Source of the DNA: Candidatus Hodarchaeota archaeon
GTDB taxonomy: Archaea > Asgardarchaeota > Heimdallarchaeia > Hodarchaeales > Hodarchaeaceae
DNA length: 64,000 bases
Assembly (NCBI GenBank): GCA_016840035.1
Contig: JAEOTC010000038.1
Span: forward strand, 64,001-128,000
Direction: 5' to 3'
Shown here: positions 1 through 64,000 of the stretch, in pieces
Layout: every line of letters starts with the position of its first letter
Position numbering within the stretch: position 1 is the first letter of the stretch
Made by a program: the position numbers and the translations under genes
The notes under the pieces: generated by a model
What the model saw: the letters and a program-made list of their open reading frames with translations, nothing else
What the model was told of the DNA's origin: nothing
Databases searched by the model: none

Positions 1-771
1 TGTATTTGTTGCTCCAACCGTAACCAGAAGTTCATCCCCTGTAGCAAATCCTTCAACTGCCTGTAAAAGCTGTGTTTTAACTCGTCTCATTGCTTCACCT
101 TCAGAACTACCACCACGAGTTCCAGCTAGAGCATCAATTTCATCAAAAAAGATAATCGAGGGTGCCTCTTCGACAGCTCGTTCATACAATTCATTAACTA
201 GCTTCTCAGACTCACCTAACCATTTACTTATTAGATTGGCAGCACTAACAGAGAAAAAAGTTGAATCAACTTCCGATGCGACAGCTTTGCATAGATATGT
301 CTTTCCACATCCAGGGGGTCCAAACATCAAAATCCCCTTCCATGGTTTCCGTGCACCTTTGAATAAATCAGGTCGTGACATAGGTAGGATAATAGCTTCC
401 CTTAATGCACGTTTAGCATCTTCCATCCCAGCAACATCTTCCCATTTCACATTGGGTTTTTCTCTTACAATTACGCTTGAGATAGCATCTTCTATTTCAT
501 TACTTTTTTGGGCTTGGGAGGAAGGAGAGGGTGTAGAGGTTTCAGAAGGTTCAATAATTCCTCTTATTTCTTTCACACGAAGGATGTACTCCATCGCCTT
601 GTGATAATAGAGATTTTTCATATTTGGATCGTCAGTGAAATTTATAAGTTTCTGTAACTGTTCTGCAGCAGAAACATAGTATTTAACTGCTTGTTGTGTC
701 TGTCCACTCTGATCCAGCTTGTATGCTAAACTAGCATTCTTTTTAGCTGCTTCAAATAAAGGAGAACCCAT
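1..771 (-). CDS. vps4: Vps4 AAA+ ATPase with N-terminal MIT domain (3' end runs off the window)
   Basis: Manual translation from ATG at 771 (MGSPLFEAAKKNASLAYKLDQSG...): MIT-like helices, VKWEDVAG, PWKGILMFGPPGCGKT (Walker A), SKWLGESEK, IIFFDEID (Walker B); adjacent to ESCRT-III genes. Confidence 0.95.
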   Translation of the reverse strand, partial: MGSPLFEAAKKNASLAYKLDQSGQTQQAVKYYVSAAEQLQKLINFTDDPNMKNLYYHKAMEYILRVKEIRGIIEPSETSTPSPSSQAQKSNEIEDAISSVIVREKPNVKWEDVAGMEDAKRALREAIILPMSRPDLFKGARKPWKGILMFGPPGCGKTYLCKAVASEVDSTFFSVSAANLISKWLGESEKLVNELYERAVEEAPSIIFFDEIDALAGTRGGSSEGEAMRRVKTQLLQAVEGFATGDELLVTVGATNT

Positions 772-824
772 GATTTCATCACATAAATAAATATGCTTTC
801 TTAAATAAATGCGTGGTCAAAAGA

Positions 825-1439
825 TCAGCTTTTCTTGATTTTTTCAAGTTCTTTTTGAAGTTCTTGGGATCGAATATCGGGTGAGGGAAGACCAAAATCT
901 GCTGTAGCAGCTTTAGAGGCACTAATTTCTCCAAGGATTTTTTCCACCATCTCATCTTCTTCTACATCGGATGTCATCATTTCAAAACCCTCATCCATTG
1001 CCTCTGTCGCAACATCTACACGTTCTGTTTCAATTTCCATTTGTTGAAGAACACCTTCAAGCTGAGGAATTTTTAATTGAGCGTTCATCTGATGCAATGT
1101 GCGAACAAGACCCTTGAGATCTTTCCCGATTGCTTGAGTTGCGGCTGCTTGTTCAAGTTTGAATTTTATGGCCTTTACTCGACTAGCCATCTGTTGACAG
1201 GCACGAGCCATGTTTCGATTTTTGGCCACATCCTTAGCTAATAATCTAGCAGTTGACATATCCCCATCATCTATCGCTTTCTCGACTTCCTTCAGCATGC
1301 TTCGTTCTTCTTTTTGTAATTTTCTTCTTTGACGTAACATGCGTTTTTCGACCATTCTAAGTCGCACAATCCATTTTCGTGTCGAACCTGCACCGCTTCC
1401 TCCACCTTTGAGCCATTGACCAAATTTATCAAAAACCAT
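825..1439 (-). CDS. ESCRT-III subunit, Vps2/Vps24/Vps46 class
   Basis: Snf7-fold pattern: basic N-terminal helices (ARLLAKDVAKNR), acidic C-terminal half, MIM-like tail; between Vps4 and a second ESCRT-III gene. Confidence 0.9.
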   Translation of the reverse strand: MVFDKFGQWLKGGGSGAGSTRKWIVRLRMVEKRMLRQRRKLQKEERSMLKEVEKAIDDGDMSTARLLAKDVAKNRNMARACQQMASRVKAIKFKLEQAAATQAIGKDLKGLVRTLHQMNAQLKIPQLEGVLQQMEIETERVDVATEAMDEGFEMMTSDVEEDEMVEKILGEISASKAATADFGLPSPDIRSQELQKELEKIKKS

Positions 1440-1441
1440 GT

Positions 1442-2116
1442 TTATGACCTCAATCCTTCTTCGATCTGTTTTCGCATTTCATCTAATTTCTTTTTATCTG
1501 CTTCACGTTTACCTGAGGTATCTTCAGATATCGGAGAAGTGGGTGTTGCAGAAACACTTGTGTCACTTGCTGGTAAAGAGCCAGATAATTCAGCTTCTAG
1601 CTCTGCCATTTGCATTGAGATCCGATCATCAGCTTCTACATCCATTCCTATTTCTGTAATCGATGTATCGGTTAATGCTTCTTCCATATCGGACACCATT
1701 TCGATAGAATCTTCAAGAGACATCATAACTTCTTCCGTTTTTTCAGGAGAGGCGGCCTCGATATTACTGTCAATTGCAGTTTGAGCTTGTGAAAGAGTTT
1801 CAGTTAATGTAACATTATCCGCAGATATGTCCAGTGTTTCAATGGTTCTTTGTAAATTAGCTATCTTACTATGAGTACTCGTTATTTGTGTTAAATACAA
1901 TTCACGCCGCTTTAATGCTTGGTGTGCTCCTGGTTTATTTCCAGACTTTAATAATTGACGTGCTAACTCATATTGCTCATCAGATTGTCGTTGATAGTTT
2001 TTTACTTTTATTTCCATTTGATTGATGGTTCTTTTTAACTTCGCTTTCGTCTCAGTTGATGAAGATGGTTTCGATCCTGTTAAGAATCCTTTAAGTCGTT
2101 TCAATTGTGTTTTCAA
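1442..2116 (-). CDS. ESCRT-III subunit, Vps20/Vps32/Vps60 (Snf7) class
   Basis: GNKPGAHQALKRRELY resembles the Snf7 K..A..ALKRKK motif; acidic C-terminal half; operon context. Confidence 0.9.
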   Translation of the reverse strand: MKTQLKRLKGFLTGSKPSSSTETKAKLKRTINQMEIKVKNYQRQSDEQYELARQLLKSGNKPGAHQALKRRELYLTQITSTHSKIANLQRTIETLDISADNVTLTETLSQAQTAIDSNIEAASPEKTEEVMMSLEDSIEMVSDMEEALTDTSITEIGMDVEADDRISMQMAELEAELSGSLPASDTSVSATPTSPISEDTSGKREADKKKLDEMRKQIEEGLRS

Positions 2117-2315
2117 CTCGCTTCTAGCTTATCTGAAATGAGTATCTTCTTTCAGTTAAATATCTTAAGCTAGGTAGATGAAGAGTTCTTCTTAAGATTT
2201 ACCATAGAGTTCCTCTATATGTCACCAGAAGTAATTTCTTAAGGAACAGAAGTCATAATCATATCGAATGATACCTAAAAAGCATTAACCATGAAAAAAC
2301 ATATAATATCTGGAT

Positions 2316-3035
2316 TTACCCAACCCCGGGGAATGAAATTAAGACGCCGTCTAGGGTATTAGATTTAATTGCGATTTTTTTACTAATTAATCCCTCTAAT
2401 GATCTTTCAACTCGTTCTATTGTCCAAGCTGTTTTCTGAATTAATTCCGCTGTTGTAATCTGCCCATTAGCAAGTGCTGCAATTTCTAATATCTTTTGAT
2501 GGTCTTTTGTCAATTCTGGATCTGAAAATTCAATAATTTTCATTCCAGCTAGTGTACGTATCTGATGAAGCAATCCATTAGTGGTAAGTAGTTTTAGGGC
2601 TTTATTAACATCTTCTATAGATACAACAATCCCTTTACTTTCATCATTGAGTTTTAAAATCAATTCTGATACGCTAAGGATTCCTCCTGATTGATTTCGT
2701 ACCTGTTTCCCTATTTCAATAATCCTTAGGCCAAGGTAATTGGTGTATTCATCCTTACCTTTCAATCTATCTTTGAATGACGACTTTTTACTAATATCAT
2801 AAATTCCAATTGCGAGAGGAAGCCCTAATTCCTCACGTAATTTCATGACTTTCTGGGCAAGGTCGGGATTCTTCTTAATATCAGTCTTGTATTGGGCTTC
2901 AAGTTTTTGCAATTCTTTATGTAAATTACGAATTCTTTTGCTCATCTCATCGAGAGATTTAAGAGCCAACTGACTACCTTTTACTTTCAGTGCTGCTTCT
3001 TGAGTGATCTTCTCTTCAATTCGTCGTAGGCCCAT
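2316..3035 (-). CDS. ESCRT-II subunit, Vps22/Vps36 (EAP30) family
   Basis: N-terminal MGLRRI plus coiled coil, DIKKNP, YLGLRIIEI, GGILSVSEL, tandem winged helices (WTIERVERSLEGL). Confidence 0.88.
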   Translation of the reverse strand: MGLRRIEEKITQEAALKVKGSQLALKSLDEMSKRIRNLHKELQKLEAQYKTDIKKNPDLAQKVMKLREELGLPLAIGIYDISKKSSFKDRLKGKDEYTNYLGLRIIEIGKQVRNQSGGILSVSELILKLNDESKGIVVSIEDVNKALKLLTTNGLLHQIRTLAGMKIIEFSDPELTKDHQKILEIAALANGQITTAELIQKTAWTIERVERSLEGLISKKIAIKSNTLDGVLISFPGVG

Positions 3036-3377
3036 CTTATTATTCCTCGAGAGCTCGATATTATGAGGTCACTTTGATCTTGTCAATGTTTATTTATAAT
3101 TTTTTACAATACGATACAAAAAATCAGAGTAGAAGGACTAATTAATCATTTCAAATCATCTATTTGAATCGTTGAACATGAGAAAACAGAGAGAAGAACT
3201 TACTAGGTAATTCTTTGTATTCACAAATAGGTTTGCGATTTCAATATTTTTAGAGTTCAATAGTTTTAAACAAGAAGCACTCCAATTCACTAAGTACTGA
3301 TTCTTTCCTGTCATCTTACTGTAGTGTTATATTCATTTAAATATCAACATTCAGTGTAAACTAGGTAGGGAACGTCT

Positions 3378-4724
3378 TTGGGTCTAAGTTCATCTTCTTC
3401 TGACTCGACGGGTTACTGTTCTTTTTGCGGATCAGGACTCGTTTCTTCGGAAGTTCACAAGTGTTTAGATTGTGGTGCTACGTTTTGTCAGCAATGTGCA
3501 ACACGATCTCTTATGACTGGTTCCCAACTTAAATGTTCATGTGGTTCACCCAATATTGAAGCGTTTGACCACATCAAAAATGGAAAAGCTGATCTATTAG
3601 AGGAAATTTTCGATCTAAAACGCTCACTTAAGCAGGTAGGTTACCGGCCAGTTATTCTCTTAAAGCGAACAGGCCAGTTAGAGACACGATTACGTTCCTT
3701 CAGAAAGCAGTTTCTTATTCCAGGTAATTTAATTGATAAGATATTCCTAGAGACGAAAAAAATCGAAAATTTTACACTCAATGAGTTTCAAGAATATACT
3801 TCTAAACTCCAACGAATTTATCACAATGTTGTGCGTCATCCCATTACCGAAAATTCATTCCGAAACTCCTCTCTCCAAATTTCTCTATTTCAAAAACACA
3901 TTGCGAGTTTTGATCAAACTGTGCTCTCTAAGCTTGAATCAATCTCTAAGTTAATTGAGCAGGTTGAAAAACAATGCGATCAATTTGATGAAATGAGAAA
4001 AAATCTTGCTCGTTGTATCGATGTCTTTGTATTAATCCCTGGTGAATTAGGCATCGGATATTTTTCGAATTTAGATCTCCATAATGACAGTTTTAGAAAA
4101 TCTATTGTTGATTTTATTATTACAACTGACAGGATTGCCCTGATAAGGAAAAAACGAACAAATGTCCTTGGACATAAGATGATAATTTTTGATGAATTTC
4201 CACCCAAAGCTTTGATGGACGTGCAGAAAAAGAATTCGGGATTCTTAAAACGAGATAAGCTTCTAATCACCGCCATTAAGCGAGATTTCGTTATTCAATC
4301 CGATGAACACACCCTTTTACGGATTTTCGACTCATTAAAACTCAGTTATCTTGGTCGGCCAAGTGATCTCTATATTAATGAGCCTTTTAGGGATTGGTCC
4401 TCCGAGATTTATCAGGAAAAGATCCTATCTGCATTAAATTTTCAAAATAAGAAGAATTCATCTTCTTCTCCTCTCAAAGCAAACACAAAAGTCCCTGAAA
4501 ATCTTCCTGATTTTGTTAACGGTTTTTTAGAAGAAAGATTACGTGATCTGAGGATCCATGAACTTGCTGCTAAAAGAGCATTACAGGAACTTAAAGAGGG
4601 ACGTAAAAAGGTTGCAGGACGAGAATATTTCGAATTACTAAAACAGTTTGAATTTGAACTCGCAAAAATTGCAGAAGAACGAACAGAACTCCTAATTCGG
4701 ACTGGTAAAACTAATCTTCTATGA
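3378..4724 (+). CDS. Zn-finger / coiled-coil / PH-like protein with a steadiness-box-like C-terminus, inside the ESCRT locus
   Basis: CxxC..CxxC..CxxC..CxC N-terminus; helical middle; FIITTDRIALI PH-like strands; C-terminal ALQELKEG...EYFELLKQFEFEL. Confidence 0.6.
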   Translation: MGLSSSSSDSTGYCSFCGSGLVSSEVHKCLDCGATFCQQCATRSLMTGSQLKCSCGSPNIEAFDHIKNGKADLLEEIFDLKRSLKQVGYRPVILLKRTGQLETRLRSFRKQFLIPGNLIDKIFLETKKIENFTLNEFQEYTSKLQRIYHNVVRHPITENSFRNSSLQISLFQKHIASFDQTVLSKLESISKLIEQVEKQCDQFDEMRKNLARCIDVFVLIPGELGIGYFSNLDLHNDSFRKSIVDFIITTDRIALIRKKRTNVLGHKMIIFDEFPPKALMDVQKKNSGFLKRDKLLITAIKRDFVIQSDEHTLLRIFDSLKLSYLGRPSDLYINEPFRDWSSEIYQEKILSALNFQNKKNSSSSPLKANTKVPENLPDFVNGFLEERLRDLRIHELAAKRALQELKEGRKKVAGREYFELLKQFEFELAKIAEERTELLIRTGKTNLL

Positions 4725-4730
4725 GAAGTA

Positions 4731-5351
4731 TTATAGATTCTTTAATTCTCTTCTAAAGTCTGATAGCCATCGTGATGCCTGAAGCTCTAATTTTTTGAGT
4801 TCGTCAGACTTCAATAATTGTCCTGGCTTTTGTTTGTCCATCCAGATTATCCATTGATTAATATCGTTAGTGACCCAGTGATTATCCCCATACATCGGTG
4901 CTCTAATCAGGATATCGTGAATTTCATCTAAGTAGGGTAAAACACGATCAACTGTTGCAATTGATTCTAGATGGAGAAGGTCAAGAAGCTCTATAGCATT
5001 CGCTACGAATTCTGCAGCAATTGTTGGGAGTTTTTTGATATGTGAATAGTCAATCTGGCTATAGGTATTATCATCCGCTCCTTCTGTCATCTTGAGCTTG
5101 GATAACCCTGAAGGAAATAGTTGAGCAATTCCCTCTTCTTCGATAAAACGATCTACATCAAAATTGTATTGTTCTAATTCAGCACGTGTCTCAATAATTC
5201 TCGTAAGAAGAGTTCTATGTTGTTTATGGTAGGTACTTGAATCGATTTCCCCACGATCATAGGTACGCGAAATCAAGTCAAGAGTACCAATATTCGCAAA
5301 TAATCGGGCTTCTAGATCCCATCTGTGTGTTAAGTTCTGGGGGAATGACAT
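4731..5351 (-). CDS. vps28: ESCRT-I subunit Vps28
   Basis: LFANIGTLDLISRTYDRGEIDSSTYHKQHRTLL matches the Vps28 N-terminal hairpin; C-terminal helical bundle (AEFVANAIELLDLL...VDRVLPYL). Confidence 0.85.
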   Translation of the reverse strand: MSFPQNLTHRWDLEARLFANIGTLDLISRTYDRGEIDSSTYHKQHRTLLTRIIETRAELEQYNFDVDRFIEEEGIAQLFPSGLSKLKMTEGADDNTYSQIDYSHIKKLPTIAAEFVANAIELLDLLHLESIATVDRVLPYLDEIHDILIRAPMYGDNHWVTNDINQWIIWMDKQKPGQLLKSDELKKLELQASRWLSDFRRELKNL

Positions 5352-5360
5352 TGGCTTTAC

Positions 5361-6095
5361 CTAACTCAAGTATTGGAGTTGTTTCCGTAGTAAATACAAC
5401 TCTTTTGTATATTTCTTATACAGTCGTGAATACTCAAAGATTGAGATTTCACCGGCTGCGTAGCGATCTTCTAGGGAGGAGAGTAAATCTGAGATAGCTA
5501 TCCTTTCAGATTCAAGTTCTTCTTGGTCTGAAACCTTCAAACTTCGTGATCTTGATGATTCTTCGGGGTTAATCATAGATCTGGCTCTAAATCTTGCCAG
5601 TTCCTCATCTTTTGCCGTAAGTCGAGCATTCAAAGAAGATAATTCCGTACGTAATGCTTTTGTTTCCACGGCAGATTTAGAAACTCGTTTTTCAACTGTT
5701 GGTTCTGTTAATCTCACCATTGTATCACGAACGGATCTCGCGGTTTCTCCACGGGGTGTAGGCGGTACTCGTGACATGAGATTCTTTAATGCTATGATTA
5801 CTTGGTAAAGGTGAAATTCCGCTCTCCAATTATCCAGAATTCTCAATTGAATGAAACCATCCTTGTCAATATTGGGATGGTCCATCCATCCAATTGCAGT
5901 TACAACTGGAGGAACATTAGGAAAGTATTCTGGGAGAAAAATTTCAAATGTAAACATATTCCTTCCCTTGTTTGTAGTATACGTCAATGTCCCTTGCCAA
6001 CGAGCAAGAGATTCTCCTACTGGATTGAATCCTGATGCAGCGCTATTTGAATATGTTAATTGTGCCTCTCTCGCTAATATAAAATCTCTATCCAT
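5361..6095 (-). CDS. vps23: ESCRT-I subunit Vps23/TSG101-like (UEV + coiled coil + steadiness box)
   Basis: UBC-like fold (PEYFPNVPP, HPNIDKDGFIQL) lacking the catalytic Cys; C-terminal LEDRYAAGEISIFEY steadiness box; GGTGA SD upstream. Confidence 0.88.
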   Translation of the reverse strand: MDRDFILAREAQLTYSNSAASGFNPVGESLARWQGTLTYTTNKGRNMFTFEIFLPEYFPNVPPVVTAIGWMDHPNIDKDGFIQLRILDNWRAEFHLYQVIIALKNLMSRVPPTPRGETARSVRDTMVRLTEPTVEKRVSKSAVETKALRTELSSLNARLTAKDEELARFRARSMINPEESSRSRSLKVSDQEELESERIAISDLLSSLEDRYAAGEISIFEYSRLYKKYTKELYLLRKQLQYLS

Positions 6096-6296
6096 CTAAT
6101 TCACCTGATACTATTGAAATAGGGAGGAAGATACCTTCTCTTCATGGATACTCCACTATCATTTTATCTCTTAGTCAGATTATCAGTACTTGATGTGCTT
6201 AAAAAATCCTCACAATTAGGAAGAGGAAAAACCCGTTCTATCAAGTGATCATCAAATTATACCCTTTTGATGCCCAATGAATATAAAGAGTAATTA

Positions 6297-7511
6297 TTAC
6301 TTCTTTGTTGCTTCAAAAAAGTCCATAACAGCTTCTCCCAACAATTCAAAGGCCAAATTGATATTTAAACCTGTTTTAGCTGATGTAGGAAGATAGTGGA
6401 TTTCAAAACCACGATATTCTTTTGCGACATGTGAAAGTGTCCGTGCAAATTTCCTTGCTTTTGCATCAGAAACCCCGTGAATGCCTTCATCTCGTAAATC
6501 AGCCTTATTTCCTAAAATAATAATAGGTACAGGTCCTCTACCATTCAATTTCCAGAATTCGTTCATCCATCCAACAATGTTTTGGAAACTCTCAACACGA
6601 GTTGTGTCAAAAACTACTATTGCTCCCATGGCAGACATATAATAGGCTTTTCGAACTCCTTCAAAACGTGGTTGACCAGCAAGATCCCAGATGAGATATT
6701 TGACTTGTCTTCCTCCAGAGTACAAAACAGGTGATTCTTTGCTTGCCAAATCAGCTCCAATGGTCATCTGATAATCGTTCCGAAATCCTTCTCCTAAATA
6801 TTGTCTTCTAATTGATGTTTTTCCAACCGCACCATCGCCAATAAGAATAATTTTTAATGTATGATGCTCCTTAACAAAAGAGGATTGATTGGATTCGATT
6901 TGAGTAAGGACTTCCTGTCTAAATTCAGGATTACTTCGTAAAAGATCCTCAGAGTATTTAGCCATAATTGAAACGATTTGTAACGTAAGAGGCGCGATTC
7001 TATCTCTTGTGAATTGCTTTGTAGTTACGATAGCGAAAATGTATTTTTCATCGATTACAAAGAAGTGAATTATCTGAGATTCTAGAGATAATTCTTCGAT
7101 TAATTCTCCAAGCTTATGCCGAACATAATTCTTCATAGCATTTAAAATAAAGCTCAGCGATGTTTGACAACTGGCTTTATCAGAAAGGCAAATTTCAAAT
7201 AAGGGTCGTCCTGAATCACGAAAACATGTTACCATTACGATTTCTTCTGCTTTTTTGGAATGGAATAATCCAAATTGCTTGAATTTTTCTTGTTCCTCCT
7301 CCTCTGTCGGCTGAGAATGAGAATAAACATCTTCTAGGATGTGGAGAAAGTCACCACCATCAGTGAGTGCATCTTCCAGATCAACTTGGACCTTCAAATA
7401 GAATTCTTCCATTTCCATGGCTGCAATGTCTGATTCTATCTGTTTTTCAAGCATCGAAGCATAATCTGGACTATCTTGTGGTGAAGATCTCTTTTCATCT
7501 TCATCCGACAT
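6297..7511 (-). CDS. Longin-like domain fused to a Rab-like small GTPase
   Basis: G1 GDGAVGKT, TIGAD, G3 WDLAGQ, G4 NKAD, G5 TSAK; upstream beta/alpha domain (CFRDSGRPLF...YIFAIVT) resembles longin. Confidence 0.8.
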   Translation of the reverse strand: MSDEDEKRSSPQDSPDYASMLEKQIESDIAAMEMEEFYLKVQVDLEDALTDGGDFLHILEDVYSHSQPTEEEEQEKFKQFGLFHSKKAEEIVMVTCFRDSGRPLFEICLSDKASCQTSLSFILNAMKNYVRHKLGELIEELSLESQIIHFFVIDEKYIFAIVTTKQFTRDRIAPLTLQIVSIMAKYSEDLLRSNPEFRQEVLTQIESNQSSFVKEHHTLKIILIGDGAVGKTSIRRQYLGEGFRNDYQMTIGADLASKESPVLYSGGRQVKYLIWDLAGQPRFEGVRKAYYMSAMGAIVVFDTTRVESFQNIVGWMNEFWKLNGRGPVPIIILGNKADLRDEGIHGVSDAKARKFARTLSHVAKEYRGFEIHYLPTSAKTGLNINLAFELLGEAVMDFFEATKK

Positions 7512-7658
7512 AATTTATCTCCAAATTAATTTTTGACTATGGTGTAATTGTCTCAGATCCTTAAATATTGTACTAAATTCATCAGAGATTGGAGTTTTTC
7601 TTACGACAATGCCAAATTATTTACTTGTATTTTGAATATCCACACGTTTAAATATTTA

Positions 7659-8663
7659 TTATTCAAGTTTAGAGAATAGTCCGGGGATTAGGAATGCTAT
7701 ACAAAATGCAATGACAAAATAAGATAGAAAGTTAGTCACCTGAGTAATCCATACGAGTTCAGGCTGAAATTCCATCGCAATATTATCAATCCCTTTTGCT
7801 ACAAAATATAGAACTACAACTGAAACAATTCCTATGAGAATACGAATAAAGATATTTTTAGAGCTCTCTCTTTTCGTTGAAAAATTTATATATTTTACTT
7901 CCAAGGGTTGACCAACTACTATGCCTGCTAATAGTCCTGGATAGGTTCCTAAATTAGCGTCAGCCCATACCGTAGGATCAGATAACGAGATTGTTTCATT
8001 GAATGGAATCACTGTCCCTAAAATGAGCATAATCAACCCAAGAATAGCTAATAACAAGCTAGCTAAGAGACCGTATATCATTTTCTGATTGTCTGACCAA
8101 CTCTTGCTACGTTCGCTTAAACTAGGTTCTAGTCTGGTGTACAGCCATGAAAGGAACAGACCAAACATGACACCAATTAGAATATCACTAGGCCAATGAA
8201 CTCCCAGATACGTTCTACTTAAAGGAATTGATACTAAGAATATTAACCCAATAATTAAGAGTGGTACACTTTTTACTTTCGCGAGTACATATCCCCATAT
8301 AGCACCTTGAGTTTGTGAATGTCCCGAGGGAAAAGAATATCCATTTGCACTCCAAACCGTTTCCTGACCTAGTACATTTGTAGTAACCTGAAAATCCTCA
8401 GCGTTATACACAAATGGGCGGGGATTATGAAAGAATATCTTCGCTACATAGTTTAAATGAGCAGAGAAAACAAGTAGATATATCAATTTTGTCATGAACT
8501 CTTTATCTAGGGTATAATAGAGTAATACTAGGATTATTAGAATCGGGAAAGTATTTCCAAGAGTTGTCACAACCCCAAAGTAGATATCAAGGAATTCATT
8601 TGATAATCCCTGAATTAAATCCAAAATACTTTCACCCAATGGGCCAAATAGGAGATCAGACAT
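7659..8663 (-). CDS. PAP2-family membrane phosphatase
   Basis: KIFFHNPRP, SFPSGH and SRTYLGVHWPSD motifs; several TM helices. Confidence 0.92.
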   Translation of the reverse strand: MSDLLFGPLGESILDLIQGLSNEFLDIYFGVVTTLGNTFPILIILVLLYYTLDKEFMTKLIYLLVFSAHLNYVAKIFFHNPRPFVYNAEDFQVTTNVLGQETVWSANGYSFPSGHSQTQGAIWGYVLAKVKSVPLLIIGLIFLVSIPLSRTYLGVHWPSDILIGVMFGLFLSWLYTRLEPSLSERSKSWSDNQKMIYGLLASLLLAILGLIMLILGTVIPFNETISLSDPTVWADANLGTYPGLLAGIVVGQPLEVKYINFSTKRESSKNIFIRILIGIVSVVVLYFVAKGIDNIAMEFQPELVWITQVTNFLSYFVIAFCIAFLIPGLFSKLE

Positions 8664-8848
8664 GATTAAACACCAGTTTTGATTTTGAGTAAAAGATTAC
8701 ATTTAAACTTTCTTCCCCAATATTTCTATAATATACCAGATTCTACTGGAAAGCATTCATAGAAATGCAAAATAATTATCAATAAGTTAATTTCTTAACT
8801 CATTATTCGATAATCAGTGGTTTACTTATCTTTTCGATGTGATATTTC

Positions 8849-9598
8849 GTGAGTGAATCAGAATCAATTGTATGTCCAAACTGTAGTGAAAGGAGTCCAG
8901 CTGGTTATATCTTATGCCCTTACTGTGGCTTTGATCTAACAAAAATACTGCGTCAGAGGCAGAAAATTGGAATTACCTTCAAAGAGCGATTTTCACGGAT
9001 TTGGAGAAGTCTTTCAGATCCTCGTGATAGTAAAATTCTATTCAATGAAATTGGAGTAAATCCAGATAGGTTAGGAGTGCTAATTCTATTATACCTTGTC
9101 TCAGTTTCGTATTCAACCGCTACAGTTGGAACTCTTGTAATAAAAGGGAGTAGTTCTTCTTGGCATGATTTTCACTTCTTTTATTTCCTTATTTCACCCT
9201 GGCTTGTTGGGATAGGCTTCCTGTTTTTGGCTTTATTTGGTTGGTTAATTTGCACACTCGTTATTTGGTTAATTGCCAAAACCCTTGGGGGAAAAGCAAG
9301 TTTACGTGACACGTATAGTATAGTGGGATATTCATTTGGCCCACTTATTACAGCTTCGTTGCTAATTTCTGTAGTAATTATTCTGCTTGGGAGTCCTCTG
9401 GAAATCGGTGATACTTTATCTTCCTCTGGTTACGGTATCTTTCATATACTCTATTTACCTTTCATAGCATTCTGTGCATATCATTGTGGGAATGGCCTTC
9501 AGTCTGGACATTTACTAAACCCAACGTACTCCTACATTCTTTCAGGTACAGTGGCAGGAGGATTTGCTATTTTATACCTAATTCCTGTTCTGGGTTGA
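8849..9598 (+). CDS. Zinc-ribbon + Yip1-domain membrane protein
   Basis: CPNC...CPYCG ribbon; about 5 TM helices with AKTLGGKAS...IVGYSFGP typical of Yip1. Confidence 0.75.
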   Translation: MSESESIVCPNCSERSPAGYILCPYCGFDLTKILRQRQKIGITFKERFSRIWRSLSDPRDSKILFNEIGVNPDRLGVLILLYLVSVSYSTATVGTLVIKGSSSSWHDFHFFYFLISPWLVGIGFLFLALFGWLICTLVIWLIAKTLGGKASLRDTYSIVGYSFGPLITASLLISVVIILLGSPLEIGDTLSSSGYGIFHILYLPFIAFCAYHCGNGLQSGHLLNPTYSYILSGTVAGGFAILYLIPVLG

Positions 9599-9607
9599 TA
9601 AAATAGA

Positions 9608-10642
9608 TTAGGAATCAAAATATACTTGAAATTTTAGTGGTTTAGAAAGTGAGGGATCAATTACACGAAGTATAGCTTCTGAGTCAATAATTTCATTCAA
9701 TCTCTTTGAAGTCTCACTAATCGTCTGTGTTCCAGAGATCATTACCATTTCCTTCCCTAAATTAAATGAATACCGTAATTGGTTCATAAAATCACCTATT
9801 AGCTGATCGATTGCTGATCTTACAGGAATAGCATTTAGTTGGTATTCACTAGAACAAACAAAACAGTCATCACGACGGGAAAGCTCGACAGCAGTAAATA
9901 CACCAGCGGTTCCATCCCAAAATAAGTATTCTTTGAGTGAAGGTAACTCTAAAATAATTTTCAATGTTTCTTGGGCCATCAATCCGCCTATTACAAAGGA
10001 AACACTGGATACTGATGGAATAACGTCATCAACAGGTTTCTTTTTGCGAGATTCTTTTCGTTGGTCCCCAAAAGGAGTACATGCCTTTTGAAGCTCTTCC
10101 TCTGGTATCAATGATTGACACTCTAAACAGGCATTTTCATGTGGGATAATCACCTGGAGATTACCTAAGAAACCAAACATCCCTCCTGACACTAGTGGAA
10201 GATCGTGCTCAACCACGTATGAATTAATCCATCTTCGATCAACGAATGTATCCAATCCTTCTACAATCACAGTCGCAGTTTCTAAATCAGCTTTTGTTAC
10301 ATCTTGAATTTTCATATTTAGAGGGGTAACTCTCAATTCAGGATTAATTTTCGATAACTCTCGTGCAGCTACTTCAACCTTCGATTTACCTACATCTTCC
10401 ATACGGAATAGTAACTGTCGATTTAGATTGCTAATCTCAATTGAATCGAAATCCACTAATACAAGTTCTCCTACTCCGGCCATCGCTAGTGAAACAGCTG
10501 CTACTGAACCCAAAGCTCCCAAACCTACAATTATTACCTTTCCCTTGTGTATTTTCTCTTGATCCCAATTTTCTATGAGTGTTTGCCTATCATACCTGAT
10601 TTTCTGGGATTCGTGAGTAAAATTGTTCATATTGTTCCCCAA
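9608..10642 (-). CDS. Ubiquitin-activating E1-like enzyme (ThiF/MoeB/UBA family)
   Basis: RYDRQ, GLGALG, DFDSIEISNLNRQ, CLEC/CFVC Zn sites, likely catalytic Cys in KACTP; next to ubiquitin. Confidence 0.92.
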   Translation of the reverse strand: MGNNMNNFTHESQKIRYDRQTLIENWDQEKIHKGKVIIVGLGALGSVAAVSLAMAGVGELVLVDFDSIEISNLNRQLLFRMEDVGKSKVEVAARELSKINPELRVTPLNMKIQDVTKADLETATVIVEGLDTFVDRRWINSYVVEHDLPLVSGGMFGFLGNLQVIIPHENACLECQSLIPEEELQKACTPFGDQRKESRKKKPVDDVIPSVSSVSFVIGGLMAQETLKIILELPSLKEYLFWDGTAGVFTAVELSRRDDCFVCSSEYQLNAIPVRSAIDQLIGDFMNQLRYSFNLGKEMVMISGTQTISETSKRLNEIIDSEAILRVIDPSLSKPLKFQVYFDS

Positions 10643-10851
10643 ATTGACTGATGAAAGACTTTGTTTAATTTTTTTCTTCAGCTTTATTATATTAAGGACG
10701 ATTTTAAATCATCTTGGAAAGAGTAACCCAACAAACTCAATGCAGCTGTGAATGAATATTGAAAAACGATTGCGTACAATCGCTATGGTATCCATATTTC
10801 AATAGAAAAGAATTACTCAAGAAGAAAAATAAGAAAAAAAGAGAAAGACAA

Positions 10852-11094
10852 TTATTTAACCGTTCCACCGGTTGTTCTCGTAATCATGTATAATTTATCT
10901 AAATCTTCAATACCCGCGGATTTTAATGTCTCGCTCTCATCAAGCTGTTTTCCCTGAAAAACTAAAATCACTGAACGGGCAGGAATACGTTTTTGTTGTG
11001 CAACGCGCTCTTTAATAGATGCTAATGATTCAGTTTTTTCACAAGTAAGCGTTATCTGTCCTCCTCCAATTGCTTGGACAATATTTATCTGCAT
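10852..11094 (-). CDS. Ubiquitin homolog (precursor ending GG-TVK)
   Basis: MQINI..., LVFQGKQLDESETL, C-terminal RTTGG followed by a 3-residue extension. Confidence 0.92.
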   Translation of the reverse strand: MQINIVQAIGGGQITLTCEKTESLASIKERVAQQKRIPARSVILVFQGKQLDESETLKSAGIEDLDKLYMITRTTGGTVK

Positions 11095-11273
11095 TTTTGA
11101 TTCCCAGCTAAGTATTTCTTGTTTAATCTAGTGATGTTCTTCATATCAAATTTTGAAGTTACTTCGACTAAGCCCACTAAGATCATAGGCCGAGAGCTTA
11201 TAAAAGATACGAAAGGGGATTATGAAACTCTGAAGAATCATATTGATCTTATGATATTTCAACATAAATGTTT

Positions 11274-12077
11274 CTATTCTTCTTCATCATCCTCGAGAAA
11301 TTCTATTCCTTCATTTGTAATCTGGAATGTTAATGTTTTCGTAGTATGTTTTGTACCTCTCATTTTACTGATTCGGAGGATTCGCATCATTTCTCCTCGC
11401 ACAGATAACATATCCAAATGTATTATAGAATCGGCAATATACTCTTCCCCAAAAATCGATGTGCCCGTATTACTAGGAAGCTCTGATATCGCAAGTGTAG
11501 TTACATTAAGGGAGGCAATATTGGTTAAGAAACCCGTAGTAATTTTTCTCAAGAAGCCCTGGTCATTCCCGTAGTCATAAAACCGAAAAGCCGCAAGTGG
11601 ATCAATAACTATCCGTTCTATCTTCTTTTCCTCGACTACTTGACTGATGTGATAGAAAACACGATGGAGGAATGTAGGTAAAGATGTCTCATCATATGGT
11701 ACTCCTTCGGTTTCCATAATAAATGGTGAGTCTTCTGACATATTGAGACTATCAGGATCCCATAATTCCCAACCTGAAGGTGTAAAATCTAGCATGATAA
11801 TTTTTTCGGGTTCCACATAGTGATTGTGATCAAAAAATAAAAAATTACTCGCATCTCGACGGATAGCCCACGGAGGCTCTTGCATAGCTATAAGTAATCC
11901 ATTTTCATTCTTTAACGCCCCATCTGATAAAAAATGTAGACCAAAAATAGTTTTACCAGCTCCTGCTGGTCCAATAATCAAATTTGTTGAACCTTTGATA
12001 AACCCACCTTGAGTAAGTTCATCTAGATTTGGTATGCCGCTAGTTACACGTATTTTTTCAAACAAATGATGCCACAT
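11274..12077 (-). CDS. KaiC/RAD55-like RecA-superfamily ATPase
   Basis: SGIPNLDELTQGG, GPAGAGKT, RIVIDP, LRISKMRGTKH. Confidence 0.9.
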   Translation of the reverse strand: MWHHLFEKIRVTSGIPNLDELTQGGFIKGSTNLIIGPAGAGKTIFGLHFLSDGALKNENGLLIAMQEPPWAIRRDASNFLFFDHNHYVEPEKIIMLDFTPSGWELWDPDSLNMSEDSPFIMETEGVPYDETSLPTFLHRVFYHISQVVEEKKIERIVIDPLAAFRFYDYGNDQGFLRKITTGFLTNIASLNVTTLAISELPSNTGTSIFGEEYIADSIIHLDMLSVRGEMMRILRISKMRGTKHTTKTLTFQITNEGIEFLEDDEEE

Positions 12078-12183
12078 TTCCTCTATGGGATTCTAGAGAA
12101 AAATAGCATTTCCTTCTTTATTAGTTAAACTCAATTCGAAATCCGCTTGAATCACACTAATTTGTAGGAAAGTTCATTCTTAA

Positions 12184-12801
12184 CTAGATTTGAGTCTGTT
12201 CAACAACGACTTTTCGATATTTTATCATTTCTTTGACAAGGTATGCGAATGCAGCTTCAAGATTTTCCCCGCTTCTAATTCCTCCGGGATCTGTTGCTAC
12301 CGTTCCAAATATTTGATATGTATACTCTTTTAGATGCGCTTCAACGAATGCTTTCAGGATGAAGTCAGGAGAAAGTGCGATTGGCAAATCCTGTTTATTT
12401 GCAATCACTAAGATAGGTATTTTACCTGGTATCAATCGTAAAGCTTCATCCAACCACTGTTCATCATTTCTAAAATTCCTTTGAGAACTATCGACAATAA
12501 AAACTATCCCATCAGCTGTTCTTACAAATCGTTCATGGTATCGCATATCTAAAAACCGCTTCTGCCCACCCACATCAATTAACCCTAACACAGCAGAATC
12601 TATCTCAACATGAGATACTCCAAAGGCTATTGTTGGTTTAATATTTCTTGGGGCTGGATACCCATGTTCCAAATAGAAAGCGATGGAGGATTTCCCTACT
12701 CCGCTGGTACCAAGAAGTATCACCGAAAATATGTTATCAGATGAAGTCTGCATATGGAAATGAATCCTAGTATTACTACTAATGGCTGAAATAGTACTCA
12801 A
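12184..12801 (-). CDS. Arf-like small GTPase
   Basis: GTSGVGKS, PTI, DVGGQ, IVFIVDSS, ANKQDLP. Confidence 0.88.
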   Translation of the reverse strand: MSTISAISSNTRIHFHMQTSSDNIFSVILLGTSGVGKSSIAFYLEHGYPAPRNIKPTIAFGVSHVEIDSAVLGLIDVGGQKRFLDMRYHERFVRTADGIVFIVDSSQRNFRNDEQWLDEALRLIPGKIPILVIANKQDLPIALSPDFILKAFVEAHLKEYTYQIFGTVATDPGGIRSGENLEAAFAYLVKEMIKYRKVVVEQTQI

Positions 12802-12982
12802 ACATTAGAGATATTAGTGTAAGTTAAATCTCCTATACACTAATTGAAAATGGAATCGAAACTTTAAAAGAGATTCCAAACTAAAATTAATATTAAGAAC
12901 TTGGAAAACTAACTAGTTATTTCAATAGAAATTTATGAGGATATTTTCCTATGAAAATTAGTTTTTATTTTTCCCTTTGTGA

Positions 12983-13372
12983 ATGAAAATGAACCAGAAA
13001 TCTCGCGAAATTAAAATTGAATCACTAAAGACTCCGAAAGGAGATGTACCGACTGTAAAAGGATTGGAATTGGTAATGGAACTGTTCTTTTCTGAATATA
13101 ACAAATTGGGATCTGTTATAGATTCCCTTCAGAAGAAAATTGGAGATTTATCAGGTGAGATTTCGAAACAATCAAAGCTAATGACCGATTTTGGAAAAAA
13201 TTTTTCAGATTTGATTGTAATTTTAGGGAACTTTGAACGTAAAATCGAACAACAACAATCTGCTACAGCAAATACCCGTCTCATGGAAACGACTGATTTA
13301 TTAACCTTAAAAAAGGACTTATCTCAAATTTTAACAAAATTAGAGTCATTGCTGACAATTAATGAAAGGTAA
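12983..13372 (+). CDS. Coiled-coil hypothetical protein
   Basis: Heptad-rich 129-aa ORF overlapping the RING ORF. Confidence 0.6.
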   Translation: MKMNQKSREIKIESLKTPKGDVPTVKGLELVMELFFSEYNKLGSVIDSLQKKIGDLSGEISKQSKLMTDFGKNFSDLIVILGNFERKIEQQQSATANTRLMETTDLLTLKKDLSQILTKLESLLTINER

Positions 13373-13595
13373 AGGCAATCCTATGAAACAAACTAGTATA
13401 AAACTAATTTCAAGTCCAATTGGATCTTGGAATCCATTTCAGACTCCCTCTAAGTGCATTATCTGTTGGAAACCGATGAAAGAGAGTGAACCTTTGATGG
13501 AGTGTCCCCACTGCCATAGTAGAGCCCACCAAGAGCACATGCTGCGCTGGTTAGCAAAGAAAGGTTATTGTCCTTTCTGTAACAATAAGTGGTAA
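13362..13595 (+). CDS. Small RING-finger protein (putative E3 ligase)
   Basis: CIIC...CPHC...HQEH...W...CPFC RING-variant spacing; within the ubiquitin cluster; true start may be ATG at 13383. Confidence 0.82.
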   Translation: MKGKGNPMKQTSIKLISSPIGSWNPFQTPSKCIICWKPMKESEPLMECPHCHSRAHQEHMLRWLAKKGYCPFCNNKW

Positions 13596-13596
13596 T

Positions 13597-14049
13597 ATGA
13601 AGGAACTTATACATCTACCTAAAGTCATTAAAAAATTGGAACAGAACCTAGAAGGTTATTTAGGTAAGCTATTCCCGACACGAGAACGAACTTTACCTGT
13701 AAAAAAAATGAAAAGGGAAAATAATACGATAATGACATGGAATGTGTATCCTAATCCTCCTGAAAAAATTAACAAAATTTTTGTAGACTTAGAAAAAATA
13801 ATTTCGAGAATTCTCAAACATCCTATTGATGGGGAACTAATCTGTTATGAGATTAAGGCTGGTCAAATTCTTGATGGAGGAGTTAATGCCTTTTCAATAC
13901 TTCAAGGATTCAACTGGGATTTATACCTGTACCAACCTGAAATTTTCATATACATTAGGTTACAACATGAATCAGACCTTGATGTAACCAATGAATGGAT
14001 TTCAATTGATATTGACCTAGTTAATAATTCGGCCTGGTTCCTTGACTAG
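13597..14049 (+). CDS. Hypothetical protein
   Basis: 150-aa ORF beginning 1 nt after the RING stop. Confidence 0.55.
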   Translation: MKELIHLPKVIKKLEQNLEGYLGKLFPTRERTLPVKKMKRENNTIMTWNVYPNPPEKINKIFVDLEKIISRILKHPIDGELICYEIKAGQILDGGVNAFSILQGFNWDLYLYQPEIFIYIRLQHESDLDVTNEWISIDIDLVNNSAWFLD

Positions 14050-14059
14050 AGTTTTCATT

Positions 14060-15004
14060 TCAAACGATTTTCCATCTCTTGGAATGGCTTTCGTATTCTG
14101 TTCGTCCTTCCACCTCCATTTCTTTGAGGAATGCATTTGCAGTTGTGGATCCCACTCCTAGTTCACTAAATGGAGATTCCCAAGATATACCAATTGTATT
14201 CATATATTCTTCTGCAATATATTGTATTTTAGCTTCCCCTTTGCTTACTAATACATCATAGATAGTATCTTTTGTGTGTTTATGTTCAAAAATTAAATTG
14301 TGAATGTACAGATCAAATGGGTGCGGAACTGGACTTTGATGGGAGGGACAAATTACTTCTGTCGTGAGATTAGATAACATTTCAAGAAGTTTCAACCGTT
14401 TTTGGGAACTGCCTGTCCCATCAATGAAGAAGGAGGCTGGTTGTTCTGGGGCAATATTAGCTTCATCACCAATAAAAGTACATTTAGCAGAATAAGCTTG
14501 TATTAAAATTGAATCTTTCGAATGACCCCCAGTAGATTGCAGAATAAGTTCTTCAGATCCAAGATCAATTGATTCACTACCACTAAAGCAAGTTATATGC
14601 TCTTCTTTAACTTTACTAATTTTTGAAAATAATGATGACTTCATTGCGAGACTGAATTTTGATGGATTCGGGAATTGCTCATCTAAAATATACTTCTGAC
14701 CTTCAGTGAGTGCTTTTTTCCCTGATTCATGGATTACAATCATCGGTTTAATTTTTGAAAGAGCACTTACTCCTGCCCAATGATCAGGGTGGGTATGAGT
14801 TAGGACTAAATACTTAATATCTGAAGTATCTCTACCTTCTTTCTTCACAAAAGATATTATATCTTTCCCAACTGATCTTGAAGGTAAATCAATTATTGCA
14901 ATCTTTTCCCCCATGACCAGATAACTGGCAAATTCTTCTTCTTGCTTACCTGTTTTTCCTACAATCCGAAAAACTCCTGGTGCCCATTCTACAAAGTTTC
15001 CCAA
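14060..15004 (-). CDS. Metallo-beta-lactamase-fold hydrolase
   Basis: THTHPDH, GGHS, FIGD, PSH motifs; GGTGA SD before TTG. Confidence 0.9.
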   Translation of the reverse strand: MGNFVEWAPGVFRIVGKTGKQEEEFASYLVMGEKIAIIDLPSRSVGKDIISFVKKEGRDTSDIKYLVLTHTHPDHWAGVSALSKIKPMIVIHESGKKALTEGQKYILDEQFPNPSKFSLAMKSSLFSKISKVKEEHITCFSGSESIDLGSEELILQSTGGHSKDSILIQAYSAKCTFIGDEANIAPEQPASFFIDGTGSSQKRLKLLEMLSNLTTEVICPSHQSPVPHPFDLYIHNLIFEHKHTKDTIYDVLVSKGEAKIQYIAEEYMNTIGISWESPFSELGVGSTTANAFLKEMEVEGRTEYESHSKRWKIV

Positions 15005-15177
15005 AAATATTCACCTATTTCAGTTTGATGTGACTTTTTCTGAATAAAACCCTCGTAATTTCTTTATTAATGCTTTTTGGTGGAGGAGGTCGCTTTTCTG
15101 TAAAAGATTTTCTCTGCAACAATAAAGGATAATTTTTAAAAAGAATCTCTAGAATCAAGATCGTATATGAGAGTCCT

Positions 15178-16209
15178 TTGAGGGATACCATATTGAACTT
15201 AGACGAATTAATCGAACATGGTTTTATACCAACCATTGATCCTACTTCCCCGGATTCACTAGCTAGTCAAGGAGCCAATGCTTTTCTTGCTGAATATGGA
15301 GGAGTAGTTGAAGAAGTAGCACTTGTTTGTAAAAAAGAGGACGGTTTAGTTACTTTTCGAAGTGGAGCCGCTCCTAGTGACCGTAATTATGAAAACTTTT
15401 TCACAGACTTTACCGAATTAGCTAATGACCTTGGTATGAAAACCCATGCCTTTTCCTATGCTTTTGGTGATTCTTATCTTGGATCAGATCCAAATTATTC
15501 AATAGGTCGCTCTGATGGGACACTCATGACGACTTATGTTGATCCAAGTATGGAGGGATACTGGAAACATCTTAGTCAAATTTCACGTGAGGTTGCTCGT
15601 AAACCTATTAGGTCATTAGTTCTGCAAGAATTTCTATTTCCTAGACAGGAGTTTTCTTTTTCAAAGAGAGCTGTTCGAAAATTCGCAGAATTATCAGGTG
15701 TAAGCTTAGACACGAGTTACCTTGACATTCAAAAAGACCCTTCAATTCAACGAATGTTTGAAGATTGGCGTACTGATCTCATAAGCAGAGCATTTCGTCA
15801 AGCCGTAGAAAACGCAAGAAGCGAACGTCCAAGTTTAGACATAGGCATGGTCGTACCTGTCGATCCTGAAACAGAATGGCACAACGGATTTGTGCGTCAT
15901 TATGGGATAAATCTGGATAGAATTATCGAAATTTGTGGTTATGTTATTTATCACATTATGCCCTATTCCCCTATGTACCCTGAGCCAGGTTCCCCTAGTT
16001 GGGATACTCTAACGCAAGCCCTCCGTAGTTCCAATCTCTATGAAGAAAGTGGATATAAAAAAGCCCTTTTTGTCTGGGGCTTGGATTCAGAAGACGATGT
16101 CACGTGGTTAGAAACTTTAAAACAAGAAGTTAATGCTGATAAAATATTCGCACGTCTAGAATATCCGGAGAAATATTCTGTGAAGCGTGAAATACACCGT
16201 GGGGTATAA
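15178..16209 (+). CDS. TIM-barrel, glycoside-hydrolase-like (GHL10-type) protein
   Basis: YVDPS...YWKHL...LVLQEFLFP and WRTDLI resemble GHL10-like segments. Confidence 0.5.
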   Translation: MRDTILNLDELIEHGFIPTIDPTSPDSLASQGANAFLAEYGGVVEEVALVCKKEDGLVTFRSGAAPSDRNYENFFTDFTELANDLGMKTHAFSYAFGDSYLGSDPNYSIGRSDGTLMTTYVDPSMEGYWKHLSQISREVARKPIRSLVLQEFLFPRQEFSFSKRAVRKFAELSGVSLDTSYLDIQKDPSIQRMFEDWRTDLISRAFRQAVENARSERPSLDIGMVVPVDPETEWHNGFVRHYGINLDRIIEICGYVIYHIMPYSPMYPEPGSPSWDTLTQALRSSNLYEESGYKKALFVWGLDSEDDVTWLETLKQEVNADKIFARLEYPEKYSVKREIHRGV

Positions 16210-16216
16210 ATCCCGA

Positions 16217-16669
16217 CTATTTTTGGTTCCAATGCGCATAACGTCGAATATAATCGCCAACCTGATTTTGAAAGACCCTTCGATTTCGCTTCCATTGGCG
16301 CGCAGCAGTCGCATTTAGGGGGTCATCGGGATTGGGACTTGTTAGAAGGAATCGAATTGTCTCCACCACCTGCACTAAACTATAAGCTGGACTCCAATCC
16401 TTCCCAAGAATACCTACACACACTTTTTCTCTGAATATGTTCACATGCCAAATGGGAGTCTTAAACCTGACCTTTGGAGGTTCAAATGGATAACTACGAG
16501 GAATTTTTATTTCAATTACAAACACTCCCCCCTCATATAACCCAGATCCTAAAATTTCACCTTTCCAGAAAGTCAAATCGTTGTTAACTGATCTAAAAGT
16601 TGGTTGTTCCCGAGTCAACTCTTGAGCTTCGATTGCAAGTCGATCTAACCATTCTTCTTCAGTTAACAG
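16217..16669 (-). CDS. Ubiquitin-conjugating enzyme E2
   Basis: LYEGGVF, YPFEPPKVRF.TPIWHVNI, active-site VCVGIL, WSPA, PNPDDPLN. Frame is open upstream of the ORF call to a CTG at 16669 preceded by GGTGA. Confidence 0.93.
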   Translation of the reverse strand: MLTEEEWLDRLAIEAQELTREQPTFRSVNNDLTFWKGEILGSGLYEGGVFVIEIKIPRSYPFEPPKVRFKTPIWHVNIFREKVCVGILGKDWSPAYSLVQVVETIRFLLTSPNPDDPLNATAARQWKRNRRVFQNQVGDYIRRYAHWNQK

Positions 16670-16916
16670 ATCTTTTTCACCCTTATTTTTCTCTATATTA
16701 AAGGACTGGAACTTTGTTAATAAGTATAAGCAAATGAACCTTAATTATTACTTTCAATAGATTGGGTATAAAATTAGGTTTATAGGAAAGATGAATTCTA
16801 GAAAAGACATAATCTGACAATAACATTTTTATTTATTTCAGAAGGCATAAACTTACAATCAAACTTCCCTATACCACAATCTCCGAAAAAAAATACTTGA
16901 AAGGTGACTCTGTTAA

Positions 16917-17213
16917 ATGAGTGAAGCATACTTAGACATCCTCGAGAGGTTTACAAAGATCCAAGAAATTATGATTCTAGATGATAAGGAGTATCGGAAA
17001 AATCCGAAAAAAACCGCCAGAATCGCAAGCATGCTAGTAATGGCGAGTCTTTATTCGAGATTCTCCTTAGATCGTCAATATGCAGTATTCAAAGCCATGA
17101 AACAATCGATGCGTGAGAAGCTTGATAGTTTTAAGGCACTAGGGGATTCCGTTGATGATATTGCAGCAACCCTGATTTATGCATCTGAAGTTAATAAAAG
17201 CAAAACAGGCTAA
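16917..17213 (+). CDS. Hypothetical protein
   Basis: 98-aa ORF with AGGTGA SD upstream. Confidence 0.65.
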   Translation: MSEAYLDILERFTKIQEIMILDDKEYRKNPKKTARIASMLVMASLYSRFSLDRQYAVFKAMKQSMREKLDSFKALGDSVDDIAATLIYASEVNKSKTG

Positions 17214-17934
17214 TGATCAGAATTTCTAGTCAATACAGGTTATTAATCATTAAACCCGATTTCATCCACGATAATTCTTCTTTTCCTTTACTCTTATATT
17301 TGGATTAGATAGCCATTCAGTAGACTAATTCAACAATAGAAGGAATTGGTTGGTATGTCTACAATCTAAGCTGGTATTAGAACTTAAATAGTAATCTACC
17401 AGTTGAAATGCAATCTATACAAAGAAGAATTAAGAGGGGGGAGGGAGGGGATCCAGCGCTAATAAAAAACAGAGTTTTTTGGCACGCTGAATCCCAAGGT
17501 ATTCTCGTTTTTCTTCCAACCATACTAGAAGTGAATGATTGGACAAGAAAGCTTCCGTTGTAGAACTATATAATATTTTTTGTAAGGTACCCGAAAAAAG
17601 CCCTCTTTCTCTTTGCAGATAATATACTTACTTCGTACTTAGTTCTCTCGAATAGCATTTAGCTTAGATTTCTATCAACTAGTAACAAAATCCTTAGAGA
17701 GTATTTAAGCTCGAAAGAATTTTAAACACTCCCTTATTTGCTTTTTCTGAGGCGAAATAACATGTGGGATTGCCAAATGCTTGAATCACTTTGAACTCTT
17801 TTCTGGTCTCTTTCAAGCTAATGTTTTACTTCGCCTAAGCAGAATTGAAACACGGAATTTTGCGGATCCCTCAACTCCTCTCTTAATTATATTTGATAAT
17901 TATAATAGTAGAAGTAAAAATCAGTATTTAGGAT

Positions 17935-20025
17935 GTGTCTTACTTGGAAGATTTAACTGATAAGAAATTTGTTGTGTGTCCCGCGTGGCCTTACGTGAAT
18001 GCTGTTCCTCATCTCGGAACAGTGTTACATTTACTTAGTGCGGATATATATGTTCGTTACTTAAGGCTTCGTGGAGCAAATGTAATCTCAGCTACTGGTT
18101 CAGACTGTCATGGAACACCAATAGAGGTGGCTGCGCTAGCCACTGGAATATCACCTGAAAAATTGGTAGAACAACATCATGCTCAAATTTTAGACTTACT
18201 GCGGAAATGGAATATTGATCTAAATTATTCAAAAACAGAGAGCTCGCACCATTATTCTTGGGTACAGGATTTCTATCATCGATGTTTCGAAAATGGATTT
18301 ATTTTCAGTAAAGAAATTGAACAATTGTACTGTGAGACAGACAAGCGTTTCCTACCCGACAGATTCGTTGAAGGAACCTGTCCTCACTGTGAAACCCCAG
18401 GAGCTCGTGGAGATCAATGTGATTCCCCTTCTTGTGGAAAACCATTAAGTCCTGTTGAGTTAATAAATCCTGTGTGTAAAATTTGTGGAAAACCACCTAT
18501 TACTAAAGTTACAACTCAATGGTATTATGATTTCAGTGCTTTCCAAGAAGAATTGACCGATTTTATTAACAAGAATGAAAATTTCCCTGATAATGCACGT
18601 AAATTCTCAAATCATATCCTTCAGGAAGGATTACAAGCCCGAACTTTAACACGTGATCTCGCATGGGGAATACCTGCTGGGCCCGCAATACCTGGAGCAG
18701 AAGGAAAATCGATCTATGTATGGTTGGAAGCAGTTTTAGGATATGTTTCAGCATCAGCAGAATTAGGATTACGTTTATACAAAGACCCTGATTTTTGGAA
18801 ACAATTTTGGCTTGAACAAGATACTCGGACTATTTTCTTTATTGGAAAAGACAATATTTTCTTTCATACACTTTTATTTCCAGCTCTTTTATTGGGAACT
18901 AAAGATACTTATGGTAAGCCATTTGTTCTTCCATACAATGTTAGTACAACCGAATTTCTTATTTTTGAGGAGGACAAATTTAGTAAATCCAGAGGTATAG
19001 GTGTCTGGATTGATGAAGCTGCCAAGCTCCTTCCTACTGATTATTGGAGGTATTATTTAGCAGCGACACGTCCAGAAATTAAAGATACGTCATTTACTTG
19101 GACTGAATTTGAGCAACGTGTAAACAATGATCTTAATGACGTATTAGGGAACTATATTCATCGTGTCTTTGTACTAATTCACAAGTACTTTGAAGGAAAA
19201 ATCCCAGAATGCCACAGGTTAGATACTACCGATAGAGAATTTGTTTCAGCCATAAATAATGTTCCTGAGGCTGTAGCAGACCATTTTGACAATTTTGAAT
19301 TTAAAAAAGCAGTCGCTGCAATCATTGATTTCGCTCGTGTCGCCAATGGATATCTAAGTACAAAAGAACCCTGGAAATTAATAAAATCTGATCCTACAAC
19401 AGTTGAAACTACATTATACCTTTGTGCTCAATCAGTTGCGACTTTAAGTGTTATTTTATCACCTATTATTCCCGACACTGTGAAAAAAATTTGGGAAATC
19501 CTGAAACAGGATGGAAGTGTCCACGACCAGCAATTAGAGGATGCTGGAAAGCTAAGATTAGATCCAGGATCAGTCATTTTAGAATCAAAACCCCTTTTTG
19601 CTAAGGTTGAAAGCGAAGAATTACAGAAGGAACTCAACGCTATTCATAAAACGGAGTCTAAAAAACCAAAAAAGGTGAAAAAATTGCCAGATAGAGAAAC
19701 AATTCCATTCAAAGATTTTGAGAGACTTGATATCCGAATAGGTACAATCATTAAAGCAGAAAAAGTTCCTAAAGCCAAGAATCTATTGAAACTAAGAGTA
19801 GATCTAGGCGAAGACATCGGAGAAAGACAGCTAGTCGCTGGACTTGCATCTTTTCGTGACCCTAAAGACTTAATTAACCAAAGAATCACGGTTATAGTTA
19901 ATCTGGAACCTACAACAATCAGAGGGGTCAGATCTGAAGGAATGCTCCTCGCTGCAGTCGAAGGTAAGGAATTAGGATTAATAGTCCCTGATAAAAATAT
20001 CGCTAATGGCACTAGAGTTAGCTAA
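17935..20025 (+). CDS. metG: Methionyl-tRNA synthetase with C-terminal tRNA-binding (EMAP/Trbp111) domain
   Basis: PYVNAVPHLG (HIGH-like), Zn knuckles, YVWLEA, GKDNIFFH, KFSKS, C-terminal GVRSEGM. Confidence 0.97.
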   Translation: MSYLEDLTDKKFVVCPAWPYVNAVPHLGTVLHLLSADIYVRYLRLRGANVISATGSDCHGTPIEVAALATGISPEKLVEQHHAQILDLLRKWNIDLNYSKTESSHHYSWVQDFYHRCFENGFIFSKEIEQLYCETDKRFLPDRFVEGTCPHCETPGARGDQCDSPSCGKPLSPVELINPVCKICGKPPITKVTTQWYYDFSAFQEELTDFINKNENFPDNARKFSNHILQEGLQARTLTRDLAWGIPAGPAIPGAEGKSIYVWLEAVLGYVSASAELGLRLYKDPDFWKQFWLEQDTRTIFFIGKDNIFFHTLLFPALLLGTKDTYGKPFVLPYNVSTTEFLIFEEDKFSKSRGIGVWIDEAAKLLPTDYWRYYLAATRPEIKDTSFTWTEFEQRVNNDLNDVLGNYIHRVFVLIHKYFEGKIPECHRLDTTDREFVSAINNVPEAVADHFDNFEFKKAVAAIIDFARVANGYLSTKEPWKLIKSDPTTVETTLYLCAQSVATLSVILSPIIPDTVKKIWEILKQDGSVHDQQLEDAGKLRLDPGSVILESKPLFAKVESEELQKELNAIHKTESKKPKKVKKLPDRETIPFKDFERLDIRIGTIIKAEKVPKAKNLLKLRVDLGEDIGERQLVAGLASFRDPKDLINQRITVIVNLEPTTIRGVRSEGMLLAAVEGKELGLIVPDKNIANGTRVS

Positions 20026-20070
20026 AGTTTAATAAAACCCAGTTCCCATTCAGAGTTTAGGGATGAGTTT

Positions 20071-21204
20071 ATGCCTGAATGGGATTTAATTCTTTACACA
20101 GACGAAAAACAGAAAAATGTTCTGAATAAACTAAAACTTTCTGATAAAACTTTGTCCGCTGCGGGCCAACACGGAAAAGCCACTATTCTCGTGGATCATC
20201 AGGGGAAAGAATGGCTTTTGAAGATTTTCTCTAATATTCTAGATTTAGAGGTAAAAAAAGTATCCGACTTGGATATCGATATTCAAGATACTCCCGAACG
20301 GAGTCGTGACCGACTTCATTTATGGCGAGTATTAAATGAGATTACAGCATCACGACTTGGAAGACGTTTGTACCTAAATGTTCCCGAAACACGGATAATT
20401 TGTTCAGGTAAGGTTGCCAAATTTAAGTTAAAGTCCTCAACAGTCCTTAAAGAAGAAGATGTGGTAGTTTTAGATGAGGAAGAGGAAGAAGGGGAATCAG
20501 CAGAGGAATTTTATTCTTTTTCTGAGCGAGAAATTGGGTCTTTGAAAACTTCTGATCGGTTTGAAGAAATTCTAGCTCAAAAAAGTCCACGGAAAAATCC
20601 CACAGATATTTTAGCTCTTCTCCAAGAAAAAGTTCCAGATTCTCGGAATATTGATGAATACTTAGATGATCATAAGGCCGATTTAGATGCAGCCTTTGAA
20701 AATATTCAAAGCATAGATGATGCTTTTCTCCTTCTGCCTTTTGATATCTGGTTAAACGATCCTGATCGAAATGCTGGCAATTATTTAGTCCAGCTGAACG
20801 AGAAAAATGAAGCTTCACGAATTTGGGGGATAGATTATGAAATGTGGTCCTTTGGAAGCGATATTTGGATGGAAGAAGATAATGTAACCCAAGGAAGAAG
20901 TTATCTTACCGCAATAATCCATCCAAAAAGTCATATTTTCGATTCACGGGTCAATCAAACATTCTACAGAATAAGAATGCTTTCCGATGAGGAAATAGTT
21001 CAAATGACTAAAGCTCCTCAATTGGCTTGTAAGTTTTTCGAATTCCACATAAATACGGGCGATCTACACCCTGATGAGAGAGATAAATTAAAGCAAGTGG
21101 AGATTAACCTTGAAGATTTTCTGATTGAGTCCCGTCCACGTTCAGATAAATTAAGTGAAATCATCACACGTCAAATAGGTTTACCTAAAGACTTTAAGAC
21201 TTGA
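20071..21204 (+). CDS. HipA/PI3-PI4-kinase-like atypical kinase
   Basis: WLLK, LNEITASRLG, FDIWLNDPDRNAGNYLV catalytic loop, IDYE. Confidence 0.75.
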   Translation: MPEWDLILYTDEKQKNVLNKLKLSDKTLSAAGQHGKATILVDHQGKEWLLKIFSNILDLEVKKVSDLDIDIQDTPERSRDRLHLWRVLNEITASRLGRRLYLNVPETRIICSGKVAKFKLKSSTVLKEEDVVVLDEEEEEGESAEEFYSFSEREIGSLKTSDRFEEILAQKSPRKNPTDILALLQEKVPDSRNIDEYLDDHKADLDAAFENIQSIDDAFLLLPFDIWLNDPDRNAGNYLVQLNEKNEASRIWGIDYEMWSFGSDIWMEEDNVTQGRSYLTAIIHPKSHIFDSRVNQTFYRIRMLSDEEIVQMTKAPQLACKFFEFHINTGDLHPDERDKLKQVEINLEDFLIESRPRSDKLSEIITRQIGLPKDFKT

Positions 21205-21229
21205 AAATAAATTGGTAAATTTCGGGTCT

Positions 21230-22408
21230 TCATAAAACAGCACTCTCAAGCAAGTTCTTTGTCTTTAAGGCCATCATGTATTCTTCATCGGTAGGAATAA
21301 CCACAACTTCTATTTTGGATTCTGAAGATGAAATAATCACTTCTTCCTCTCCATTAGCTCCCTCGTTCTTTGAGATATCAATGGAAACATCTATACTATT
21401 CAGTCCCTTCACTATCAGTCTTCGAAAGTAAGAAGATCTCTCACCTATCCCACCTGTGAACACAATCGCGTCTAATCCTCCCAAAGCAATAAGGTACGCT
21501 CCAATATATTTCCGAATTCTGTAGGCAGCCATCTGAACAGCTAATTCTGCAGAGTGACTCCCCTTCAGAGCACTTTCCTGGATATCCCGCATATCTCTAA
21601 AATTCCCTGTAATTCCCAATAAGCCACTCCTTGAATTTAATTCTTGATCGATTTGATCAATGGTCAAATTTCCAGAACGCATCATAGCTAGTATTAAACC
21701 TGGGTCTATATCCCCCGATCGCGTGCCCATTATTAGGCCCTCTAAAGGAGTTAACCCCATACTTGTATCAATTGATTTTCCATCATATACAGCTGTTACT
21801 GAAGCTCCATTCCCAAGATGTAAGACGATTAGCTTTTTAGATTTCTTTAAACTAAGTAAACTTCTCGTTCTATTAGTCACATATTCAATAGATGTTCCAT
21901 GAAACCCATATCTCCGGAAAGAATTTTCCTCATACCACTTTCCTGAAATCGCATATCTGTATGCATATTCTGGAATCGTAGCATGAAAAGAAGTATCAAA
22001 AACTGCAATATGAGGAATAGCTGTTAATTTTTTTTTACTAGCTCGGATTCCAATTAGATTAGCGGGATTATGAAGTGGGGCAAGCTTTGATAGTTTTTCT
22101 ATCTGAGATTCAACCTCAGTATCAATGATCAATTCTCTTCGGAACTGTTCTCCCCCATGTACTACACGGTGAGCTACAGCTTTAATCGTATTAATGTCGA
22201 AGAATGTTAAGACATAATCTACAGCCTCTTCATGAGTAGCACAACTTATTACCTTGGTAACTTCCTCCTCCTTGCTTTTATGATATATCTTTGGTTCAGG
22301 GAGGCCTATTCGTTCCACTAATCCTTTAGCTATTAGCTGTTCTTTCTCCATGTTATAGATCGAATATTTTAGAGAGGAAGATCCTGAATTTATCGTTAAA
22401 ATTGTCAA
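21230..22408 (-). CDS. ackA: Acetate kinase
   Basis: INSGSSSLK, HRVVHGG, APLHNP, DTSFH, YGFHGTS, HLGNGAS, GTRSGDID, FTGGIGE. Confidence 0.97.
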   Translation of the reverse strand: MTILTINSGSSSLKYSIYNMEKEQLIAKGLVERIGLPEPKIYHKSKEEEVTKVISCATHEEAVDYVLTFFDINTIKAVAHRVVHGGEQFRRELIIDTEVESQIEKLSKLAPLHNPANLIGIRASKKKLTAIPHIAVFDTSFHATIPEYAYRYAISGKWYEENSFRRYGFHGTSIEYVTNRTRSLLSLKKSKKLIVLHLGNGASVTAVYDGKSIDTSMGLTPLEGLIMGTRSGDIDPGLILAMMRSGNLTIDQIDQELNSRSGLLGITGNFRDMRDIQESALKGSHSAELAVQMAAYRIRKYIGAYLIALGGLDAIVFTGGIGERSSYFRRLIVKGLNSIDVSIDISKNEGANGEEEVIISSSESKIEVVVIPTDEEYMMALKTKNLLESAVL

Positions 22409-22418
22409 AAAGACCCCT

Positions 22419-23867
22419 CTAGTAGGTACCTTTAGGTGTATCAGTCCCTTTTACAATAGCAATGGATGCTGATGCACCAATCCTAGTTGCTCCAGCGTTT
22501 ATCATCTGCTCTGCAATCTCGTGAGTTCTTATCCCTCCAGCTGCTTTTACACCCATTTCTGGACCTACTGTTTTTCTCATCAGAGCAATATCCTCAACTA
22601 ATGCTCCTGCAGTACTGAAACCTGTAGAAGTTTTAACAAAATCTGCTCCACTTAATTTTGTTAACAGACTACCTTTAACTATTTGTTCCTTGGTTAGTAG
22701 AGCAGTTTCAAGAATGACCTTTACTATGGCTTTCCCTGCAGCGGCATTTACTACCGCTTGGATATCCTCCCTAACTAAGTCATCGTTACCTGATTTCAAC
22801 GCTCCCACGTTAATAACCATGTCTACTTCATCTGCTCCATTTGCTACAGCATCTCGAGTTTCAATTGCCTTTACGGTGGGGGTAGTTGCTCCTAATGGAA
22901 ATCCAATTACAGTACATACTTTCACTGAGCTACTTTTCAAATATTTGGCTGCTTTTGCTACATTTGTAGGATTAATACATACTGATGCGAATTTATACGT
23001 TGCAGCTTCTTCACATAGTTGTTTAATCTCTTCTTCAGTTGCATCTGCACGGAGATTAGTATGGTCGATATACTGAGCAAGCTCCATATCATACCCATTT
23101 ATCCCTGTCTCAGAGGTAATTCTTGTTGCTCCTCCATTAACTAATGCTTTAACAGCAGCTTGAGACTTTCCATCTAATCCAATCTCTTTCCCTGAAGTCC
23201 CAATTGTGTATGATCGATCAGAGGTGGTTGGGATATAGGGAGAGGGTTCTTGATCAGTTATCTGATGAACATCAACAATTTTGATTCCCATAGTCCTTAA
23301 TTGATCAATAATTCCCTCAATACGTCTATTCATTGCAGGTGGGACTTGATCTTTCTCAATCTGACAACAGTAGATGGAATCATATGCTGCAATAACTGGT
23401 TTTCCATACATCAATCCAAATACTAGGGTTATAGTTCCCAAGGAATCTGCGTTCAAGGCCGCTACTTTAGCTGCAGTATTTAAGGATAATATAGGCACAT
23501 AAATAACATCTACCCGACTTAAAATATTGTCAAAAAACTGTTCAGAATAATCAGTAATAATTGTGGCTCCTTCAGAGACTTGTCTAATATCAGGTAAACC
23601 AATTATTTTTATTGCTGCACGAGTCATTACGATGTAAGTATTAGTATACGATTTTGAGATTTTTTCTATTTGGTGCATAACTTCATTAATCTCTTTATTC
23701 CCCCCACATAGTAGAATTAAAGCTGAGTTTCCTGAAGCTATTGTATAATTGATTTTCCGATTAGAAGTCTGTAAATTCGAATCGAACTGTTGTTTGGGAG
23801 CGAGATTATCTTGATCAAGCTTCCTCATCACTTCTTCAGTGATTTTCTGTATCATCTCATTACTCAT
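22419..23867 (-). CDS. deoC: Encapsulation peptide + flavoprotein-like domain fused to deoxyribose-phosphate aldolase
   Basis: C-terminal [49 protein letters not shown]; N-terminal [17 protein letters not shown] and [10 protein letters not shown]...DSL flavoprotein-like segment. Confidence 0.93.
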
Positions 23868-23887
23868 TTTCTTTACCCAAAATTATT

Positions 23888-24178
23888 TTAACTTAATTCA
23901 GTTTGTTTTCCATCCACTTCAATATAATCAATAACACCTACTATTAATGCATCCACAGCGGCTTTGTCATTATGCATTATACCTCGTATAGAGTTACCTT
24001 CTCGGATAACAAGGACACAATCCCCGATTCCAGATTTGGCTACATCTAGAGCGATGATAGAAGGCTCAGTGAAATTTCCTTTCAGATCTATCGGACGTAC
24101 CACAAGTATTTTTCCGTTTTCATGACTCTCAGTTTTAATTGGAGCAACTACATTGCCGATTACTTTAGCAAGAATCAT
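23888..24178 (-). CDS. BMC shell pentamer (BMC-P, EutN/CcmL family)
   Basis: MILAKVIGNVVA, IIALD...GIGDCVLV, VDALIVGVID. Confidence 0.95.
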   Translation of the reverse strand: MILAKVIGNVVAPIKTESHENGKILVVRPIDLKGNFTEPSIIALDVAKSGIGDCVLVIREGNSIRGIMHNDKAAVDALIVGVIDYIEVDGKQTELS

Positions 24179-24717
24179 TCTGTTTCACTTTCTACAATTT
24201 TTGGTTTAATTTCACGAATCTTTTTTGGTTTCTTCTTTCGAGTGGCCCTTTTTCTTGGTTTTGGTTTAACTACGGGCTTAATTTCTTCAACTACTTCGGG
24301 TTCCTCTACTTTCGTTTTCGGGATCGGTTCAAGTATCTCCTCTTTGGGAATTTCCCCGATTTCTTCATCTAGACTTATATCAACTTGTTTTAATGTTGCT
24401 GGAGGGGCCTTCTTCTTCTTTCTCTTCTGAGGTTTGCGTTTTGCACTTTTTGTAACATAATATTCCTCAATATATCCAACTATACACTCATCAATCGGAA
24501 CGAGTTCCTTTGGAAAGACAATAGCTGCCTCCTTTTTACTTACTACATACACAATATCTCCAGGTCCTGCAGTTTCAATGCCATCAGCGGCAACATATGG
24601 ACTTCCCAAGGGTTGAAGATTATCATCTAGACCTTGAACTACTAGAAGTCGGAGAGAATTTAATCCTGGATCTTTTGTTGAGGCAACAACATTCCCTATT
24701 ACTTTTCCAAGTTTCAT
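24175..24717 (-). CDS. BMC shell pentamer (BMC-P) with a long Lys/Arg/Glu-rich C-terminal tail
   Basis: MKLGKVIGNVVASTK, VAADG..AGPGDIV, PIDECIVGYIE, then about 90 aa of low complexity. Confidence 0.92.
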   Translation of the reverse strand: MKLGKVIGNVVASTKDPGLNSLRLLVVQGLDDNLQPLGSPYVAADGIETAGPGDIVYVVSKKEAAIVFPKELVPIDECIVGYIEEYYVTKSAKRKPQKRKKKKAPPATLKQVDISLDEEIGEIPKEEILEPIPKTKVEEPEVVEEIKPVVKPKPRKRATRKKKPKKIREIKPKIVESETE

Positions 24718-24721
24718 GTAA

Positions 24722-25180
24722 TCACGCTGATTTTAAATATTTCAATTCAATCTCGGAAATCTTATTTACTCTGGTCTCGTGTCTTCCACCACCGAAAGGA
24801 GTAGATAACCAAATCTTAACAATATTTTGCGCAATTCCTGGACCAATTACTCTCGCACCTAAAGTCAGGATGTTAGAATTATTGTGTTCACGAGCGGAAT
24901 TCGCAGTAAATTCATCCGTGCAAGGAGTTGCTCGAATTCCTTTAATTTTATTTGCTACAATTGCGCTAGCTACGCCTGTACCATCGATGAGAATCCCAAC
25001 GGATTCAACTGAGACTGCAACTGTTTGTGCTACTAATAATGCAATATCAGGATAATCCACAGGATCTGTAGAATAACAACCATAGTCCGCAACTTCGTAT
25101 CCTATTCCTTTCAGGAATTTTATCAGATCATTTTTGAGATGGAAACCACCATGATCCGATCCAATTATTATTTTCTTCAT
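24722..25180 (-). CDS. rpiB: Ribose-5-phosphate isomerase B family
   Basis: GSDHGG, DYPD, DGTGVAS, ANKIKGIRA, AREHNNSNIL, FGGGRH. Confidence 0.95.
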   Translation of the reverse strand: MKKIIIGSDHGGFHLKNDLIKFLKGIGYEVADYGCYSTDPVDYPDIALLVAQTVAVSVESVGILIDGTGVASAIVANKIKGIRATPCTDEFTANSAREHNNSNILTLGARVIGPGIAQNIVKIWLSTPFGGGRHETRVNKISEIELKYLKSA

Positions 25181-25205
25181 TTGACTTCAACTTGTAATAT
25201 AAAAC

Positions 25206-25757
25206 TCAAAGCAGAGTTTTTACTAGATCTGGATGAGGAGCAGGAATTACAGCAGTGGATAATACTAATCCTTCTCCTTTTACACGATTAACCCCAGCAT
25301 CTACAGCTGCTCGCACGGCACCCACTTCTCCTGTTAAAACAACAAACGCCTTTCCACCTATTGCGCGACTCATCCGAATTTCGATTAACTGTACCTGCGC
25401 ACTTTTAACAGCTTCGTCACCAACCATGATCGCTGTAGGAGCAGAATAAGTTTCTACTACTCCTATCGCGCCTACTTTTTCAACTCCAGATGTACCCGCA
25501 ATTGCTGGAAAAACCTCAGGATGTATATTGGGAATTACTGTGTAATTTACTAAGGTTTCACCTGCTATTTCACTTCCAGCGATTAGAGAGCTTTGAACAG
25601 CTGCAACTGCTCCTTGAATAATGATTAAATATTTTCCAGGACATACTGGTGAGGCGAATAATAGCTCGACTTCTGCTGTTTTCGCTATTGTATCGGCACT
25701 CAGTATACCTCGAGCAATTACATTTGTTTCTAGAACTCCTATAGCACGCATTTTCAT
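25206..25757 (-). CDS. BMC shell trimer (BMC-T, PduT-like)
   Basis: Two tandem BMC domains; PVCPGKY Cys motif as in PduT; C-terminal VIPAPHPDL. Confidence 0.93.
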   Translation of the reverse strand: MKMRAIGVLETNVIARGILSADTIAKTAEVELLFASPVCPGKYLIIIQGAVAAVQSSLIAGSEIAGETLVNYTVIPNIHPEVFPAIAGTSGVEKVGAIGVVETYSAPTAIMVGDEAVKSAQVQLIEIRMSRAIGGKAFVVLTGEVGAVRAAVDAGVNRVKGEGLVLSTAVIPAPHPDLVKTLL

Positions 25758-25827
25758 TTTCCTCTAAGATTGTAAACAAAGATGAAAGTAGTGAGCATTA
25801 GCTGCTCTCTTGCAGCTAATTGTTTAT

Positions 25828-26118
25828 TCAACCTTTCTTTGGGAGAATACTCTCAACTTCATCATGGGGTCGAGGAATTACATGAGCTGAGGTTAGTTCA
25901 CCAACTTTTCGTGCAGCGACTGCACCAGCTTCAACAGAAGCTTTCACAGCACCAACGTCACCTCTAACCATTACAGTAACAAAACCACCGCCAATAACTT
26001 CGCGTCCCATTAAATGAACGTTCGCTGCTTTCACCATAGCGTCAGCTGCTTCAATAGATGCAACTAACCCTTTTGTTTCTATCAATCCAAGTGCTTCTTT
26101 AGCCATTTTTTTCACCAA
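25828..26118 (-). CDS. BMC shell hexamer (BMC-H, PduA/EutM-like)
   Basis: [50 protein letters not shown]. Confidence 0.98.
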
Positions 26119-26130
26119 TTTTTTTGTCTT

Positions 26131-27456
26131 TTATTTTGTCTTTTCAATGACAATTTCTTGTCCAATTTTGCGAATAATTCCGCTAATACTAGCATGAATT
26201 ACTGCACCTAGTGACCCATCTGGAATCTTTCCTATGAGTGCACCTTTTTCAACCGAATCTCCTACTTTTACCGTTGGAATTGCAGGATCTCCGATATGTT
26301 GTTTGAGAGGGATGGAAACTTTTCGAATCTGTAATTTTCGTTTTCGTATTGGACATTCATGATTATAATTCAATAGATCCAATCGTGAAATTAATCTTTT
26401 TACAGGTAATTTTCGATATTCCCTCTCAGGATGAATCGATAATACTTTTCGATTATGAGTATTCTTTAAACCCTCTACCCTCAACTGTCCCTTTACTTCT
26501 GTCATCATTTTACATGGATCCAACCCCATAGGACATCCATAATATGTACAAGCTCCACATTCCACACAAAGGAATGTTCCCGTCATATAATCGGGTCTTT
26601 CTGGAGCACCCCATGCTATTCCTCGCATAACTTTGTCAGGATGTAATTCATGGCCCAATAAGAATCTAGGACAGACATCTGTACATAATTGACATCTTAT
26701 GCATGCTGCTTTGGTAACAATTACTTTGGATGAGATCCGTTCAGTTTTCATTCTGATTACAAAATGATTCTCTGGCAAAACAATTATTCCAGAAGTTAAT
26801 TTGGTAATAGGTTTTTTAGGGGCAATTACTGTACCCATCATGGGTCCATTTATCAATACTTGATAATCATCGATTGTAGCTCCCCCTGCAGCTTTTATTG
26901 CATCCTTTATTGAGGTACCAATTGGAAATTCCATCGTAGAGGGGTTTTTAACAGCGCCTGTTATGGTTACATAACGAGATACTATGGGATTTCCTTCAGC
27001 GGCCTCAGCTAGATTGATCAATGTATAGACATTATTTACTACGACTCCAATGTCAAGAGGGAGTCCACTTTCCGGAATTATTTTACCTAAAGCTTCATAA
27101 ACAAGAACATGTTCATCTCCAGCAGGATAAACATCATCGAGAAGGAATATCTCGATTCTGGAATCAGCTTTGACCACTTGTTTAAGCTTCTTAATTGCAG
27201 TTTTATACTTCCTTTTTACAGCGATTATTCCTCGCTTCGCCCCAGTGGCTTTCATTCCTAGCTGTAATCCAGTTATTAATTTTCCTGGACAGGTTGTCAT
27301 TAATTGCTGATCCACTCTTAATAATGGTTCACATTCAGCTGCATTAACTATAAACGTATCTACTTTCGCAGAAAGCTTCACATGTGTAGGAAAACCAGCT
27401 CCACCAGCTCCAACTATTCCAGAATTTCGTGCCATGTCTGCTATTTCGGAGCTCAC
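26131..27456 (-). CDS. pduS: PduS/RnfC-like flavin, SLBB, 4Fe-4S oxidoreductase
   Basis: GIVGAGGAGFPTHVK, NAAECEPLL, YPAGDE, GPMMG, CIRCQLCTDVCP, CVECGAC, LKQHIG, HASISG; adjacent to PduT-like gene. Confidence 0.9.
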   Translation of the reverse strand: MSSEIADMARNSGIVGAGGAGFPTHVKLSAKVDTFIVNAAECEPLLRVDQQLMTTCPGKLITGLQLGMKATGAKRGIIAVKRKYKTAIKKLKQVVKADSRIEIFLLDDVYPAGDEHVLVYEALGKIIPESGLPLDIGVVVNNVYTLINLAEAAEGNPIVSRYVTITGAVKNPSTMEFPIGTSIKDAIKAAGGATIDDYQVLINGPMMGTVIAPKKPITKLTSGIIVLPENHFVIRMKTERISSKVIVTKAACIRCQLCTDVCPRFLLGHELHPDKVMRGIAWGAPERPDYMTGTFLCVECGACTYYGCPMGLDPCKMMTEVKGQLRVEGLKNTHNRKVLSIHPEREYRKLPVKRLISRLDLLNYNHECPIRKRKLQIRKVSIPLKQHIGDPAIPTVKVGDSVEKGALIGKIPDGSLGAVIHASISGIIRKIGQEIVIEKTK

Positions 27457-27483
27457 TTATATTTGCCTCGTTTTCTTTTGATT

Positions 27484-28911
27484 TCAAATGATTCTAAAAG
27501 CATCCACTAGAGTACAACGTCTTTGACGTGTAAAAGTTCTTGCTGAGGTAAGTCCTTCTCCCGTTGGTCCTGCAATTGTCATAGTAGTATAGCCTTCCCC
27601 TCCGAATCCAATCCCAGCAAAGGAGGGGGCATTTTTGACAAAAATTGTAGTTTCGATATCTTTTGCCACAAGACTCATATTTCCAACTGAATCGCTCCAC
27701 ATCATTGCTGTGTGTTTGAATCCATGTTCAGCCTTCTTTGCTTTTTGCAAAGCTTCTTCTATTGATTTCACTCTAACTATTGGTAAGACTGGCATCAACA
27801 TTTCAGATATTACGAAGGGATGTTCATCATCAGGCACCTCTGCAATTATCAACCGGATATTGTCACTAACCTGCACTCCGATTCCCTCAAGAAGTATTTT
27901 GGCATCTTTTCCGATGAAGTCCCTGTTTACTATGGGAAATCTCCCTTTCTTTCCTTTGAAAACGAGATTAGTCAGTTGGACTATCTGATCTCCAACAATT
28001 TCATATGCACCATAATTCTTCATTTCTGCTTTTAATCGATCAGTGATGACATCAAATGCGAATACTTCTTTTTCTACAATACATACAATATTATTATCAA
28101 AACTTGCGCCTTCTACTATTCCTCGGGCTGCTTTTTGAATATTTGCAGTATCATCAACTATTACAGGAGGATTTCCTGGTCCTGCACATATCGCTTTTTT
28201 TCCAGATTGCATTGCAGCTTTTACTACTGCACTTCCTCCTGTTACAACTAGACACCGAATCTTTTTGTGTGTCATTAAAGTCTGGGCTGACTCAATCGTA
28301 GGGGATATGGTTGATGTAAGAACATTTTCTGGTCCCCCCGCTTCGAGAATTGCCCTATTCAATAATCTCACAGCTTCATTACTTGCTCTTTTAGCTGATG
28401 GATGAGGATTAAATACTACGCTATTTCCTGCCGTAACCATTGATATTCCATTGTTAATTATCGTTGCTGTTGGGTTTGTTGAAGGAGTAATTGACCCAAT
28501 TACGCCATAAGGAGCCATTTCAACAAGTGTTAATCCTTTATCACCCGTCCATGTATTTGGTACCAGATCTTCTAAGCCTGGAGTTTTTCGAGCACAGAGC
28601 AAATTCTTTGCTACTTTATCCTCTAATCTCCCTAGACCAGTTTCTTGGATTGCTAATTCAGCTAGATATCGTGCATGTTTAATAGCGGAGTCACGCATCG
28701 ATTGTATGATTTCTTTTCTTCTCTCCAAAGATAAATCCATTAGTGCTACTTGACTCTTTTCCGCAGCCTCTATTGCCTGTTCAATGTCCTGGAATATTCC
28801 TCCACCTGCACTAGTGGGAATATTCTCCAATCCTGAATAGACTTGATAAGCTCTTATTTTCTGTACAACAGAATTGACGATTTTTGCAATTTGTTGTTCG
28901 TCATATGACAT
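27484..28911 (-). CDS. CoA-acylating aldehyde dehydrogenase (EutE/PduP family) with N-terminal encapsulation peptide
   Basis: PYGVIGSITPSTNP, VTGGSAVV, AGPGNPPVIVD, FDNNIVCIVEK, EMLMP, GEGLTSARTFTRQRRC. Confidence 0.95.
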   Translation of the reverse strand: MSYDEQQIAKIVNSVVQKIRAYQVYSGLENIPTSAGGGIFQDIEQAIEAAEKSQVALMDLSLERRKEIIQSMRDSAIKHARYLAELAIQETGLGRLEDKVAKNLLCARKTPGLEDLVPNTWTGDKGLTLVEMAPYGVIGSITPSTNPTATIINNGISMVTAGNSVVFNPHPSAKRASNEAVRLLNRAILEAGGPENVLTSTISPTIESAQTLMTHKKIRCLVVTGGSAVVKAAMQSGKKAICAGPGNPPVIVDDTANIQKAARGIVEGASFDNNIVCIVEKEVFAFDVITDRLKAEMKNYGAYEIVGDQIVQLTNLVFKGKKGRFPIVNRDFIGKDAKILLEGIGVQVSDNIRLIIAEVPDDEHPFVISEMLMPVLPIVRVKSIEEALQKAKKAEHGFKHTAMMWSDSVGNMSLVAKDIETTIFVKNAPSFAGIGFGGEGYTTMTIAGPTGEGLTSARTFTRQRRCTLVDAFRII

Positions 28912-28958
28912 TTATCTACCTTCGTTTCGTTTTTTATTTTCTTACATAAAGGGAAATC

Positions 28959-29249
28959 TTATTTTCGATAAGTTTCTTTTCCATTTATTTGGATAAAATC
29001 TATGATAGCTTGGATCGTTGCATCTGTGGGTTTATCCTTGGTCATTGCAGTTAAACGAGATGAACTTCCAGTAACAACTAGTACTAATTCGTTCTCTCCC
29101 GCACCAACTGCATCAATTGCCACGAAAGGAGAACTCTCTGGTTTTAAATCAGTCATATCCACTGGTTGTACTATCATTAATTTAAAGCCTTTAATACTGG
29201 CATCCTTCTCGGTACTTACTACATTTCCTATTACTTTACACACTTTCAT
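28959..29249 (-). CDS. BMC shell pentamer (BMC-P, EutN/CcmL family)
   Basis: KVIGNVVSTEK, VAIDAVGAGENELVLVVTGSSSR, PTDATIQAIID. Confidence 0.96.
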   Translation of the reverse strand: MKVCKVIGNVVSTEKDASIKGFKLMIVQPVDMTDLKPESSPFVAIDAVGAGENELVLVVTGSSSRLTAMTKDKPTDATIQAIIDFIQINGKETYRK

Positions 29250-29260
29250 GTAAATATCTC

Positions 29261-29980
29261 CTAAATCTTAATTATCTTTATATCAAGCATTTTAGCTTTT
29301 TCTTGTGCTAAGGGGGTAATAATAGTTGAATGGGGTACAAATATTTCGTGAATTTTACCTTTTAATCCCTCTAAATAATCCTCGGTAATTAAATCTGGTA
29401 TAGCTGGAGTATGTTTGACAAATTGATCTTCTAAGTCCTCTATGTCAACAAGTCTGAATCCCATTTCGATTAAAGTAGATAAATATCGACTCAGATTATT
29501 AGTTAACATACCCGATGGGCCATAGTCAAATGTTAAATCTGTGGGAGGAAAAGGTGTTACAATATAAACAGGAATTTTAAATAACAACCCTTGAAGTAAT
29601 AAATTAACAGTTGAATTGGAATCTTCAAATTTTGTTATTTTTTTTGCTATTTCAAAACTAAAGGCACCAAACATAATTGATTTAAGATTACTGTAAAAAT
29701 TTAGGCAAAAATCTCCAAAAGGATTAACTAAAACGTCCATTGTGGGAATTGAACCTGCTTTTGTGGTTATTTTCTTAGCCTGGTCAATTTCATCCTTTGT
29801 CCAGATCAGGACTTGCATTTTTTGTTCGGCTAATCTAATTAGGGATTGTAATAATTCATCCAATCCTTGTCCCATATGGGTTAAGACACCTAGGACATCG
29901 TAAGGACCTAGGTTATGCTCATTCTTGAGAACACTCTTAACTTGCTGTGTAACGAGTAATTCGAGCTCTTTCTCATTCAT
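29261..29980 (-). CDS. BMC accessory flavoprotein-like protein with N-terminal encapsulation peptide
   Basis: MNEKELELLVTQQVKSVL; C-terminal LITEDYL...IITPLAQEKAKMLDIKI module seen in BMC accessory proteins. Confidence 0.7.
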   Translation of the reverse strand: MNEKELELLVTQQVKSVLKNEHNLGPYDVLGVLTHMGQGLDELLQSLIRLAEQKMQVLIWTKDEIDQAKKITTKAGSIPTMDVLVNPFGDFCLNFYSNLKSIMFGAFSFEIAKKITKFEDSNSTVNLLLQGLLFKIPVYIVTPFPPTDLTFDYGPSGMLTNNLSRYLSTLIEMGFRLVDIEDLEDQFVKHTPAIPDLITEDYLEGLKGKIHEIFVPHSTIITPLAQEKAKMLDIKIIKI

Positions 29981-29995
29981 GATGCTTCACTCTTG

Positions 29996-30316
29996 TTAAT
30001 CTCTTCCAGGATCCTCTTCTACGCTTGAAGTTCGACTTCTGACTTTCTCAATAAGATCAACCGTCACCTGATCAGGTCTTGGAATTACATTAGTTAATAA
30101 ACCACAGGAGATCTGACGTAGTTGGACTTTTGCTGCTTCAATTGCTTCACGGACAGCAGCGACCTCTCCCTCAATTATCACAATAACCAATCCCCCTGAA
30201 ACACGTTTTAAGGAAATAAGGCTCACATCTGCGGTTTTCATGGCCGTATCTGTTGCCACAATGGCTCCTATCCGACCGCATGTCTCCATAAATCCTAAAG
30301 CTTTCATTAAAATCAC
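29996..30316 (-). CDS. Second, divergent BMC shell hexamer (BMC-H)
   Basis: KALGFMETCG, ATDTAMKTADV, IEGEVAAVREAIEAA, NVIPRP; overlaps the upstream stop by 4 nt (alternative ATG at 30307). Confidence 0.93.
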   Translation of the reverse strand: MILMKALGFMETCGRIGAIVATDTAMKTADVSLISLKRVSGGLVIVIIEGEVAAVREAIEAAKVQLRQISCGLLTNVIPRPDQVTVDLIEKVRSRTSSVEEDPGRD

Positions 30317-32169
30317 CTGAACGGAGAATAAGATCCTTCTTTTAAATCCAAAATCAGACTCCCCATTTCTCCCGTATTCAGTGCAAGAGCATTACCCTCG
30401 TCAAGGTCTAAATGGAGCTCCAAATTATAATCCGGGTGAATTCTAACCATGATCTCGTCTAGGATTCCAGCTCGGGTTCCAGGAAATTGAACAGCAACTA
30501 TCTGTCGATCTGACACATTTAACCTTTGCGCATCTTTTGGTGACATGTGGATGTGTCGCGCTGCGAAAATGACTCCCTTATCCAAAGTGATAGCTCCCTT
30601 TGGACCAATTATGTGTACTCCTGGAGTATCTCTTAAATCTCCTGATTGACGTGTTGGTGGATTAATACCTAATACATAACCGTCACTCCGAGATATTTCA
30701 ACTTGAGTTTCGTCTCTGAAGGGGCCAAGAATACGAACTCCATAGATGGCTCTTTTGGGGCCGATTAGATCAACAACTTCTTTGCATGCATACTGTTTTG
30801 GTTGAGTTAAGGAATTAAGGGGAGTTAAAACTGCTTTTTCTCCAAATAATTTGTGAAAATCGGCTTTTGAAAGGTGGATGTGACGTGCAGATAAGGATAC
30901 TGGAATTAAATGATCATCGAATACTTTAGTCAGCTCATCGGTGACTAATCTCTTCACTAGTTCTCCAGCTGCTGACTGTGTACTTCGTTGTGAAATGGGT
31001 TGATATTCACAACCTAATGGACCGCAATATCTTCCTACATATTCAGCAGAGGGTCTATAAATCACTGGTTTGACGGTAGGAGTTTCGGGATACTTCTCTT
31101 CTAAAACATGAGCAGTCCAACCAGCGACTCTCGATGTAGTAAAAATCGGTGTAAAGAGTTCAACTGGGATATTTAAGCTTGTATATACCGTGGCACCATA
31201 TAGATCCACATTAGGATATATTCCACGATTTTTTCGCTTCTTAAATTCTTTTTGAGTAATCTCAACCAACTTATTGGTAGTTTCATACATCCATTGAGCT
31301 AATCCACCCTTCCTTCTCACAAGATCTGCAGCCATTTCCTTCAATATTTTGGCTCTCGGATCTGTAGTTTTATATACGGCATGTCCCATCCCCATAATTC
31401 GTTTACCTTCATTAAATCGATTTTTGACCCATTCCTCAGCACTTGAGACTTTCTTAATCTCCATTAAGCTTTCATAAACTAAATGATTAGCTCCCCCATG
31501 ATACATCCCTGATAAAGAACCAATGGCACCAGAAATAGATGCATATAGATCCGCTCCAGTAGATGCAATGACCCGAGCTGTGAATGTGGAAGCATTGAAA
31601 GAGTGTTCTGCATGTAGAATTAGTGTGACATCAAAGATCCTTGCTTCTTCATCAGTTGGGATACTCCCATGAAGCATGTAGAGGAAATTTGATGCATATT
31701 TTAGATTCTTATTTGGAGCGATTGGTTCTTTATTGCTACGAATTCTCTCCCATGCGGTCACAATAATAGGAAGCCGAGCTATTATTCTAATTGCAATATT
31801 TCGATCGGATTCTCTTTTTCCAGTCCCGATCTCGTTGTTGTATCCTGCTAGTAAAGCTAATGAAGATTGGAGTACACTCATAGAAGGGGTATTCTTTGAG
31901 GTTTTCTGTAAATGTGAGATTAATTGTGGTGGTAAATCCTGATTTGAAATTATTGCGTTCTTAAAACTCTCCAATTGATCAAAAGAGGGGAGGTTTCCGT
32001 ACAGAAGTAAGTAAACTACCTCTTCGTAGGTTGAATTTCTTGCTAACTCATTAATGTCATAACCTCGGATAAATAGATTGCCTTTTTCACCTTCTATAAG
32101 ACAAATATTTGTATCCGCAACCTCAACACCGCGAAGTCCTGTTGATTTGTGGCTATGTTCTTCAATCAT
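30313..32169 (-). CDS. Citrate synthase fused to PduL phosphotransacylase
   Basis: aa ~10-380: GLRGV, LHAEHSFNASTF, HGGAN, GMGHAVYKTTDPR, PNVD, SRVAGW. aa ~422-605: SARHIHLS, LTQPKQYA, RILGPFRDETQVEIS, RQSGDL..TPG, ARHIHMSP, ELHLDLDEGNA. Confidence 0.93.
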   Translation of the reverse strand: MIEEHSHKSTGLRGVEVADTNICLIEGEKGNLFIRGYDINELARNSTYEEVVYLLLYGNLPSFDQLESFKNAIISNQDLPPQLISHLQKTSKNTPSMSVLQSSLALLAGYNNEIGTGKRESDRNIAIRIIARLPIIVTAWERIRSNKEPIAPNKNLKYASNFLYMLHGSIPTDEEARIFDVTLILHAEHSFNASTFTARVIASTGADLYASISGAIGSLSGMYHGGANHLVYESLMEIKKVSSAEEWVKNRFNEGKRIMGMGHAVYKTTDPRAKILKEMAADLVRRKGGLAQWMYETTNKLVEITQKEFKKRKNRGIYPNVDLYGATVYTSLNIPVELFTPIFTTSRVAGWTAHVLEEKYPETPTVKPVIYRPSAEYVGRYCGPLGCEYQPISQRSTQSAAGELVKRLVTDELTKVFDDHLIPVSLSARHIHLSKADFHKLFGEKAVLTPLNSLTQPKQYACKEVVDLIGPKRAIYGVRILGPFRDETQVEISRSDGYVLGINPPTRQSGDLRDTPGVHIIGPKGAITLDKGVIFAARHIHMSPKDAQRLNVSDRQIVAVQFPGTRAGILDEIMVRIHPDYNLELHLDLDEGNALALNTGEMGSLILDLKEGSYSPFR

Positions 32170-32402
32170 TGGTAGGCCTTTTTATTTCAAGTAAGATTTC
32201 GGTATCAAAAGGTGAAACTTCCTTCCCTTAAAAATCGCTCTTTCAAACGTCTGACGATTCAAAATGGTAATTTCTTCCCAAACTTACTGAATGTTAATCT
32301 GGTTAATATGAGAGAGTTATTTTGTATTATAGATAACCAATAACACTATATAATAGATAGTAGCTTTTATTAGAAGACTATTCTCTTTGGAGGTTATTAT
32401 CT

Positions 32403-33350
32403 GTGATGATTAGAGGCTTTTCAAAATATACTTCTTTTACTTGTTCGGATTGTCACATGAAATGCTGTGCGACCGAGTTCAATCTTCCAATAAGTGGGTT
32501 AGAAAAAGAATATCTTACCCAAAATTTTCCAGAATATCGACATTACTTACAATCTACAGAAAAAGGATCTTTTATACTCCGAGGAAACTCATGTCCTTTC
32601 TTGACAACCGCTGGATTGTGCCAACTGCATGCTAAATCAATAAAACCTCTTACATGTAGAATTTACCCCTTAATTTTCTGGCGATTCAACCAAAAAGATA
32701 CTTTAGTTTCTATACATCCCTGTCGGGGACATGGATTTCAATGGTATTCTAGAAAGAAATCATCTGTTGGTAATAGCTTTATCAATCAGCTATTATCTGC
32801 TAGTAAGGAGTATTATGACACTTATTGGGGGGAAGAAATCGATGCAAACAATCCTTATGAGGGAATTTCTCAAGCAAGAATTAAAGACCAACTCGAAGCT
32901 TATCGTCATACTTCAAAGGATAAATTGCTAGTAACCAACTTGAAAAACCCTGATTTATCCTCACGAATTCCATTTTCTCAGGCGTTTCAGGAGAAGGCTT
33001 TAGAGATCATCGATGGAGGGAGCATTGGAAATTTTTTAAATTCTGTTTTCAACTGGTTAATTTGGAGTCCAGTAGGCTTGCACTTATCAATAAAAAATGC
33101 TCAAACGCTTTTTACTACCGCTGCATTATGGTTAATTGACCAAACTGAGGTAAATTCGAACATACTTTCCTCTATTCCTCCTGAATCACAGTATTATGAG
33201 CAAACATCCTCGTTCTATGCGAGTTCCTTAACTCCTTCTTTCTGGGAAAATATCCTCGCTCAGAAAACCCTCCCCACTCTAAGTACCTTTGCAGAGAAAG
33301 TCCGCTTAATTCTCATGGGAGAACTTCCACAAGATGATTTACTTAAATGA
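32403..33350 (+). CDS. YkgJ-family Cys-cluster (CxxCxxCC) protein
   Basis: FTCSDCHMKCC, CPFL...CQLH...KPLTCRIYP. Confidence 0.8.
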   Translation: MMIRGFSKYTSFTCSDCHMKCCATEFNLPISGLEKEYLTQNFPEYRHYLQSTEKGSFILRGNSCPFLTTAGLCQLHAKSIKPLTCRIYPLIFWRFNQKDTLVSIHPCRGHGFQWYSRKKSSVGNSFINQLLSASKEYYDTYWGEEIDANNPYEGISQARIKDQLEAYRHTSKDKLLVTNLKNPDLSSRIPFSQAFQEKALEIIDGGSIGNFLNSVFNWLIWSPVGLHLSIKNAQTLFTTAALWLIDQTEVNSNILSSIPPESQYYEQTSSFYASSLTPSFWENILAQKTLPTLSTFAEKVRLILMGELPQDDLLK

Positions 33351-33450
33351 AATCGTTCTTTTTGAAAAACGTGAACTTGTAGGTAAACTGTTAAGAAGGA
33401 ATCAGAAAAGACTATAGAATGACGAAGAGTCGCTATACGAGTGATTTATT

Positions 33451-33633
33451 ATGGCAGGAAGTCACGGAAGCCTTACAAAAGCTGGGAAAGTTCGAAATCA
33501 AACTCCTAAAGTTGAAGGACGTAAAAGAAAAGGATTAACACCTATCTTACGCAACAAAAAGAATTATATTAAGAGAATTGTTAAAGAGATGCCGGTAGGT
33601 CAACCTGAATATCGTCAAGAACGTCGAAGGTAA
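33451..33633 (+). CDS. rps30e: Ribosomal protein S30e
   Basis: SHGSLTKAGKVRNQTPKV signature. Confidence 0.96.
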   Translation: MAGSHGSLTKAGKVRNQTPKVEGRKRKGLTPILRNKKNYIKRIVKEMPVGQPEYRQERRR

Positions 33634-33710
33634 ATTTACCGATTTTTACTTTTAAAATTAACCTTTGAATTAAATTTCTTTTTGCTTCTAAATATCTACT
33701 ATTTTTTAAC

Positions 33711-34232
33711 CTATTTTATTGCTTTCACTACCCCATATTTTCCTCGAGAGTAGGTTAACATTCCTTTATAACCCTCTAATCTCCATTGATTATCTATATG
33801 CAATGCCACAATTCGTGAAAGGAATAAATCGTGTGTCCCAAGGGGAATAATCTGTTCTACCTTGCATTCCATACTCACTGGGCATTCTTTAATCGAGGGA
33901 ATATTAACCATTTTACTTTCTTCTCTGGTGAAATTACACTCCGACCATTTATCTATGTCTCTTCCAGACTGTGTTCCACAAATTTCAACTTGTTTAAGTA
34001 TTGTTTCTGTTGGAAAGTTAATTACAAATTCCTTGGTTTCTTTTATTAGAGAGTATGTGTACCTTCCAGGTCTCACTCCAATGGAAACAATGGGAGGATC
34101 AGAACAACATGTGCCAGCCCATGAAAGTGTAATAATGGATTCTTTTGTACCTTGTTTCGCTGATACTAATATAACTGGATTAGGATAAAAGAAAGTACTA
34201 ATTTTAACTTCATTTTTCATAATGAAACTCAT
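33711..34232 (-). CDS. Flavin reductase-like FMN-binding protein
   Basis: YPNPVILVS, EFVINFP, CGTQSGRDIDK, IKECPVSMEC, GTHDLF. Confidence 0.9.
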   Translation of the reverse strand: MSFIMKNEVKISTFFYPNPVILVSAKQGTKESIITLSWAGTCCSDPPIVSIGVRPGRYTYSLIKETKEFVINFPTETILKQVEICGTQSGRDIDKWSECNFTREESKMVNIPSIKECPVSMECKVEQIIPLGTHDLFLSRIVALHIDNQWRLEGYKGMLTYSRGKYGVVKAIK

Positions 34233-34367
34233 CCAATGTCGAGAGGTTTCTATTTTGTTACCTTTAGAATGGATAATTTTACGATAATAAAGGAAGTAAA
34301 AAAGGCCTTGGTATATAAATCCCTTCCCAAATTAATAATGTTTCATGCCTCAGGTTGAGAAAACCAG

Positions 34368-34658
34368 CTATCTTTTAATATGATTTCCGCACCTTTCACA
34401 AAATCGTGATTCGGGAGATAATTGAGCTCCGCACTGAGTACAGAAACGAATTTGTTTCATTTTTGGTTTTAAATCACTTTTTGGATCCTTTTTTTTCGCA
34501 TAATCCGCCCAAGCTGATTTATGAGGATCTAATCCCTTTTCCTCAGCATATTTAAACCATACAGACTTTTCTGTTCTCTTTTTTTTCAATTGCGCACCCC
34601 TGGCTGCCACTAGCAATGTTACTCCTTTAGTTAGGAATTCGATTGAATTATGCCTCAA
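34368..34658 (-). CDS. Small protein with C-terminal zinc ribbon
   Basis: FCTQCGAQL...FCERCG; start uncertain. Confidence 0.6.
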   Translation of the reverse strand: MRHNSIEFLTKGVTLLVAARGAQLKKKRTEKSVWFKYAEEKGLDPHKSAWADYAKKKDPKSDLKPKMKQIRFCTQCGAQLSPESRFCERCGNHIKR

Positions 34659-34854
34659 GGACTAAAAAAGGGTTATCATTACGGAATTCATACACTATTT
34701 TCTCGTAGGAATTCCACCTTTGCACAACTAAGACTTGAACAGGTGGAATTGCCCTTTATAGCGGATTATAAAGAATTTAACTCCTTCTATTCACGTATTT
34801 CCTCCCAAAAACAGCAAAGATTTCTTAAAGACAGTTTCAAGGATAAAAATAGAG

Positions 34855-34952
34855 TGGTAGCGGCTGGAGGATTTGAACCATCCGATCTCGGGGTATCGCA
34901 AGAATTCCATCTTTATGAGCCCCGCGGGATAACCTAGCTACCCTAAGCCGCT
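34855..34952 (-). tRNA. Initiator tRNA-Met(CAT) with a 19-nt intron at 37/38 (34895-34913); CCA encoded
   Basis: Acceptor AGCGGCT/AGCCGCT (A1-U72), anticodon stem CGGGG/CCCCG, loop CTCATA|A, TTCAAAT T-loop. Confidence 0.92.
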
Positions 34953-35475
34953 AGTCCAATCAGATAAGGAGACTTCCACATATGCAGGGAGAAGGATGTT
35001 TCTTTCTTTAGATGTTCAATACAAGCATCTCCAAGCAAAAGGAAAATACTAACAGATTCAATTTAACTTTTTCTAATAAAATATCCATCTACTATTCTAT
35101 CCATTTTTTATAGTTAATAATCGAACTAGTTCCTATTCTTGATTTTTATCTTCAAATCTGAATTGGTTTAATCATTGTTGCATCTAGATATTCAGGTACA
35201 TTTTTCAACATTCATGACTAATCTTCATAGGCAATCTTGAATATAGGAATAGAATTTTACTGGATTAAAGCTTTCAATAATACTCATAGTAATTATGGAT
35301 GAATCTTATGCTAAAAAGTATATATTATTCCTTTAGTAGCATGATCGATAAATCTTACAAGAATTTAGAAAGAAAGATGGACACTGAAAGAAACTGATAG
35401 AAAAAGTAAAGGAAGGATTAAATCATATTTTCTGTCTCAAACCCTCTAATTTATATTGAAAATAATCACCCGATT

Positions 35476-36393
35476 AAGATTTTCGATTCGCATGTCCATC
35501 TTTGGGGTCTTAGATACTTTAGCGAATATTTAGAATATATTAAGCAATTCGGTATTTGCAAAATAGTGGGAATAGGGGATCGGAAATTAAAACGTAAATT
35601 TGCTTCAAAGGGGCTCAGTGATAATATTGTTTTTTGTAACTACCTGAGCTCTTATGATTTTTTGAAATTTAATATAAAAAAGTTGCTGGATCAGATTGAT
35701 AAGGCTCATGCCACTGGGATTAGCCATCTGAAAATTTTTGTAGGCCCGATGTTTCAATTTTTTACCAGAAATAAATCTTTCTTTAGAATTAATGATTCTA
35801 GATTAGACTCTGTATATTCACAGATAGAAAACTATGATATGACAGTTTTGATACACGTAGCAGATCCAGATATTTCGTACATGAAGAAATACAAGAACAA
35901 ACAAAAATATGGATCGAAAACCGAAAGAATTAATGATTTTTCAGATATGCTCGATAAATTTCCTAAGATTAGAATGATTTCTGCTCATTTAGGATGTTTA
36001 CCAGAAGATGTTGACAAATTAGGAGATTTATTAGAAAGACATCCCCAGCTTTATGTTGATACCGCATCTACTCGTTGGATGATACGTGAGCTTGGAAAAA
36101 ACGTAAGTAGATCTAAAGAATGGTTAGAAAAATATCAAGATAGAATATTATTTGGTTCAGATCTCGGGAATTTCGAATTCAATTTAAAATTCTTCATGAG
36201 TAAGAAGCGTCGTGAATATTACTGGGGTAGTAGGTACTGGTCTCAACGATTATTCTGGGAAACATCTCACCAGACTCCTTTACCCTTTAAGGACAAGGAT
36301 AATCCAGAAGGAACAATTATAAAAGGATTAAATCTGTCAGAATCGACATTAAAAAAATTATATTTTGGAAATGCATCAAAAATTCTAGACTGA
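35476..36393 (+). CDS. Amidohydrolase-family metal-dependent hydrolase (exact start uncertain)
   Basis: In-frame IFDSHVH upstream of the called GTG at 35566; LIHVAD, ISAHLG, YVDTAS, ILFGSD, LYFGNA. Confidence 0.85.
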   Translation, partial: KIFDSHVHLWGLRYFSEYLEYIKQFGICKIVGIGDRKLKRKFASKGLSDNIVFCNYLSSYDFLKFNIKKLLDQIDKAHATGISHLKIFVGPMFQFFTRNKSFFRINDSRLDSVYSQIENYDMTVLIHVADPDISYMKKYKNKQKYGSKTERINDFSDMLDKFPKIRMISAHLGCLPEDVDKLGDLLERHPQLYVDTASTRWMIRELGKNVSRSKEWLEKYQDRILFGSDLGNFEFNLKFFMSKKRREYYWGSRYWSQRLFWETSHQTPLPFKDKDNPEGTIIKGLNLSESTLKKLYFGNASKILD

Positions 36394-36533
36394 TTGGATT
36401 CTCTCTAAAGAAAATTCTGAATGATCTGTTTTCATATTCCTTTATCTGTGCTATTACCTTATAATTTCCTTTTATACCCGAAAATTATACATTGATTCTG
36501 AATTACTCGTGATATATCACTTGTTGATAGTAA

Positions 36534-36941
36534 CTAATTCAGGAAACCTATCATAAGTATTCCTAGACCGAAGCATATTAACGCTGCTAATATCGTAGGT
36601 AGGTCTCTCATCTGCCTAGTTATTATTTCATCAGAATACCGTGTGGGACCACTAGGAGCTCGACCCCATTGTGTTGTCATTACTGCAACACTTTTTGTAC
36701 GCTGAGCGGTAAATGATAACGCCAGAAGGACTATGATCCCAGTAAGTGTCAAAATAGTCGCAAAAGTTAGAAACAAGTCGTGTAAATTTGATGAACTTAG
36801 AACATTTGTGAGGTTTGGTGAACCAAACACGATAAAAATAATAATTGACAATGGAATGTCAAATAATAGAAATTTATTTAGTACTTTGACAACAAGTCGT
36901 ACTACGGATCTAAACTCTCCTCGATCAGGTGTTAAATTCAT
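36534..36941 (-). CDS. Membrane hypothetical protein (3 TM)
   Basis: Three hydrophobic segments. Confidence 0.6.
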   Translation of the reverse strand: MNLTPDRGEFRSVVRLVVKVLNKFLLFDIPLSIIIFIVFGSPNLTNVLSSSNLHDLFLTFATILTLTGIIVLLALSFTAQRTKSVAVMTTQWGRAPSGPTRYSDEIITRQMRDLPTILAALICFGLGILMIGFLN

Positions 36942-37042
36942 TTTGACTCACAATACTCAACGGAGAGAAGTATGGTATATATAATGCCTGATACTGGAAT
37001 CCAATGAGTGAAAGATGATTGTATTTGTTAGTATTTGAGTCT

Positions 37043-37411
37043 TTACTCGAAGAAAAATGCCTTGAATTCAGTATCTTGCTGTAATAGTTCTGTCACCTGG
37101 AGACCTAAAGGTGTTAATTGCCACCCTTTCTCTCCCCGTTCGACTAATCCTATATCTAAAAGTGAGCGACTATACTTCCCAGTTCGAATGTGACTTCTTA
37201 TTGTGTCTAAACCGACCCCTATGATTTTACTCAATCTTTTATAGCCAACGGAGTCACGGTATAATTCGATCAAAATACGTTTTTTCGTACGCCCCAATCG
37301 TTCCATGATTTCCTTCGGATCTTGAGCAATTGCTGAATCTTCAGTATGTTTTATATCATTATTAACATCAGAATTCGATAAATCACTTTTAGGGTCTTCT
37401 TTATCCGCCAT
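37043..37411 (-). CDS. Winged-helix DNA-binding protein
   Basis: RILIEL...YKRLSKIIGVGLDTIRSHI...GLVER...WQLTPLG. Confidence 0.75.
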   Translation of the reverse strand: MADKEDPKSDLSNSDVNNDIKHTEDSAIAQDPKEIMERLGRTKKRILIELYRDSVGYKRLSKIIGVGLDTIRSHIRTGKYSRSLLDIGLVERGEKGWQLTPLGLQVTELLQQDTEFKAFFFE

Positions 37412-37454
37412 ATTGAAATCCCAAAGATACCATTAGTAAAGAATGCGAAATAAT

Positions 37455-37757
37455 TTAGGCTCTTTGAAGTTCAGATCTTCTTGCTCTGGGTCGGCTACGA
37501 ATCCATTTTTTCCCGCATTCTTCACATGTAATTCGGATATCAACCTTCTTGGTAGTTTTTGAGGTCATATTTCGTGAAGCGATTGGTCTTCGAGAATAAC
37601 GTCCATGATTTCCAATTCGAGAAGTCCATCGAGCCATACGTCGACTTCCTTGCCCCATTCCACCTCCACGTTGTTTCGCTTTTTCAAGTTTCACTGCTTG
37701 AACTGTATGTTTATTGCAATGTGGACAGAATGTTCGCATCTTTGCGGGAATTTTCAC
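37455..37757 (-). CDS. rpl44e: Ribosomal protein L44e
   Basis: RTFCPHCNKHT, KTTKKVDIRITCEECG. Confidence 0.95.
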   Translation of the reverse strand: MKIPAKMRTFCPHCNKHTVQAVKLEKAKQRGGGMGQGSRRMARWTSRIGNHGRYSRRPIASRNMTSKTTKKVDIRITCEECGKKWIRSRPRARRSELQRA

Positions 37758-37946
37758 CTTAATTAGCTCCAGTCCGATTACCGTTTTATCCCTTCTGTAA
37801 ATGTAAGAAGGTTGTTAGTAACTCACTTTTTCCCTAATGTTAAAAACTTCTGCTTTTCTGATGACTATTCCCTATATTTTTGTTATTCTGCAGACTCCTG
37901 CGATAGTCCTAAAAAGTTGATGTTGTTCCACTGAATTTGAACTGAC

Positions 37947-39080
37947 TTGCCTTTAGACAAAAAGTACAAAACAATTTTTGAATCAGGGATATTATTAGGG
38001 TCAGCTGTAATCCTAGCGATTATTATATCACTATCATTAGTAGGTTTTCTCGGTAATTCGTCTATGCCCAATGTGGCTGTATCTACATATAGTATGATGC
38101 CGATTTATAAGGGATTTGAAGGTTCAACTACCCTACACCCACTTCAGGGGGATATCCTCTTAGTAAAAAATGTTCCAGCCGAATCTCTGGAAATTGGAGA
38201 TGTGATTGTATTTGATACACCCTCCATTCCTGATCCTGTAGTACATAGGATAATAGCGCGGTGGCAGAATAGTTCAGGTCATTTCTTCTTCAAAACTAAT
38301 GGAGATAACAAAGAAACAAATAAATATCCTGATTCGTGGACTGTTCATGAAAAAGACGTTATTGGCAAGGTTGTCATTCGAATCCCTCATATAGGATGGT
38401 TCCTACTAACTTTACAAACAAATTTAGGTAAAATTTTGATCCTTTCTCTAGCTATTCTGGTTTTATTTGGAGAGGATATCTTTGGTTATCTCGGTCTTAC
38501 AAAGAAAGAGGATAATAACAGCTCTACACGAACCGAACTACAAAAAAATGGGAATTCCGAAGCTAAAAAACCATCCAGATCGTATATTAATATTATAAAA
38601 AGGAAAGAATCAATCTACATATTTTTGGGAACAAGCATATTCCTAATATTTATCTTTAGTAATTTCTTGGCTGGATTCTCGCAGACCCCTTCAATTGATG
38701 TTTTTAAAATCAATGATTCGGCAGAGAGCAATAGTCTTCTAGATTCTTCACCTGATTCACTTATGTCTCTCAATCCTCAAGGGGAATGGACAGAAATAAT
38801 TGAAAATTTTCCACAGAGAGTCTATTTCTATCCAATATTGATTAAGCTTCGATCAGGGGGAATTTTCAATAATATACATTACTTTGAAATTCGTGTTAAC
38901 CAAAATCAAGGTCTTTATAGATGGACAATCGTCAATAATTATATCGGAACCCATACAATAAGCGGGGGAATCATTTCGCAAATAAACGGAACTGTTAACA
39001 TCTCTATTCACTTATATTCAAGAGGTTTGTTTGCAAGCCCAATACAAACGTTTACTTTTCCATTATTTCTTCAAGGTTAG
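37947..39080 (+). CDS. Signal peptidase I (Sec11/SipW type) with C-terminal extension
   Basis: STYSMMP (catalytic Ser), GDILLV, GDVIVF, VVHRI, TNGDN. Confidence 0.88.
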   Translation: MPLDKKYKTIFESGILLGSAVILAIIISLSLVGFLGNSSMPNVAVSTYSMMPIYKGFEGSTTLHPLQGDILLVKNVPAESLEIGDVIVFDTPSIPDPVVHRIIARWQNSSGHFFFKTNGDNKETNKYPDSWTVHEKDVIGKVVIRIPHIGWFLLTLQTNLGKILILSLAILVLFGEDIFGYLGLTKKEDNNSSTRTELQKNGNSEAKKPSRSYINIIKRKESIYIFLGTSIFLIFIFSNFLAGFSQTPSIDVFKINDSAESNSLLDSSPDSLMSLNPQGEWTEIIENFPQRVYFYPILIKLRSGGIFNNIHYFEIRVNQNQGLYRWTIVNNYIGTHTISGGIISQINGTVNISIHLYSRGLFASPIQTFTFPLFLQG

Positions 39081-39090
39081 TGCATTCATC

Positions 39091-39846
39091 ATGGTAAACA
39101 TATGTTATTTAGTTGGTACAGCAGGTTCAGGAAAAACTATGCTGATTTCATCTCTTCAGCAATATCTAAAACAAAAAGGAGCAAGTTTGACAATAGTTAA
39201 CCTTGATCCTGCCGTTCGACATATCCCTTATCAAGCTGATATAGATATAAGAGACTATATTGATTTTGATCAGCTTGTAGATGAATACAAACTTGGACCA
39301 AATGGGGCGTTAATAGCTGCGACTGATCTTGTTGCCGATTACATAAATGATATCAGAGAAAACGTTGAGGAGTTAGGAGAAAGTTCCGATATCGTATTAG
39401 TAGATACTCCGGGTCAAGTGGAACTTTTTGCTTACCGAAACGCGAGTATAAGAATCACCAAGAGCTTTCCAACAGATTCAACTTTACTTGCCTTTTTGTT
39501 TGATTCTGCCTTGGTTTCGAATATTTCAGGCTATTTGTCTGTAAACCTGTTAGCGACTTCTGTACAAATTCGTTTGAACTTACCTATTATTCATGTAATG
39601 TCAAAAACCGATTTACTTAAACCTCATCAAGTTGATGATATTTTGGATTGGAGAGAAAATCCGTATGATGCCATTGATCAGCTATACGGAATGAACCGTG
39701 AATTTGCATTCAAAACTGGCCAAATTTTTGAAGATATGGGCGATATACCCTTAATACCTGTTAGCTCATTGTCTGGAGAAGGATTAGAGCTTCTCAGCGC
39801 TCAATTAAGCAGAACTTTTTCTGCGGGGGATGATTGGTCCATTTAA
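39091..39846 (+). CDS. GPN-loop GTPase
   Basis: GTAGSGKT, NLDPA, LGPNGAL, DTPGQVELF; ATG at 39091 preferred over the upstream TTG. Confidence 0.93.
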   Translation: MVNICYLVGTAGSGKTMLISSLQQYLKQKGASLTIVNLDPAVRHIPYQADIDIRDYIDFDQLVDEYKLGPNGALIAATDLVADYINDIRENVEELGESSDIVLVDTPGQVELFAYRNASIRITKSFPTDSTLLAFLFDSALVSNISGYLSVNLLATSVQIRLNLPIIHVMSKTDLLKPHQVDDILDWRENPYDAIDQLYGMNREFAFKTGQIFEDMGDIPLIPVSSLSGEGLELLSAQLSRTFSAGDDWSI

Positions 39847-39857
39847 TCGCTATTTCT

Positions 39858-40259
39858 CTAGTGTATGGGTCCAGGAAGCATCCAAATTAGAGAAGTAATC
39901 ACGATGAATAACAAGGTGAATGTAAATGTCCCCGAAAAGATTAATCGTTTCTGATCAACTTCTTCAGGAGTAATCCTTAAACCTAGTCTGACAAATGTAA
40001 TGCAAATCCCTAAACCAGAAAGCCAGAAGAGAAACCATGATCCAGGAGAAATTGCAGGAAAAAGGACAAATGTGCTTCCAGTTATTATACCACTGATTGC
40101 ACCGAAAATTACTTTTGTATAATACATCTGAGTGTTGGGAGACAGTCCTTTGAAATTGAAGTTTGATCTTTTCACTGGGGCGCTGATAATTTCATCCTCG
40201 GGCTTTTGACTTATCCTCCGGATCTTCCTCTGACTGATATTTCGTCGTTCTCTTGACAT
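39858..40259 (-). CDS. EMC6/Rab5IP-like 3-TM protein
   Basis: YYTKVIFGAISGIITG and SGTFTFTLLFIVITSLIW align by eye with EMC6 TM1 and TM3. Confidence 0.6.
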   Translation of the reverse strand: MSRERRNISQRKIRRISQKPEDEIISAPVKRSNFNFKGLSPNTQMYYTKVIFGAISGIITGSTFVLFPAISPGSWFLFWLSGLGICITFVRLGLRITPEEVDQKRLIFSGTFTFTLLFIVITSLIWMLPGPIH

Positions 40260-40545
40260 GATTACTTCCTTCTTTATAAAATGTTACAAGTTTCGGTTAA
40301 ATTGAGGAATATTTGAATATACGAATTATGTATACATATTAAGGTCATAAATGACAATAATAGATGATTAGAAACAAAGTTTTAATTTTTGTGAGAGCGG
40401 CTAGTAACTAACTCAGAAGTCAAGAATTAAAGAAATTAAGTTTTAATCTTTAATTATGGATATTCCTTAATACCCATAAAATCACTATTAATATTCGTAG
40501 ACATAATTACTATAATTAGTATGAAATAGTGGGTTGCTTTGAAAA

Positions 40546-41160
40546 ATGAGTTATTCTGGAGAATATTTAGTTAAGCTTGCTAGAAGGACTATTGAGACTT
40601 TTTTAAGAAGCAAAATCAAAATCAAGTCACCCAAAGATGCTCCTTCTGATCTCAAGGATCAATCAGGAGTTTTTGTTACCCTCCACCGTATTGACCAAGG
40701 CGATAAACCAGTTTTAAGGGGGTGTATTGGAAGAATACAGAGCCCAGGAAGTACTCTTATTCAATCTACTATTGATTCAGCAATAGATGCAATAATTCAT
40801 GATTATCGCTTTCCTAATGTCACGTACTCTGAATTAGACAAGATAACCATAGAAGTTACTGTATTATCCATCCCAAAAAAAATCGAAGTAAACGACCCAG
40901 AAGAGTATTTCGACATAATAGAAATTGGTCGTCATGGATTAATTGCGGAGAGGGGTTCAATTCAGCGTGGATTATTGTTACCACAAGTACCTGTTGAACA
41001 GGGGTGGGACATCAAATCATACTTAGATTATGTATGCCAAAAAGCAGGTTTACCATCTAATTCTTGGCAAAATCTCGAAACAGCGATTTCATCCTTCGAG
41101 GGATTTATATTTTCAGAAATTTCTCCCAATGGAGAGATAAAGCCAAAATTAAGTCATTGA
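40546..41160 (+). CDS. AMMECR1-domain protein
   Basis: GVFVTL, LRGCIG, DYRFP, GRHGL, LLLPQVP, CQKAG. Confidence 0.93.
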   Translation: MSYSGEYLVKLARRTIETFLRSKIKIKSPKDAPSDLKDQSGVFVTLHRIDQGDKPVLRGCIGRIQSPGSTLIQSTIDSAIDAIIHDYRFPNVTYSELDKITIEVTVLSIPKKIEVNDPEEYFDIIEIGRHGLIAERGSIQRGLLLPQVPVEQGWDIKSYLDYVCQKAGLPSNSWQNLETAISSFEGFIFSEISPNGEIKPKLSH

Positions 41161-42266
41161 GCTAAGATAATATCGAGTACTTCCCGAATTTTTTTGAGAT
41201 CAAGGTCTTTAGGGAGGGATATTGCGAGTTTAGTTTGGTACTCACAACAAGGAGTATTTGGTAAATTTTCGCAGGAAGGTTCAACTCCATGAAACCCGAA
41301 TTGCATGGGCCGTAAGGCCGTTATGTCCACCTCAGATTCTAGTGTTCTTAAAGCTTCTAAACTGATAAATTCATCATTAAAATTAAATGACGTTGGACTT
41401 ATGATTGCTTGAACAACTTCATCTGACAAGTATTTTCGACAGATTGTTTCACAAATATATTGGCAATAGAAACAAAGATTCTTTCCAGCCTTAAACACGT
41501 CAAATAATGGTTTTAAATCAACGAATGAAAGTACTGGAGAGAAATTTGATTCTACATATCGAACATACTTTTCTTCCGAGCTTTTCTCAGTTTTAAAGAA
41601 CAGAGGAATGATCTTTACTCCTCTCTTCTTCATAAGCCAAGCTGATAAAATTGAGTTAATATTTGGACGAAGTAAAGCTAATGCAGCTCCCTGAGAAGTA
41701 GAGGGTATCCCGTCGATACCATAATTAATCTCTGAATAAATGAATGCTAAATTTCCACGAATATCAAGGAAAATTTCTGTATCTGGGTTAGTAAGATCTA
41801 CACGAAGTCCAAGGATATCAGAATCTAGAATATCACTCCCTAATTTCGCAGCAATCTCCATGGATGAATAGGCGTGTACGCCTTCACGACGTGCCCTCAC
41901 GGCAAAAGTACTCTGAGGTAATAAGTATTTTTTAACTTCCTTTACTCCATTAACCAGGATTTCCTCTTCACTACTCTCACTCACGAAAACTCGGCTTATT
42001 GACGAAATCCCACTGATTTGGCTGGTAATCGTTTTGTCAATTGCTCGAGGGAAGTCATCAGTACTGAATGCAATCAATAGCCGTCCACGGAAATCAACTA
42101 TCGAATAGGATAAATCAAACCTCTCTAAAAGTGAATTAAGATTCGACCGTAGTAAGCTAATCATTCGCCGTCTGGTTCGACGACTTTTGATACCTAACTC
42201 CCCTCCCAATCTAAGCAATAGAACATATCTACCGATTAGATTAGAGTATGGTTGATTGTGCTCCAA
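41154..42266 (-). CDS. ThiI-like THUMP-domain protein with a degenerate PP-loop
   Basis: GELGIKSRRTR, TFAVRARR, VDLTNPD, GIP..SQG; the usual SGGIDS is replaced by RPNINS. Confidence 0.8.
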   Translation of the reverse strand: MEHNQPYSNLIGRYVLLLRLGGELGIKSRRTRRRMISLLRSNLNSLLERFDLSYSIVDFRGRLLIAFSTDDFPRAIDKTITSQISGISSISRVFVSESSEEEILVNGVKEVKKYLLPQSTFAVRARREGVHAYSSMEIAAKLGSDILDSDILGLRVDLTNPDTEIFLDIRGNLAFIYSEINYGIDGIPSTSQGAALALLRPNINSILSAWLMKKRGVKIIPLFFKTEKSSEEKYVRYVESNFSPVLSFVDLKPLFDVFKAGKNLCFYCQYICETICRKYLSDEVVQAIISPTSFNFNDEFISLEALRTLESEVDITALRPMQFGFHGVEPSCENLPNTPCCEYQTKLAISLPKDLDLKKIREVLDIILAQ

Positions 42267-42422
42267 TGTTAACCCAATAGTATTTGGATAAGAGACTTCA
42301 AGGAACTACACATATCATTATTTTGAACAGGACATGAGCGATTCAGAGTAACTATAATCTATCATAGCAAAGCTCATACTTGTCAGGTTTCATCATTACG
42401 CTCATAGACTGTTGGGATCTAT

Positions 42423-42839
42423 TTAATCCTCAATATCAGTGTCGTCTTCTTTGAGTTCCTCTGAAGATCTTATTAATTCAGCCATGGAATATTGTTGATC
42501 AAATTTTTTCCAGATTGAGGAGACTATAACTTCGTCTAAGCCTTTTATCTTCTTTGTGACAACTTTTTTAGCTGCATCTCGCTTCTCTGGTAATTCTGTG
42601 AAACCCCACATAGCTGCTGGAACAGCTTCTGGGTTTTTTTCAATTATATATACTGTACCCTCCTGTTGTTGAAAAGAAAAAAACTGTGGTTGAATAAGTG
42701 GACAATCAGATAGCTTATGCAGTCCAGTAACTGTGAATAGGTGATTACATCTTGTTTTCTCAGGGGATGTAGCAGATGACTTAAATGCGCAATGACCTTT
42801 GTCAAGGTATCTCCATGCTGTAATTAATTCAGTTTTCAT
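42423..42839 (-). CDS. Mak16/L28e-family protein
   Basis: W...GHCAFK...RCNHLFTVTGLH...CPL...GTVYIIEKNPE..PAAMW matches the Mak16 N-terminal pattern (FCS..CRNEYNVTGLC..SCPL..LYLYMKTPE..PAKLW, recalled). Confidence 0.75.
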   Translation of the reverse strand: MKTELITAWRYLDKGHCAFKSSATSPEKTRCNHLFTVTGLHKLSDCPLIQPQFFSFQQQEGTVYIIEKNPEAVPAAMWGFTELPEKRDAAKKVVTKKIKGLDEVIVSSIWKKFDQQYSMAELIRSSEELKEDDTDIED

Positions 42840-42895
42840 TATTGGTCACTTTTTGTTCTTGAAAGTCGATATAATTTCGTATTTGTTGAGATAAT

Positions 42896-42968
42896 AGCCG
42901 CTGGTGGGACTTGAACCCACGGCCAACAGATTACAAGTCTGTCGCTCTACCAACTAAGCCACAGCGGC
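42896..42968 (-). tRNA. tRNA-Thr(TGT), intronless, no encoded CCA
   Basis: GCCGCTG/CAGCGGC acceptor; ACAGA CTTGTAA TCTGT anticodon arm; GTTCAAGTCC. Confidence 0.96.
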
Positions 42969-43180
42969 AAACTCTGCAGTTAAATCTATTTTAAATAATA
43001 GATCTTTGTTGATAGGATGATTAAGTTTGTTTAATTCGGCTTAGGTTTGGATAATAATATAGGGGACATCCTATACACTATTCAACCTACAGGTGGCTTC
43101 TATCTCCACTCCTTTAAACTCCTCTTAAATTTGTTTAAAACATTCTCCAATAAGGGCTAGTCAGAAAGAAGCTATTCTTC

Positions 43181-43651
43181 TTACTCAACCATTAAATAGG
43201 TCTGATTTCTGATAAAAACTGTTTGCAACCCTTTTTTTCTAGCTAATCGTTTCAATTGTTTATCATTAGTAGCAATGACCCCATTGTAACGCTCTCCATA
43301 TTCTAGAAGTATAAAATCAATATTCTTATGGTCATAATCTGTATCCCAAATCTCACATTCTTTATCTACGAAAAAAAGAGCAATTTGAGCCTCTTTTTCT
43401 ACCTTTTTTTTACCAGACTTATTTAATTTTGATAACTCATCGAAAACTGGTTTCAATACCACGAGCTTCCTTTTTTCAGGAAAAACACGATCGAGCTCAA
43501 AGGTTAAATTAAAGCCTTTCATTTGACCCATGGCCATAAGAAAGTTAGTATCAAGAAAAATAGTTTTTACAGAATCTCCAAATGACGAGATTATTGCCCC
43601 GCCCGTTGTTCTTTTCCACCTGTGATAGTTCCCCATCCTATCAAACGCCAT
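43181..43651 (-). CDS. PIN-domain ribonuclease (Fcf1/Utp24-like); true start probably near 43590
   Basis: FLDTNFL, VFDEL, IDFILL, IATNDKQLK; conserved position after aIF2-gamma. Confidence 0.88.
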   Translation of the reverse strand: MAFDRMGNYHRWKRTTGGAIISSFGDSVKTIFLDTNFLMAMGQMKGFNLTFELDRVFPEKRKLVVLKPVFDELSKLNKSGKKKVEKEAQIALFFVDKECEIWDTDYDHKNIDFILLEYGERYNGVIATNDKQLKRLARKKGLQTVFIRNQTYLMVE

Positions 43652-45102
43652 CTCCTGTCAATTTGGCGACTGATCGCAATTCTAATTCCAGTCTCGGCGC
43701 ATACTGGTAACCGTAAGTTCACCGCGATGTTACCTTTTGCAGACATAACAACTTTCCCAACAGTTTTTGCCGTTCCCACGCTAAGCATTAGATTTTCATT
43801 CATCTCGATATTTTGAACCGTACTTTGAGATTCACTCCCCACAACCCTTTCCATGAGGTGTGATTCAAACTCTAGAGTATCCCAACTCGGTGGTAATGAG
43901 TCAGAGTATCCAACAACATGTCCAACTAGCATATCGCTTTTTGTTAGTGCAGGATCAAGATTAGTCCCAATGCCAATTAATCCCCCTGGATGAGCAGTAT
44001 CTAATTCTCCGAAACCAGACCGTAAGCTTACAATCTTCGTATTTAGAAATTTATATTTGTTCCCTCTCCGAACACCTGGTCTAATCTGTATATCATCCCC
44101 CACAGAGAATTTTCCCTGAATTATACTTCCTCCAACAACACCACCTTTGAGTTTTTCAGGTGATTGACCAGGTTTATTGACATCAAATGATCTAGCAATA
44201 AGCATTTGAGGGGATAAATCCGCGTCGCGAGGAGGAGTTGGAAGATTTTCCTCAATACTTTGTATTAATAAATCGATATTTGAGTGGTGAACTGCACTAA
44301 TAGGAATTACTGGAGATTTTTTTGCAGAGGTGGTAGAAATAAACTTTTTTAAATCCTTAAAATTATTGAGGGCTTCTTTTTCAGAGACTAACTCAATTTT
44401 ATTTTGACAGACTATAACCTTCTCCATCCCAATAATGTCCATGGCTGCAAGATGTTCCCGAGTTTGAGGCATAGGCACTCGTTCATTTGTGGCTACAACA
44501 AGGATTGCTCCATCCATGATACTTGCACCAGAAAGCATTGTAGCCATTAATACTTCGTGTCCTGGTGCATCTACAAACGCTACGCGTCTTAGCAGAATAG
44601 TTTCCTTACCACAGTTCGGACATTCTTTTTTTGTTGTATATTTAGTAGGAGCTTTGCAGGTAGGACATTCACGGAATTCTGTTTCTGCGTACCCAAGACG
44701 TATTGAAATTCCTCTTCTGATTTCTTCGCTATGAGTATCAGGGAATTTACCAGTAAGCGCTTGAGTTAATGTGGACTTTCCGTGATCTACATGTCCGATC
44801 ATACCCAAGCTAATCTCTGCCTGATTAGGTGCTGTTTCAACAACTTTCTTTTTTGTAGTGGCTTTTTTCTTAGCTTTACTGGCCGTTTTTGCCTTAGATT
44901 TCTTTGCTTTAGTTGTTGTTGATTTTGCAGTCTTTTTTGTTGCAGCAGGAGCTTTTTTCACCGCGGTTTTCTTCTTTTTTGCTGTAGTTTTCTTTGTAGT
45001 CTTCTTCGTCGTTTTCGACGATTTAGTGGATTCTACCTCTTTTGTCTTGGATGAGGTATCTTCTTTCTTACTTGTAGAAGCTTTCTTCTTTCGCGGTGAC
45101 AT
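43591..45102 (-). CDS. eif2g: Translation initiation factor 2 gamma subunit with a Lys-rich N-terminal extension
   Basis: GHVDHGKST, RGISIRLGYA, Zn knuckle, DAPGHE, QNKIE, RSFDVNKPG, WRLIGWG. Confidence 0.97.
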   Translation of the reverse strand: MSPRKKKASTSKKEDTSSKTKEVESTKSSKTTKKTTKKTTAKKKKTAVKKAPAATKKTAKSTTTKAKKSKAKTASKAKKKATTKKKVVETAPNQAEISLGMIGHVDHGKSTLTQALTGKFPDTHSEEIRRGISIRLGYAETEFRECPTCKAPTKYTTKKECPNCGKETILLRRVAFVDAPGHEVLMATMLSGASIMDGAILVVATNERVPMPQTREHLAAMDIIGMEKVIVCQNKIELVSEKEALNNFKDLKKFISTTSAKKSPVIPISAVHHSNIDLLIQSIEENLPTPPRDADLSPQMLIARSFDVNKPGQSPEKLKGGVVGGSIIQGKFSVGDDIQIRPGVRRGNKYKFLNTKIVSLRSGFGELDTAHPGGLIGIGTNLDPALTKSDMLVGHVVGYSDSLPPSWDTLEFESHLMERVVGSESQSTVQNIEMNENLMLSVGTAKTVGKVVMSAKGNIAVNLRLPVCAETGIRIAISRQIDRRWRLIGWGTITGGKEQRAGQ

Positions 45103-45122
45103 ATGAATCCTCGAATTTTATT

Positions 45123-45497
45123 TTAAAGTAATTCTTCTATAGGGCTGCTGCCTCTTTCAGTAATCTTCAGGTTAATCTGATAAATATCTTCACTAATCAG
45201 GGAGCCTCGGACACGTTTCCGTCTTCTCCTTCCTTTCCGTTTAGGTTTGTATCCTACTCCTCTATGACCAATGAGTATTCGTTTTGGCATTGCACCATCT
45301 ACACCAGGAGCCATTGGAAATCCAGAATGATCAGAACCGCCTGTGATCTTGAATTTATATCCTTCAAAACCGATAATTGAACCTTCTAGCTCATCACCAA
45401 CGGACATTCCGATTAGTGGACGAGTCATAGAGTCCTCATCTATTTCTTTCTTGTAGCTCTGTTTCTCATCAGCTAAATTTATTTGAAATCGAACCAT
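45123..45497 (-). CDS. rps6e: Ribosomal protein S6e
   Basis: FKITGGSDHSGFPM, RRRKRVRG. Confidence 0.96.
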   Translation of the reverse strand: MVRFQINLADEKQSYKKEIDEDSMTRPLIGMSVGDELEGSIIGFEGYKFKITGGSDHSGFPMAPGVDGAMPKRILIGHRGVGYKPKRKGRRRRKRVRGSLISEDIYQINLKITERGSSPIEELL

Positions 45498-45736
45498 GTT
45501 ATCATCTCTAACCGTTTTACATTACTACAAGGGCGTGAACTCGTAGTAGCCAATAGTAGTATTGTTAACAGGTCAATGGTGTCATTAGATGTTCTTAAGC
45601 TCCAGATTCTTATTTCTTCTGATGAAAGATTTTAAGTCTTTACCGAGGAGCTTTTTCCTCTTGGTTTGTTTGTTATAGAAGAAAATATGTCATATTAAGA
45701 ATAATGGCATAGTTTTCAGTGTGAAATATTCCTACA

Positions 45737-47587
45737 TTAAAAAGCCCAATATTTATTGACAGTTCGTCGTTTTATTTCTATTAATTCACTTAACGCATCC
45801 ATTTCTGATCCAGAAAGAATTTTATCCGCCAGTATCTTTCGTGCATGAGTCTCGGGAACATTTACCCAGAGCTCATCATCTTCTCTAATTTGTCTACCTG
45901 CTGTAGGGCCTTTTAATGCCACTGCAACTTGATTACTGACCTCTGCTTTAGGTAAATTTTCTCCACGATCTTGGATCTGCAACAAATGTCCGATTATTTT
46001 GTTATCACGATTTATGAGATCAACTTTTGGAGTAAGTACTCCAGAGAGAACTTCAACACCAACAATACAGGGTTTACACTGTCTAAAGATATAGGGGAGA
46101 ACTTTTATCTTACTTGGTCGTATGATATCTTTAAGAGCTTCTTCTTCTTCTTCCTGTTGGACTTTATATTGATATTCTTGATATTCCTCACTTAATTGGT
46201 AGATAATATCACTTTGTAGTATAGGTATTCCTAACCTATTTCCCTCTTCTTGTGCATCCTCAAGAACTATGGTTCTAAACGCAAGAATGATTCCAAATGA
46301 TTTATCCTTTTCCTTAGCAAGAGAGGCTTGATAAATATCCTTTTTTGTAACATCTCCGACAGCAGCAAATCGAATTTGAATACTCGAATCCCTAAGAAAA
46401 TTGACTAACGCTTCTAAAGAACCTAACGCATCAGCTTTTACAATTACCCCTGCATCGTCAGTTTCAACTAAAATACTTGCTAATTCGTCCTCAATCTTTT
46501 TAACAGCTTCATCTTCAGATTCCTCTGAAACAACGTAGAGAGAGGATCCCGCAATTGCATCTTCTAACTCAGGGGCTACTATTTTCACTCCTATCGCAGC
46601 TATTGCTTCATTTACGTTTCCAAATTTATTACGAGGGTCACGAATTTCATCAAGATCTTTCGGTAGCAGAAGTGCCCTAACTTTGGTTGATATAACACCA
46701 TTCTTACCAGCAAGTACAATGTGGGAATTATTTCGTATTATTCCATCGAATAAAATCACATCAAGGGTTGTTCCAAGACCTACTTCCTTTTTGACTTCTA
46801 GAACCACTCCCTTTCCACTATCAAGATGTAGAGCAAGCTGTGTTTTTAAGTACTGTTCCGTTAAAGTTGCTAAAACAAGGAATAATTCAGGGATGCCTTC
46901 TCCTGTGACCGCAGAAGTCGGTATAATGGCAATTTTCTTTGCAAAATTCTTTATCTTGTCGTATCTCTCGGGTTCTAGATTGAAATGACTTAATTCAGCC
47001 ATAATTTCATAAATAACAGTTTGGAGTGCATCCTGAGTTGTGCTAGACTGTTTTTTTAATGATTGAACAAGTGATAATTTTGGATAACTACGCCAACCTG
47101 GTAATCTATCAATTTTATTTGCAGCAATAAGAAAGGGTACTTTATTTCGAACTAAAATTCGTAAAGATTCCACTGTTTGAGGTTGTATACCTCGTCGCAC
47201 ATCAATCACAAGTATTGAAAAGTTGGCTGTGCTTGCTCCTCTTGACCTGAGATTCATAAAGGCAGCATGACCTGGTGTATCAATAATAAGAATTCCAGGT
47301 ATATTAAGACTTTTCTTACCATCTCCCAATAATTTTCCACACAAAGCAGTAACCGTATCGATAGGAAAAAAACTAGCTCCAATATGTTGAGTTATCCCGC
47401 CAGTTTCTCTTGCCTGTACTGCTGTACCTCTCACTTTATCCAGTAAGCTTGTTTTTCCGGAGTCAACATGTCCCAAGATAACTGTAATTGGACTCCTCAT
47501 TAATTCTTTAGAATTATTGTCTTCGGTCAAGATAATCACTCCAGAGTTAATTAATTTTCCATACTCCTCAGAATACTGTTTGATCAC
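45737..47587 (-). CDS. infB: Translation initiation factor aIF5B (IF-2); probable start at MRSP (~47500)
   Basis: RSPITVILGHVDSGKT, GGITQHIGA, DTPGH, NKID, KADALGSLEAL. Confidence 0.96.
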   Translation of the reverse strand: MIKQYSEEYGKLINSGVIILTEDNNSKELMRSPITVILGHVDSGKTSLLDKVRGTAVQARETGGITQHIGASFFPIDTVTALCGKLLGDGKKSLNIPGILIIDTPGHAAFMNLRSRGASTANFSILVIDVRRGIQPQTVESLRILVRNKVPFLIAANKIDRLPGWRSYPKLSLVQSLKKQSSTTQDALQTVIYEIMAELSHFNLEPERYDKIKNFAKKIAIIPTSAVTGEGIPELFLVLATLTEQYLKTQLALHLDSGKGVVLEVKKEVGLGTTLDVILFDGIIRNNSHIVLAGKNGVISTKVRALLLPKDLDEIRDPRNKFGNVNEAIAAIGVKIVAPELEDAIAGSSLYVVSEESEDEAVKKIEDELASILVETDDAGVIVKADALGSLEALVNFLRDSSIQIRFAAVGDVTKKDIYQASLAKEKDKSFGIILAFRTIVLEDAQEEGNRLGIPILQSDIIYQLSEEYQEYQYKVQQEEEEEALKDIIRPSKIKVLPYIFRQCKPCIVGVEVLSGVLTPKVDLINRDNKIIGHLLQIQDRGENLPKAEVSNQVAVALKGPTAGRQIREDDELWVNVPETHARKILADKILSGSEMDALSELIEIKRRTVNKYWAF

Positions 47588-47815
47588 CTGAAATACAGGT
47601 TATCTCAATTTCAAACGCGCGTTAAATTAGTGATACCATATTAAATAAGCTATTTCACCAGATTTCTTTGGTAAACTTGCGATCGTTTAGCTTACAGGTC
47701 ATGGAATAGGAAATCCTAACACATTGAATTACTTACCGTTGATTGAAAGCTAAAATTTATGACCATATTGATTGTGTGTTGATATATCGTAGAAAGGTTC
47801 GGAGAATGTAAATTT

Positions 47816-48223
47816 TTGCGCAGAGATAATACCCATTATTTTATATATCCAGAATATTTCGATAAATCTCTTAAACGTCGTGAAGGACGAAGATTACCTA
47901 TTAGTGATTCATTAGAAAATCCCTCATTATTAGAAATTCGATTAGCGGCAGAGAAAATAGGTTTGGATTATGAAATTAGGGAAAATGGAAGTTACCCCCG
48001 TCAATGGTGGAATCCAAAAGGTTTGATTCTTATTGAGAAAAAGGATTCAAAATTGACGACTATTCGGAAGTTAAGCCTTGAAATAGAAAAGAATATCAAA
48101 CCTGCTCTTGAGAAAAAGAGAAAGGAAGTTAAGGAAGCCAAAAAAAAGAAGAGTTCGAAACCTAGATATAAAACCACAAAAAAGAAATCTCAAACAGAAT
48201 TTCGACCTAAGCGTCGTAGATAA
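47816..48223 (+). CDS. srp19: Signal recognition particle protein SRP19
   Basis: IYPEYFDKSLKRREGRR, YPRQWW. Confidence 0.92.
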   Translation: MRRDNTHYFIYPEYFDKSLKRREGRRLPISDSLENPSLLEIRLAAEKIGLDYEIRENGSYPRQWWNPKGLILIEKKDSKLTTIRKLSLEIEKNIKPALEKKRKEVKEAKKKKSSKPRYKTTKKKSQTEFRPKRRR

Positions 48224-48324
48224 CTTTAAACTATTGAATCTATCTATTCTGGAATCTAGATTCAATTTATAAAAGCTAGATTAGGTGTTCAAATATGTTA
48301 ACATCCTACTAAGGGGAGGTACGA

Positions 48325-48966
48325 ATGAGAAAAAAACGTGATGTTTACACCAAACGCGCGAAACAGGAAGGGTATAGAAGTCGAGCTTTCTATAAACTAC
48401 AACAGATCAACAGCAAATTTAAGATCTTTCACTCCAACCAAATCATAATTGATCTCTGTGGTGCCCCTGGGGGATTTTCTCAGGTAGCAAGAGATTGTAC
48501 GCGAGGAAAAGCATCAATAATCCTTGTTGATCTTGCTAGAATTAAACCAATTCCCGGTATTACAGAAATAATTAAAGGAAATATTACTGATGTCTCTACT
48601 GTCTTCAAAATTCGCGAAGTTGTTGAAAAACATCGATCTCGTAAACAGGAAATAGTAGTTCTTGCTGATTGTTCTCCTAATGTTTCGGGAAATTGGCCTA
48701 CCGATCATGCAATACAAATATGGTTATCGAGAGTGGCTCTTGGAATTTCAAATTATTTTTTAGCCGTCAAATTTATTTCTAAAGCTTTTCAGGGAGAATC
48801 ATTCCCAGATTTTCTTGCAGAAATTAAGGAATACTTTCAGGATGTAAAAATTAGTAAACCCCCTACTTCACGAAAAACCAGTGCGGAAGTATATATCGTT
48901 GCACAGAATAGACGAGATTCAAATCTGACATTATTTGATACGAATATACTCCTTAAAGATGAATGA
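48325..48966 (+). CDS. rlmE: rRNA 2'-O-methyltransferase, RlmE/FtsJ family
   Basis: GYRSRAFYKL, DLCGAPGGFSQ, DCSPNVSG, SRKTSAEVY. Confidence 0.93.
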   Translation: MRKKRDVYTKRAKQEGYRSRAFYKLQQINSKFKIFHSNQIIIDLCGAPGGFSQVARDCTRGKASIILVDLARIKPIPGITEIIKGNITDVSTVFKIREVVEKHRSRKQEIVVLADCSPNVSGNWPTDHAIQIWLSRVALGISNYFLAVKFISKAFQGESFPDFLAEIKEYFQDVKISKPPTSRKTSAEVYIVAQNRRDSNLTLFDTNILLKDE

Positions 48967-48983
48967 TCGGTTAAGGGATAATT

Positions 48984-50162
48984 GTGGATTTAACCAAGAT
49001 TATTGAGGGAAGAAGAGAATATTTTATTCCTTCTCCTATCGTTGATGGTTCAATTCCCAGAAAAGTAGACGATGCATTCTTTAATCCTCATCAAAAGTTG
49101 AATAGGGATTTTTCTGTTCTAATACTGAGAATTTATGCCAAAATAAATAAAAAACTCACACTCAGAATATGCGAACCCTTCGGAGGGGTTGGTGTAAGAA
49201 CTTGTCGTTATGCAGTAGAGGTTCCTTCTGAAGCAATTCACTATAATGATGTCAATTCTGATGCTATTAAGGTAGCTCACCAGAATTTCTCGACTCTATC
49301 AAAGCAGGATCGGAATAAAATCAGTATTTACAATAAGGAGTTTACTGATTTCTTGCATTCACTATATATTGATCATCCAATAATGGATTTCATTGATATA
49401 GATCCATATGGATCTCCAATTCCTTTCGTTTCTAGAAGTCTTAAATTCGTTACATTACGCGGGTTACTTGCTTTTACGGCAACTGATTTGGCTAGCCTAT
49501 CTGGACTATATCCTCGAGCTTTATACTCAAAATATGGTATTGGTATATTTGAGACACGAATTGGGAATGTTCATGAACTTGCTGCACGTAATTTAATCAC
49601 TGGAATTCAAAAAATAGGTTTAACTCAAAATCAATCAGTTCTTCCAGTTTTTACAGTTTATTATCGACATTTCATTAGGACATTTCTGATTAGAGAACGG
49701 GGAGTTGATAAAGTTCTCGATTCAACTGGTTTTCTCCACAAATGCCAAAAATGCAATTGCATTTTCCACACTTCTCTGAAATCCAAAAATGTTAGATGTA
49801 TTTCATGCGATAGTGTTCAGCTTCGGAGTATTGGTCCTTTATATCTGGGAAAACTTCACGATGAGATGTACCTATCATATCTCAAGGAAGAACCTCATCT
49901 TATGGATTTAAATGGCGCTAAGAAGATAAAAAAATTAATTAATTTAATTAATGAAGAAAATAAGCTTGATATTCCTTGGTCATTTGATGTACAGAACATT
50001 GCAAAAGATATTAATGAACCAATTCCTCCTATGAATTTCATTGTTAAAAGAATTATTGATAGGGGTCACAAATGTTACAAAACCCATTTTTCAGGATCTT
50101 GTCTAAAGACAAATGCGAGTTATAACGATTTATGTGAAATTGTGAAGGCTGGTATCGAGTAG
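48984..50162 (+). CDS. trm1: tRNA (guanine26-N2)-dimethyltransferase
   Basis: FFNP..KLNRD, GVR, IDIDPYGSP, TATD, GPLYLGKL, THF. Confidence 0.93.
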   Translation: MDLTKIIEGRREYFIPSPIVDGSIPRKVDDAFFNPHQKLNRDFSVLILRIYAKINKKLTLRICEPFGGVGVRTCRYAVEVPSEAIHYNDVNSDAIKVAHQNFSTLSKQDRNKISIYNKEFTDFLHSLYIDHPIMDFIDIDPYGSPIPFVSRSLKFVTLRGLLAFTATDLASLSGLYPRALYSKYGIGIFETRIGNVHELAARNLITGIQKIGLTQNQSVLPVFTVYYRHFIRTFLIRERGVDKVLDSTGFLHKCQKCNCIFHTSLKSKNVRCISCDSVQLRSIGPLYLGKLHDEMYLSYLKEEPHLMDLNGAKKIKKLINLINEENKLDIPWSFDVQNIAKDINEPIPPMNFIVKRIIDRGHKCYKTHFSGSCLKTNASYNDLCEIVKAGIE

Positions 50163-50252
50163 TGTTATTCATCGTTTTTCCGAAAAAAGATTTGTTTAAG
50201 TAGAAATGAAACAAACAAAAACAAATTCATGAACGAAGATAAAAAACAAGAG

Positions 50253-50394
50253 TAGGGACGGCGGGATTTGAACCCACGACCTCTTGGTATTCTGATAACC
50301 AACATCGGTTGGTTATTCCCAAACCAAGAATCATCTAGTCGTTATTTCCGTGTTATTCCAGAGAATAACTAAAACCATGCTAGACTACGTCCCT
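50253..50394 (-). tRNA. tRNA-Pro(TGG) with two introns (D-loop ~50335-50372; canonical 50289-50317)
   Basis: AGGGACG/CGTCCCT acceptor, CTTGG/CCAAG anticodon stem, TTTGGG|A loop, GTTCAAATCC; removing the 38- and 29-nt hairpin inserts leaves a 75-nt cloverleaf. Confidence 0.85.
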
Positions 50395-50683
50395 AATGTT
50401 CACACGAAAAATTTCTGAAGCTCCTGACTAATTGTTTCACCTAAATCTTTCAGTAGAAAGACTCTTCAATTCAGGTTTAATTTTTTTTCTCTCTTTTCTC
50501 CATTTAAAGCTTTTCCAAAAGAAAAAGATTGAAGAAAAATTATTCCATCAAGTCTTGTTACCAAAATCAATTTTGACATTTGTGTCTTTCTGCTCTATTA
50601 GATCATAATAACAGCATCTCATTAGTTCAAAAAAAGCATTCCTTAATTCTCTGGATTTTCCATGGTCATTCTCTTTACCACGT

Positions 50684-51283
50684 TTACTTAGGATTTTTCT
50701 GAGATAATCTTATAGTATCCACTAATTCTTTCTGTTTAACAGGACTGGATTCAATTTCTTGGTAATTAAAAAGTTCCATTTCAAACGATAGCGCTTTTAG
50801 TTCCTCTAAACAAATTTTATTTTGATGTTTCTCTTTTGCAACTTTTACATTCACTTTTCTATTGATTTGAGACTCAGAACGATTTTCAATGTTAAGTTTT
50901 TGATCAACCGTATCATTTAAATCCTTCATATATGTTTCCAATTTCTCTTCTATCTGTCTGTCCTTTGAGTCAGTTTCTTTAAGTTGCTTATCTCTAATGC
51001 AATCTTCAAGGTAATTATGATCTATATTATAATCAATTCTGGATTGTTTTAGGAATTTCTCACAATCCTCCTCATTTTCTTTTACAATTGTCGGTTCTTT
51101 CTCTTCAAAATAAGAAACCTCACTTTTTTTACTATCTTCATTAAAGACCACAATTTGATCCTCATATGGCCCCTCTGCGAGTAGAATTTCCTCTAATTTC
51201 TCAATCTCTTTGTATTTATCTCTAGTTTTCTGTTCTAGTTCCTTATCCTTTTCCTTCCATTTCATAGCTTCCTCTGGTGACAA
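50684..51283 (-). CDS. Charged, low-complexity orphan protein
   Basis: 199-aa Glu/Lys-rich ORF with no recognisable motif. Confidence 0.45.
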   Translation of the reverse strand: MSPEEAMKWKEKDKELEQKTRDKYKEIEKLEEILLAEGPYEDQIVVFNEDSKKSEVSYFEEKEPTIVKENEEDCEKFLKQSRIDYNIDHNYLEDCIRDKQLKETDSKDRQIEEKLETYMKDLNDTVDQKLNIENRSESQINRKVNVKVAKEKHQNKICLEELKALSFEMELFNYQEIESSPVKQKELVDTIRLSQKNPK

Positions 51284-51543
51284 TTCAGGAGTTCACTCCA
51301 AAAAATTCTTTGAATTACCGATGTTCAATATGGATCAGTTGATCCCCTTAAATATCAAAAATCACAAGTGAGTAAACAATGAGAACTTTTCTTTCGGAAA
51401 TTGGATTTATCCGTTCAGTTTACTACAAATGCATTTTTTCATCACAATGTGCCTAATTTCAGCCAATCAAAAAATATTTTTACCCCACTCTTAATAAAGC
51501 CTATACAGATTGAGAGAGATGAGTAAAAATGAAACCGATATTG

Positions 51544-51561
51544 AATCCCGTCGTCCCTACT
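51544..51561 (+). repeat. Inverted copy of the tRNA-Pro 3' end (17/18 nt)
   Basis: aatcccgtcgtccctact versus the reverse complement of 50251-50268 (aatcccgccgtccctact). Confidence 0.7.
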
Positions 51562-51628
51562 TTTCTAATTATTTTTAAAGTCTAATAAGGATATATTGAA
51601 TACCTAGACAAGTTGGATAGAAGTTAAT

Positions 51629-52504
51629 ATGAAAAAATTGTCAATGAACGGAAAAATCTGTCTTATAACAGGCGCAAATAGTGGAATTGGAAAATTCACG
51701 GCCCTAGAATTAGCGAAATTAGGATCACACGTTGTGATGATCTGTCGAAATTATGAAAGGGGTGTAAAGGCTCAAAAAGAAATTATTGAGCAGTCAAAAA
51801 ATCCTGATATTGACCTTTATATTGTAGATTTGGCTTCTCAATCAGCAATTAAGAATTTCGCCGAGGATTTCAAAAAGAAGTATGATATGTTACACATCCT
51901 AATTAATAATGCAGGTACAATTACCAAAACTTGGACAGCGACAGAAGATGGAATTGAAAGGACTTTTGCTGTTAATCATCTTGGTCCATTCTTAATTACA
52001 AACCTCCTCCTTGATTTTTTAAACGCTGGAGCCCCCTCGAGGATAATTACTATAACCTCAGGAATGCATTCTAAGGATCCTATTTCTATTGATAGTATTC
52101 AATCTCAGGAAAATTACAGTAATTTAAAGGCGTATTCCATCTCCAAACTAGCAAATATTCTCTTTACTTATGAATTGAGCAATCGCTTACTTAATTCAGG
52201 AATTAAGACTGTTACAGCTAATGTTGTTCATCCTGGTTTCACTCGTACGAATTTTGGAAAGGAGGGCCTCTCTTTTCTACAAAAACTAGGTCTTACGCTT
52301 ATTCATCCATTTATGGCTGTGTCTCTGCAAAAAGGTGCAGAAACTCCGATTTTTCTAGCTATTTCCCCCGATGTTGAAGGGATTACTGGTAAATATTATG
52401 TAAACAAGAAGATTGAACAATCAGCTCCAAATACTTATGATCAAGAGAATCAGAACCTGTTATGGAAAATAAGTGAAAAATTAACCGCTATTAAGACAAT
52501 ATAA
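51629..52504 (+). CDS. Short-chain dehydrogenase/reductase (retinol-DH-like)
   Basis: TGANSGIG, INNAG, VNHLGPFL, YSISK, HPG. Confidence 0.93.
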   Translation: MKKLSMNGKICLITGANSGIGKFTALELAKLGSHVVMICRNYERGVKAQKEIIEQSKNPDIDLYIVDLASQSAIKNFAEDFKKKYDMLHILINNAGTITKTWTATEDGIERTFAVNHLGPFLITNLLLDFLNAGAPSRIITITSGMHSKDPISIDSIQSQENYSNLKAYSISKLANILFTYELSNRLLNSGIKTVTANVVHPGFTRTNFGKEGLSFLQKLGLTLIHPFMAVSLQKGAETPIFLAISPDVEGITGKYYVNKKIEQSAPNTYDQENQNLLWKISEKLTAIKTI

Positions 52505-52521
52505 GTAGAATTTAGAACAGT

Positions 52522-54657
52522 TTACTCTTGTAATTCTGCGATTAGTTCTTCACTAAGCGTTTTAGGTGAGGGAAAACGAATTCGGTTCACATATAATTCT
52601 TGACGTTGAACTGTTTCTTCTTGTACTTCTTGAGTCTTTAATTGAATACGTCCTTTTAATTGAACAGTTTTACCCTCAGATTCATTCTGCATTTCTTCAA
52701 ATATTTGGTCATCTGTTTTTCCTTCATTAATCATCTGCTCAATATCTCTTTCTTTAAATCCCGTTAGAATTTCACCTGAAATTCCAAAGAAAGTTACTTT
52801 TATTGTACCTGTACCATCATCCAGTAATCCACTTATTCTCACTCGAATCGTAGGTTCAACAATTCCATGTTCACGACAATTCCATTCATTGCCATCTTCT
52901 GTTTGATCAACCTTTTTCTTACAAATAGAGCAACCATGATAGTAAGGAGATTGTTGGAATAGTCTGATTACCTTTCCTACGACCTCAATAGTGTCACCAT
53001 CTGCTTCATTAGATAACTCTGCAAGATGAGTTTTTATATAATCAATCGTTGATTGACTGGTCTCAGTGGTATATTGCTTCTTTTGAATATGCTGTAAGCT
53101 TGAGGGAATTTCACTCTCTTCTCGAACTTCACTCTGAAAGTTTAAGTGAATCTCGACCCGTCCTTCTTGGTTTTCACGGATCCCCCCGTATAATATTTTG
53201 ACATAGTTTGTCTTCTCAGGATCTAAATGATCAAATTTCTCGACATTATCATTCCATGCAACGATACGTATACTATCTGAATCGTCTTCAAGTTCTATAG
53301 ACCTAACTTTTCCAGAAGATCCATCTGATCGATTAAATTCCCTTATATCGGATACAGATTGTAAAATACCTTGAACGCATCCGATTCCCTTTTCTGTTTG
53401 AAGAGATGTAATTTGAGTTACAGGAGGCCCTGAATTGATTTTATTTGTTGTATCTTCTGAAAAAGTTGTATTCGTTGTTGTATGGAGTTCTATTGTATTA
53501 AATTTTGATAGAGAAACTCGTAAATTACTAATTTGAATTGATTGATCATTAAAATTGTCAAATTCAGAATTTCCATCACCCCATAGGACGATAGATACTA
53601 CTCCAGTATTATCAAATATGATTCCACGACGTACGCTCCCAATCGATCCATCTTTTCGAGTAAACTCGCGAATATCACTTATAGGCCCTTTTTTCACTTC
53701 AACTGATATAAAATTATCTTCTGAGCTGATATCTTGAATTTCTTTCACTTTAGAACTTTGAATTTCCCCCTCTGGTCCGATTTTTTCTTCCAATGGTGGT
53801 AAAGAGGTATGTCCAACTTTCGTTACGTTAGTAGATCGATTAGAATGTAATTCTGGTTTTCCATCACGATCCAGCTTTACATTTGCTCCCTGAATCAGGA
53901 GTTCATCCCCACGGGTGAAATTGAATGCATCCTCTGCTCTTTGATCCCAAAAAACTATTCGTGTACTTACTCGATTTCCCTTCAGGAACACATTTGATAC
54001 ACGCCCTTCTGTCCCATCAGCCCTATTAAATGTGACAAGACGACCGAGTTTTGTAACAGTTCCTTTGGTGTCTATTTCTTCCATTTCTTCATCTAGTACA
54101 TCGAGATCAATTATTTCGTCTTCTGGATCAGGGTAAGCTTCTTTTTCTGCATCGATTATAATATTAACAAATCCACGATCTCCTAAGTGTAATTCTAGAT
54201 CCTTATTTCTTCCTAATTTTGTATAACCCTGTTTTAGATTAACTATGGTACCTCGTCTCAGTTGATTCTCTGTGACTTGACGAGCTTTTGTTCCCCAGAG
54301 GAGAGTTCTTATACTATCAGAGCCGTCATGCAGAAGAATCGGGGCTAAAAGACTTTTTCCTCCCTCTCGTGAAAATTCTATTGGATTATATATACGTAAA
54401 ATAACTCCTGTTATATTAACTCCTGATAATCCTGGTTCCATTTGCTTTAATTTCTTTATTGTTAATTCAGGTTTTTTTTGAGATTCTGGTCTCCCAATAG
54501 GGACATTAAAGTCCTTTGCAATGATATGCGCTGCCGCAATATCATTTATGAGATGCTCAAGTTCTTCTTTTTTTGCATCAATCTTTTGCTTTATTTCCGC
54601 TCGTGAAAGCCCTGTATGTTGAGAAATTTTCTGTATCAAGTCTTCAATGTTAGCCAC
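52522..54657 (-). CDS. Replication protein A large subunit (multiple OB folds + Zn finger)
   Basis: Repeated EF.R.DG..G.V...D..G.I....W OB motifs; C-terminal YHGCSICKKK...CREHG, DDGTG. Confidence 0.9.
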   Translation of the reverse strand: MANIEDLIQKISQHTGLSRAEIKQKIDAKKEELEHLINDIAAAHIIAKDFNVPIGRPESQKKPELTIKKLKQMEPGLSGVNITGVILRIYNPIEFSREGGKSLLAPILLHDGSDSIRTLLWGTKARQVTENQLRRGTIVNLKQGYTKLGRNKDLELHLGDRGFVNIIIDAEKEAYPDPEDEIIDLDVLDEEMEEIDTKGTVTKLGRLVTFNRADGTEGRVSNVFLKGNRVSTRIVFWDQRAEDAFNFTRGDELLIQGANVKLDRDGKPELHSNRSTNVTKVGHTSLPPLEEKIGPEGEIQSSKVKEIQDISSEDNFISVEVKKGPISDIREFTRKDGSIGSVRRGIIFDNTGVVSIVLWGDGNSEFDNFNDQSIQISNLRVSLSKFNTIELHTTTNTTFSEDTTNKINSGPPVTQITSLQTEKGIGCVQGILQSVSDIREFNRSDGSSGKVRSIELEDDSDSIRIVAWNDNVEKFDHLDPEKTNYVKILYGGIRENQEGRVEIHLNFQSEVREESEIPSSLQHIQKKQYTTETSQSTIDYIKTHLAELSNEADGDTIEVVGKVIRLFQQSPYYHGCSICKKKVDQTEDGNEWNCREHGIVEPTIRVRISGLLDDGTGTIKVTFFGISGEILTGFKERDIEQMINEGKTDDQIFEEMQNESEGKTVQLKGRIQLKTQEVQEETVQRQELYVNRIRFPSPKTLSEELIAELQE

Positions 54658-54909
54658 AATACTTCATTCCACTGCTTTTTTGAATGATTACTTTGATCGG
54701 ATTCAATACGTTTCCGAATATTTTATCGCTAATAAGTTGGGTTTAGTAATTTCATTAACTTATTTTTGCTTCAATGACTGTTTGCTTGAGATTATCAATC
54801 AACATATATTCTTGATGTAGCTTATATATTCATAAAAATCGGTTAACATTGAAGAATAGACCCAAAATTAGGATATTTCATCATAAAAATGGGTTTTCTT
54901 CTTAAAACC

Positions 54910-55503
54910 CTACCAATTTTGATATTTTACACCCAATTCTTTTACAATTAAATTACGAACCATACTACGGAAATCACGGCATCCATCTTTTGTTTTAAAA
55001 GAAGTAGGAAGAATTTCTATCCTTGGTAACTTATATGTGGAAAGAATATCTACATTTCGGTTAAATAGAACAGTATTAACCTTATCAATCTTATTCATTA
55101 GCACTATGGGAGGGTTCTTTGTCACTTCTCCTAAGAACTGTATCATCTCAATGTCAATTGGGATTATTCCTTTTTTCTCAAGATTTTCTGTGACGATGTG
55201 AAATGTTGAGGAATCGATGACATGTATTCCGAATATTATGGGATTTTCTGGGTTTTCCAGAAAATTGACAATCTGATCCTTAATCTTTTCCTCGAGAGAT
55301 TTAGAGCGTCGTGTAATTCTTCCAAATCCGGGTAAATCTACTAAGAAAACGTCATTAACTAGCTGTACAGGAGCAATTCGAAGTGTAGTTCCAGCTCTTT
55401 TCCCCACGGGACGTTTAGAACGTGCCAGAAAGTTAATTACAGTTGTTTTACCTGCATTAGGTCTACCAGTTACTGGGATATTGTAAGAGTTGTTCATAAT
55501 CAA
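54910..55503 (-). CDS. engB: EngB/YsxC-family GTPase
   Basis: GRPNAGKT, GTT, DLPGFG, NKID. Confidence 0.85.
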   Translation of the reverse strand: MIMNNSYNIPVTGRPNAGKTTVINFLARSKRPVGKRAGTTLRIAPVQLVNDVFLVDLPGFGRITRRSKSLEEKIKDQIVNFLENPENPIIFGIHVIDSSTFHIVTENLEKKGIIPIDIEMIQFLGEVTKNPPIVLMNKIDKVNTVLFNRNVDILSTYKLPRIEILPTSFKTKDGCRDFRSMVRNLIVKELGVKYQNW

Positions 55504-56150
55504 AACTTTAACAGGAAAGTGAGTAATAAACCAGATAGGACTGGCACGGTAATATTATCGTTTAATTTATCCCCTGTGGTTAATTCGACAAGGGCAGATA
55601 TGAAGCAGACGAGGAAATTGATAACGATAAAGTATATCGTTTGGAGATCTTCAGGTCCTTTAATTCTAAAAAATGTAAGATCAGGTGTAATTTCTGGATT
55701 CAACCCTACAAAAAAGAAAAGAATCGAACTGCTGATGAATCCTGCAAGAAGGAAGGCTAAAAAACCCTCAAAACTTTTATTTTGAAAACGTGGAAATCTT
55801 CTTCGACCGAATCTCGATCCAATGACATTAGCAAAACCATCACCGAAAGCCATTATACAGAAAACAGCAGCTGCAATCCGCAAATCCAAAAGTATTACGG
55901 AGATCATAACCATGAGAATATATAGCAGGGGGCCGTATAAATAACCTGTTTTAACATCCCTTTCACGTGATGCCATAGCTTCAAACCCTCTCTTCCACAT
56001 ATTTGGCCGGGCAATGACTATGATAAAGAACAAAGCAATCAGAGTAATTAAAATCAGTAACATGCGTGGAAATATTGCTATCAAGGGAGTAAGAAACCCA
56101 AATCCGATATGGATTGATTTTCTTTTAGTTTCTTGATCCATCAAGATCAC
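55500..56150 (-). CDS. Dolichol/phytol kinase-like CTP-dependent membrane kinase
   Basis: RKSIHI, FGDGFANVIG, KSFEG, DNITVP. Confidence 0.88.
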   Translation of the reverse strand: MILMDQETKRKSIHIGFGFLTPLIAIFPRMLLILITLIALFFIIVIARPNMWKRGFEAMASRERDVKTGYLYGPLLYILMVMISVILLDLRIAAAVFCIMAFGDGFANVIGSRFGRRRFPRFQNKSFEGFLAFLLAGFISSSILFFFVGLNPEITPDLTFFRIKGPEDLQTIYFIVINFLVCFISALVELTTGDKLNDNITVPVLSGLLLTFLLKF

Positions 56151-56183
56151 TTCTTGCTCTGAGAATCAGAGAAGTCTATCCCA

Positions 56184-56480
56184 TTATGATTCATCAGTAA
56201 TGTTGGGACTTTCGTCTGATATTTTAGTTTCCTGTCCTTTTTCAGAGTCTTCTACTAGAGCATCAAGCCAATCTCCAAAAACATCAACGCGTTCTTCAAT
56301 TGGACGGATGGGTTTAGTGGTCTGAACTTTACATTTTCCACAAAATATTACTGCTGTGCGGATTTTTCGATTGATGTCGATATTGATCGAATTTGTAGTG
56401 CCACATATAGGACAATCAAACACAGTAGGTAATGTAGGTATTGGTTTTGTTCTTACTATTCTTTTTCTTTTTCGACCCAT
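56184..56480 (-). CDS. elf1: Transcription elongation factor Elf1
   Basis: MGRKRK, LPTVFDCPIC, CGKC, VDVFGDWLD. Confidence 0.92.
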   Translation of the reverse strand: MGRKRKRIVRTKPIPTLPTVFDCPICGTTNSINIDINRKIRTAVIFCGKCKVQTTKPIRPIEERVDVFGDWLDALVEDSEKGQETKISDESPNITDES

Positions 56481-56485
56481 AAGAT

Positions 56486-57655
56486 TTACTTCCTCCGATC
56501 GCTTTTAGCATGTTTTTGAATCTGACGTAGACGTCTATCACGCTTTGTTTGTTTTGCTGGCGTCTTTCTAACTTTTTCTTCAGAAGAAACATCCTTATCT
56601 TTTTTCTCTTTTGCTTCAACCTTTTCTTTTACTTTTAATACGGTAATTTCTTGACCAGAGCCAACCATGAATATTGCAGCTCCTCCAACTACAAAAATAA
56701 CGGCTATTGTACTCATACCTAGTAAAAACGGATCGTAAAGTTCTTTATTTGGTTGTTGAATTGTCTCTTCTTCTATCTCATCCCCTAACCATCTAACAAC
56801 ATTTCTCCATAATTTTGCATTATCACCCGCTTCATACCATGAAGTTGCAAGTAAGGGATCCACAAGATCACTAAACATCGTTGTAGATCCACCCAGAGCC
56901 ACTTTTGCGTCGAAGGTTTCCGACGTTCCAGCAAGAGCAAATAAAACGATATTAGTTGAATATGTATGAGGATCACCCACTGGTGGATCTGCATAAGCCT
57001 GGGTTGAACCAATGATTATTTCATTTCTCGAGTTTTTAATTGAGCAACTTGTTGTAACTATCGTACTCACATTTTCGTGGTTAGAGAGGATCTCGTGATT
57101 TGTCGCATTTATGTCTAAAATTAAATATTCGGGTTTTCCTGCATTGTGGAAATCATTCTTAACTATATCAGTAGGCTTCTTTGGTTGTGCTGAAGTTTCA
57201 TCTGTCCAGAAACTTGATACAATTCCAAACTCTTGCGCATCTAAGACAAAATTAAGATAGTCACTGTGTCCGTCAAGAGTATCATTTGTCTCTGTTAAGG
57301 GATTTGCTAAAACGAGCATTGAATTTTCTGCTAGGAGAAAATCTCGAACATGGATCCTTTCATCAAAGCTTATCTTCTCCTGTGGATCAGTTAGAATGAG
57401 TAGGTCAACACCTTCAAAAGTAGTCTCATTAAATTCTTCAGTATTAAATTCAACTCGTAAACCTAAATCTTCAAGATCAGCAATGGCCTTACTATATAAG
57501 GTTCGATTAAAAAACTGTCCGTGACCTTCGTCAAATAATACAATCATTGGATCTTCATCTGCAAGAATTGCACCATTAACTTCAACGACGAAGGTAACAC
57601 TGACTAAAACACATAGAAGAGAACAAAGTAACAAATGTTTAATGCTAACTGACAA
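56486..57655 (-). CDS. Type-I membrane protein with GldG/IFT52/Wbp1-like (GIFT) ectodomain
   Basis: Signal peptide, VLFDEGHGQ, DLLILTDP, ALGGSTTMFSD, DNAKLWRNVVRWL, one TM helix, basic tail. Confidence 0.7.
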   Translation of the reverse strand: MSVSIKHLLLCSLLCVLVSVTFVVEVNGAILADEDPMIVLFDEGHGQFFNRTLYSKAIADLEDLGLRVEFNTEEFNETTFEGVDLLILTDPQEKISFDERIHVRDFLLAENSMLVLANPLTETNDTLDGHSDYLNFVLDAQEFGIVSSFWTDETSAQPKKPTDIVKNDFHNAGKPEYLILDINATNHEILSNHENVSTIVTTSCSIKNSRNEIIIGSTQAYADPPVGDPHTYSTNIVLFALAGTSETFDAKVALGGSTTMFSDLVDPLLATSWYEAGDNAKLWRNVVRWLGDEIEEETIQQPNKELYDPFLLGMSTIAVIFVVGGAAIFMVGSGQEITVLKVKEKVEAKEKKDKDVSSEEKVRKTPAKQTKRDRRLRQIQKHAKSDRRK

Positions 57656-57913
57656 CGTTTTTTCCTCAATACCAGAAACACCACTAGAATTGCTAAAACT
57701 AGCAAAGTGAAGAGAATTTTCAAAAAAGAGGGAATTTGTGAATATCTTTTGTGTCTTTCCTGAACAACGCTACAACTAAAAACCTCAACTAATTTCTTCC
57801 TAGTTGGTTTAAGATAAGAATTCAATCCGAGTATGTGTATCTTATTAGAAATAAAGATATTCCTTTACTATTAAACACATCTTATCTGAATTTCAATTAT
57901 TGGAGAACAAACA

Positions 57914-58360
57914 ATGGTTTCAGCACAGATGGTCCCCAGTGAGTTATTAATAGAAGTCATTGCTGAGGAACTAAGATCGAATGAAAAAGTATTCCAACCC
58001 CCGAATTGGGCAGACTATGTAAAAACCGGAGTCTCACGTGAGAACGCTCCAGAAAACCGAAAAGACTGGTGGTATACTCGTGTAGCCTCTATATTAAGAA
58101 AAATTTACCTAAAAGGTCCAATAGGAGTTATCCATCTAAGGAAATCATACGGGGGGCGAAAAAATAGGGGTAGTAAACCTGAACATTCAAGAACTGGATC
58201 AGGTGCCATTATTAGACTTGCTATTCACCAACTTGAAAAAGCTGGGTACGTTACTATTGCCAATACTAGTGGTAGAATAGTTACACCTGCTGGAAGAAGT
58301 TTTGTTGATAAATTAGCGATGAAAGCGAAGGAAGAGCTTCCAGAACTTGCCAACTACTAA
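57914..58360 (+). CDS. rps19e: Ribosomal protein S19e
   Basis: PNWADYVKTG, WWYTRVASILRK, YGGRKNRG. Confidence 0.97.
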   Translation: MVSAQMVPSELLIEVIAEELRSNEKVFQPPNWADYVKTGVSRENAPENRKDWWYTRVASILRKIYLKGPIGVIHLRKSYGGRKNRGSKPEHSRTGSGAIIRLAIHQLEKAGYVTIANTSGRIVTPAGRSFVDKLAMKAKEELPELANY

Positions 58361-58487
58361 TTCAGTTCCTATTTCGAGAAAATAATTAATTTGATTAAGA
58401 ATTTGGGGATACAAAGATTGACTGTTCTTATCACGTAAAATTTAATAATTAAGTTTCCTAATATCTCCTCAATAAGGGGTATAATCA

Positions 58488-58841
58488 ATGGTTGATGATG
58501 ATCGTGAATTGGAAGAACTTCGAAAAAGACGTGCTGCCCAACTCCAAAATGACCAATTAGAGCAACAACAATTACAAAAACAGCAAGAAGAACAGCTTCG
58601 TCAGATTGAACAGCAGCGTCAAATAGTTTTGAAAAGTATTTTGACTGACGAAGCACGCGAACGTCTTGGTCGGATAAAATTAGCAAAACCTGACTATGCC
58701 ACATCTTTAGAGAATCAATTAATTCAGCTCGCCTCATCTCGTAGAATTTCAGAGAAAATCACAGATGATCAATTAAAATCTCTCCTGCAACAGATGACAA
58801 AATCTAAGAGAGAAAGCAAAATCACTTTTAAAAGACGTTAA
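58488..58841 (+). CDS. PDCD5-family dsDNA-binding protein
   Basis: ELEELRKRR, ILTDEARERLGRIKLAKP; conserved position after S19e. Confidence 0.93.
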   Translation: MVDDDRELEELRKRRAAQLQNDQLEQQQLQKQQEEQLRQIEQQRQIVLKSILTDEARERLGRIKLAKPDYATSLENQLIQLASSRRISEKITDDQLKSLLQQMTKSKRESKITFKRR

Positions 58842-58851
58842 TGGGTTTAAT

Positions 58852-59301
58852 ATGAGTACTATATCAAAGTTTTCTTGGAAACGTACGGAGGGTATAGGTC
58901 TAATAGTTTCATCACTTGGGATTGCACTTATCTTACAGATTCCTCCAACATTCTTCACTCTTCACTTATTAGAATTCAATCTTGAAATAGATTTCTTAAT
59001 AATGATAGGTGTAATTTTTGGTACAATGATTCTAATATCAGCGATTTCTTGTTCACTTACAGAAGATTGGGATAACAAAAAATCACCCACTTTAAGATCA
59101 ACCGTTACTGTATCTTTCTTATTGAGTATTATATTCATTGCTGGATTCTTTGTGTTTTTTGTACTTCAACCGAACTTTCCTCCAGAAATGCGGGATCTTG
59201 AAACAAATCAACGATATCTAGCTGCCTATACAACCGGTTTAAGCTTGATCGGGATCCTTGTAGTAATTTTCTATAAAGGTAGGGCATTTTTTAGTAGATA
59301 A
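58852..59301 (+). CDS. Membrane hypothetical protein (4 TM)
   Basis: Four hydrophobic segments. Confidence 0.6.
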   Translation: MSTISKFSWKRTEGIGLIVSSLGIALILQIPPTFFTLHLLEFNLEIDFLIMIGVIFGTMILISAISCSLTEDWDNKKSPTLRSTVTVSFLLSIIFIAGFFVFFVLQPNFPPEMRDLETNQRYLAAYTTGLSLIGILVVIFYKGRAFFSR

Positions 59302-59412
59302 ATTATTATAACGGGAGAAACAGATTAAATCCCAATTCTACATTTTCTGCTTATTGATCGTTTATCCTCCAGTATTCGTTACTAATAATTGTAACTTAAA
59401 CGATTAATTATT

Positions 59413-60204
59413 TTGGAGAAACAGTCAATGTCTGGTTTACTAAGAAAAACATACTTAGATTCAGATCTTATCTCTACAGTTTTCCACTTTTCAGAGGTGG
59501 GGTCAACAAATAATATTGCGAAAAAGATGATCTTAAAGGAAAAAGAGGGGGGTTTCGCAGTTATTTCAGATATTCAAACTGCTGGATATGGTCGACGGGG
59601 AGATTTCTGGGAATCTCCTAAAGGTGGTTTATGGTGTTCTTTAGCGATTAAACCAGACATAAATCCTAGTATAATTGGTCTAATCCCCATCATATGTGCT
59701 TTAAGCGTATCTAAAGCTCTTGAATCGCATGATATTAAAACACGACTGAAATGGCCTAATGACATCTTACATTCCAGGGATGAAGCAAAAATTGCAGGTA
59801 TAATCGTTGAGGGCAAAGTATCATCAAAAATGGTTGAGTACATCATTATTGGTATTGGTATCAATGTGAATATCGAATTAGAGCAATTTTCACCCCCCTT
59901 GCGAAATCACATTACTTCAACCTTGAAAATTAAACGAACTAAGATCTCTTTGGAGGAACTGCTACACACAATCATATTCTATCTTGAAGAAGGATTTGAC
60001 AAGATGAAGAAGGGAGAAGAGAATCACATTCTTTCACAATGGAAACAAAGAGATAATATTTTGGGGAGAAAAATTGTAATAACATCAAATAATATTGAAT
60101 ATGAAGGAATTGCAAAAGATCTTACATTATATGGACAAATGATATTGGAACTTGTAGATGGAAGGAAAATTACTTTTTCTTCAGGAAATGTTAAACTATT
60201 ATAA
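59413..60204 (+). CDS. birA: Biotin-protein ligase
   Basis: STN, QTAGYGRRG..WESP, KWPNDI, KIAGI, GIGINV. Confidence 0.93.
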   Translation: MEKQSMSGLLRKTYLDSDLISTVFHFSEVGSTNNIAKKMILKEKEGGFAVISDIQTAGYGRRGDFWESPKGGLWCSLAIKPDINPSIIGLIPIICALSVSKALESHDIKTRLKWPNDILHSRDEAKIAGIIVEGKVSSKMVEYIIIGIGINVNIELEQFSPPLRNHITSTLKIKRTKISLEELLHTIIFYLEEGFDKMKKGEENHILSQWKQRDNILGRKIVITSNNIEYEGIAKDLTLYGQMILELVDGRKITFSSGNVKLL

Positions 60205-60255
60205 TCAAGTAATTCTTGGAGTTTAAGTTGTTGTAACAGAATGAGGTGAAAAATC

Positions 60256-60813
60256 ATTGTCTACAATATCAAGACTGGATCTAATACTGTTCTACGAGGA
60301 TTAATTGCGGAAGAGTTTGCTCGTTATACTCTTAGCAAACGTTATTCATTATTAATACTTAGACCGACGAAAGTTATAGAATTTTTGTCCGATTATCAAA
60401 TTAAGGGATCACATTATAATTTTTTAGTCCAATACCAGCAAACGATGGATTTTATAGGATTTGGACCAATAAAAAATAACGAAACGTCTCTCCCAGAGCT
60501 AGGGAGTGGATTGGTTAGGAATTACTTCTATGAACAAGATGGATTAACACCCTTCTTGCCATCCAACTCGGAACAGACCAAAATTAACGGATACATTATT
60601 GAGGTCAAGTCTCGGACAACAAAAAATCATTGGAAGCCATTTACTTATTCATTTTCAATAAACCAAGAGAAAATGTTCTCAAAATCCGTGAAATATAAGT
60701 TTAAAGTAGTTTTATGTGGAGTATCGTTTGCAGAGGATTGGGAACTATCGGTAGTTCTCACAAATCCTCAAGGAAAAATCCTCCCAGAAGATTATTTTAA
60801 TTCAGATCAATAA
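60256..60813 (+). CDS. Putative PD-(D/E)XK nuclease-fold protein (start extended to ATT at 60256)
   Basis: In-frame LRGLIAEEFA upstream of the called TTG; MDFIG and IIEVKS motifs; GAGGTGA SD at 60243-60249. Confidence 0.6.
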   Translation: MVYNIKTGSNTVLRGLIAEEFARYTLSKRYSLLILRPTKVIEFLSDYQIKGSHYNFLVQYQQTMDFIGFGPIKNNETSLPELGSGLVRNYFYEQDGLTPFLPSNSEQTKINGYIIEVKSRTTKNHWKPFTYSFSINQEKMFSKSVKYKFKVVLCGVSFAEDWELSVVLTNPQGKILPEDYFNSDQ

Positions 60814-61957
60814 AAATGGGTTCTGCGTTTGTAAGGACTTTAGGACCATTACGAGTCATAAGAACATCATTTTCTAACCTAAATCCTCCAACATCCTTTT
60901 CGTATATGCCAGGTTCAATAGTAAAGATCATTCCTTCTTCTATACGCGTAGGTGTCCAGTGTTTGAGCAGAGATTCATGTGATGGTTTCTGTCGCAACAG
61001 GGGGGAGTCATGCACCGTCAACCCAATTCCATGACCCAAAGAATGAGGCATCTTGTATCCTTGCTTTTCAATGATATTGTGAGCGATCTCTGCAACTTCA
61101 TGTAAATATTGCGACTCTGAGATTGCATCAATTGCACTATCATGAGCAGATTTAACTGTTTCAACAATCGTTTTCATTTTCTCGTTCATTGAACCCATTA
61201 TAAAAGGGAGAGTGACATCTGAAGTTAATGCTTCAGCTTGTACACCAAAGTCGATCAGTGCAAGTCCTTTTTGAAATAGTGATTGATTTGGATCTGCTCG
61301 TGGATATGTATGTATCTGCCAAGATCGGGCACTACTAGCTACAAGAGATTCAAATCCAACAGCAAAAGCCCCTAATTCTCGCATTCTGCTCTCAACAAAA
61401 ACTGCAAGATCCATTTCCGTTTTAATCTTTGATTGAGAGATAACTACCTCTTCAATTTCCGTAACGAGTTGATTACTAATCTCGATAGATTTTTTCATCA
61501 TAGTGATTTCTTCTTTTGATTTTGTGGATCTTAAGTCTGCTAACAGACTATCAATTATCGTGGGATTATAGATAATCTCTGCACTCGGAACTTTATCTAA
61601 TATTAGTTGTACATTATCATATGGAATCCCTCTTGGAATTCCAACCTTCGGATTAGATGTAGATGATTCAGAAAATACTTCAACCGTAGCAGCAGTTACT
61701 CCTTTGTATTCTGCCATATTAATGATTCTATCAGCTTCTGAATACATTTTCGCTAGCTGATAATCCCATGGTATAAGTGTAGTCTGTCGATTCTTCACAT
61801 CGATAAATAAAGTAGCGTCCTCTGGATGACCAGTAAGGTATTTCACGTTAACATCTCTATGTGCCTCTGAATCGGTAAGATAGAGAAAATCTAGATTGTG
61901 GGTAGTTAAGGAGTCATACAACTTTGTTAATTTATCTTGAGTAATATAACGTGCCAC
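60797..61957 (-). CDS. Xaa-Pro aminopeptidase (M24 family)
   Basis: IDFG, SDVT, HSLGHGIGLTVHD, TIEPGIY, GFRLENDV. Confidence 0.93.
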   Translation of the reverse strand: MARYITQDKLTKLYDSLTTHNLDFLYLTDSEAHRDVNVKYLTGHPEDATLFIDVKNRQTTLIPWDYQLAKMYSEADRIINMAEYKGVTAATVEVFSESSTSNPKVGIPRGIPYDNVQLILDKVPSAEIIYNPTIIDSLLADLRSTKSKEEITMMKKSIEISNQLVTEIEEVVISQSKIKTEMDLAVFVESRMRELGAFAVGFESLVASSARSWQIHTYPRADPNQSLFQKGLALIDFGVQAEALTSDVTLPFIMGSMNEKMKTIVETVKSAHDSAIDAISESQYLHEVAEIAHNIIEKQGYKMPHSLGHGIGLTVHDSPLLRQKPSHESLLKHWTPTRIEEGMIFTIEPGIYEKDVGGFRLENDVLMTRNGPKVLTNAEPIFIDLN

Positions 61958-62186
61958 TTAGTTTCACCTAAAAAATTCTTCGAGTTGTTAGGAAAATCAA
62001 GTTTAGAATTTTAAAAATCTGCTCTTGTACTATTGTATTTATCATCTAGATATTTATTTTCACCAAAATAATCTTTTAAGAGAGTCTCTCAAGGACCATG
62101 AAAAGAGAGAATTTAGGATGCTAAGAATCATAAAAACAATATTTTAGATACGGTTCAGAACAAAGGTTGTCAAATTTATCCAGTTT

Positions 62187-62417
62187 TTATTCTACCTTAA
62201 TTTTGTGCCACTTCTTGTTTTTGGACTCAGGACGTAATGTTTTTCTTTGAGTATTACTCAATTTTTGCCCTTGCTGTTGTTTAAGCAGATTTCTTTGGGT
62301 CATTTTGGATATTTTACGCGTAATTAATTGTAATTCTGAACTATTTGGACGATAGGATTTTAATAGTTTCTGAAATTCAAGGAGAAGCGCGTTTACCTTT
62401 TTTTTGTCTACTGCCAT
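62187..62417 (-). CDS. Small basic hypothetical protein
   Basis: 76-aa ATG-started ORF in otherwise intergenic DNA. Confidence 0.45.
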   Translation of the reverse strand: MAVDKKKVNALLLEFQKLLKSYRPNSSELQLITRKISKMTQRNLLKQQQGQKLSNTQRKTLRPESKNKKWHKIKVE

Positions 62418-62658
62418 TCTGTTTTACCATAATATTTACTAAAAATAAATTTTTGGGAACGGTTCAGCAATCCTCTCTGATTTCTCCTCGAGACAAAATC
62501 ATTGTTAAAGTAAATATATCATTTCCAAAATTTCCTGAATGAAGATCTTCATGCTTTTAGTCTCCGTTTCACTAATTATACGGTAAAAGAAAGTATGATA
62601 CCAATTTGAATTGATAATAACTACTAAATCTAATCATATTATTATGGAGTAATGTCAA

Positions 62659-64000
62659 ATGCCAAAATTTACTATCGAAGAAGCTCAAAAACTTCTCGTC
62701 GATCGAGATTATGTGCGAAACCTTGGAGTTATAGCACACATCGACCATGGTAAAAGTACACTCACAGACTCGCTTCTTGCTGCGAGTGGATTATTAGCAG
62801 AAAAAGTAGCTGGCGAAGCTAGAGCAACAGACACACGAGAAGACGAACAAGAACGTGGTATCACTATAAAGACTACAGGAATCTCTCTAGTTCACGAATT
62901 AAAAGAAAGGACTTTTCTCGTGAACTTACAAGACACTCCAGGGCACGTTGACTTTTCTGGAGAAGTCACATCAGCACTACGAGTTGTAGACGGAGCTCTT
63001 GTTGTAGTAGATGCAGTTGAAGGTGTTATGGTTCAAACTGAAGTAGTTACTCAGCAAGCACTTGCAGAACGAGTTCGTCCTGTCTTGATTATCAATAAAG
63101 TTGACCGTTTAATAACTGAGATGCGTATGACACCCGATAACGCATATGAACAATTCAAAAAGATTATTAGTGATTTCAACGTACTAGTTGAAACCTATGC
63201 TCCTCCTGAATTTAAAAAGAAATGGAGAGTTGATCCTAGACAAGGTACTGTTGCATTTGGATCTGCTATTCATCGGTTTGGTTTGACAATTCCAGCTCTA
63301 GCCGAAATTTGGCATGAAAAAACTGGTCAACCAATTGACAAATTAGTAAAGAATCTCTGGATGAAAAATAATTTCGTTAATGGAGTTCTTAAACCAACCT
63401 ATGAAATATATGAAAAAGCTGAAGAAAATGATACAGAATCTCTAAAAAAGGTAGCAGAACAATTAACGCTTCGTATTGATGAAAGCGTTTGGCTTGAACC
63501 ACCTAAGAGAATTGCAAAAGCATTGTTGGAAAAATGGCTACCTGTAGAGAAGGCAGTACTCGATATGGTTGTCGCATTCTGTCCTTCTCCAATAGACGCA
63601 CAAAAGTATCGATTTAAAAGCTTCTGGACTGGAGAAATGGAATCTCCTGAAGGTAAAGGTCTTCTTACTTGTGATCCCGACGCTCCCGTTATGATATCAA
63701 TATCTAAAATGATTCCGGGAAGAGCAAAACGAATAATTGCCATGGGACGAGTATTTTCTGGAACCGTTAAGGCTGGACAGAAGATCACCGCTCTTCTACC
63801 AGGTTATCAGCCTGGAAGTAAGGAACGGACGTTTACAACGAATATCCAACAGGTTTCTATGTTAATGGGAGCAAAGGCTGAAAAAGTTGATTTTATCCCT
63901 GCTGGAAACATTGTTGCATTACAAGGCCTTCGTGGTGCGACAGCAAGTAGTACAATCACAAGTCTGGAATCAGCACTTCCATTTAAAGCATTGAGTTATG
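62659..64000 (+). CDS. fusA: Elongation factor 2 (3' end runs off the window)
   Basis: Manual translation: MPKFTIEE...RNLGVIAHIDHGKSTLTDSLL, DTREDEQERGITIK, DTPGHVDFSGEV, INKVDR. Confidence 0.96.
   Translation, partial: MPKFTIEEAQKLLVDRDYVRNLGVIAHIDHGKSTLTDSLLAASGLLAEKVAGEARATDTREDEQERGITIKTTGISLVHELKERTFLVNLQDTPGHVDFSGEVTSALRVVDGALVVVDAVEGVMVQTEVVTQQALAERVRPVLIINKVDRLITEMRMTPDNAYEQFKKIISDFNVLVETYAPPEFKKKWRVDPRQGTVAFGSAIHRFGLTIPALAEIWHEKTGQPIDKLVKNLWMKNNFVNGVLKPTYEIYEKAEENDTESLKKVAEQLTLRIDESVWLEPPKRIAKALLEKWLPVEKAVLDMVVAFCPSPIDAQKYRFKSFWTGEMESPEGKGLLTCDPDAPVMISISKMIPGRAKRIIAMGRVFSGTVKAGQKITALLPGYQPGSKERTFTTNIQQVSMLMGAKAEKVDFIPAGNIVALQGLRGATASSTITSLESALPFKALSY

Follow-up and report, generated by a model that had tools for sequence, protein, structure and literature searches.

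The closest described system is the type I archaeal microcompartment (AMC) of Hodarchaeales, known since November 2025 (Du et al., bioRxiv 2025.11.08.687404; PMC12747264) and present in 66 of 111 genomes of this order. Shells of an orthologous Hodarchaeales operon were assembled in E. coli, as followed by TEM and SEC, and cargo recruitment dependent on encapsulation peptides (EP) as well as nucleic-acid/DNA binding by the tail of BMC-P2 were shown for orthologues. In the same work the orthologous locus was found to be transcribed in the cultured strain SC1, and a Myxococcota origin of the type I AMC was proposed. The bacterial sugar-phosphate-utilizing (SPU) metabolosomes (Sutter et al. 2021; Dwyer, Sutter & Kerfeld 2024, PMC11585597) have DERA as their universal signature enzyme, with activity demonstrated only for a bacterial SPU6 DERA; RPI, PTAC and a PduS homologue occur in most of their subtypes. 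The Pdu/Eut metabolosomes of enterobacteria have the core logic in common with the operon described below, namely aldehyde trapping, an acylating AldDH, a PduL-type phosphotransacylase and a PduS/PduT-type electron outlet.

The window (the whole stretch of 64,000 nucleotides that was analysed) belongs to a 142.8 kb contig of a Hodarchaeales genome assembly that is 87% complete. At 21230–32169 it contains a row of 13 intact co-oriented ORFs with intergenic gaps of −4 to 70 nt (Table 1). The first-pass annotation of this DNA was right about the packing, integrity and orientation of the genes but counted only 12 of them, missing the 239-aa one at 29261–29980. Pfam and NCBIfam matches bear out its shell set of two single-domain PF00936 proteins (BMC-H), one tandem PF00936 protein (BMC-T) and three PF03319 proteins (BMC-P). 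Its list of enzymes (DeoC, RpiB, BMC-type acylating AldDH, PduL/PTAC, AckA and PduS-like protein) is also retained, with the corrections that PduL and DeoC each form the C-terminal half of a fusion and that one BMC-P protein carries a long tail.

Table 1. Genes of the microcompartment operon and its two anchor genes (window coordinates).
Feature	Position	Strand	Evidence and remarks
Citrate synthase-PduL/PTAC fusion, 618 aa	30313..32169	-	PF00285 1.1e-122, PF06130 1.9e-70; operon gene 1
BMC-H1 shell hexamer protein, 106 aa	29996..30316	-	PF00936 4e-21; 4-nt overlap with upstream gene
"DUF", flavoprotein-fold, 239 aa	29261..29980	-	TIGR02536 C-terminus 3e-4; no Pfam match
BMC-P1 vertex pentamer protein, 96 aa	28959..29249	-	PF03319 2.3e-29
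CoA-acylating AldDH, 475 aa	27484..28911	-	PF00171; NF011927 660 bits (cut-off 403)
PduS-like metabolosome NADH dehydrogenase (MNdh), 441 aa	26131..27456	-	PF01512, PF10531, PF13534, PF13375; TIGR01945 272 bits
BMC-H2, 96 aa	25828..26118	-	PF00936 8.1e-29
BMC-T^s, PduT-like tandem BMC, 183 aa	25206..25757	-	two PF00936 stretches; TIGR02526 119 bits (cut-off 250)
RpiB-type sugar-phosphate isomerase, 152 aa	24722..25180	-	PF02502 2.8e-52; TIGR01120 165 bits (cut-off 139)
BMC-P2 (aa 1-85) with 95-aa disordered tail	24175..24717	-	PF03319 2.4e-20
BMC-P3, 96 aa	23888..24178	-	PF03319 4.9e-20
Flavoprotein-like domain-DERA fusion, 482 aa	22419..23867	-	TIGR00126 287 bits (cut-off 117); weak PF02441 0.0057
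AckA (acetate kinase), 392 aa	21230..22408	-	TTG start; PF00871 3.3e-133; last gene of row
Left anchor o377, conserved hypothetical	20071..21204	+	after MetRS (17935-20025)
Right anchor, CxxCxxCC-domain protein, 315 aa	32403..33350	+	PF03692; divergent from operon, spacer 233 bp (32170-32402)

The operon is very probably a type I AMC, i.e. an SPU metabolosome of bacterial ancestry that is native to Hodarchaeales and under selection there. [quoted passage not shown] The P2 tail of the type I AMC is Lys/Arg-rich, disordered and 36–137 aa long (95 aa in the window); CS and PTAC are fused in some of its lineages, as they are in the window. No difference is seen in the operon itself, and the host order is the same. 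The system is already known, and the statement of the first-pass annotation that such organelles had been described as bacterial only is out of date since the report of Du et al.

The SPU reading made in that annotation agrees with the gene content, since the set of DERA, AldDH, BMC-P triplet, BMC-T^s, RPI, PTAC and PduS predicted here fits the published SPU definition. With bacterial SPU metabolosomes, as represented by subtypes SPU1/4/7, the window shares DERA as signature enzyme, AldDH, the BMC-P triplet, BMC-T^s, RPI beside the shell genes, PTAC, a PduS homologue and the absence of BMC-T^dp. The window differs from the bacterial systems by its archaeal host, the basic tail on BMC-P2, the presence of AckA in the operon and the fusion of CS to PTAC, which among the matches listed (80 related loci, one of them from Hodarchaeota; the other relatives were found by genome search) occurs only in Hodarchaeales loci. 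Unlike Pdu/Eut, where the signature enzyme is a B12-dependent diol dehydratase or ethanolamine ammonia-lyase, the window has DERA in this role and no alcohol dehydrogenase in the operon for NAD+ recycling.

BMC-H2 is the most conserved gene of the operon (88–100% identity within the genus and 77% to Myxococcota) and is probably the major shell hexamer. At residue 39 BMC-T^s bears CPGK, the Fe-S ligand motif; the protein is called PduT-like, not PduT, because its score with TIGR02526 (the PduT equivalog) is under the cut-off. The tail of BMC-P2 has a basic-acidic-basic arrangement with 31% K+R, a net charge of +12 and pI 9.9.

In the CS-PduL fusion the citrate synthase (aa 1–~395) is connected by an amphipathic linker (~aa 400–417, ELVKRLVTDELTKVF) to PduL/PTAC (aa 423–597). 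The citrate synthase motifs HAEH (at 186), GHAVY (at 262) and NVDLY (at 320) are present along with two RHIH motifs (at 429 and 538), and the fusion is seen in ~35 Hodarchaeales protein clusters. The citrate synthase branch, a second CoA-recycling route, had been overlooked in the first-pass annotation. In the citrate synthase tree the named neighbours from outside Hodarchaeales number just two, with the labels Bathyarchaeia and Nanoarchaeia. The module may be of archaeal origin, which we give as a lead and not as a result.

AldDH has an EP-like helix at its N-terminus and a conserved catalytic Cys (C277, invariant in the alignment), and groups with AldDHs of BMC loci in the tree. MNdh is composed of an FMN/NADH domain, SLBB, two [4Fe-4S] clusters and a C-terminal RnfC barrel domain. 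A permutation between RnfC and MNdh is mentioned in Sutter et al. 2024; the idea of a circularly permuted MNdh was dropped, as the bacterial BMC homologues appear colinear (>50% coverage), with full-length alignment (440/441) seen only for the Hodarchaeales orthologue. In the Flav-DERA fusion a flavoprotein-like domain (aa ~1–255) with an N-terminal EP-like helix precedes DERA (aa 262–472), which contains the Schiff-base Lys motif KTSTG at 412. DUF is paralogous to this N-domain (26% identity, E 8e-6) and has an encapsulation-peptide-like N-terminal helix and a eut_hyp-like C-terminal tail; it gave no Pfam match even at E 10. The best PDB match of its AF2 model (pLDDT 78) is a UbiX-type flavoprotein at TM ~0.55–0.60 (matches to this fold are modest, TM 0.43–0.60), its Atlas neighbours carry PF02441/PF15953, and its relatives amount to 7 representatives among 1.8e9 proteins.

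The closest bacterial proteins among the matches listed come from Myxococcota-like SPU loci (L024 of a Myxococcota MAG; L023 and L025 with other taxon labels), with identities to the window of 58–62% for AldDH, 68% for DERA, 77% for H2, 51–54% for T, 43–46% for MNdh and 53% for PTAC. L024 shares the set of H, T, P, MNdh, PTAC, RPI and Flav-DERA, the last being a fusion with an N-terminal EP helix as in the window. Citrate synthase and AckA were not found in the stretches of 2–10 kb on each side of AldDH in these loci. No citrate synthase was found in the genome of L024, and the best ones of two Myxococcota-like genomes (G025 and G026) are 42–43% identical to that of the window. In quick trees with SH-aLRT support and few Myxococcota sequences, the Hodarchaeales AldDH clade (starred, 100) stands beside a Myxococcota-like clade (starred, 99) with a joint support of 91, within a bacterial set (starred, 95), and the AMC clade of DERA (starred, 99) groups with Myxococcota and JASLWR01 at 93, the values of 91 and 93 being under the star threshold. 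The operon thus appears to be of bacterial ancestry; both trees agree with the published Myxococcota origin, at this unstarred support.

By homology, the BMC-H1/H2 hexamers and the BMC-T trimer would tile the shell and the three BMC-P pentamers would cap its vertices, as was shown for the orthologous operon (Du et al.). Flav-DERA, AldDH, DUF and CS-PduL would be placed inside by their amphipathic encapsulation helices, which are seen in the sequence and for whose orthologues recruitment was demonstrated (Du et al.). Judging from the enzyme families, DERA inside the shell would split 2-deoxyribose-5-phosphate to glyceraldehyde-3-phosphate and acetaldehyde, and AldDH would turn the trapped acetaldehyde to acetyl-CoA and NADH. 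Two routes may recycle CoA: PduL would form acetyl-phosphate, from which AckA, probably outside the shell, would produce acetate and ATP, or citrate synthase would form citrate; inside the shell the latter would need an inward passage of oxaloacetate and an outward one of citrate. The path from deoxyribose phosphate through acetyl-CoA and acetyl-phosphate to acetate and ATP had already been proposed in the first-pass annotation, and the enzyme families speak for it. By analogy (Sutter et al. 2024), MNdh would regenerate NAD+, with the electrons reaching the cytosol via the Fe-S centre of the CPGK BMC-T. The basic P2 tail may project from the vertices and bind nucleic acid, such binding being shown for an orthologue (Du et al.).

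The chromosomal site is occupied differently in the relatives. When 24 species genomes from the order are compared, the operon is present in 9, and 10 others have a DERA + aldehyde:ferredoxin oxidoreductase (AOR) pair at the same locus; the two were found together in none of the 24. Comparison of sister species shows one segment cleanly replaced by the other. The o377 gene adjoins the operon or the alternative cassette in all genomes examined, and the right anchor gene directly abuts o377 in operon-free genomes. A DERA-only "scar" is found in G001, L159 and L161, and a truncated operon copy in G009. For the mutual exclusivity there are just 4 independent species pairs (sign-test p 0.125; Fisher's p of 0.002 ignores relatedness). 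We lean slightly towards the view that the operon and the DERA + tungsten-type AOR cassette are long-lived, mutually exclusive haplotypes at MetRS-o377 ... ZnR96 within this genus of Hodarchaeales, exchanged by homologous whole-segment replacement and not simply lost. The stand-alone DERA and AOR at this locus in sister species would deal with that acetaldehyde without any shell, giving independent support to DERA-derived acetaldehyde as the intermediate handled by the compartment. The DERA-AOR alternative at this site is possibly new; the main text of Du et al. mentions neither the chromosomal site nor the DERA-AOR cassette, the DERA-only scars or a separate origin of the CS module.

The host appears to be a Hodarchaeales archaeon, as indicated by the names of the nearest proteins and by ESCRT, ubiquitin and GTPase genes on the same contig. 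The nearest orthologues, at 60–94% identity, bear the names Candidatus Hodarchaeales, Hodarchaeota or Heimdallarchaeota. The left flank encodes two Snf7, EAP30/Vps25-like, Vps28, UEV/E2, E1, E2, Ras/Arf GTPases and Yip1, and the right one L44e, a GPN-loop GTPase, an L28e-like protein and a tRNA with a 142-nt intron; of the Asgard flank genes reported earlier only S30e was not confirmed. The G002 operon is 81–95% identical to that of the window except for AckA (71%), DUF (75%) and P3 (79%). The NCBI name on AckA of the G002 contig is "Heimdallarchaeota archaeon B3_Heim", which is probably the genome behind the experiments of Du et al.

An assembly or binning artefact joining a bacterial (Myxococcota-like) BMC contig to Asgard DNA would account for the bacterial type of the shell and core enzymes, for bacterial MAGs being the nearest non-archaeal relatives, and for the tetranucleotide distance of the operon chunk (0.126), which is slightly above the window average (0.07–0.10). 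The probability of such a chimera, which had been a concern of the first-pass annotation, is nevertheless negligible. The order MetRS-o377, operon, CxxC-ZnR96 is common to two single-contig genomes (G010, 4.94 Mb; G008, 3.16 Mb), the MAGs G006 and G002 and the independent metagenome contigs L160 and L156, with identical junctions at 45–95% protein identity. Logan contigs from three marine-sediment runs of one study (maybe the source samples) bridge the left junction (19954–22457) and cover the right one at even depth (32142–33150); these are pieces of <=5.5 kb, none across the whole operon, with one depth figure per contig, and were used only for junction bridging and coverage. GC and GC3 are as in the host (GC3 0.257 in the operon and 0.286 in flank genes), in contrast to the GC of 0.48–0.68 of the nearest bacterial loci; the nearest bacterial AldDH among the matches listed is just 62% identical. 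The operon dS is like that of the flanks, and dN/dS is 0.00–0.11 for 13/13 operon genes, as low as for MetRS. The locus is a native, non-chimeric one under purifying selection. In view of these dN/dS values it is also very unlikely that the operon is merely what an old transfer left behind, in decay and building no working compartment in this host, an explanation in line with the repeated loss or reduction in the genus described above and with AckA missing from the operon of G010. Against decay stand as well the intactness of all 13 ORFs with their catalytic and cluster-binding motifs, the transcription of the orthologous locus in SC1 (Du et al., PMC12747264), and the fact that the operon contains the sole copies of full-length citrate synthase, AckA and DeoC found in the 87%-complete assembly.

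It is also conceivable, with a low probability, that the compartment exists but has a main substrate other than DNA-derived deoxyribose-5-phosphate: another sugar phosphate might enter via RpiB, acetaldehyde might come from elsewhere, or the main task might be citrate production. The role of RpiB in SPU loci is not established in the literature, though it forms a complex with DERA; two flavoprotein-fold domains without assigned role are conserved; and among the matches listed only the archaeal version has the citrate synthase fusion. On the other hand, no enzyme of the locus other than DERA produces an aldehyde, DERA is the universal SPU signature enzyme, and the alternative haplotype pairs it with an aldehyde oxidoreductase, again linking DERA to aldehyde disposal.

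The finding of a protein-bounded metabolic organelle in an archaeal order that is often regarded as nearest to eukaryotes is important, and was already public in November 2025; the window adds one well-assembled AMC member and independent confirmation of a native locus under purifying selection. With their DERA-AOR pair, the operon-free relatives serve as a genetic control from within the group for the function that is proposed (acetaldehyde derived from deoxyribose phosphate). For the cultured strains it is predicted that HC1 should carry the DERA-AOR cassette at the site where SC1 has the operon. If the haplotype view is true, nature has many times compared encapsulated, NAD/CoA-linked, ATP-yielding acetaldehyde oxidation with the free ferredoxin-linked one. 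This would make the compartment an exchangeable accessory and not an ancestral organelle passed on stably, which would temper the idea of its "priming" eukaryogenesis.

The operon of the window (21230-32169) consists of 13 ORFs, all on the minus strand and separated by intergenic gaps of -4 to 70 nt, and a 233-bp spacer lies between its first gene and the divergent gene of a CxxCxxCC-domain protein (CxxC). Gene identities, listed in the table in transcription order, were assigned with Pfam and NCBIfam profiles. The first-pass annotation had recognized the operon itself but counted 12 genes, overlooking the DUF gene as well as the citrate synthase and flavoprotein halves of the two fusions. The catalytic motifs of PduL (RHIH, twice), deoxyribose-phosphate aldolase (DERA; KTSTG), citrate synthase (HAEH, GHAVY and NVDLY) and the AldDH cysteine are all found. 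Similar amphipathic helices occur in four proteins, at the N-terminus of Flav-DERA, AldDH and DUF and as the linker of CS-PduL; by their appearance in the sequence they look like encapsulation peptides. DUF is a paralogue of the flavoprotein domain of Flav-DERA. The structure model of DUF (pLDDT 78) has its best match in UbiX-type flavoproteins, and its atlas neighbours bear PF02441/PF15953. In the window's own assembly (4.3 Mb, 87% complete; the window sits on a 142.8-kb contig) the operon is the sole source found of full-length citrate synthase, AckA and DeoC, the remaining PF00285 matches being citryl-CoA-lyase or ACL-like fragments.

Features of the operon locus and of its counterparts in related genomes
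Feature	Coordinates	Strand	Content
Left flank, eukaryote-signature cluster	window 825-16618		two Snf7, EAP30/Vps25-like, Vps28, UEV-E2, Yip1, ThiF-type E1, Arf-like GTPase, E2
Gene 1, CS-PduL		-	618-aa fusion of full citrate synthase (PF00285, 1e-122) and PduL/PTAC (PF06130, 2e-70); amphipathic helix joins the halves
Gene 2		-	BMC-H1
Gene 3, DUF		-	239 aa; without Pfam match
Gene 4		-	BMC-P1
Gene 5		-	acylating AldDH, BMC type (NF011927, 660 bits)
Gene 6, MNdh		-	PduS-like: FMN/NADH, SLBB, two [4Fe-4S], RnfC-barrel domains
Gene 7		-	BMC-H2
Gene 8, BMC-T		-	tandem-BMC; CPGK at residue 39
Gene 9		-	RpiB
Gene 10		-	BMC-P2 with 95-aa tail (31% K+R, net charge +12)
Gene 11		-	BMC-P3
Gene 12, Flav-DERA		-	482-aa fusion of flavoprotein-like domain and DeoC (TIGR00126, 287 bits)
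Gene 13		-	AckA
CxxC-AOR-DERA cassette	L131:4883-8564 (G007); also L147, L148, L149, L154, L132, L158		same chromosomal site as operon
Operon-type DERA domain alone	L150:1387-2088 (G001); L159, L161		between o377 and CxxC; 74-77% identical
Split, truncated operon	L134 (G009:C1:684-704 kb) and L151		G009, single contig of 1.39 Mb

The locus is native to its host, which is an Asgard archaeon. The flanks were described as archaeal from the outset and are indeed so: ESCRT, ubiquitin and GTPase genes, including a Ras/Roc GTPase of 404 aa that is extended at its N-terminus, lie on the left, while L44e, a GPN-loop GTPase, an L28e-like protein and an intron-bearing tRNA lie on the right. The L28e-like protein (42423-42839) is under the Pfam cut-off (30.6 vs 33.2 bits), and the 142-nt tRNA match (50253-50394) implies an intron of ~70 nt, with no ARAGORN call. 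The closest orthologues of AldDH, CS-PduL and AckA bear the names Candidatus Hodarchaeales, Hodarchaeota or Heimdallarchaeota.

A chimeric assembly, which the first-pass annotation had proposed to check by junction coverage and composition, would leave a break at the ends of the operon, and none is seen. The left junction is bridged by a contig from a public run (19954-22457), the right one is covered (32142-33150) and depth is even. GC and GC3 are 0.389 and 0.257 for the operon vs 0.377 and 0.286 for the flank genes; the closest bacterial loci have a GC of 0.48-0.68. The same junctions recur in four further genomes, G010 (one contig, 4.94 Mb), G008 (one contig, 3.16 Mb), G006 and G002, where the operon is placed between MetRS-o377 (o377 being the left anchor gene) and CxxC-ZnR96-L44e with protein identities of 45-100%, as well as in two metagenome contigs, L160 and L156. 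The operon is thus neither a chimera nor a recent contaminant. In comparison with G006 and G002, dN/dS is 0.00-0.11 for each of the 13 genes and the dS range is like that of the flanks; the genes are under purifying selection. The CxxC gene (32403-33350) evolves very fast: within one genus its orthologues are 36-59% identical vs 70-96% for MetRS, and its dN/dS of 0.13-0.15 is the maximum of the neighbourhood.

The window operon is a real, native and selected microcompartment operon of the sugar-phosphate-utilising (SPU) type in a Hodarchaeales genome. Du et al. (bioRxiv 2025.11.08.687404) described "archaeal microcompartments" (AMC) in 66 of 111 Hodarchaeales genomes, inferred a Myxococcota origin, assembled the shells in E. 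coli as well as in vitro and stated that the locus is transcribed in the cultured strain SC1. The parts list of their type I AMC is exactly that of the window operon, which is a member of it; the finding is therefore correct yet already known. The initial claim of an SPU-type microcompartment in an Asgard genome is borne out by gene content; the initial view that such organelles are described as bacterial is outdated.

The SPU metabolosome is a bacterial framework (Dwyer et al. 2024, PMC11585597), and an MNdh/BMC-T electron outlet was described by Sutter et al. 2024. Judging from enzyme families and the experiments cited here, 2-deoxyribose-5-phosphate would pass into the shell, where DERA would cleave it to G3P and acetaldehyde and AldDH would convert the latter to acetyl-CoA and NADH. 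CoA could be recycled by PduL (to acetyl-phosphate, from which AckA would make acetate and ATP) or by citrate synthase (to citrate). MNdh would regenerate NAD+, the electrons leaving via the Fe-S centre of BMC-T, and the P2 tails at the vertices may bind nucleic acid.

In the AldDH tree (85 sequences) the Hodarchaeales clade (support 100, above threshold) adjoins a Myxococcota-like clade (99, above threshold) and Thermoplasmatota JASLWR01, with a joint SH-aLRT support of 91, not above threshold and with few Myxococcota rows; all three are nested in a bacterial set (95, above threshold). Likewise, the AMC clade of the DERA tree (99, above threshold) joins Myxococcota and JASLWR01 at 93, with the same reservation. 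The Myxococcota locus L024 has H1, H2, T, P1, P3, MNdh, PTAC, RPI and the Flav-DERA fusion in common with the operon, so the fusion is probably older than the transfer. Among the 80 related loci listed, citrate synthase occurs in the Hodarchaeota locus only. It is 37-40% identical to stand-alone Hodarchaeales enzymes and 41-43% to those of Myxococcota-like genomes; the closest of its relatives to have a name carry the labels Bathyarchaeia and Nanoarchaeia, a possible kinship that we regard as a lead only. Outside Hodarchaeales the closest AckA (~50% identical) belongs to Bacillota-type bacteria.

A lone operon-type citrate synthase (59% identical, one in-frame TAG) inside the AMC clade of its tree is found at L133:9252-10442 (G014:C1:~303.3-304.4 kb), in a genome without shell genes, and stand-alone citrate synthases (378-384 aa) are patchily distributed over the genus. 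A Myxococcota-like SPU locus (L025, contig CAZDDH010000323.1) comes from an "uncultured Rickettsiales" MAG (G026; 9.6 Mb, GC 0.68), a taxon label that is likely to be mistaken. The same clade also contains L023, which is labelled Thermodesulfobacteriota (8 Mb).

Of the 24 species genomes from the host order, 9 encode BMC domains; all of these belong to one genus. In six operon-free genomes (G007, G018, G015, G003, G016 and G019) and the metagenome contig L158, o377 immediately adjoins CxxC, which is followed by an aldehyde:ferredoxin oxidoreductase (AOR; 590 aa, PF02730 and PF01314), a stand-alone DERA (289 aa, including a C-terminal extension of ~58 aa) and ZnR96. With this haplotype the DERA step would take place in the cytosol, and acetaldehyde would then be oxidized to acetate with ferredoxin.

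The sisters G002 (operon) and G007 (AOR-DERA) have 96% identical MetRS and 95% identical flank DNA. Their DNA similarity ends within the last part of o377 and restarts just beyond the CxxC gene, and the CxxC proteins of the two share only 43% identity. The two genomes differ by replacement of the whole segment rather than by a deletion. The AOR of G007 is 71-72% identical to every other AOR, in parallel with MetRS distances, and therefore both haplotypes look old.

Decay of the operon is also seen. Between o377 and CxxC, G001, L159 and L161 lack shell genes, AckA and the flavoprotein domain, and these DERA-only loci are apparent deletion scars of the operon. The truncated operon of G009 is a scar of decay as well: CS-PduL, H1 and 41 aa of DUF lie beside CxxC, and a partial Flav-DERA beside o377, ~320 kb off. 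In G022 and G023, which belong to the other family within the order, a stand-alone DERA (in L145 and L146, respectively) is located at 3-4 kb from MetRS. It is 54-58% identical to the operon DERA, and both genomes are without operon and without AOR orthologue, so the arrangement with DERA close to MetRS may be the older one.

AOR orthologues (at least 69% identity) are present in 10 of the 24 genomes, none of which has shell genes, and are absent from all nine operon-bearing genomes including the closed G010 (best match at most 46% identical). Thus the two never occur together in the 24 genomes, five of which have neither. Fisher's test gives p = 0.002 for this exclusivity, ignoring kinship. 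On the MetRS tree both states are interleaved and well-supported branches force at least four changes; with only four independent contrasts the sign test gives p = 0.125. Du et al. (bioRxiv 2025.11.08.687404) say nothing of AOR or of recombination in their main text, and the presence of two haplotypes at one locus may be new. While the operon itself is already known, the polymorphism of its locus is a modest new lead.

Follow-up and report, generated by a model that had tools for sequence, protein, structure and literature searches.

Microcompartments were long considered purely bacterial, and finding them in Hodarchaeales, an archaeal order closely related to eukaryotes, has been a notable recent advance. 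The locus analysed here, in a 64,000-nucleotide stretch of an Asgard genome of this order (the window), raises a question of its own: how did citrate synthase (CS), an unusual microcompartment cargo, come to share one chain with the phosphotransacylase PduL in a shell operon, and what would the two enzymes do there together? The preliminary description of this DNA knew of no account of such an architecture, but the fusion had already been reported by Du et al. (bioRxiv, November 2025; PMC12747264), who described archaeal microcompartments (AMC), the CS+PTAC fusion, an encapsulation peptide in its linker and two CoA-releasing routes. They also reported shell assembly and, for the CS+PTAC of their representative genome (GCA_003144275) co-expressed with shells in E. 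coli, recruitment to the shell that depends on the peptide (PMC12747264). An AMC-bearing strain in culture, SC1, is named there, and at least 66 operons have been published. Neither the fusion nor its linker peptide nor the proposal of dual CoA recycling is therefore new, and all are re-discovered here in a further genome; the present protein, P0001, is the orthologue from a different species-level genome, with the same PF00285–linker peptide–PF06130 layout, the same proposed two-route role and no essential difference. In its main text, the preprint leaves the source of the CS half undiscussed and mentions neither operon variants with CS only or PduL only nor ATP-citrate lyase (ACL) (PMC12747264). 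Taking the evidence below together, we consider it probable that P0001 is the CS+PTAC cargo of a Hodarchaeales sugar-phosphate metabolosome, with two CoA-release routes served by one targeting helix, and a chimera that arose from adjacent genes.

Layout of the fused protein

P0001 is a single unbroken open reading frame of 618 amino acids on the minus strand, evident from both the list of open reading frames and the translation, and it is organized as follows.

30313..32169, minus strand: fused CS–encapsulation peptide–PduL gene, P0001 (open reading frame list, translation, Pfam, full-length orthologues at 60–83% identity)
31051..32139, minus strand: citrate synthase domain, residues 11–373 (Pfam E 1e-122, motifs, solved relatives, AlphaFold2)
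30985..31050, minus strand: C-terminal CS tail, residues 374–395, with a YCGPxGC...P..R motif (alignment)
30919..30963, minus strand: amphipathic helix, read as an internal encapsulation peptide, residues 403–417 (alignment, hydrophobic moment, AlphaFold2, preprint)
30379..30903, minus strand: PduL (phosphotransacylase) domain, residues 423–597 (Pfam E 2e-70, alignment to 5cuo)
30316..30378, minus strand: C-terminal tail ending YSPFR (alignment A2)

The citrate synthase profile (PF00285, Citrate_synt) is covered from position 1 to 356 of 357, at 410 bits against a cut-off of 27. The motifs HGGAN (residues 224–228), GMGHAVYKTTDPR (260–272) and PNVD (319–322) are all present, and His224 (HGGAN), His263 (GMGHAVY) and Asp322 (PNVD) are invariant in alignments A1 and A3, as are Arg272, Arg347 and Arg372. 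From textbook knowledge, we take the two histidines and the aspartate to be the catalytic residues and the arginines to line the oxaloacetate/citrate site. The best solved relatives are the short dimeric citrate synthases of archaea and Gram-positives represented by Thermus (1iom) and Pyrococcus furiosus (1aj8), matched over the full length at E 1e-84 to 1e-80 with the catalytic His-His-Asp motifs in common; unlike these, the CS of the fusion falls in a subclade in which a C-terminal YCGPxGC is conserved, sits in a microcompartment operon and is joined to PduL. Within that tail, Tyr381, Cys382, Gly386, Cys387, Pro391 and Arg395 are invariant in both AMC-linked and free members of the CS clade, and the YCGPxGC...P..R motif marks a CS subfamily.

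The PduL profile (PF06130) is likewise covered almost completely (positions 1–175 of 176; 236.6 bits against a cut-off of 25). Its two RHIH metal motifs lie at residues 429–432 and 538–541, and His430, His432, Glu491, His539, His541 and His586 are invariant in the alignments. A residue-level alignment to Rhodopseudomonas palustris PduL (5cuo; also 5cup) spans 184 residues (E 1e-50) with both RHIH motifs aligned, and the domain follows an amphipathic helix, as it does in the bacterial PduLs that carry an encapsulation peptide. In contrast to the R. palustris enzyme, a complete 395-residue citrate synthase stands N-terminal to this helix, making the peptide internal, and the domain is followed by the YSPFR tail, which is conserved in Asgard PduLs and missing from the bacterial PduLs of alignment A2. 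AlphaFold2 modelling of the whole fusion from an alignment of 28 rows gave a pLDDT of about 90 for the CS half and below 50 for the PduL half, the latter owing to the shallow alignment.

The linker helix (ELVKRLVTDELTKVF, residues 403–417) has a hydrophobic moment of 0.43–0.50 and is preceded by 7–8 variable residues; residues 401–414 are assigned as helix by DSSP in the AlphaFold2 model, at low pLDDT. Stand-alone PduLs from Asgard archaea and bacteria have an N-terminal extension with which this helix aligns, and it shows the features of an encapsulation peptide, a short amphipathic helix that a poorly conserved linker sets apart from the enzyme. By these comparisons, the helix is best read as PduL's own N-terminal encapsulation peptide, made internal by the fusion. 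Met codons, which we read as relics, are present in the linkers of some orthologues. Production of a separate PduL from an internal start (GGAG...GTG at Val405) was considered and rejected, as the orthologues have GTT, GTA, ATA, GTC or ACA at this codon and the start is not conserved. The preliminary description had given the uninterrupted frame, the quoted motifs of both halves and the position of the helix correctly: residues 403–417 map exactly to 30919–30963, and the frame runs through the junction on the minus strand.

Could two neighbouring genes have been read as one through a sequencing error at the junction? The assembly is fragmented (293 contigs), but the same continuous frame recurs in eight independent genomes, each a species representative, and in about 30 protein clusters from several sources, and the junction is conserved, with just 7–8 residues linking the CS tail to the helix; we give this explanation virtually no weight. 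Because the fusion is free of stops in all of these genomes and clusters, a chance open reading frame or an assembly artefact is excluded. Eight of the 24 species representatives of Hodarchaeales retain the fusion, at 60–83% identity. The orthologue on contig NJBF01000010 of B3_Heim (G002), which we take to be the representative assembly of the preprint, is about 81% identical overall (85% in the CS half, 75% in the PduL half). Across 28 fused orthologues, at identities down to 60%, neither half varies at its catalytic residues. When the proposed search for the PF00285+PF06130 architecture was run exhaustively over 1.84 billion representatives, only one 50%-identity cluster covered both halves.

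The operon and its relatives

The surrounding genes place P0001 in a complete microcompartment locus.

29996..30316, minus strand: BMC-H shell hexamer gene (Pfam PF00936, sequence)
21230..29980, minus strand: remaining operon (Pfam scans)
32170..32402, no strand: divergent intergenic region, 233 bp, AT-rich (sequence)
32403..33350, plus strand: divergent gene for a 315-amino-acid CxxCxxCC-domain protein, a conserved 5′ neighbour (Pfam PF03692)

As had been proposed, the fusion heads the operon: it is the 5′-most gene of a co-oriented minus-strand series running from 32169 to 21230. The likely ATG of BMC-H lies about 5 nt past the TGA of the fusion, with AGGTGA at the end of the fusion gene. 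The genes that follow encode a 239-amino-acid unknown protein, BMC-P, an acylating aldehyde dehydrogenase (AldDH, 27484–28911), an RnfC/PduS-like NADH dehydrogenase, BMC-H, BMC-T, RpiB, BMC-P with a basic tail, BMC-P, a flavoprotein–DeoC aldolase and, last, acetate kinase, so that PduL, acylating AldDH and shell proteins are encoded in one operon. This order is repeated in G008 and further related loci. DeoC, RpiB, acylating AldDH, a CoA-recycling enzyme and BMC-H, BMC-T and BMC-P are present without TIM or class II aldolase, the composition of AMC type I (2 H, 1 T, 3 P, DERA, RPI, AldDH, MNdh, AK; PMC12747264); the type II variant, with TIM and aldolase II, was found in L285. The divergent intergenic region is the presumed promoter region, and the CxxCxxCC-domain protein beyond it shares 37% identity (E 2e-81) with the protein encoded upstream of L317's PduL-only operon. 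Genes for ACL also occur in the genome.

Relatives of the locus were collected by alignment-based scans of genome contigs, with up to 600 candidate stretches per scan, and those named are a sample from these scans, which replaced a pattern search with the CS half that had returned mostly chance pattern sharers, for example from cyanobacteria. Nine of the 24 Hodarchaeales representatives carry BMC-domain genes, and the same nine carry this type of CS, fused in eight and split in one. Related operons have PduL alone, separate CS and PduL genes, or CS alone. Where the two genes are separate, they are divided by a true spacer of about 85 nt, which in G008 is genuine and AT-rich. Stand-alone AMC-linked citrate synthases carry targeting helices of their own; alignment and sequence revealed no recognisable targeting helix in the separate CS of G008, which argues that CS encapsulation is not obligatory in every lineage. 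The C-terminal domain of about 45 amino acids in long stand-alone CS forms matches only Pfam E3_binding, below threshold (E 0.002–0.02), and its motif is absent within this window. One CS-only operon, lacking PduL, has ACL genes directly upstream.

The nearest bacterial counterparts among the matches listed are Myxococcota loci of SPU type (JAHJMN010000208, L210; HGW-Deltaproteobacteria-22, L207), which share the gene order after the first gene: PduL, which stands first, is followed by an unknown protein of about 249 amino acids, BMC-P, AldDH, NADH dehydrogenase and BMC-T, and later by flavoprotein–DeoC. Their PduLs are 51–53% identical to the PduL half of the fusion. In contrast to the present operon, these loci are CS-free and include TIM, as in type II; no full-length CS was found in the genomes of these nearest loci among the matches listed, the three genomes containing only an ACL-like partial CS domain elsewhere.

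Descent of the two halves

Separate trees were proposed as a check for an archaeal CS combined with a bacterial PduL, and they returned that combination. In the PduL tree, the Asgard sequences form a clade (support 100/99) whose neighbours are all bacterial and whose basal Asgard lineage is PduL-only; the tree, which contains polytomies, implies at least five changes in CS association. Bacterial descent of the PduL half is the reading that this topology supports. The CS trees, of which the one reported is a quick PMSF tree, place the AMC-linked citrate synthases in a 99%-supported clade that also holds free CS of Methanoperedens, Nitrososphaerota and the Asgard genomes G014 and G137; the free CS of G014 has an in-frame TAG. 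The AMC-linked sequences form one 96%-supported clade in a 136-row tree and several basal lineages of the larger clade in a 49-row tree, and a second Hodarchaeales CS paralogue, about 40% identical, is placed elsewhere. By phylogenetic placement, the CS half thus falls in a mainly archaeal clade and P0001 is an inter-domain chimera of an archaeal-clade CS and a PduL of bacterial descent.

Such a chimera might have formed in one step, as the preliminary description had supposed, by in-frame insertion of the transferred shell operon at the 3′ end of a CS gene already resident in the host, the promoter of which was borrowed. The archaeal type of the CS half, the bacterial type of the PduL half and the leading position of the fused gene would be expected of such a capture, and the ACL genes upstream of one CS-only operon supply a citrate-metabolism context. 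We nevertheless judge capture improbable. PduL-only operons exist, including that of the basal Asgard PduL lineage, and in one of them the same divergent CxxCxxCC neighbour lies directly upstream of PduL; CS and PduL genes occur adjacent and unfused, with real spacers; and stand-alone AMC-linked citrate synthases have their own targeting helices. The closest free CS among the matches listed lies in a fumC–sucCD cluster, the orthologue of which is on another contig in this genome, which also speaks against landing at a resident CS. Because operons with PduL alone, with separate CS and PduL, or with CS alone exist, the fusion most likely arose instead from neighbouring CS and PduL genes. The bacterial-descent PduL would have arrived with the shell operon and been joined to CS through loss of the stop codon and a short spacer between the two genes.

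Two proposed CoA-releasing activities in one shell

The idea that two acetyl-CoA-consuming, CoA-releasing activities share one chain is the most reasonable reading of the intact motifs in both halves, and has also been published (PMC12747264). In the proposed scheme, the aldolase and acylating AldDH would turn deoxyribose-5-phosphate into acetyl-CoA within the shell, where a trapped CoA pool would require regeneration. The PduL half is predicted to form acetyl-phosphate and CoA, supplying the acetate kinase encoded by the last gene of the operon, and the CS half to convert acetyl-CoA and oxaloacetate into citrate and CoA. The internal helix would target both enzymes with one signal. The scheme supposes that both activities function and do so within the compartment, and that the shell is permeable to oxaloacetate and citrate.

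Two other roles for the CS half have to be weighed against this. Joining two oligomeric enzymes is a known route to assemblies, and the CS half might be mainly structural: dimeric CS and dimeric PduL could cross-link a cargo network that nucleates the core, citrate formation being irrelevant or lost. Solved structures of relatives of the short CS type and of PduL are oligomeric, from which such a network could be deduced. Yet every catalytic and substrate-binding CS motif is invariant in orthologues down to 60% identity, which is not expected of a pure scaffold, and the CS-only operons that lack PduL argue that CS itself supplies CoA-recycling chemistry; a purely structural role is, we think, very improbable. 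The same small likelihood attaches to a CS half that accepts a different acyl-CoA, as a 2-methylcitrate synthase would, or forms another product, such that the branch would not lead from acetyl-CoA to citrate. PF00285 includes 2-methylcitrate synthases, which rank among the solved relatives (E 1e-67 to 1e-61), and acyl-CoA specificity cannot be read from sequence alone. The top-scoring solved relatives, however, are bona fide citrate synthases, and the nearest free relative among the matches listed has sucCD and fumC as neighbours, which is a TCA context. Moreover, the aldolase and AldDH of the operon give acetaldehyde and acetyl-CoA rather than propionyl-CoA (also PMC12747264).

Within the preferred reading of two CoA-release routes, CS might further be an interchangeable, self-sufficient module for CoA recycling and carbon export, with citrate leaving the shell and cytosolic ACL re-liberating acetyl-CoA and oxaloacetate. 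We offer this extension tentatively, as rather unlikely. The mitochondrial citrate shuttle, with CS inside and ACL outside, is a functional analogy only: a CoA-impermeable compartment could export acetyl units as citrate. It differs in that the barrier here is a protein shell instead of a membrane, transport and flux are predictions, and ACL is common in Hodarchaeales irrespective of the compartment. Co-occurrence of ACL and compartment was accordingly rejected as support for export, since ACL is present in 19 of the 24 genomes of the order, with or without BMC genes.

To the published fusion, this analysis adds, modestly, an inter-domain chimera of archaeal-descent CS and bacterial-descent PduL, and the finding that among related operons the CS and PduL modules have been exchanged, lost, separated and fused, which argues that either enzyme can perform CoA recycling. 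The preliminary description had proposed a check for a second CS gene; in this 87%-complete genome, no full-length CS besides that of the fused gene was found, and a compartment-targeted enzyme as the sole full-length CS raises the question of how TCA-type metabolism is supplied. Should citrate export prove true, a single targeting helix would fix the ratio of ATP yield through acetyl-phosphate to acetyl-CoA export, and archaea closely related to eukaryotes would possess an equivalent of the mitochondrial citrate shuttle built around a protein shell.

Anatomy and spread of the fusion

Heading a tightly packed minus-strand operon is a single gene that encodes citrate synthase (CS), an amphipathic helix and the phosphotransacylase PduL. 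The preliminary description had read this gene as one open reading frame with catalytic motifs intact; in the translation, both Pfam domains are complete and every motif that it quoted is found.

30313-32169, minus strand: CS-helix-PduL fusion, 618 aa, uninterrupted frame (translation)
Residues 11-373, minus strand: complete citrate synthase domain (Pfam, E 1e-122)
Residues 224-228: CS motif HGGAN (translation)
Residues 260-272: CS motif GMGHAVYKTTDPR (translation)
Residues 319-322: CS motif PNVD (translation)
Residues 403-417, exactly 30919-30963, minus strand: helix ELVKRLVTDELTKVF (translation)
Residues 423-597, minus strand: complete PduL domain (Pfam, E 2e-70)
Residues 429-432 and 538-541: PduL motifs RHIH (translation)

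Downstream, with a likely ATG within ~5 nt after the TGA of the fusion, follows a BMC-H gene, and then genes for a 239-aa protein without a family, BMC-P, an acylating AldDH, an RnfC/PduS-like NADH dehydrogenase, BMC-H, BMC-T, RpiB, a basic-tailed BMC-P, another BMC-P, a flavoprotein-DeoC aldolase and acetate kinase. The basic-tailed BMC-P (24175-24717, minus strand) is 180 aa long, its tail lacking a Pfam domain, and the other two are 96 aa; AMC-P2 of archaeal microcompartments (AMCs) is reported to have a K/R-rich disordered region that binds DNA/RNA (PMC12747264). The location of the operon is kept between the window and the single-contig genome G008. In both (window 17935-21204, plus strand; L320:2928-6275), the acetate kinase end is flanked by MetRS and a ~380-400-aa ORF and the CS/PduL end by a divergent ~315-340-aa gene, each matched by position and size.

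Full-length orthologues (60-83% identity) occur in metagenome-assembled genomes (MAGs) labelled Hodarchaeales, Hodarchaeota or Heimdallarchaeota. The same uninterrupted fusion is present in 8 of the 24 species-representative genomes of the order that were searched; one further representative, G008, carries CS and PduL as separate adjacent genes, a genuine split with ~85 nt of AT-rich spacer, full of stop codons, between a TGA and the PduL ATG. Among the 24, this CS type and BMC-domain genes occur in precisely the same nine genomes. Because of these orthologous fusions, the genuine split, the match between CS and BMC genes and the continuous reading frame across the junction in the window, we regard an artefact as excluded, leaving it only a very small residual probability. 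An exhaustive HMMER search, following the domain-architecture search first suggested, covered 1.84 billion cluster representatives (50% identity). A single one, P0026 (617 aa), spans both halves, with no second such match among the best 150 listed (≥223 bits); by this measure the CS-then-PduL architecture is confined, among the matches listed, to this archaeal lineage.

Du et al. (bioRxiv, November 2025; PMC12747264) found that 66 of 111 Hodarchaeales genomes encode 'archaeal microcompartments', inferred their acquisition from Myxococcota and reported that in some lineages CS and the phosphotransacylase are fused into one ORF, the inter-domain linker being a predicted encapsulation peptide. 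The supposition that the architecture was undescribed thus falls, and the main inference of the preliminary description, two CoA-releasing activities on one chain, is judged right but not new; its observation is confirmed and its interpretation partly supported. Apart from that preprint, our literature search found no paper linking CS with microcompartments. The window gene is a further orthologue of an already-known fusion. The orthologue on a B3_Heim contig (G002) is ~81% identical overall (CS half 85%, PduL half 75%), and B3_Heim is presumably the representative genome of that study.

Descent of the two halves and the linker

In single-gene PduL trees (115 rows, and a careful tree of 36 rows), Asgard PduLs form one clade (support 100/99), and every neighbour of that clade is bacterial, drawn from Myxococcota, Bacillota and Desulfuromonadales. 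Among the matches listed, the nearest Myxococcota loci keep the downstream order of the window, with PduL, a ~249-aa unknown protein, BMC-P, AldDH, NADH dehydrogenase, BMC-T, and then TIM and flavoprotein-DeoC; in these loci PduL is the first gene and a pyridine-nucleotide disulphide oxidoreductase lies upstream. The three Myxococcota genomes concerned contain no match to the CS half; their one CS-like sequence is an ATP-citrate lyase (ACL)-like partial CS domain elsewhere.

Asgard PduLs, fused or free, share a conserved C-terminal tail, ...(F/Y)SPFR (window 30316-30378, minus strand), that is missing from the bacterial PduLs aligned with them; in the Myxococcota-clade PduLs aligned in full (P0137, P0139 and P0141), a Cys-rich extension of ~35 residues takes its place at the C-terminus. 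Two Myxococcota genomes (G024 and G025; L279 and L280) encode another PduL-like domain, with 47% identity to that of the window, within ORFs of ~795 aa outside the microcompartment locus.

Compartment-linked CS sequences (fused, split and long forms) form one group in a 136-row tree (96% SH-aLRT); in a 49-row tree they are several lineages, dependent on rooting, at the base of a 99%-supported clade that encloses them in both trees. This clade, all members of which have a C-terminal YCGPxGC motif, includes the free CS of the Hodarchaeales genome G014 (94% complete, no BMC genes), that of G137 from another Asgard class (57% identity), those of Odin-sized Asgard genomes, Methanoperedens and Nitrososphaerota, and a few from Thermodesulfobacteriota and Nitrospirota. 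A second Hodarchaeales paralogue, ~40% identical, falls in a distant, bacterial-like region. The G014 gene (L319:9243-10445, minus strand), the closest free relative among the matches listed, adjoins sucC, sucD and fumC. A lone in-frame TAG stands in it where the proline is otherwise invariant, and may point to recoding, a pseudogene or an error in sequencing. On the separate trees proposed at the outset, the fusion unites a CS of archaeal type with a PduL of bacterial type.

Stand-alone Asgard PduLs (221-226 aa) align with the fusion from residue ~396 on, and their N-terminal ~20 residues follow the pattern L-V/T-x-R-L/F-I/V-x-Q-E-L, as do those of Bacillota PduLs bearing encapsulation peptides. 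From this shared pattern, the linker helix (hydrophobic moment 0.43-0.50) is, by alignment, the N-terminal encapsulation peptide of PduL itself. Only 7-8 variable residues separate it from the conserved CS end (...P-x-x-x-R395), and some orthologues retain a Met codon at the would-be PduL start.

Operon heads and the origin of the fusion

Contigs with relatives show four head states: PduL alone (L317, L318, L326, L327 and L328), which includes the basal Asgard PduL lineage; long CS with a separate PduL (L284 and L329); long CS at the head of an operon that lacks PduL (type II operons, with TIM and class II aldolase, of L285, L286 and the P0040 contig); and the fusion. The divergent CxxCxxCC gene beside the operon of the window recurs in L317 (37% identity, E 2e-81).

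L284:10001-11491: long compartment-linked CS P0039
L285:10001-11593: long compartment-linked CS P0037
L329:5001-6524: long compartment-linked CS P0036

These long forms (~500-530 aa) carry an N-terminal amphipathic helix and, after the CS domain, a second helix resembling the PduL encapsulation peptide. They also have a conserved ~45-aa C-terminal domain (core ...ITPLARDRARE-GI-I...) with only a sub-threshold Pfam match, to E3_binding (E 0.002-0.02). The type I operon of L284 (GCA_048885365.1, contig JBHLPY010000010) is complete and has Asgard-type flanks that include an Arf/Ras-family GTPase gene, and NCBI labels its MAG Candidatus Odinarchaeota; unless this label or the binning is in error, the compartment is not limited to Hodarchaeales.

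CS presence mapped on the PduL tree requires at least five changes. This patchwork of heads speaks for a PduL-headed operon that first gained CS, with fusion following later. The preliminary description had suggested that the operon landed in frame at a host CS gene in one step; the patchwork speaks against such a capture, as does the sucC orthologue of the window's genome, which lies on another contig than the operon, and we give it very little credence.

Citrate metabolism and predicted function

A search for another CS gene in the window's genome (87% complete, 293 contigs) found the fused gene to be the only full-length CS; PF00285 otherwise matches the ACL alpha subunit and a short form of 259 aa. 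The genome also encodes ACL beta and an aconitase of 904 aa, so that, judged by gene content, both TCA-type and ACL routes are available to citrate made by the fusion. The 40%-identity paralogue is kept in four of the nine compartment-bearing relatives. As ACL occurs in 19 of the 24 genomes of the order with or without a compartment, its co-occurrence is uninformative about the compartment. With the query used here, nine of the 24 representatives (G001, G003, G007, G011, G012, G015, G017, G019 and G021; completeness 74-96%) gave no full-length CS of either type; eight of them have ACL (Citrate_bind domain), with no match in G011.

We propose that the fusion is probably a bifunctional cargo enzyme with a single encapsulation peptide, in which CoA would be regenerated by two routes: through acetyl-phosphate and acetate kinase, yielding ATP, and through citrate formation, with oxaloacetate and citrate presumably passing through the shell. 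Given the established thermodynamics of CS, its exergonic reaction would draw the AldDH step forward as long as oxaloacetate is supplied. Fusion would also fix the stoichiometry of the two enzymes and spare CS the separate targeting helices of the long forms. That the CS half has a scaffold role instead seems to us highly improbable, and there is similarly slight probability that it acts on another acyl-CoA. In the type II operons of L285 (6731-21381) and the P0040 contig, which encode TIM, class II aldolase and three BMC-H but no PduL, CS would be the sole operon-encoded CoA-recycling enzyme; in L285, this operon is directly preceded, on its own strand, by the two ACL genes. The patchwork of operon heads argues that either CS or PduL can fill the CoA-recycling step of the operon.
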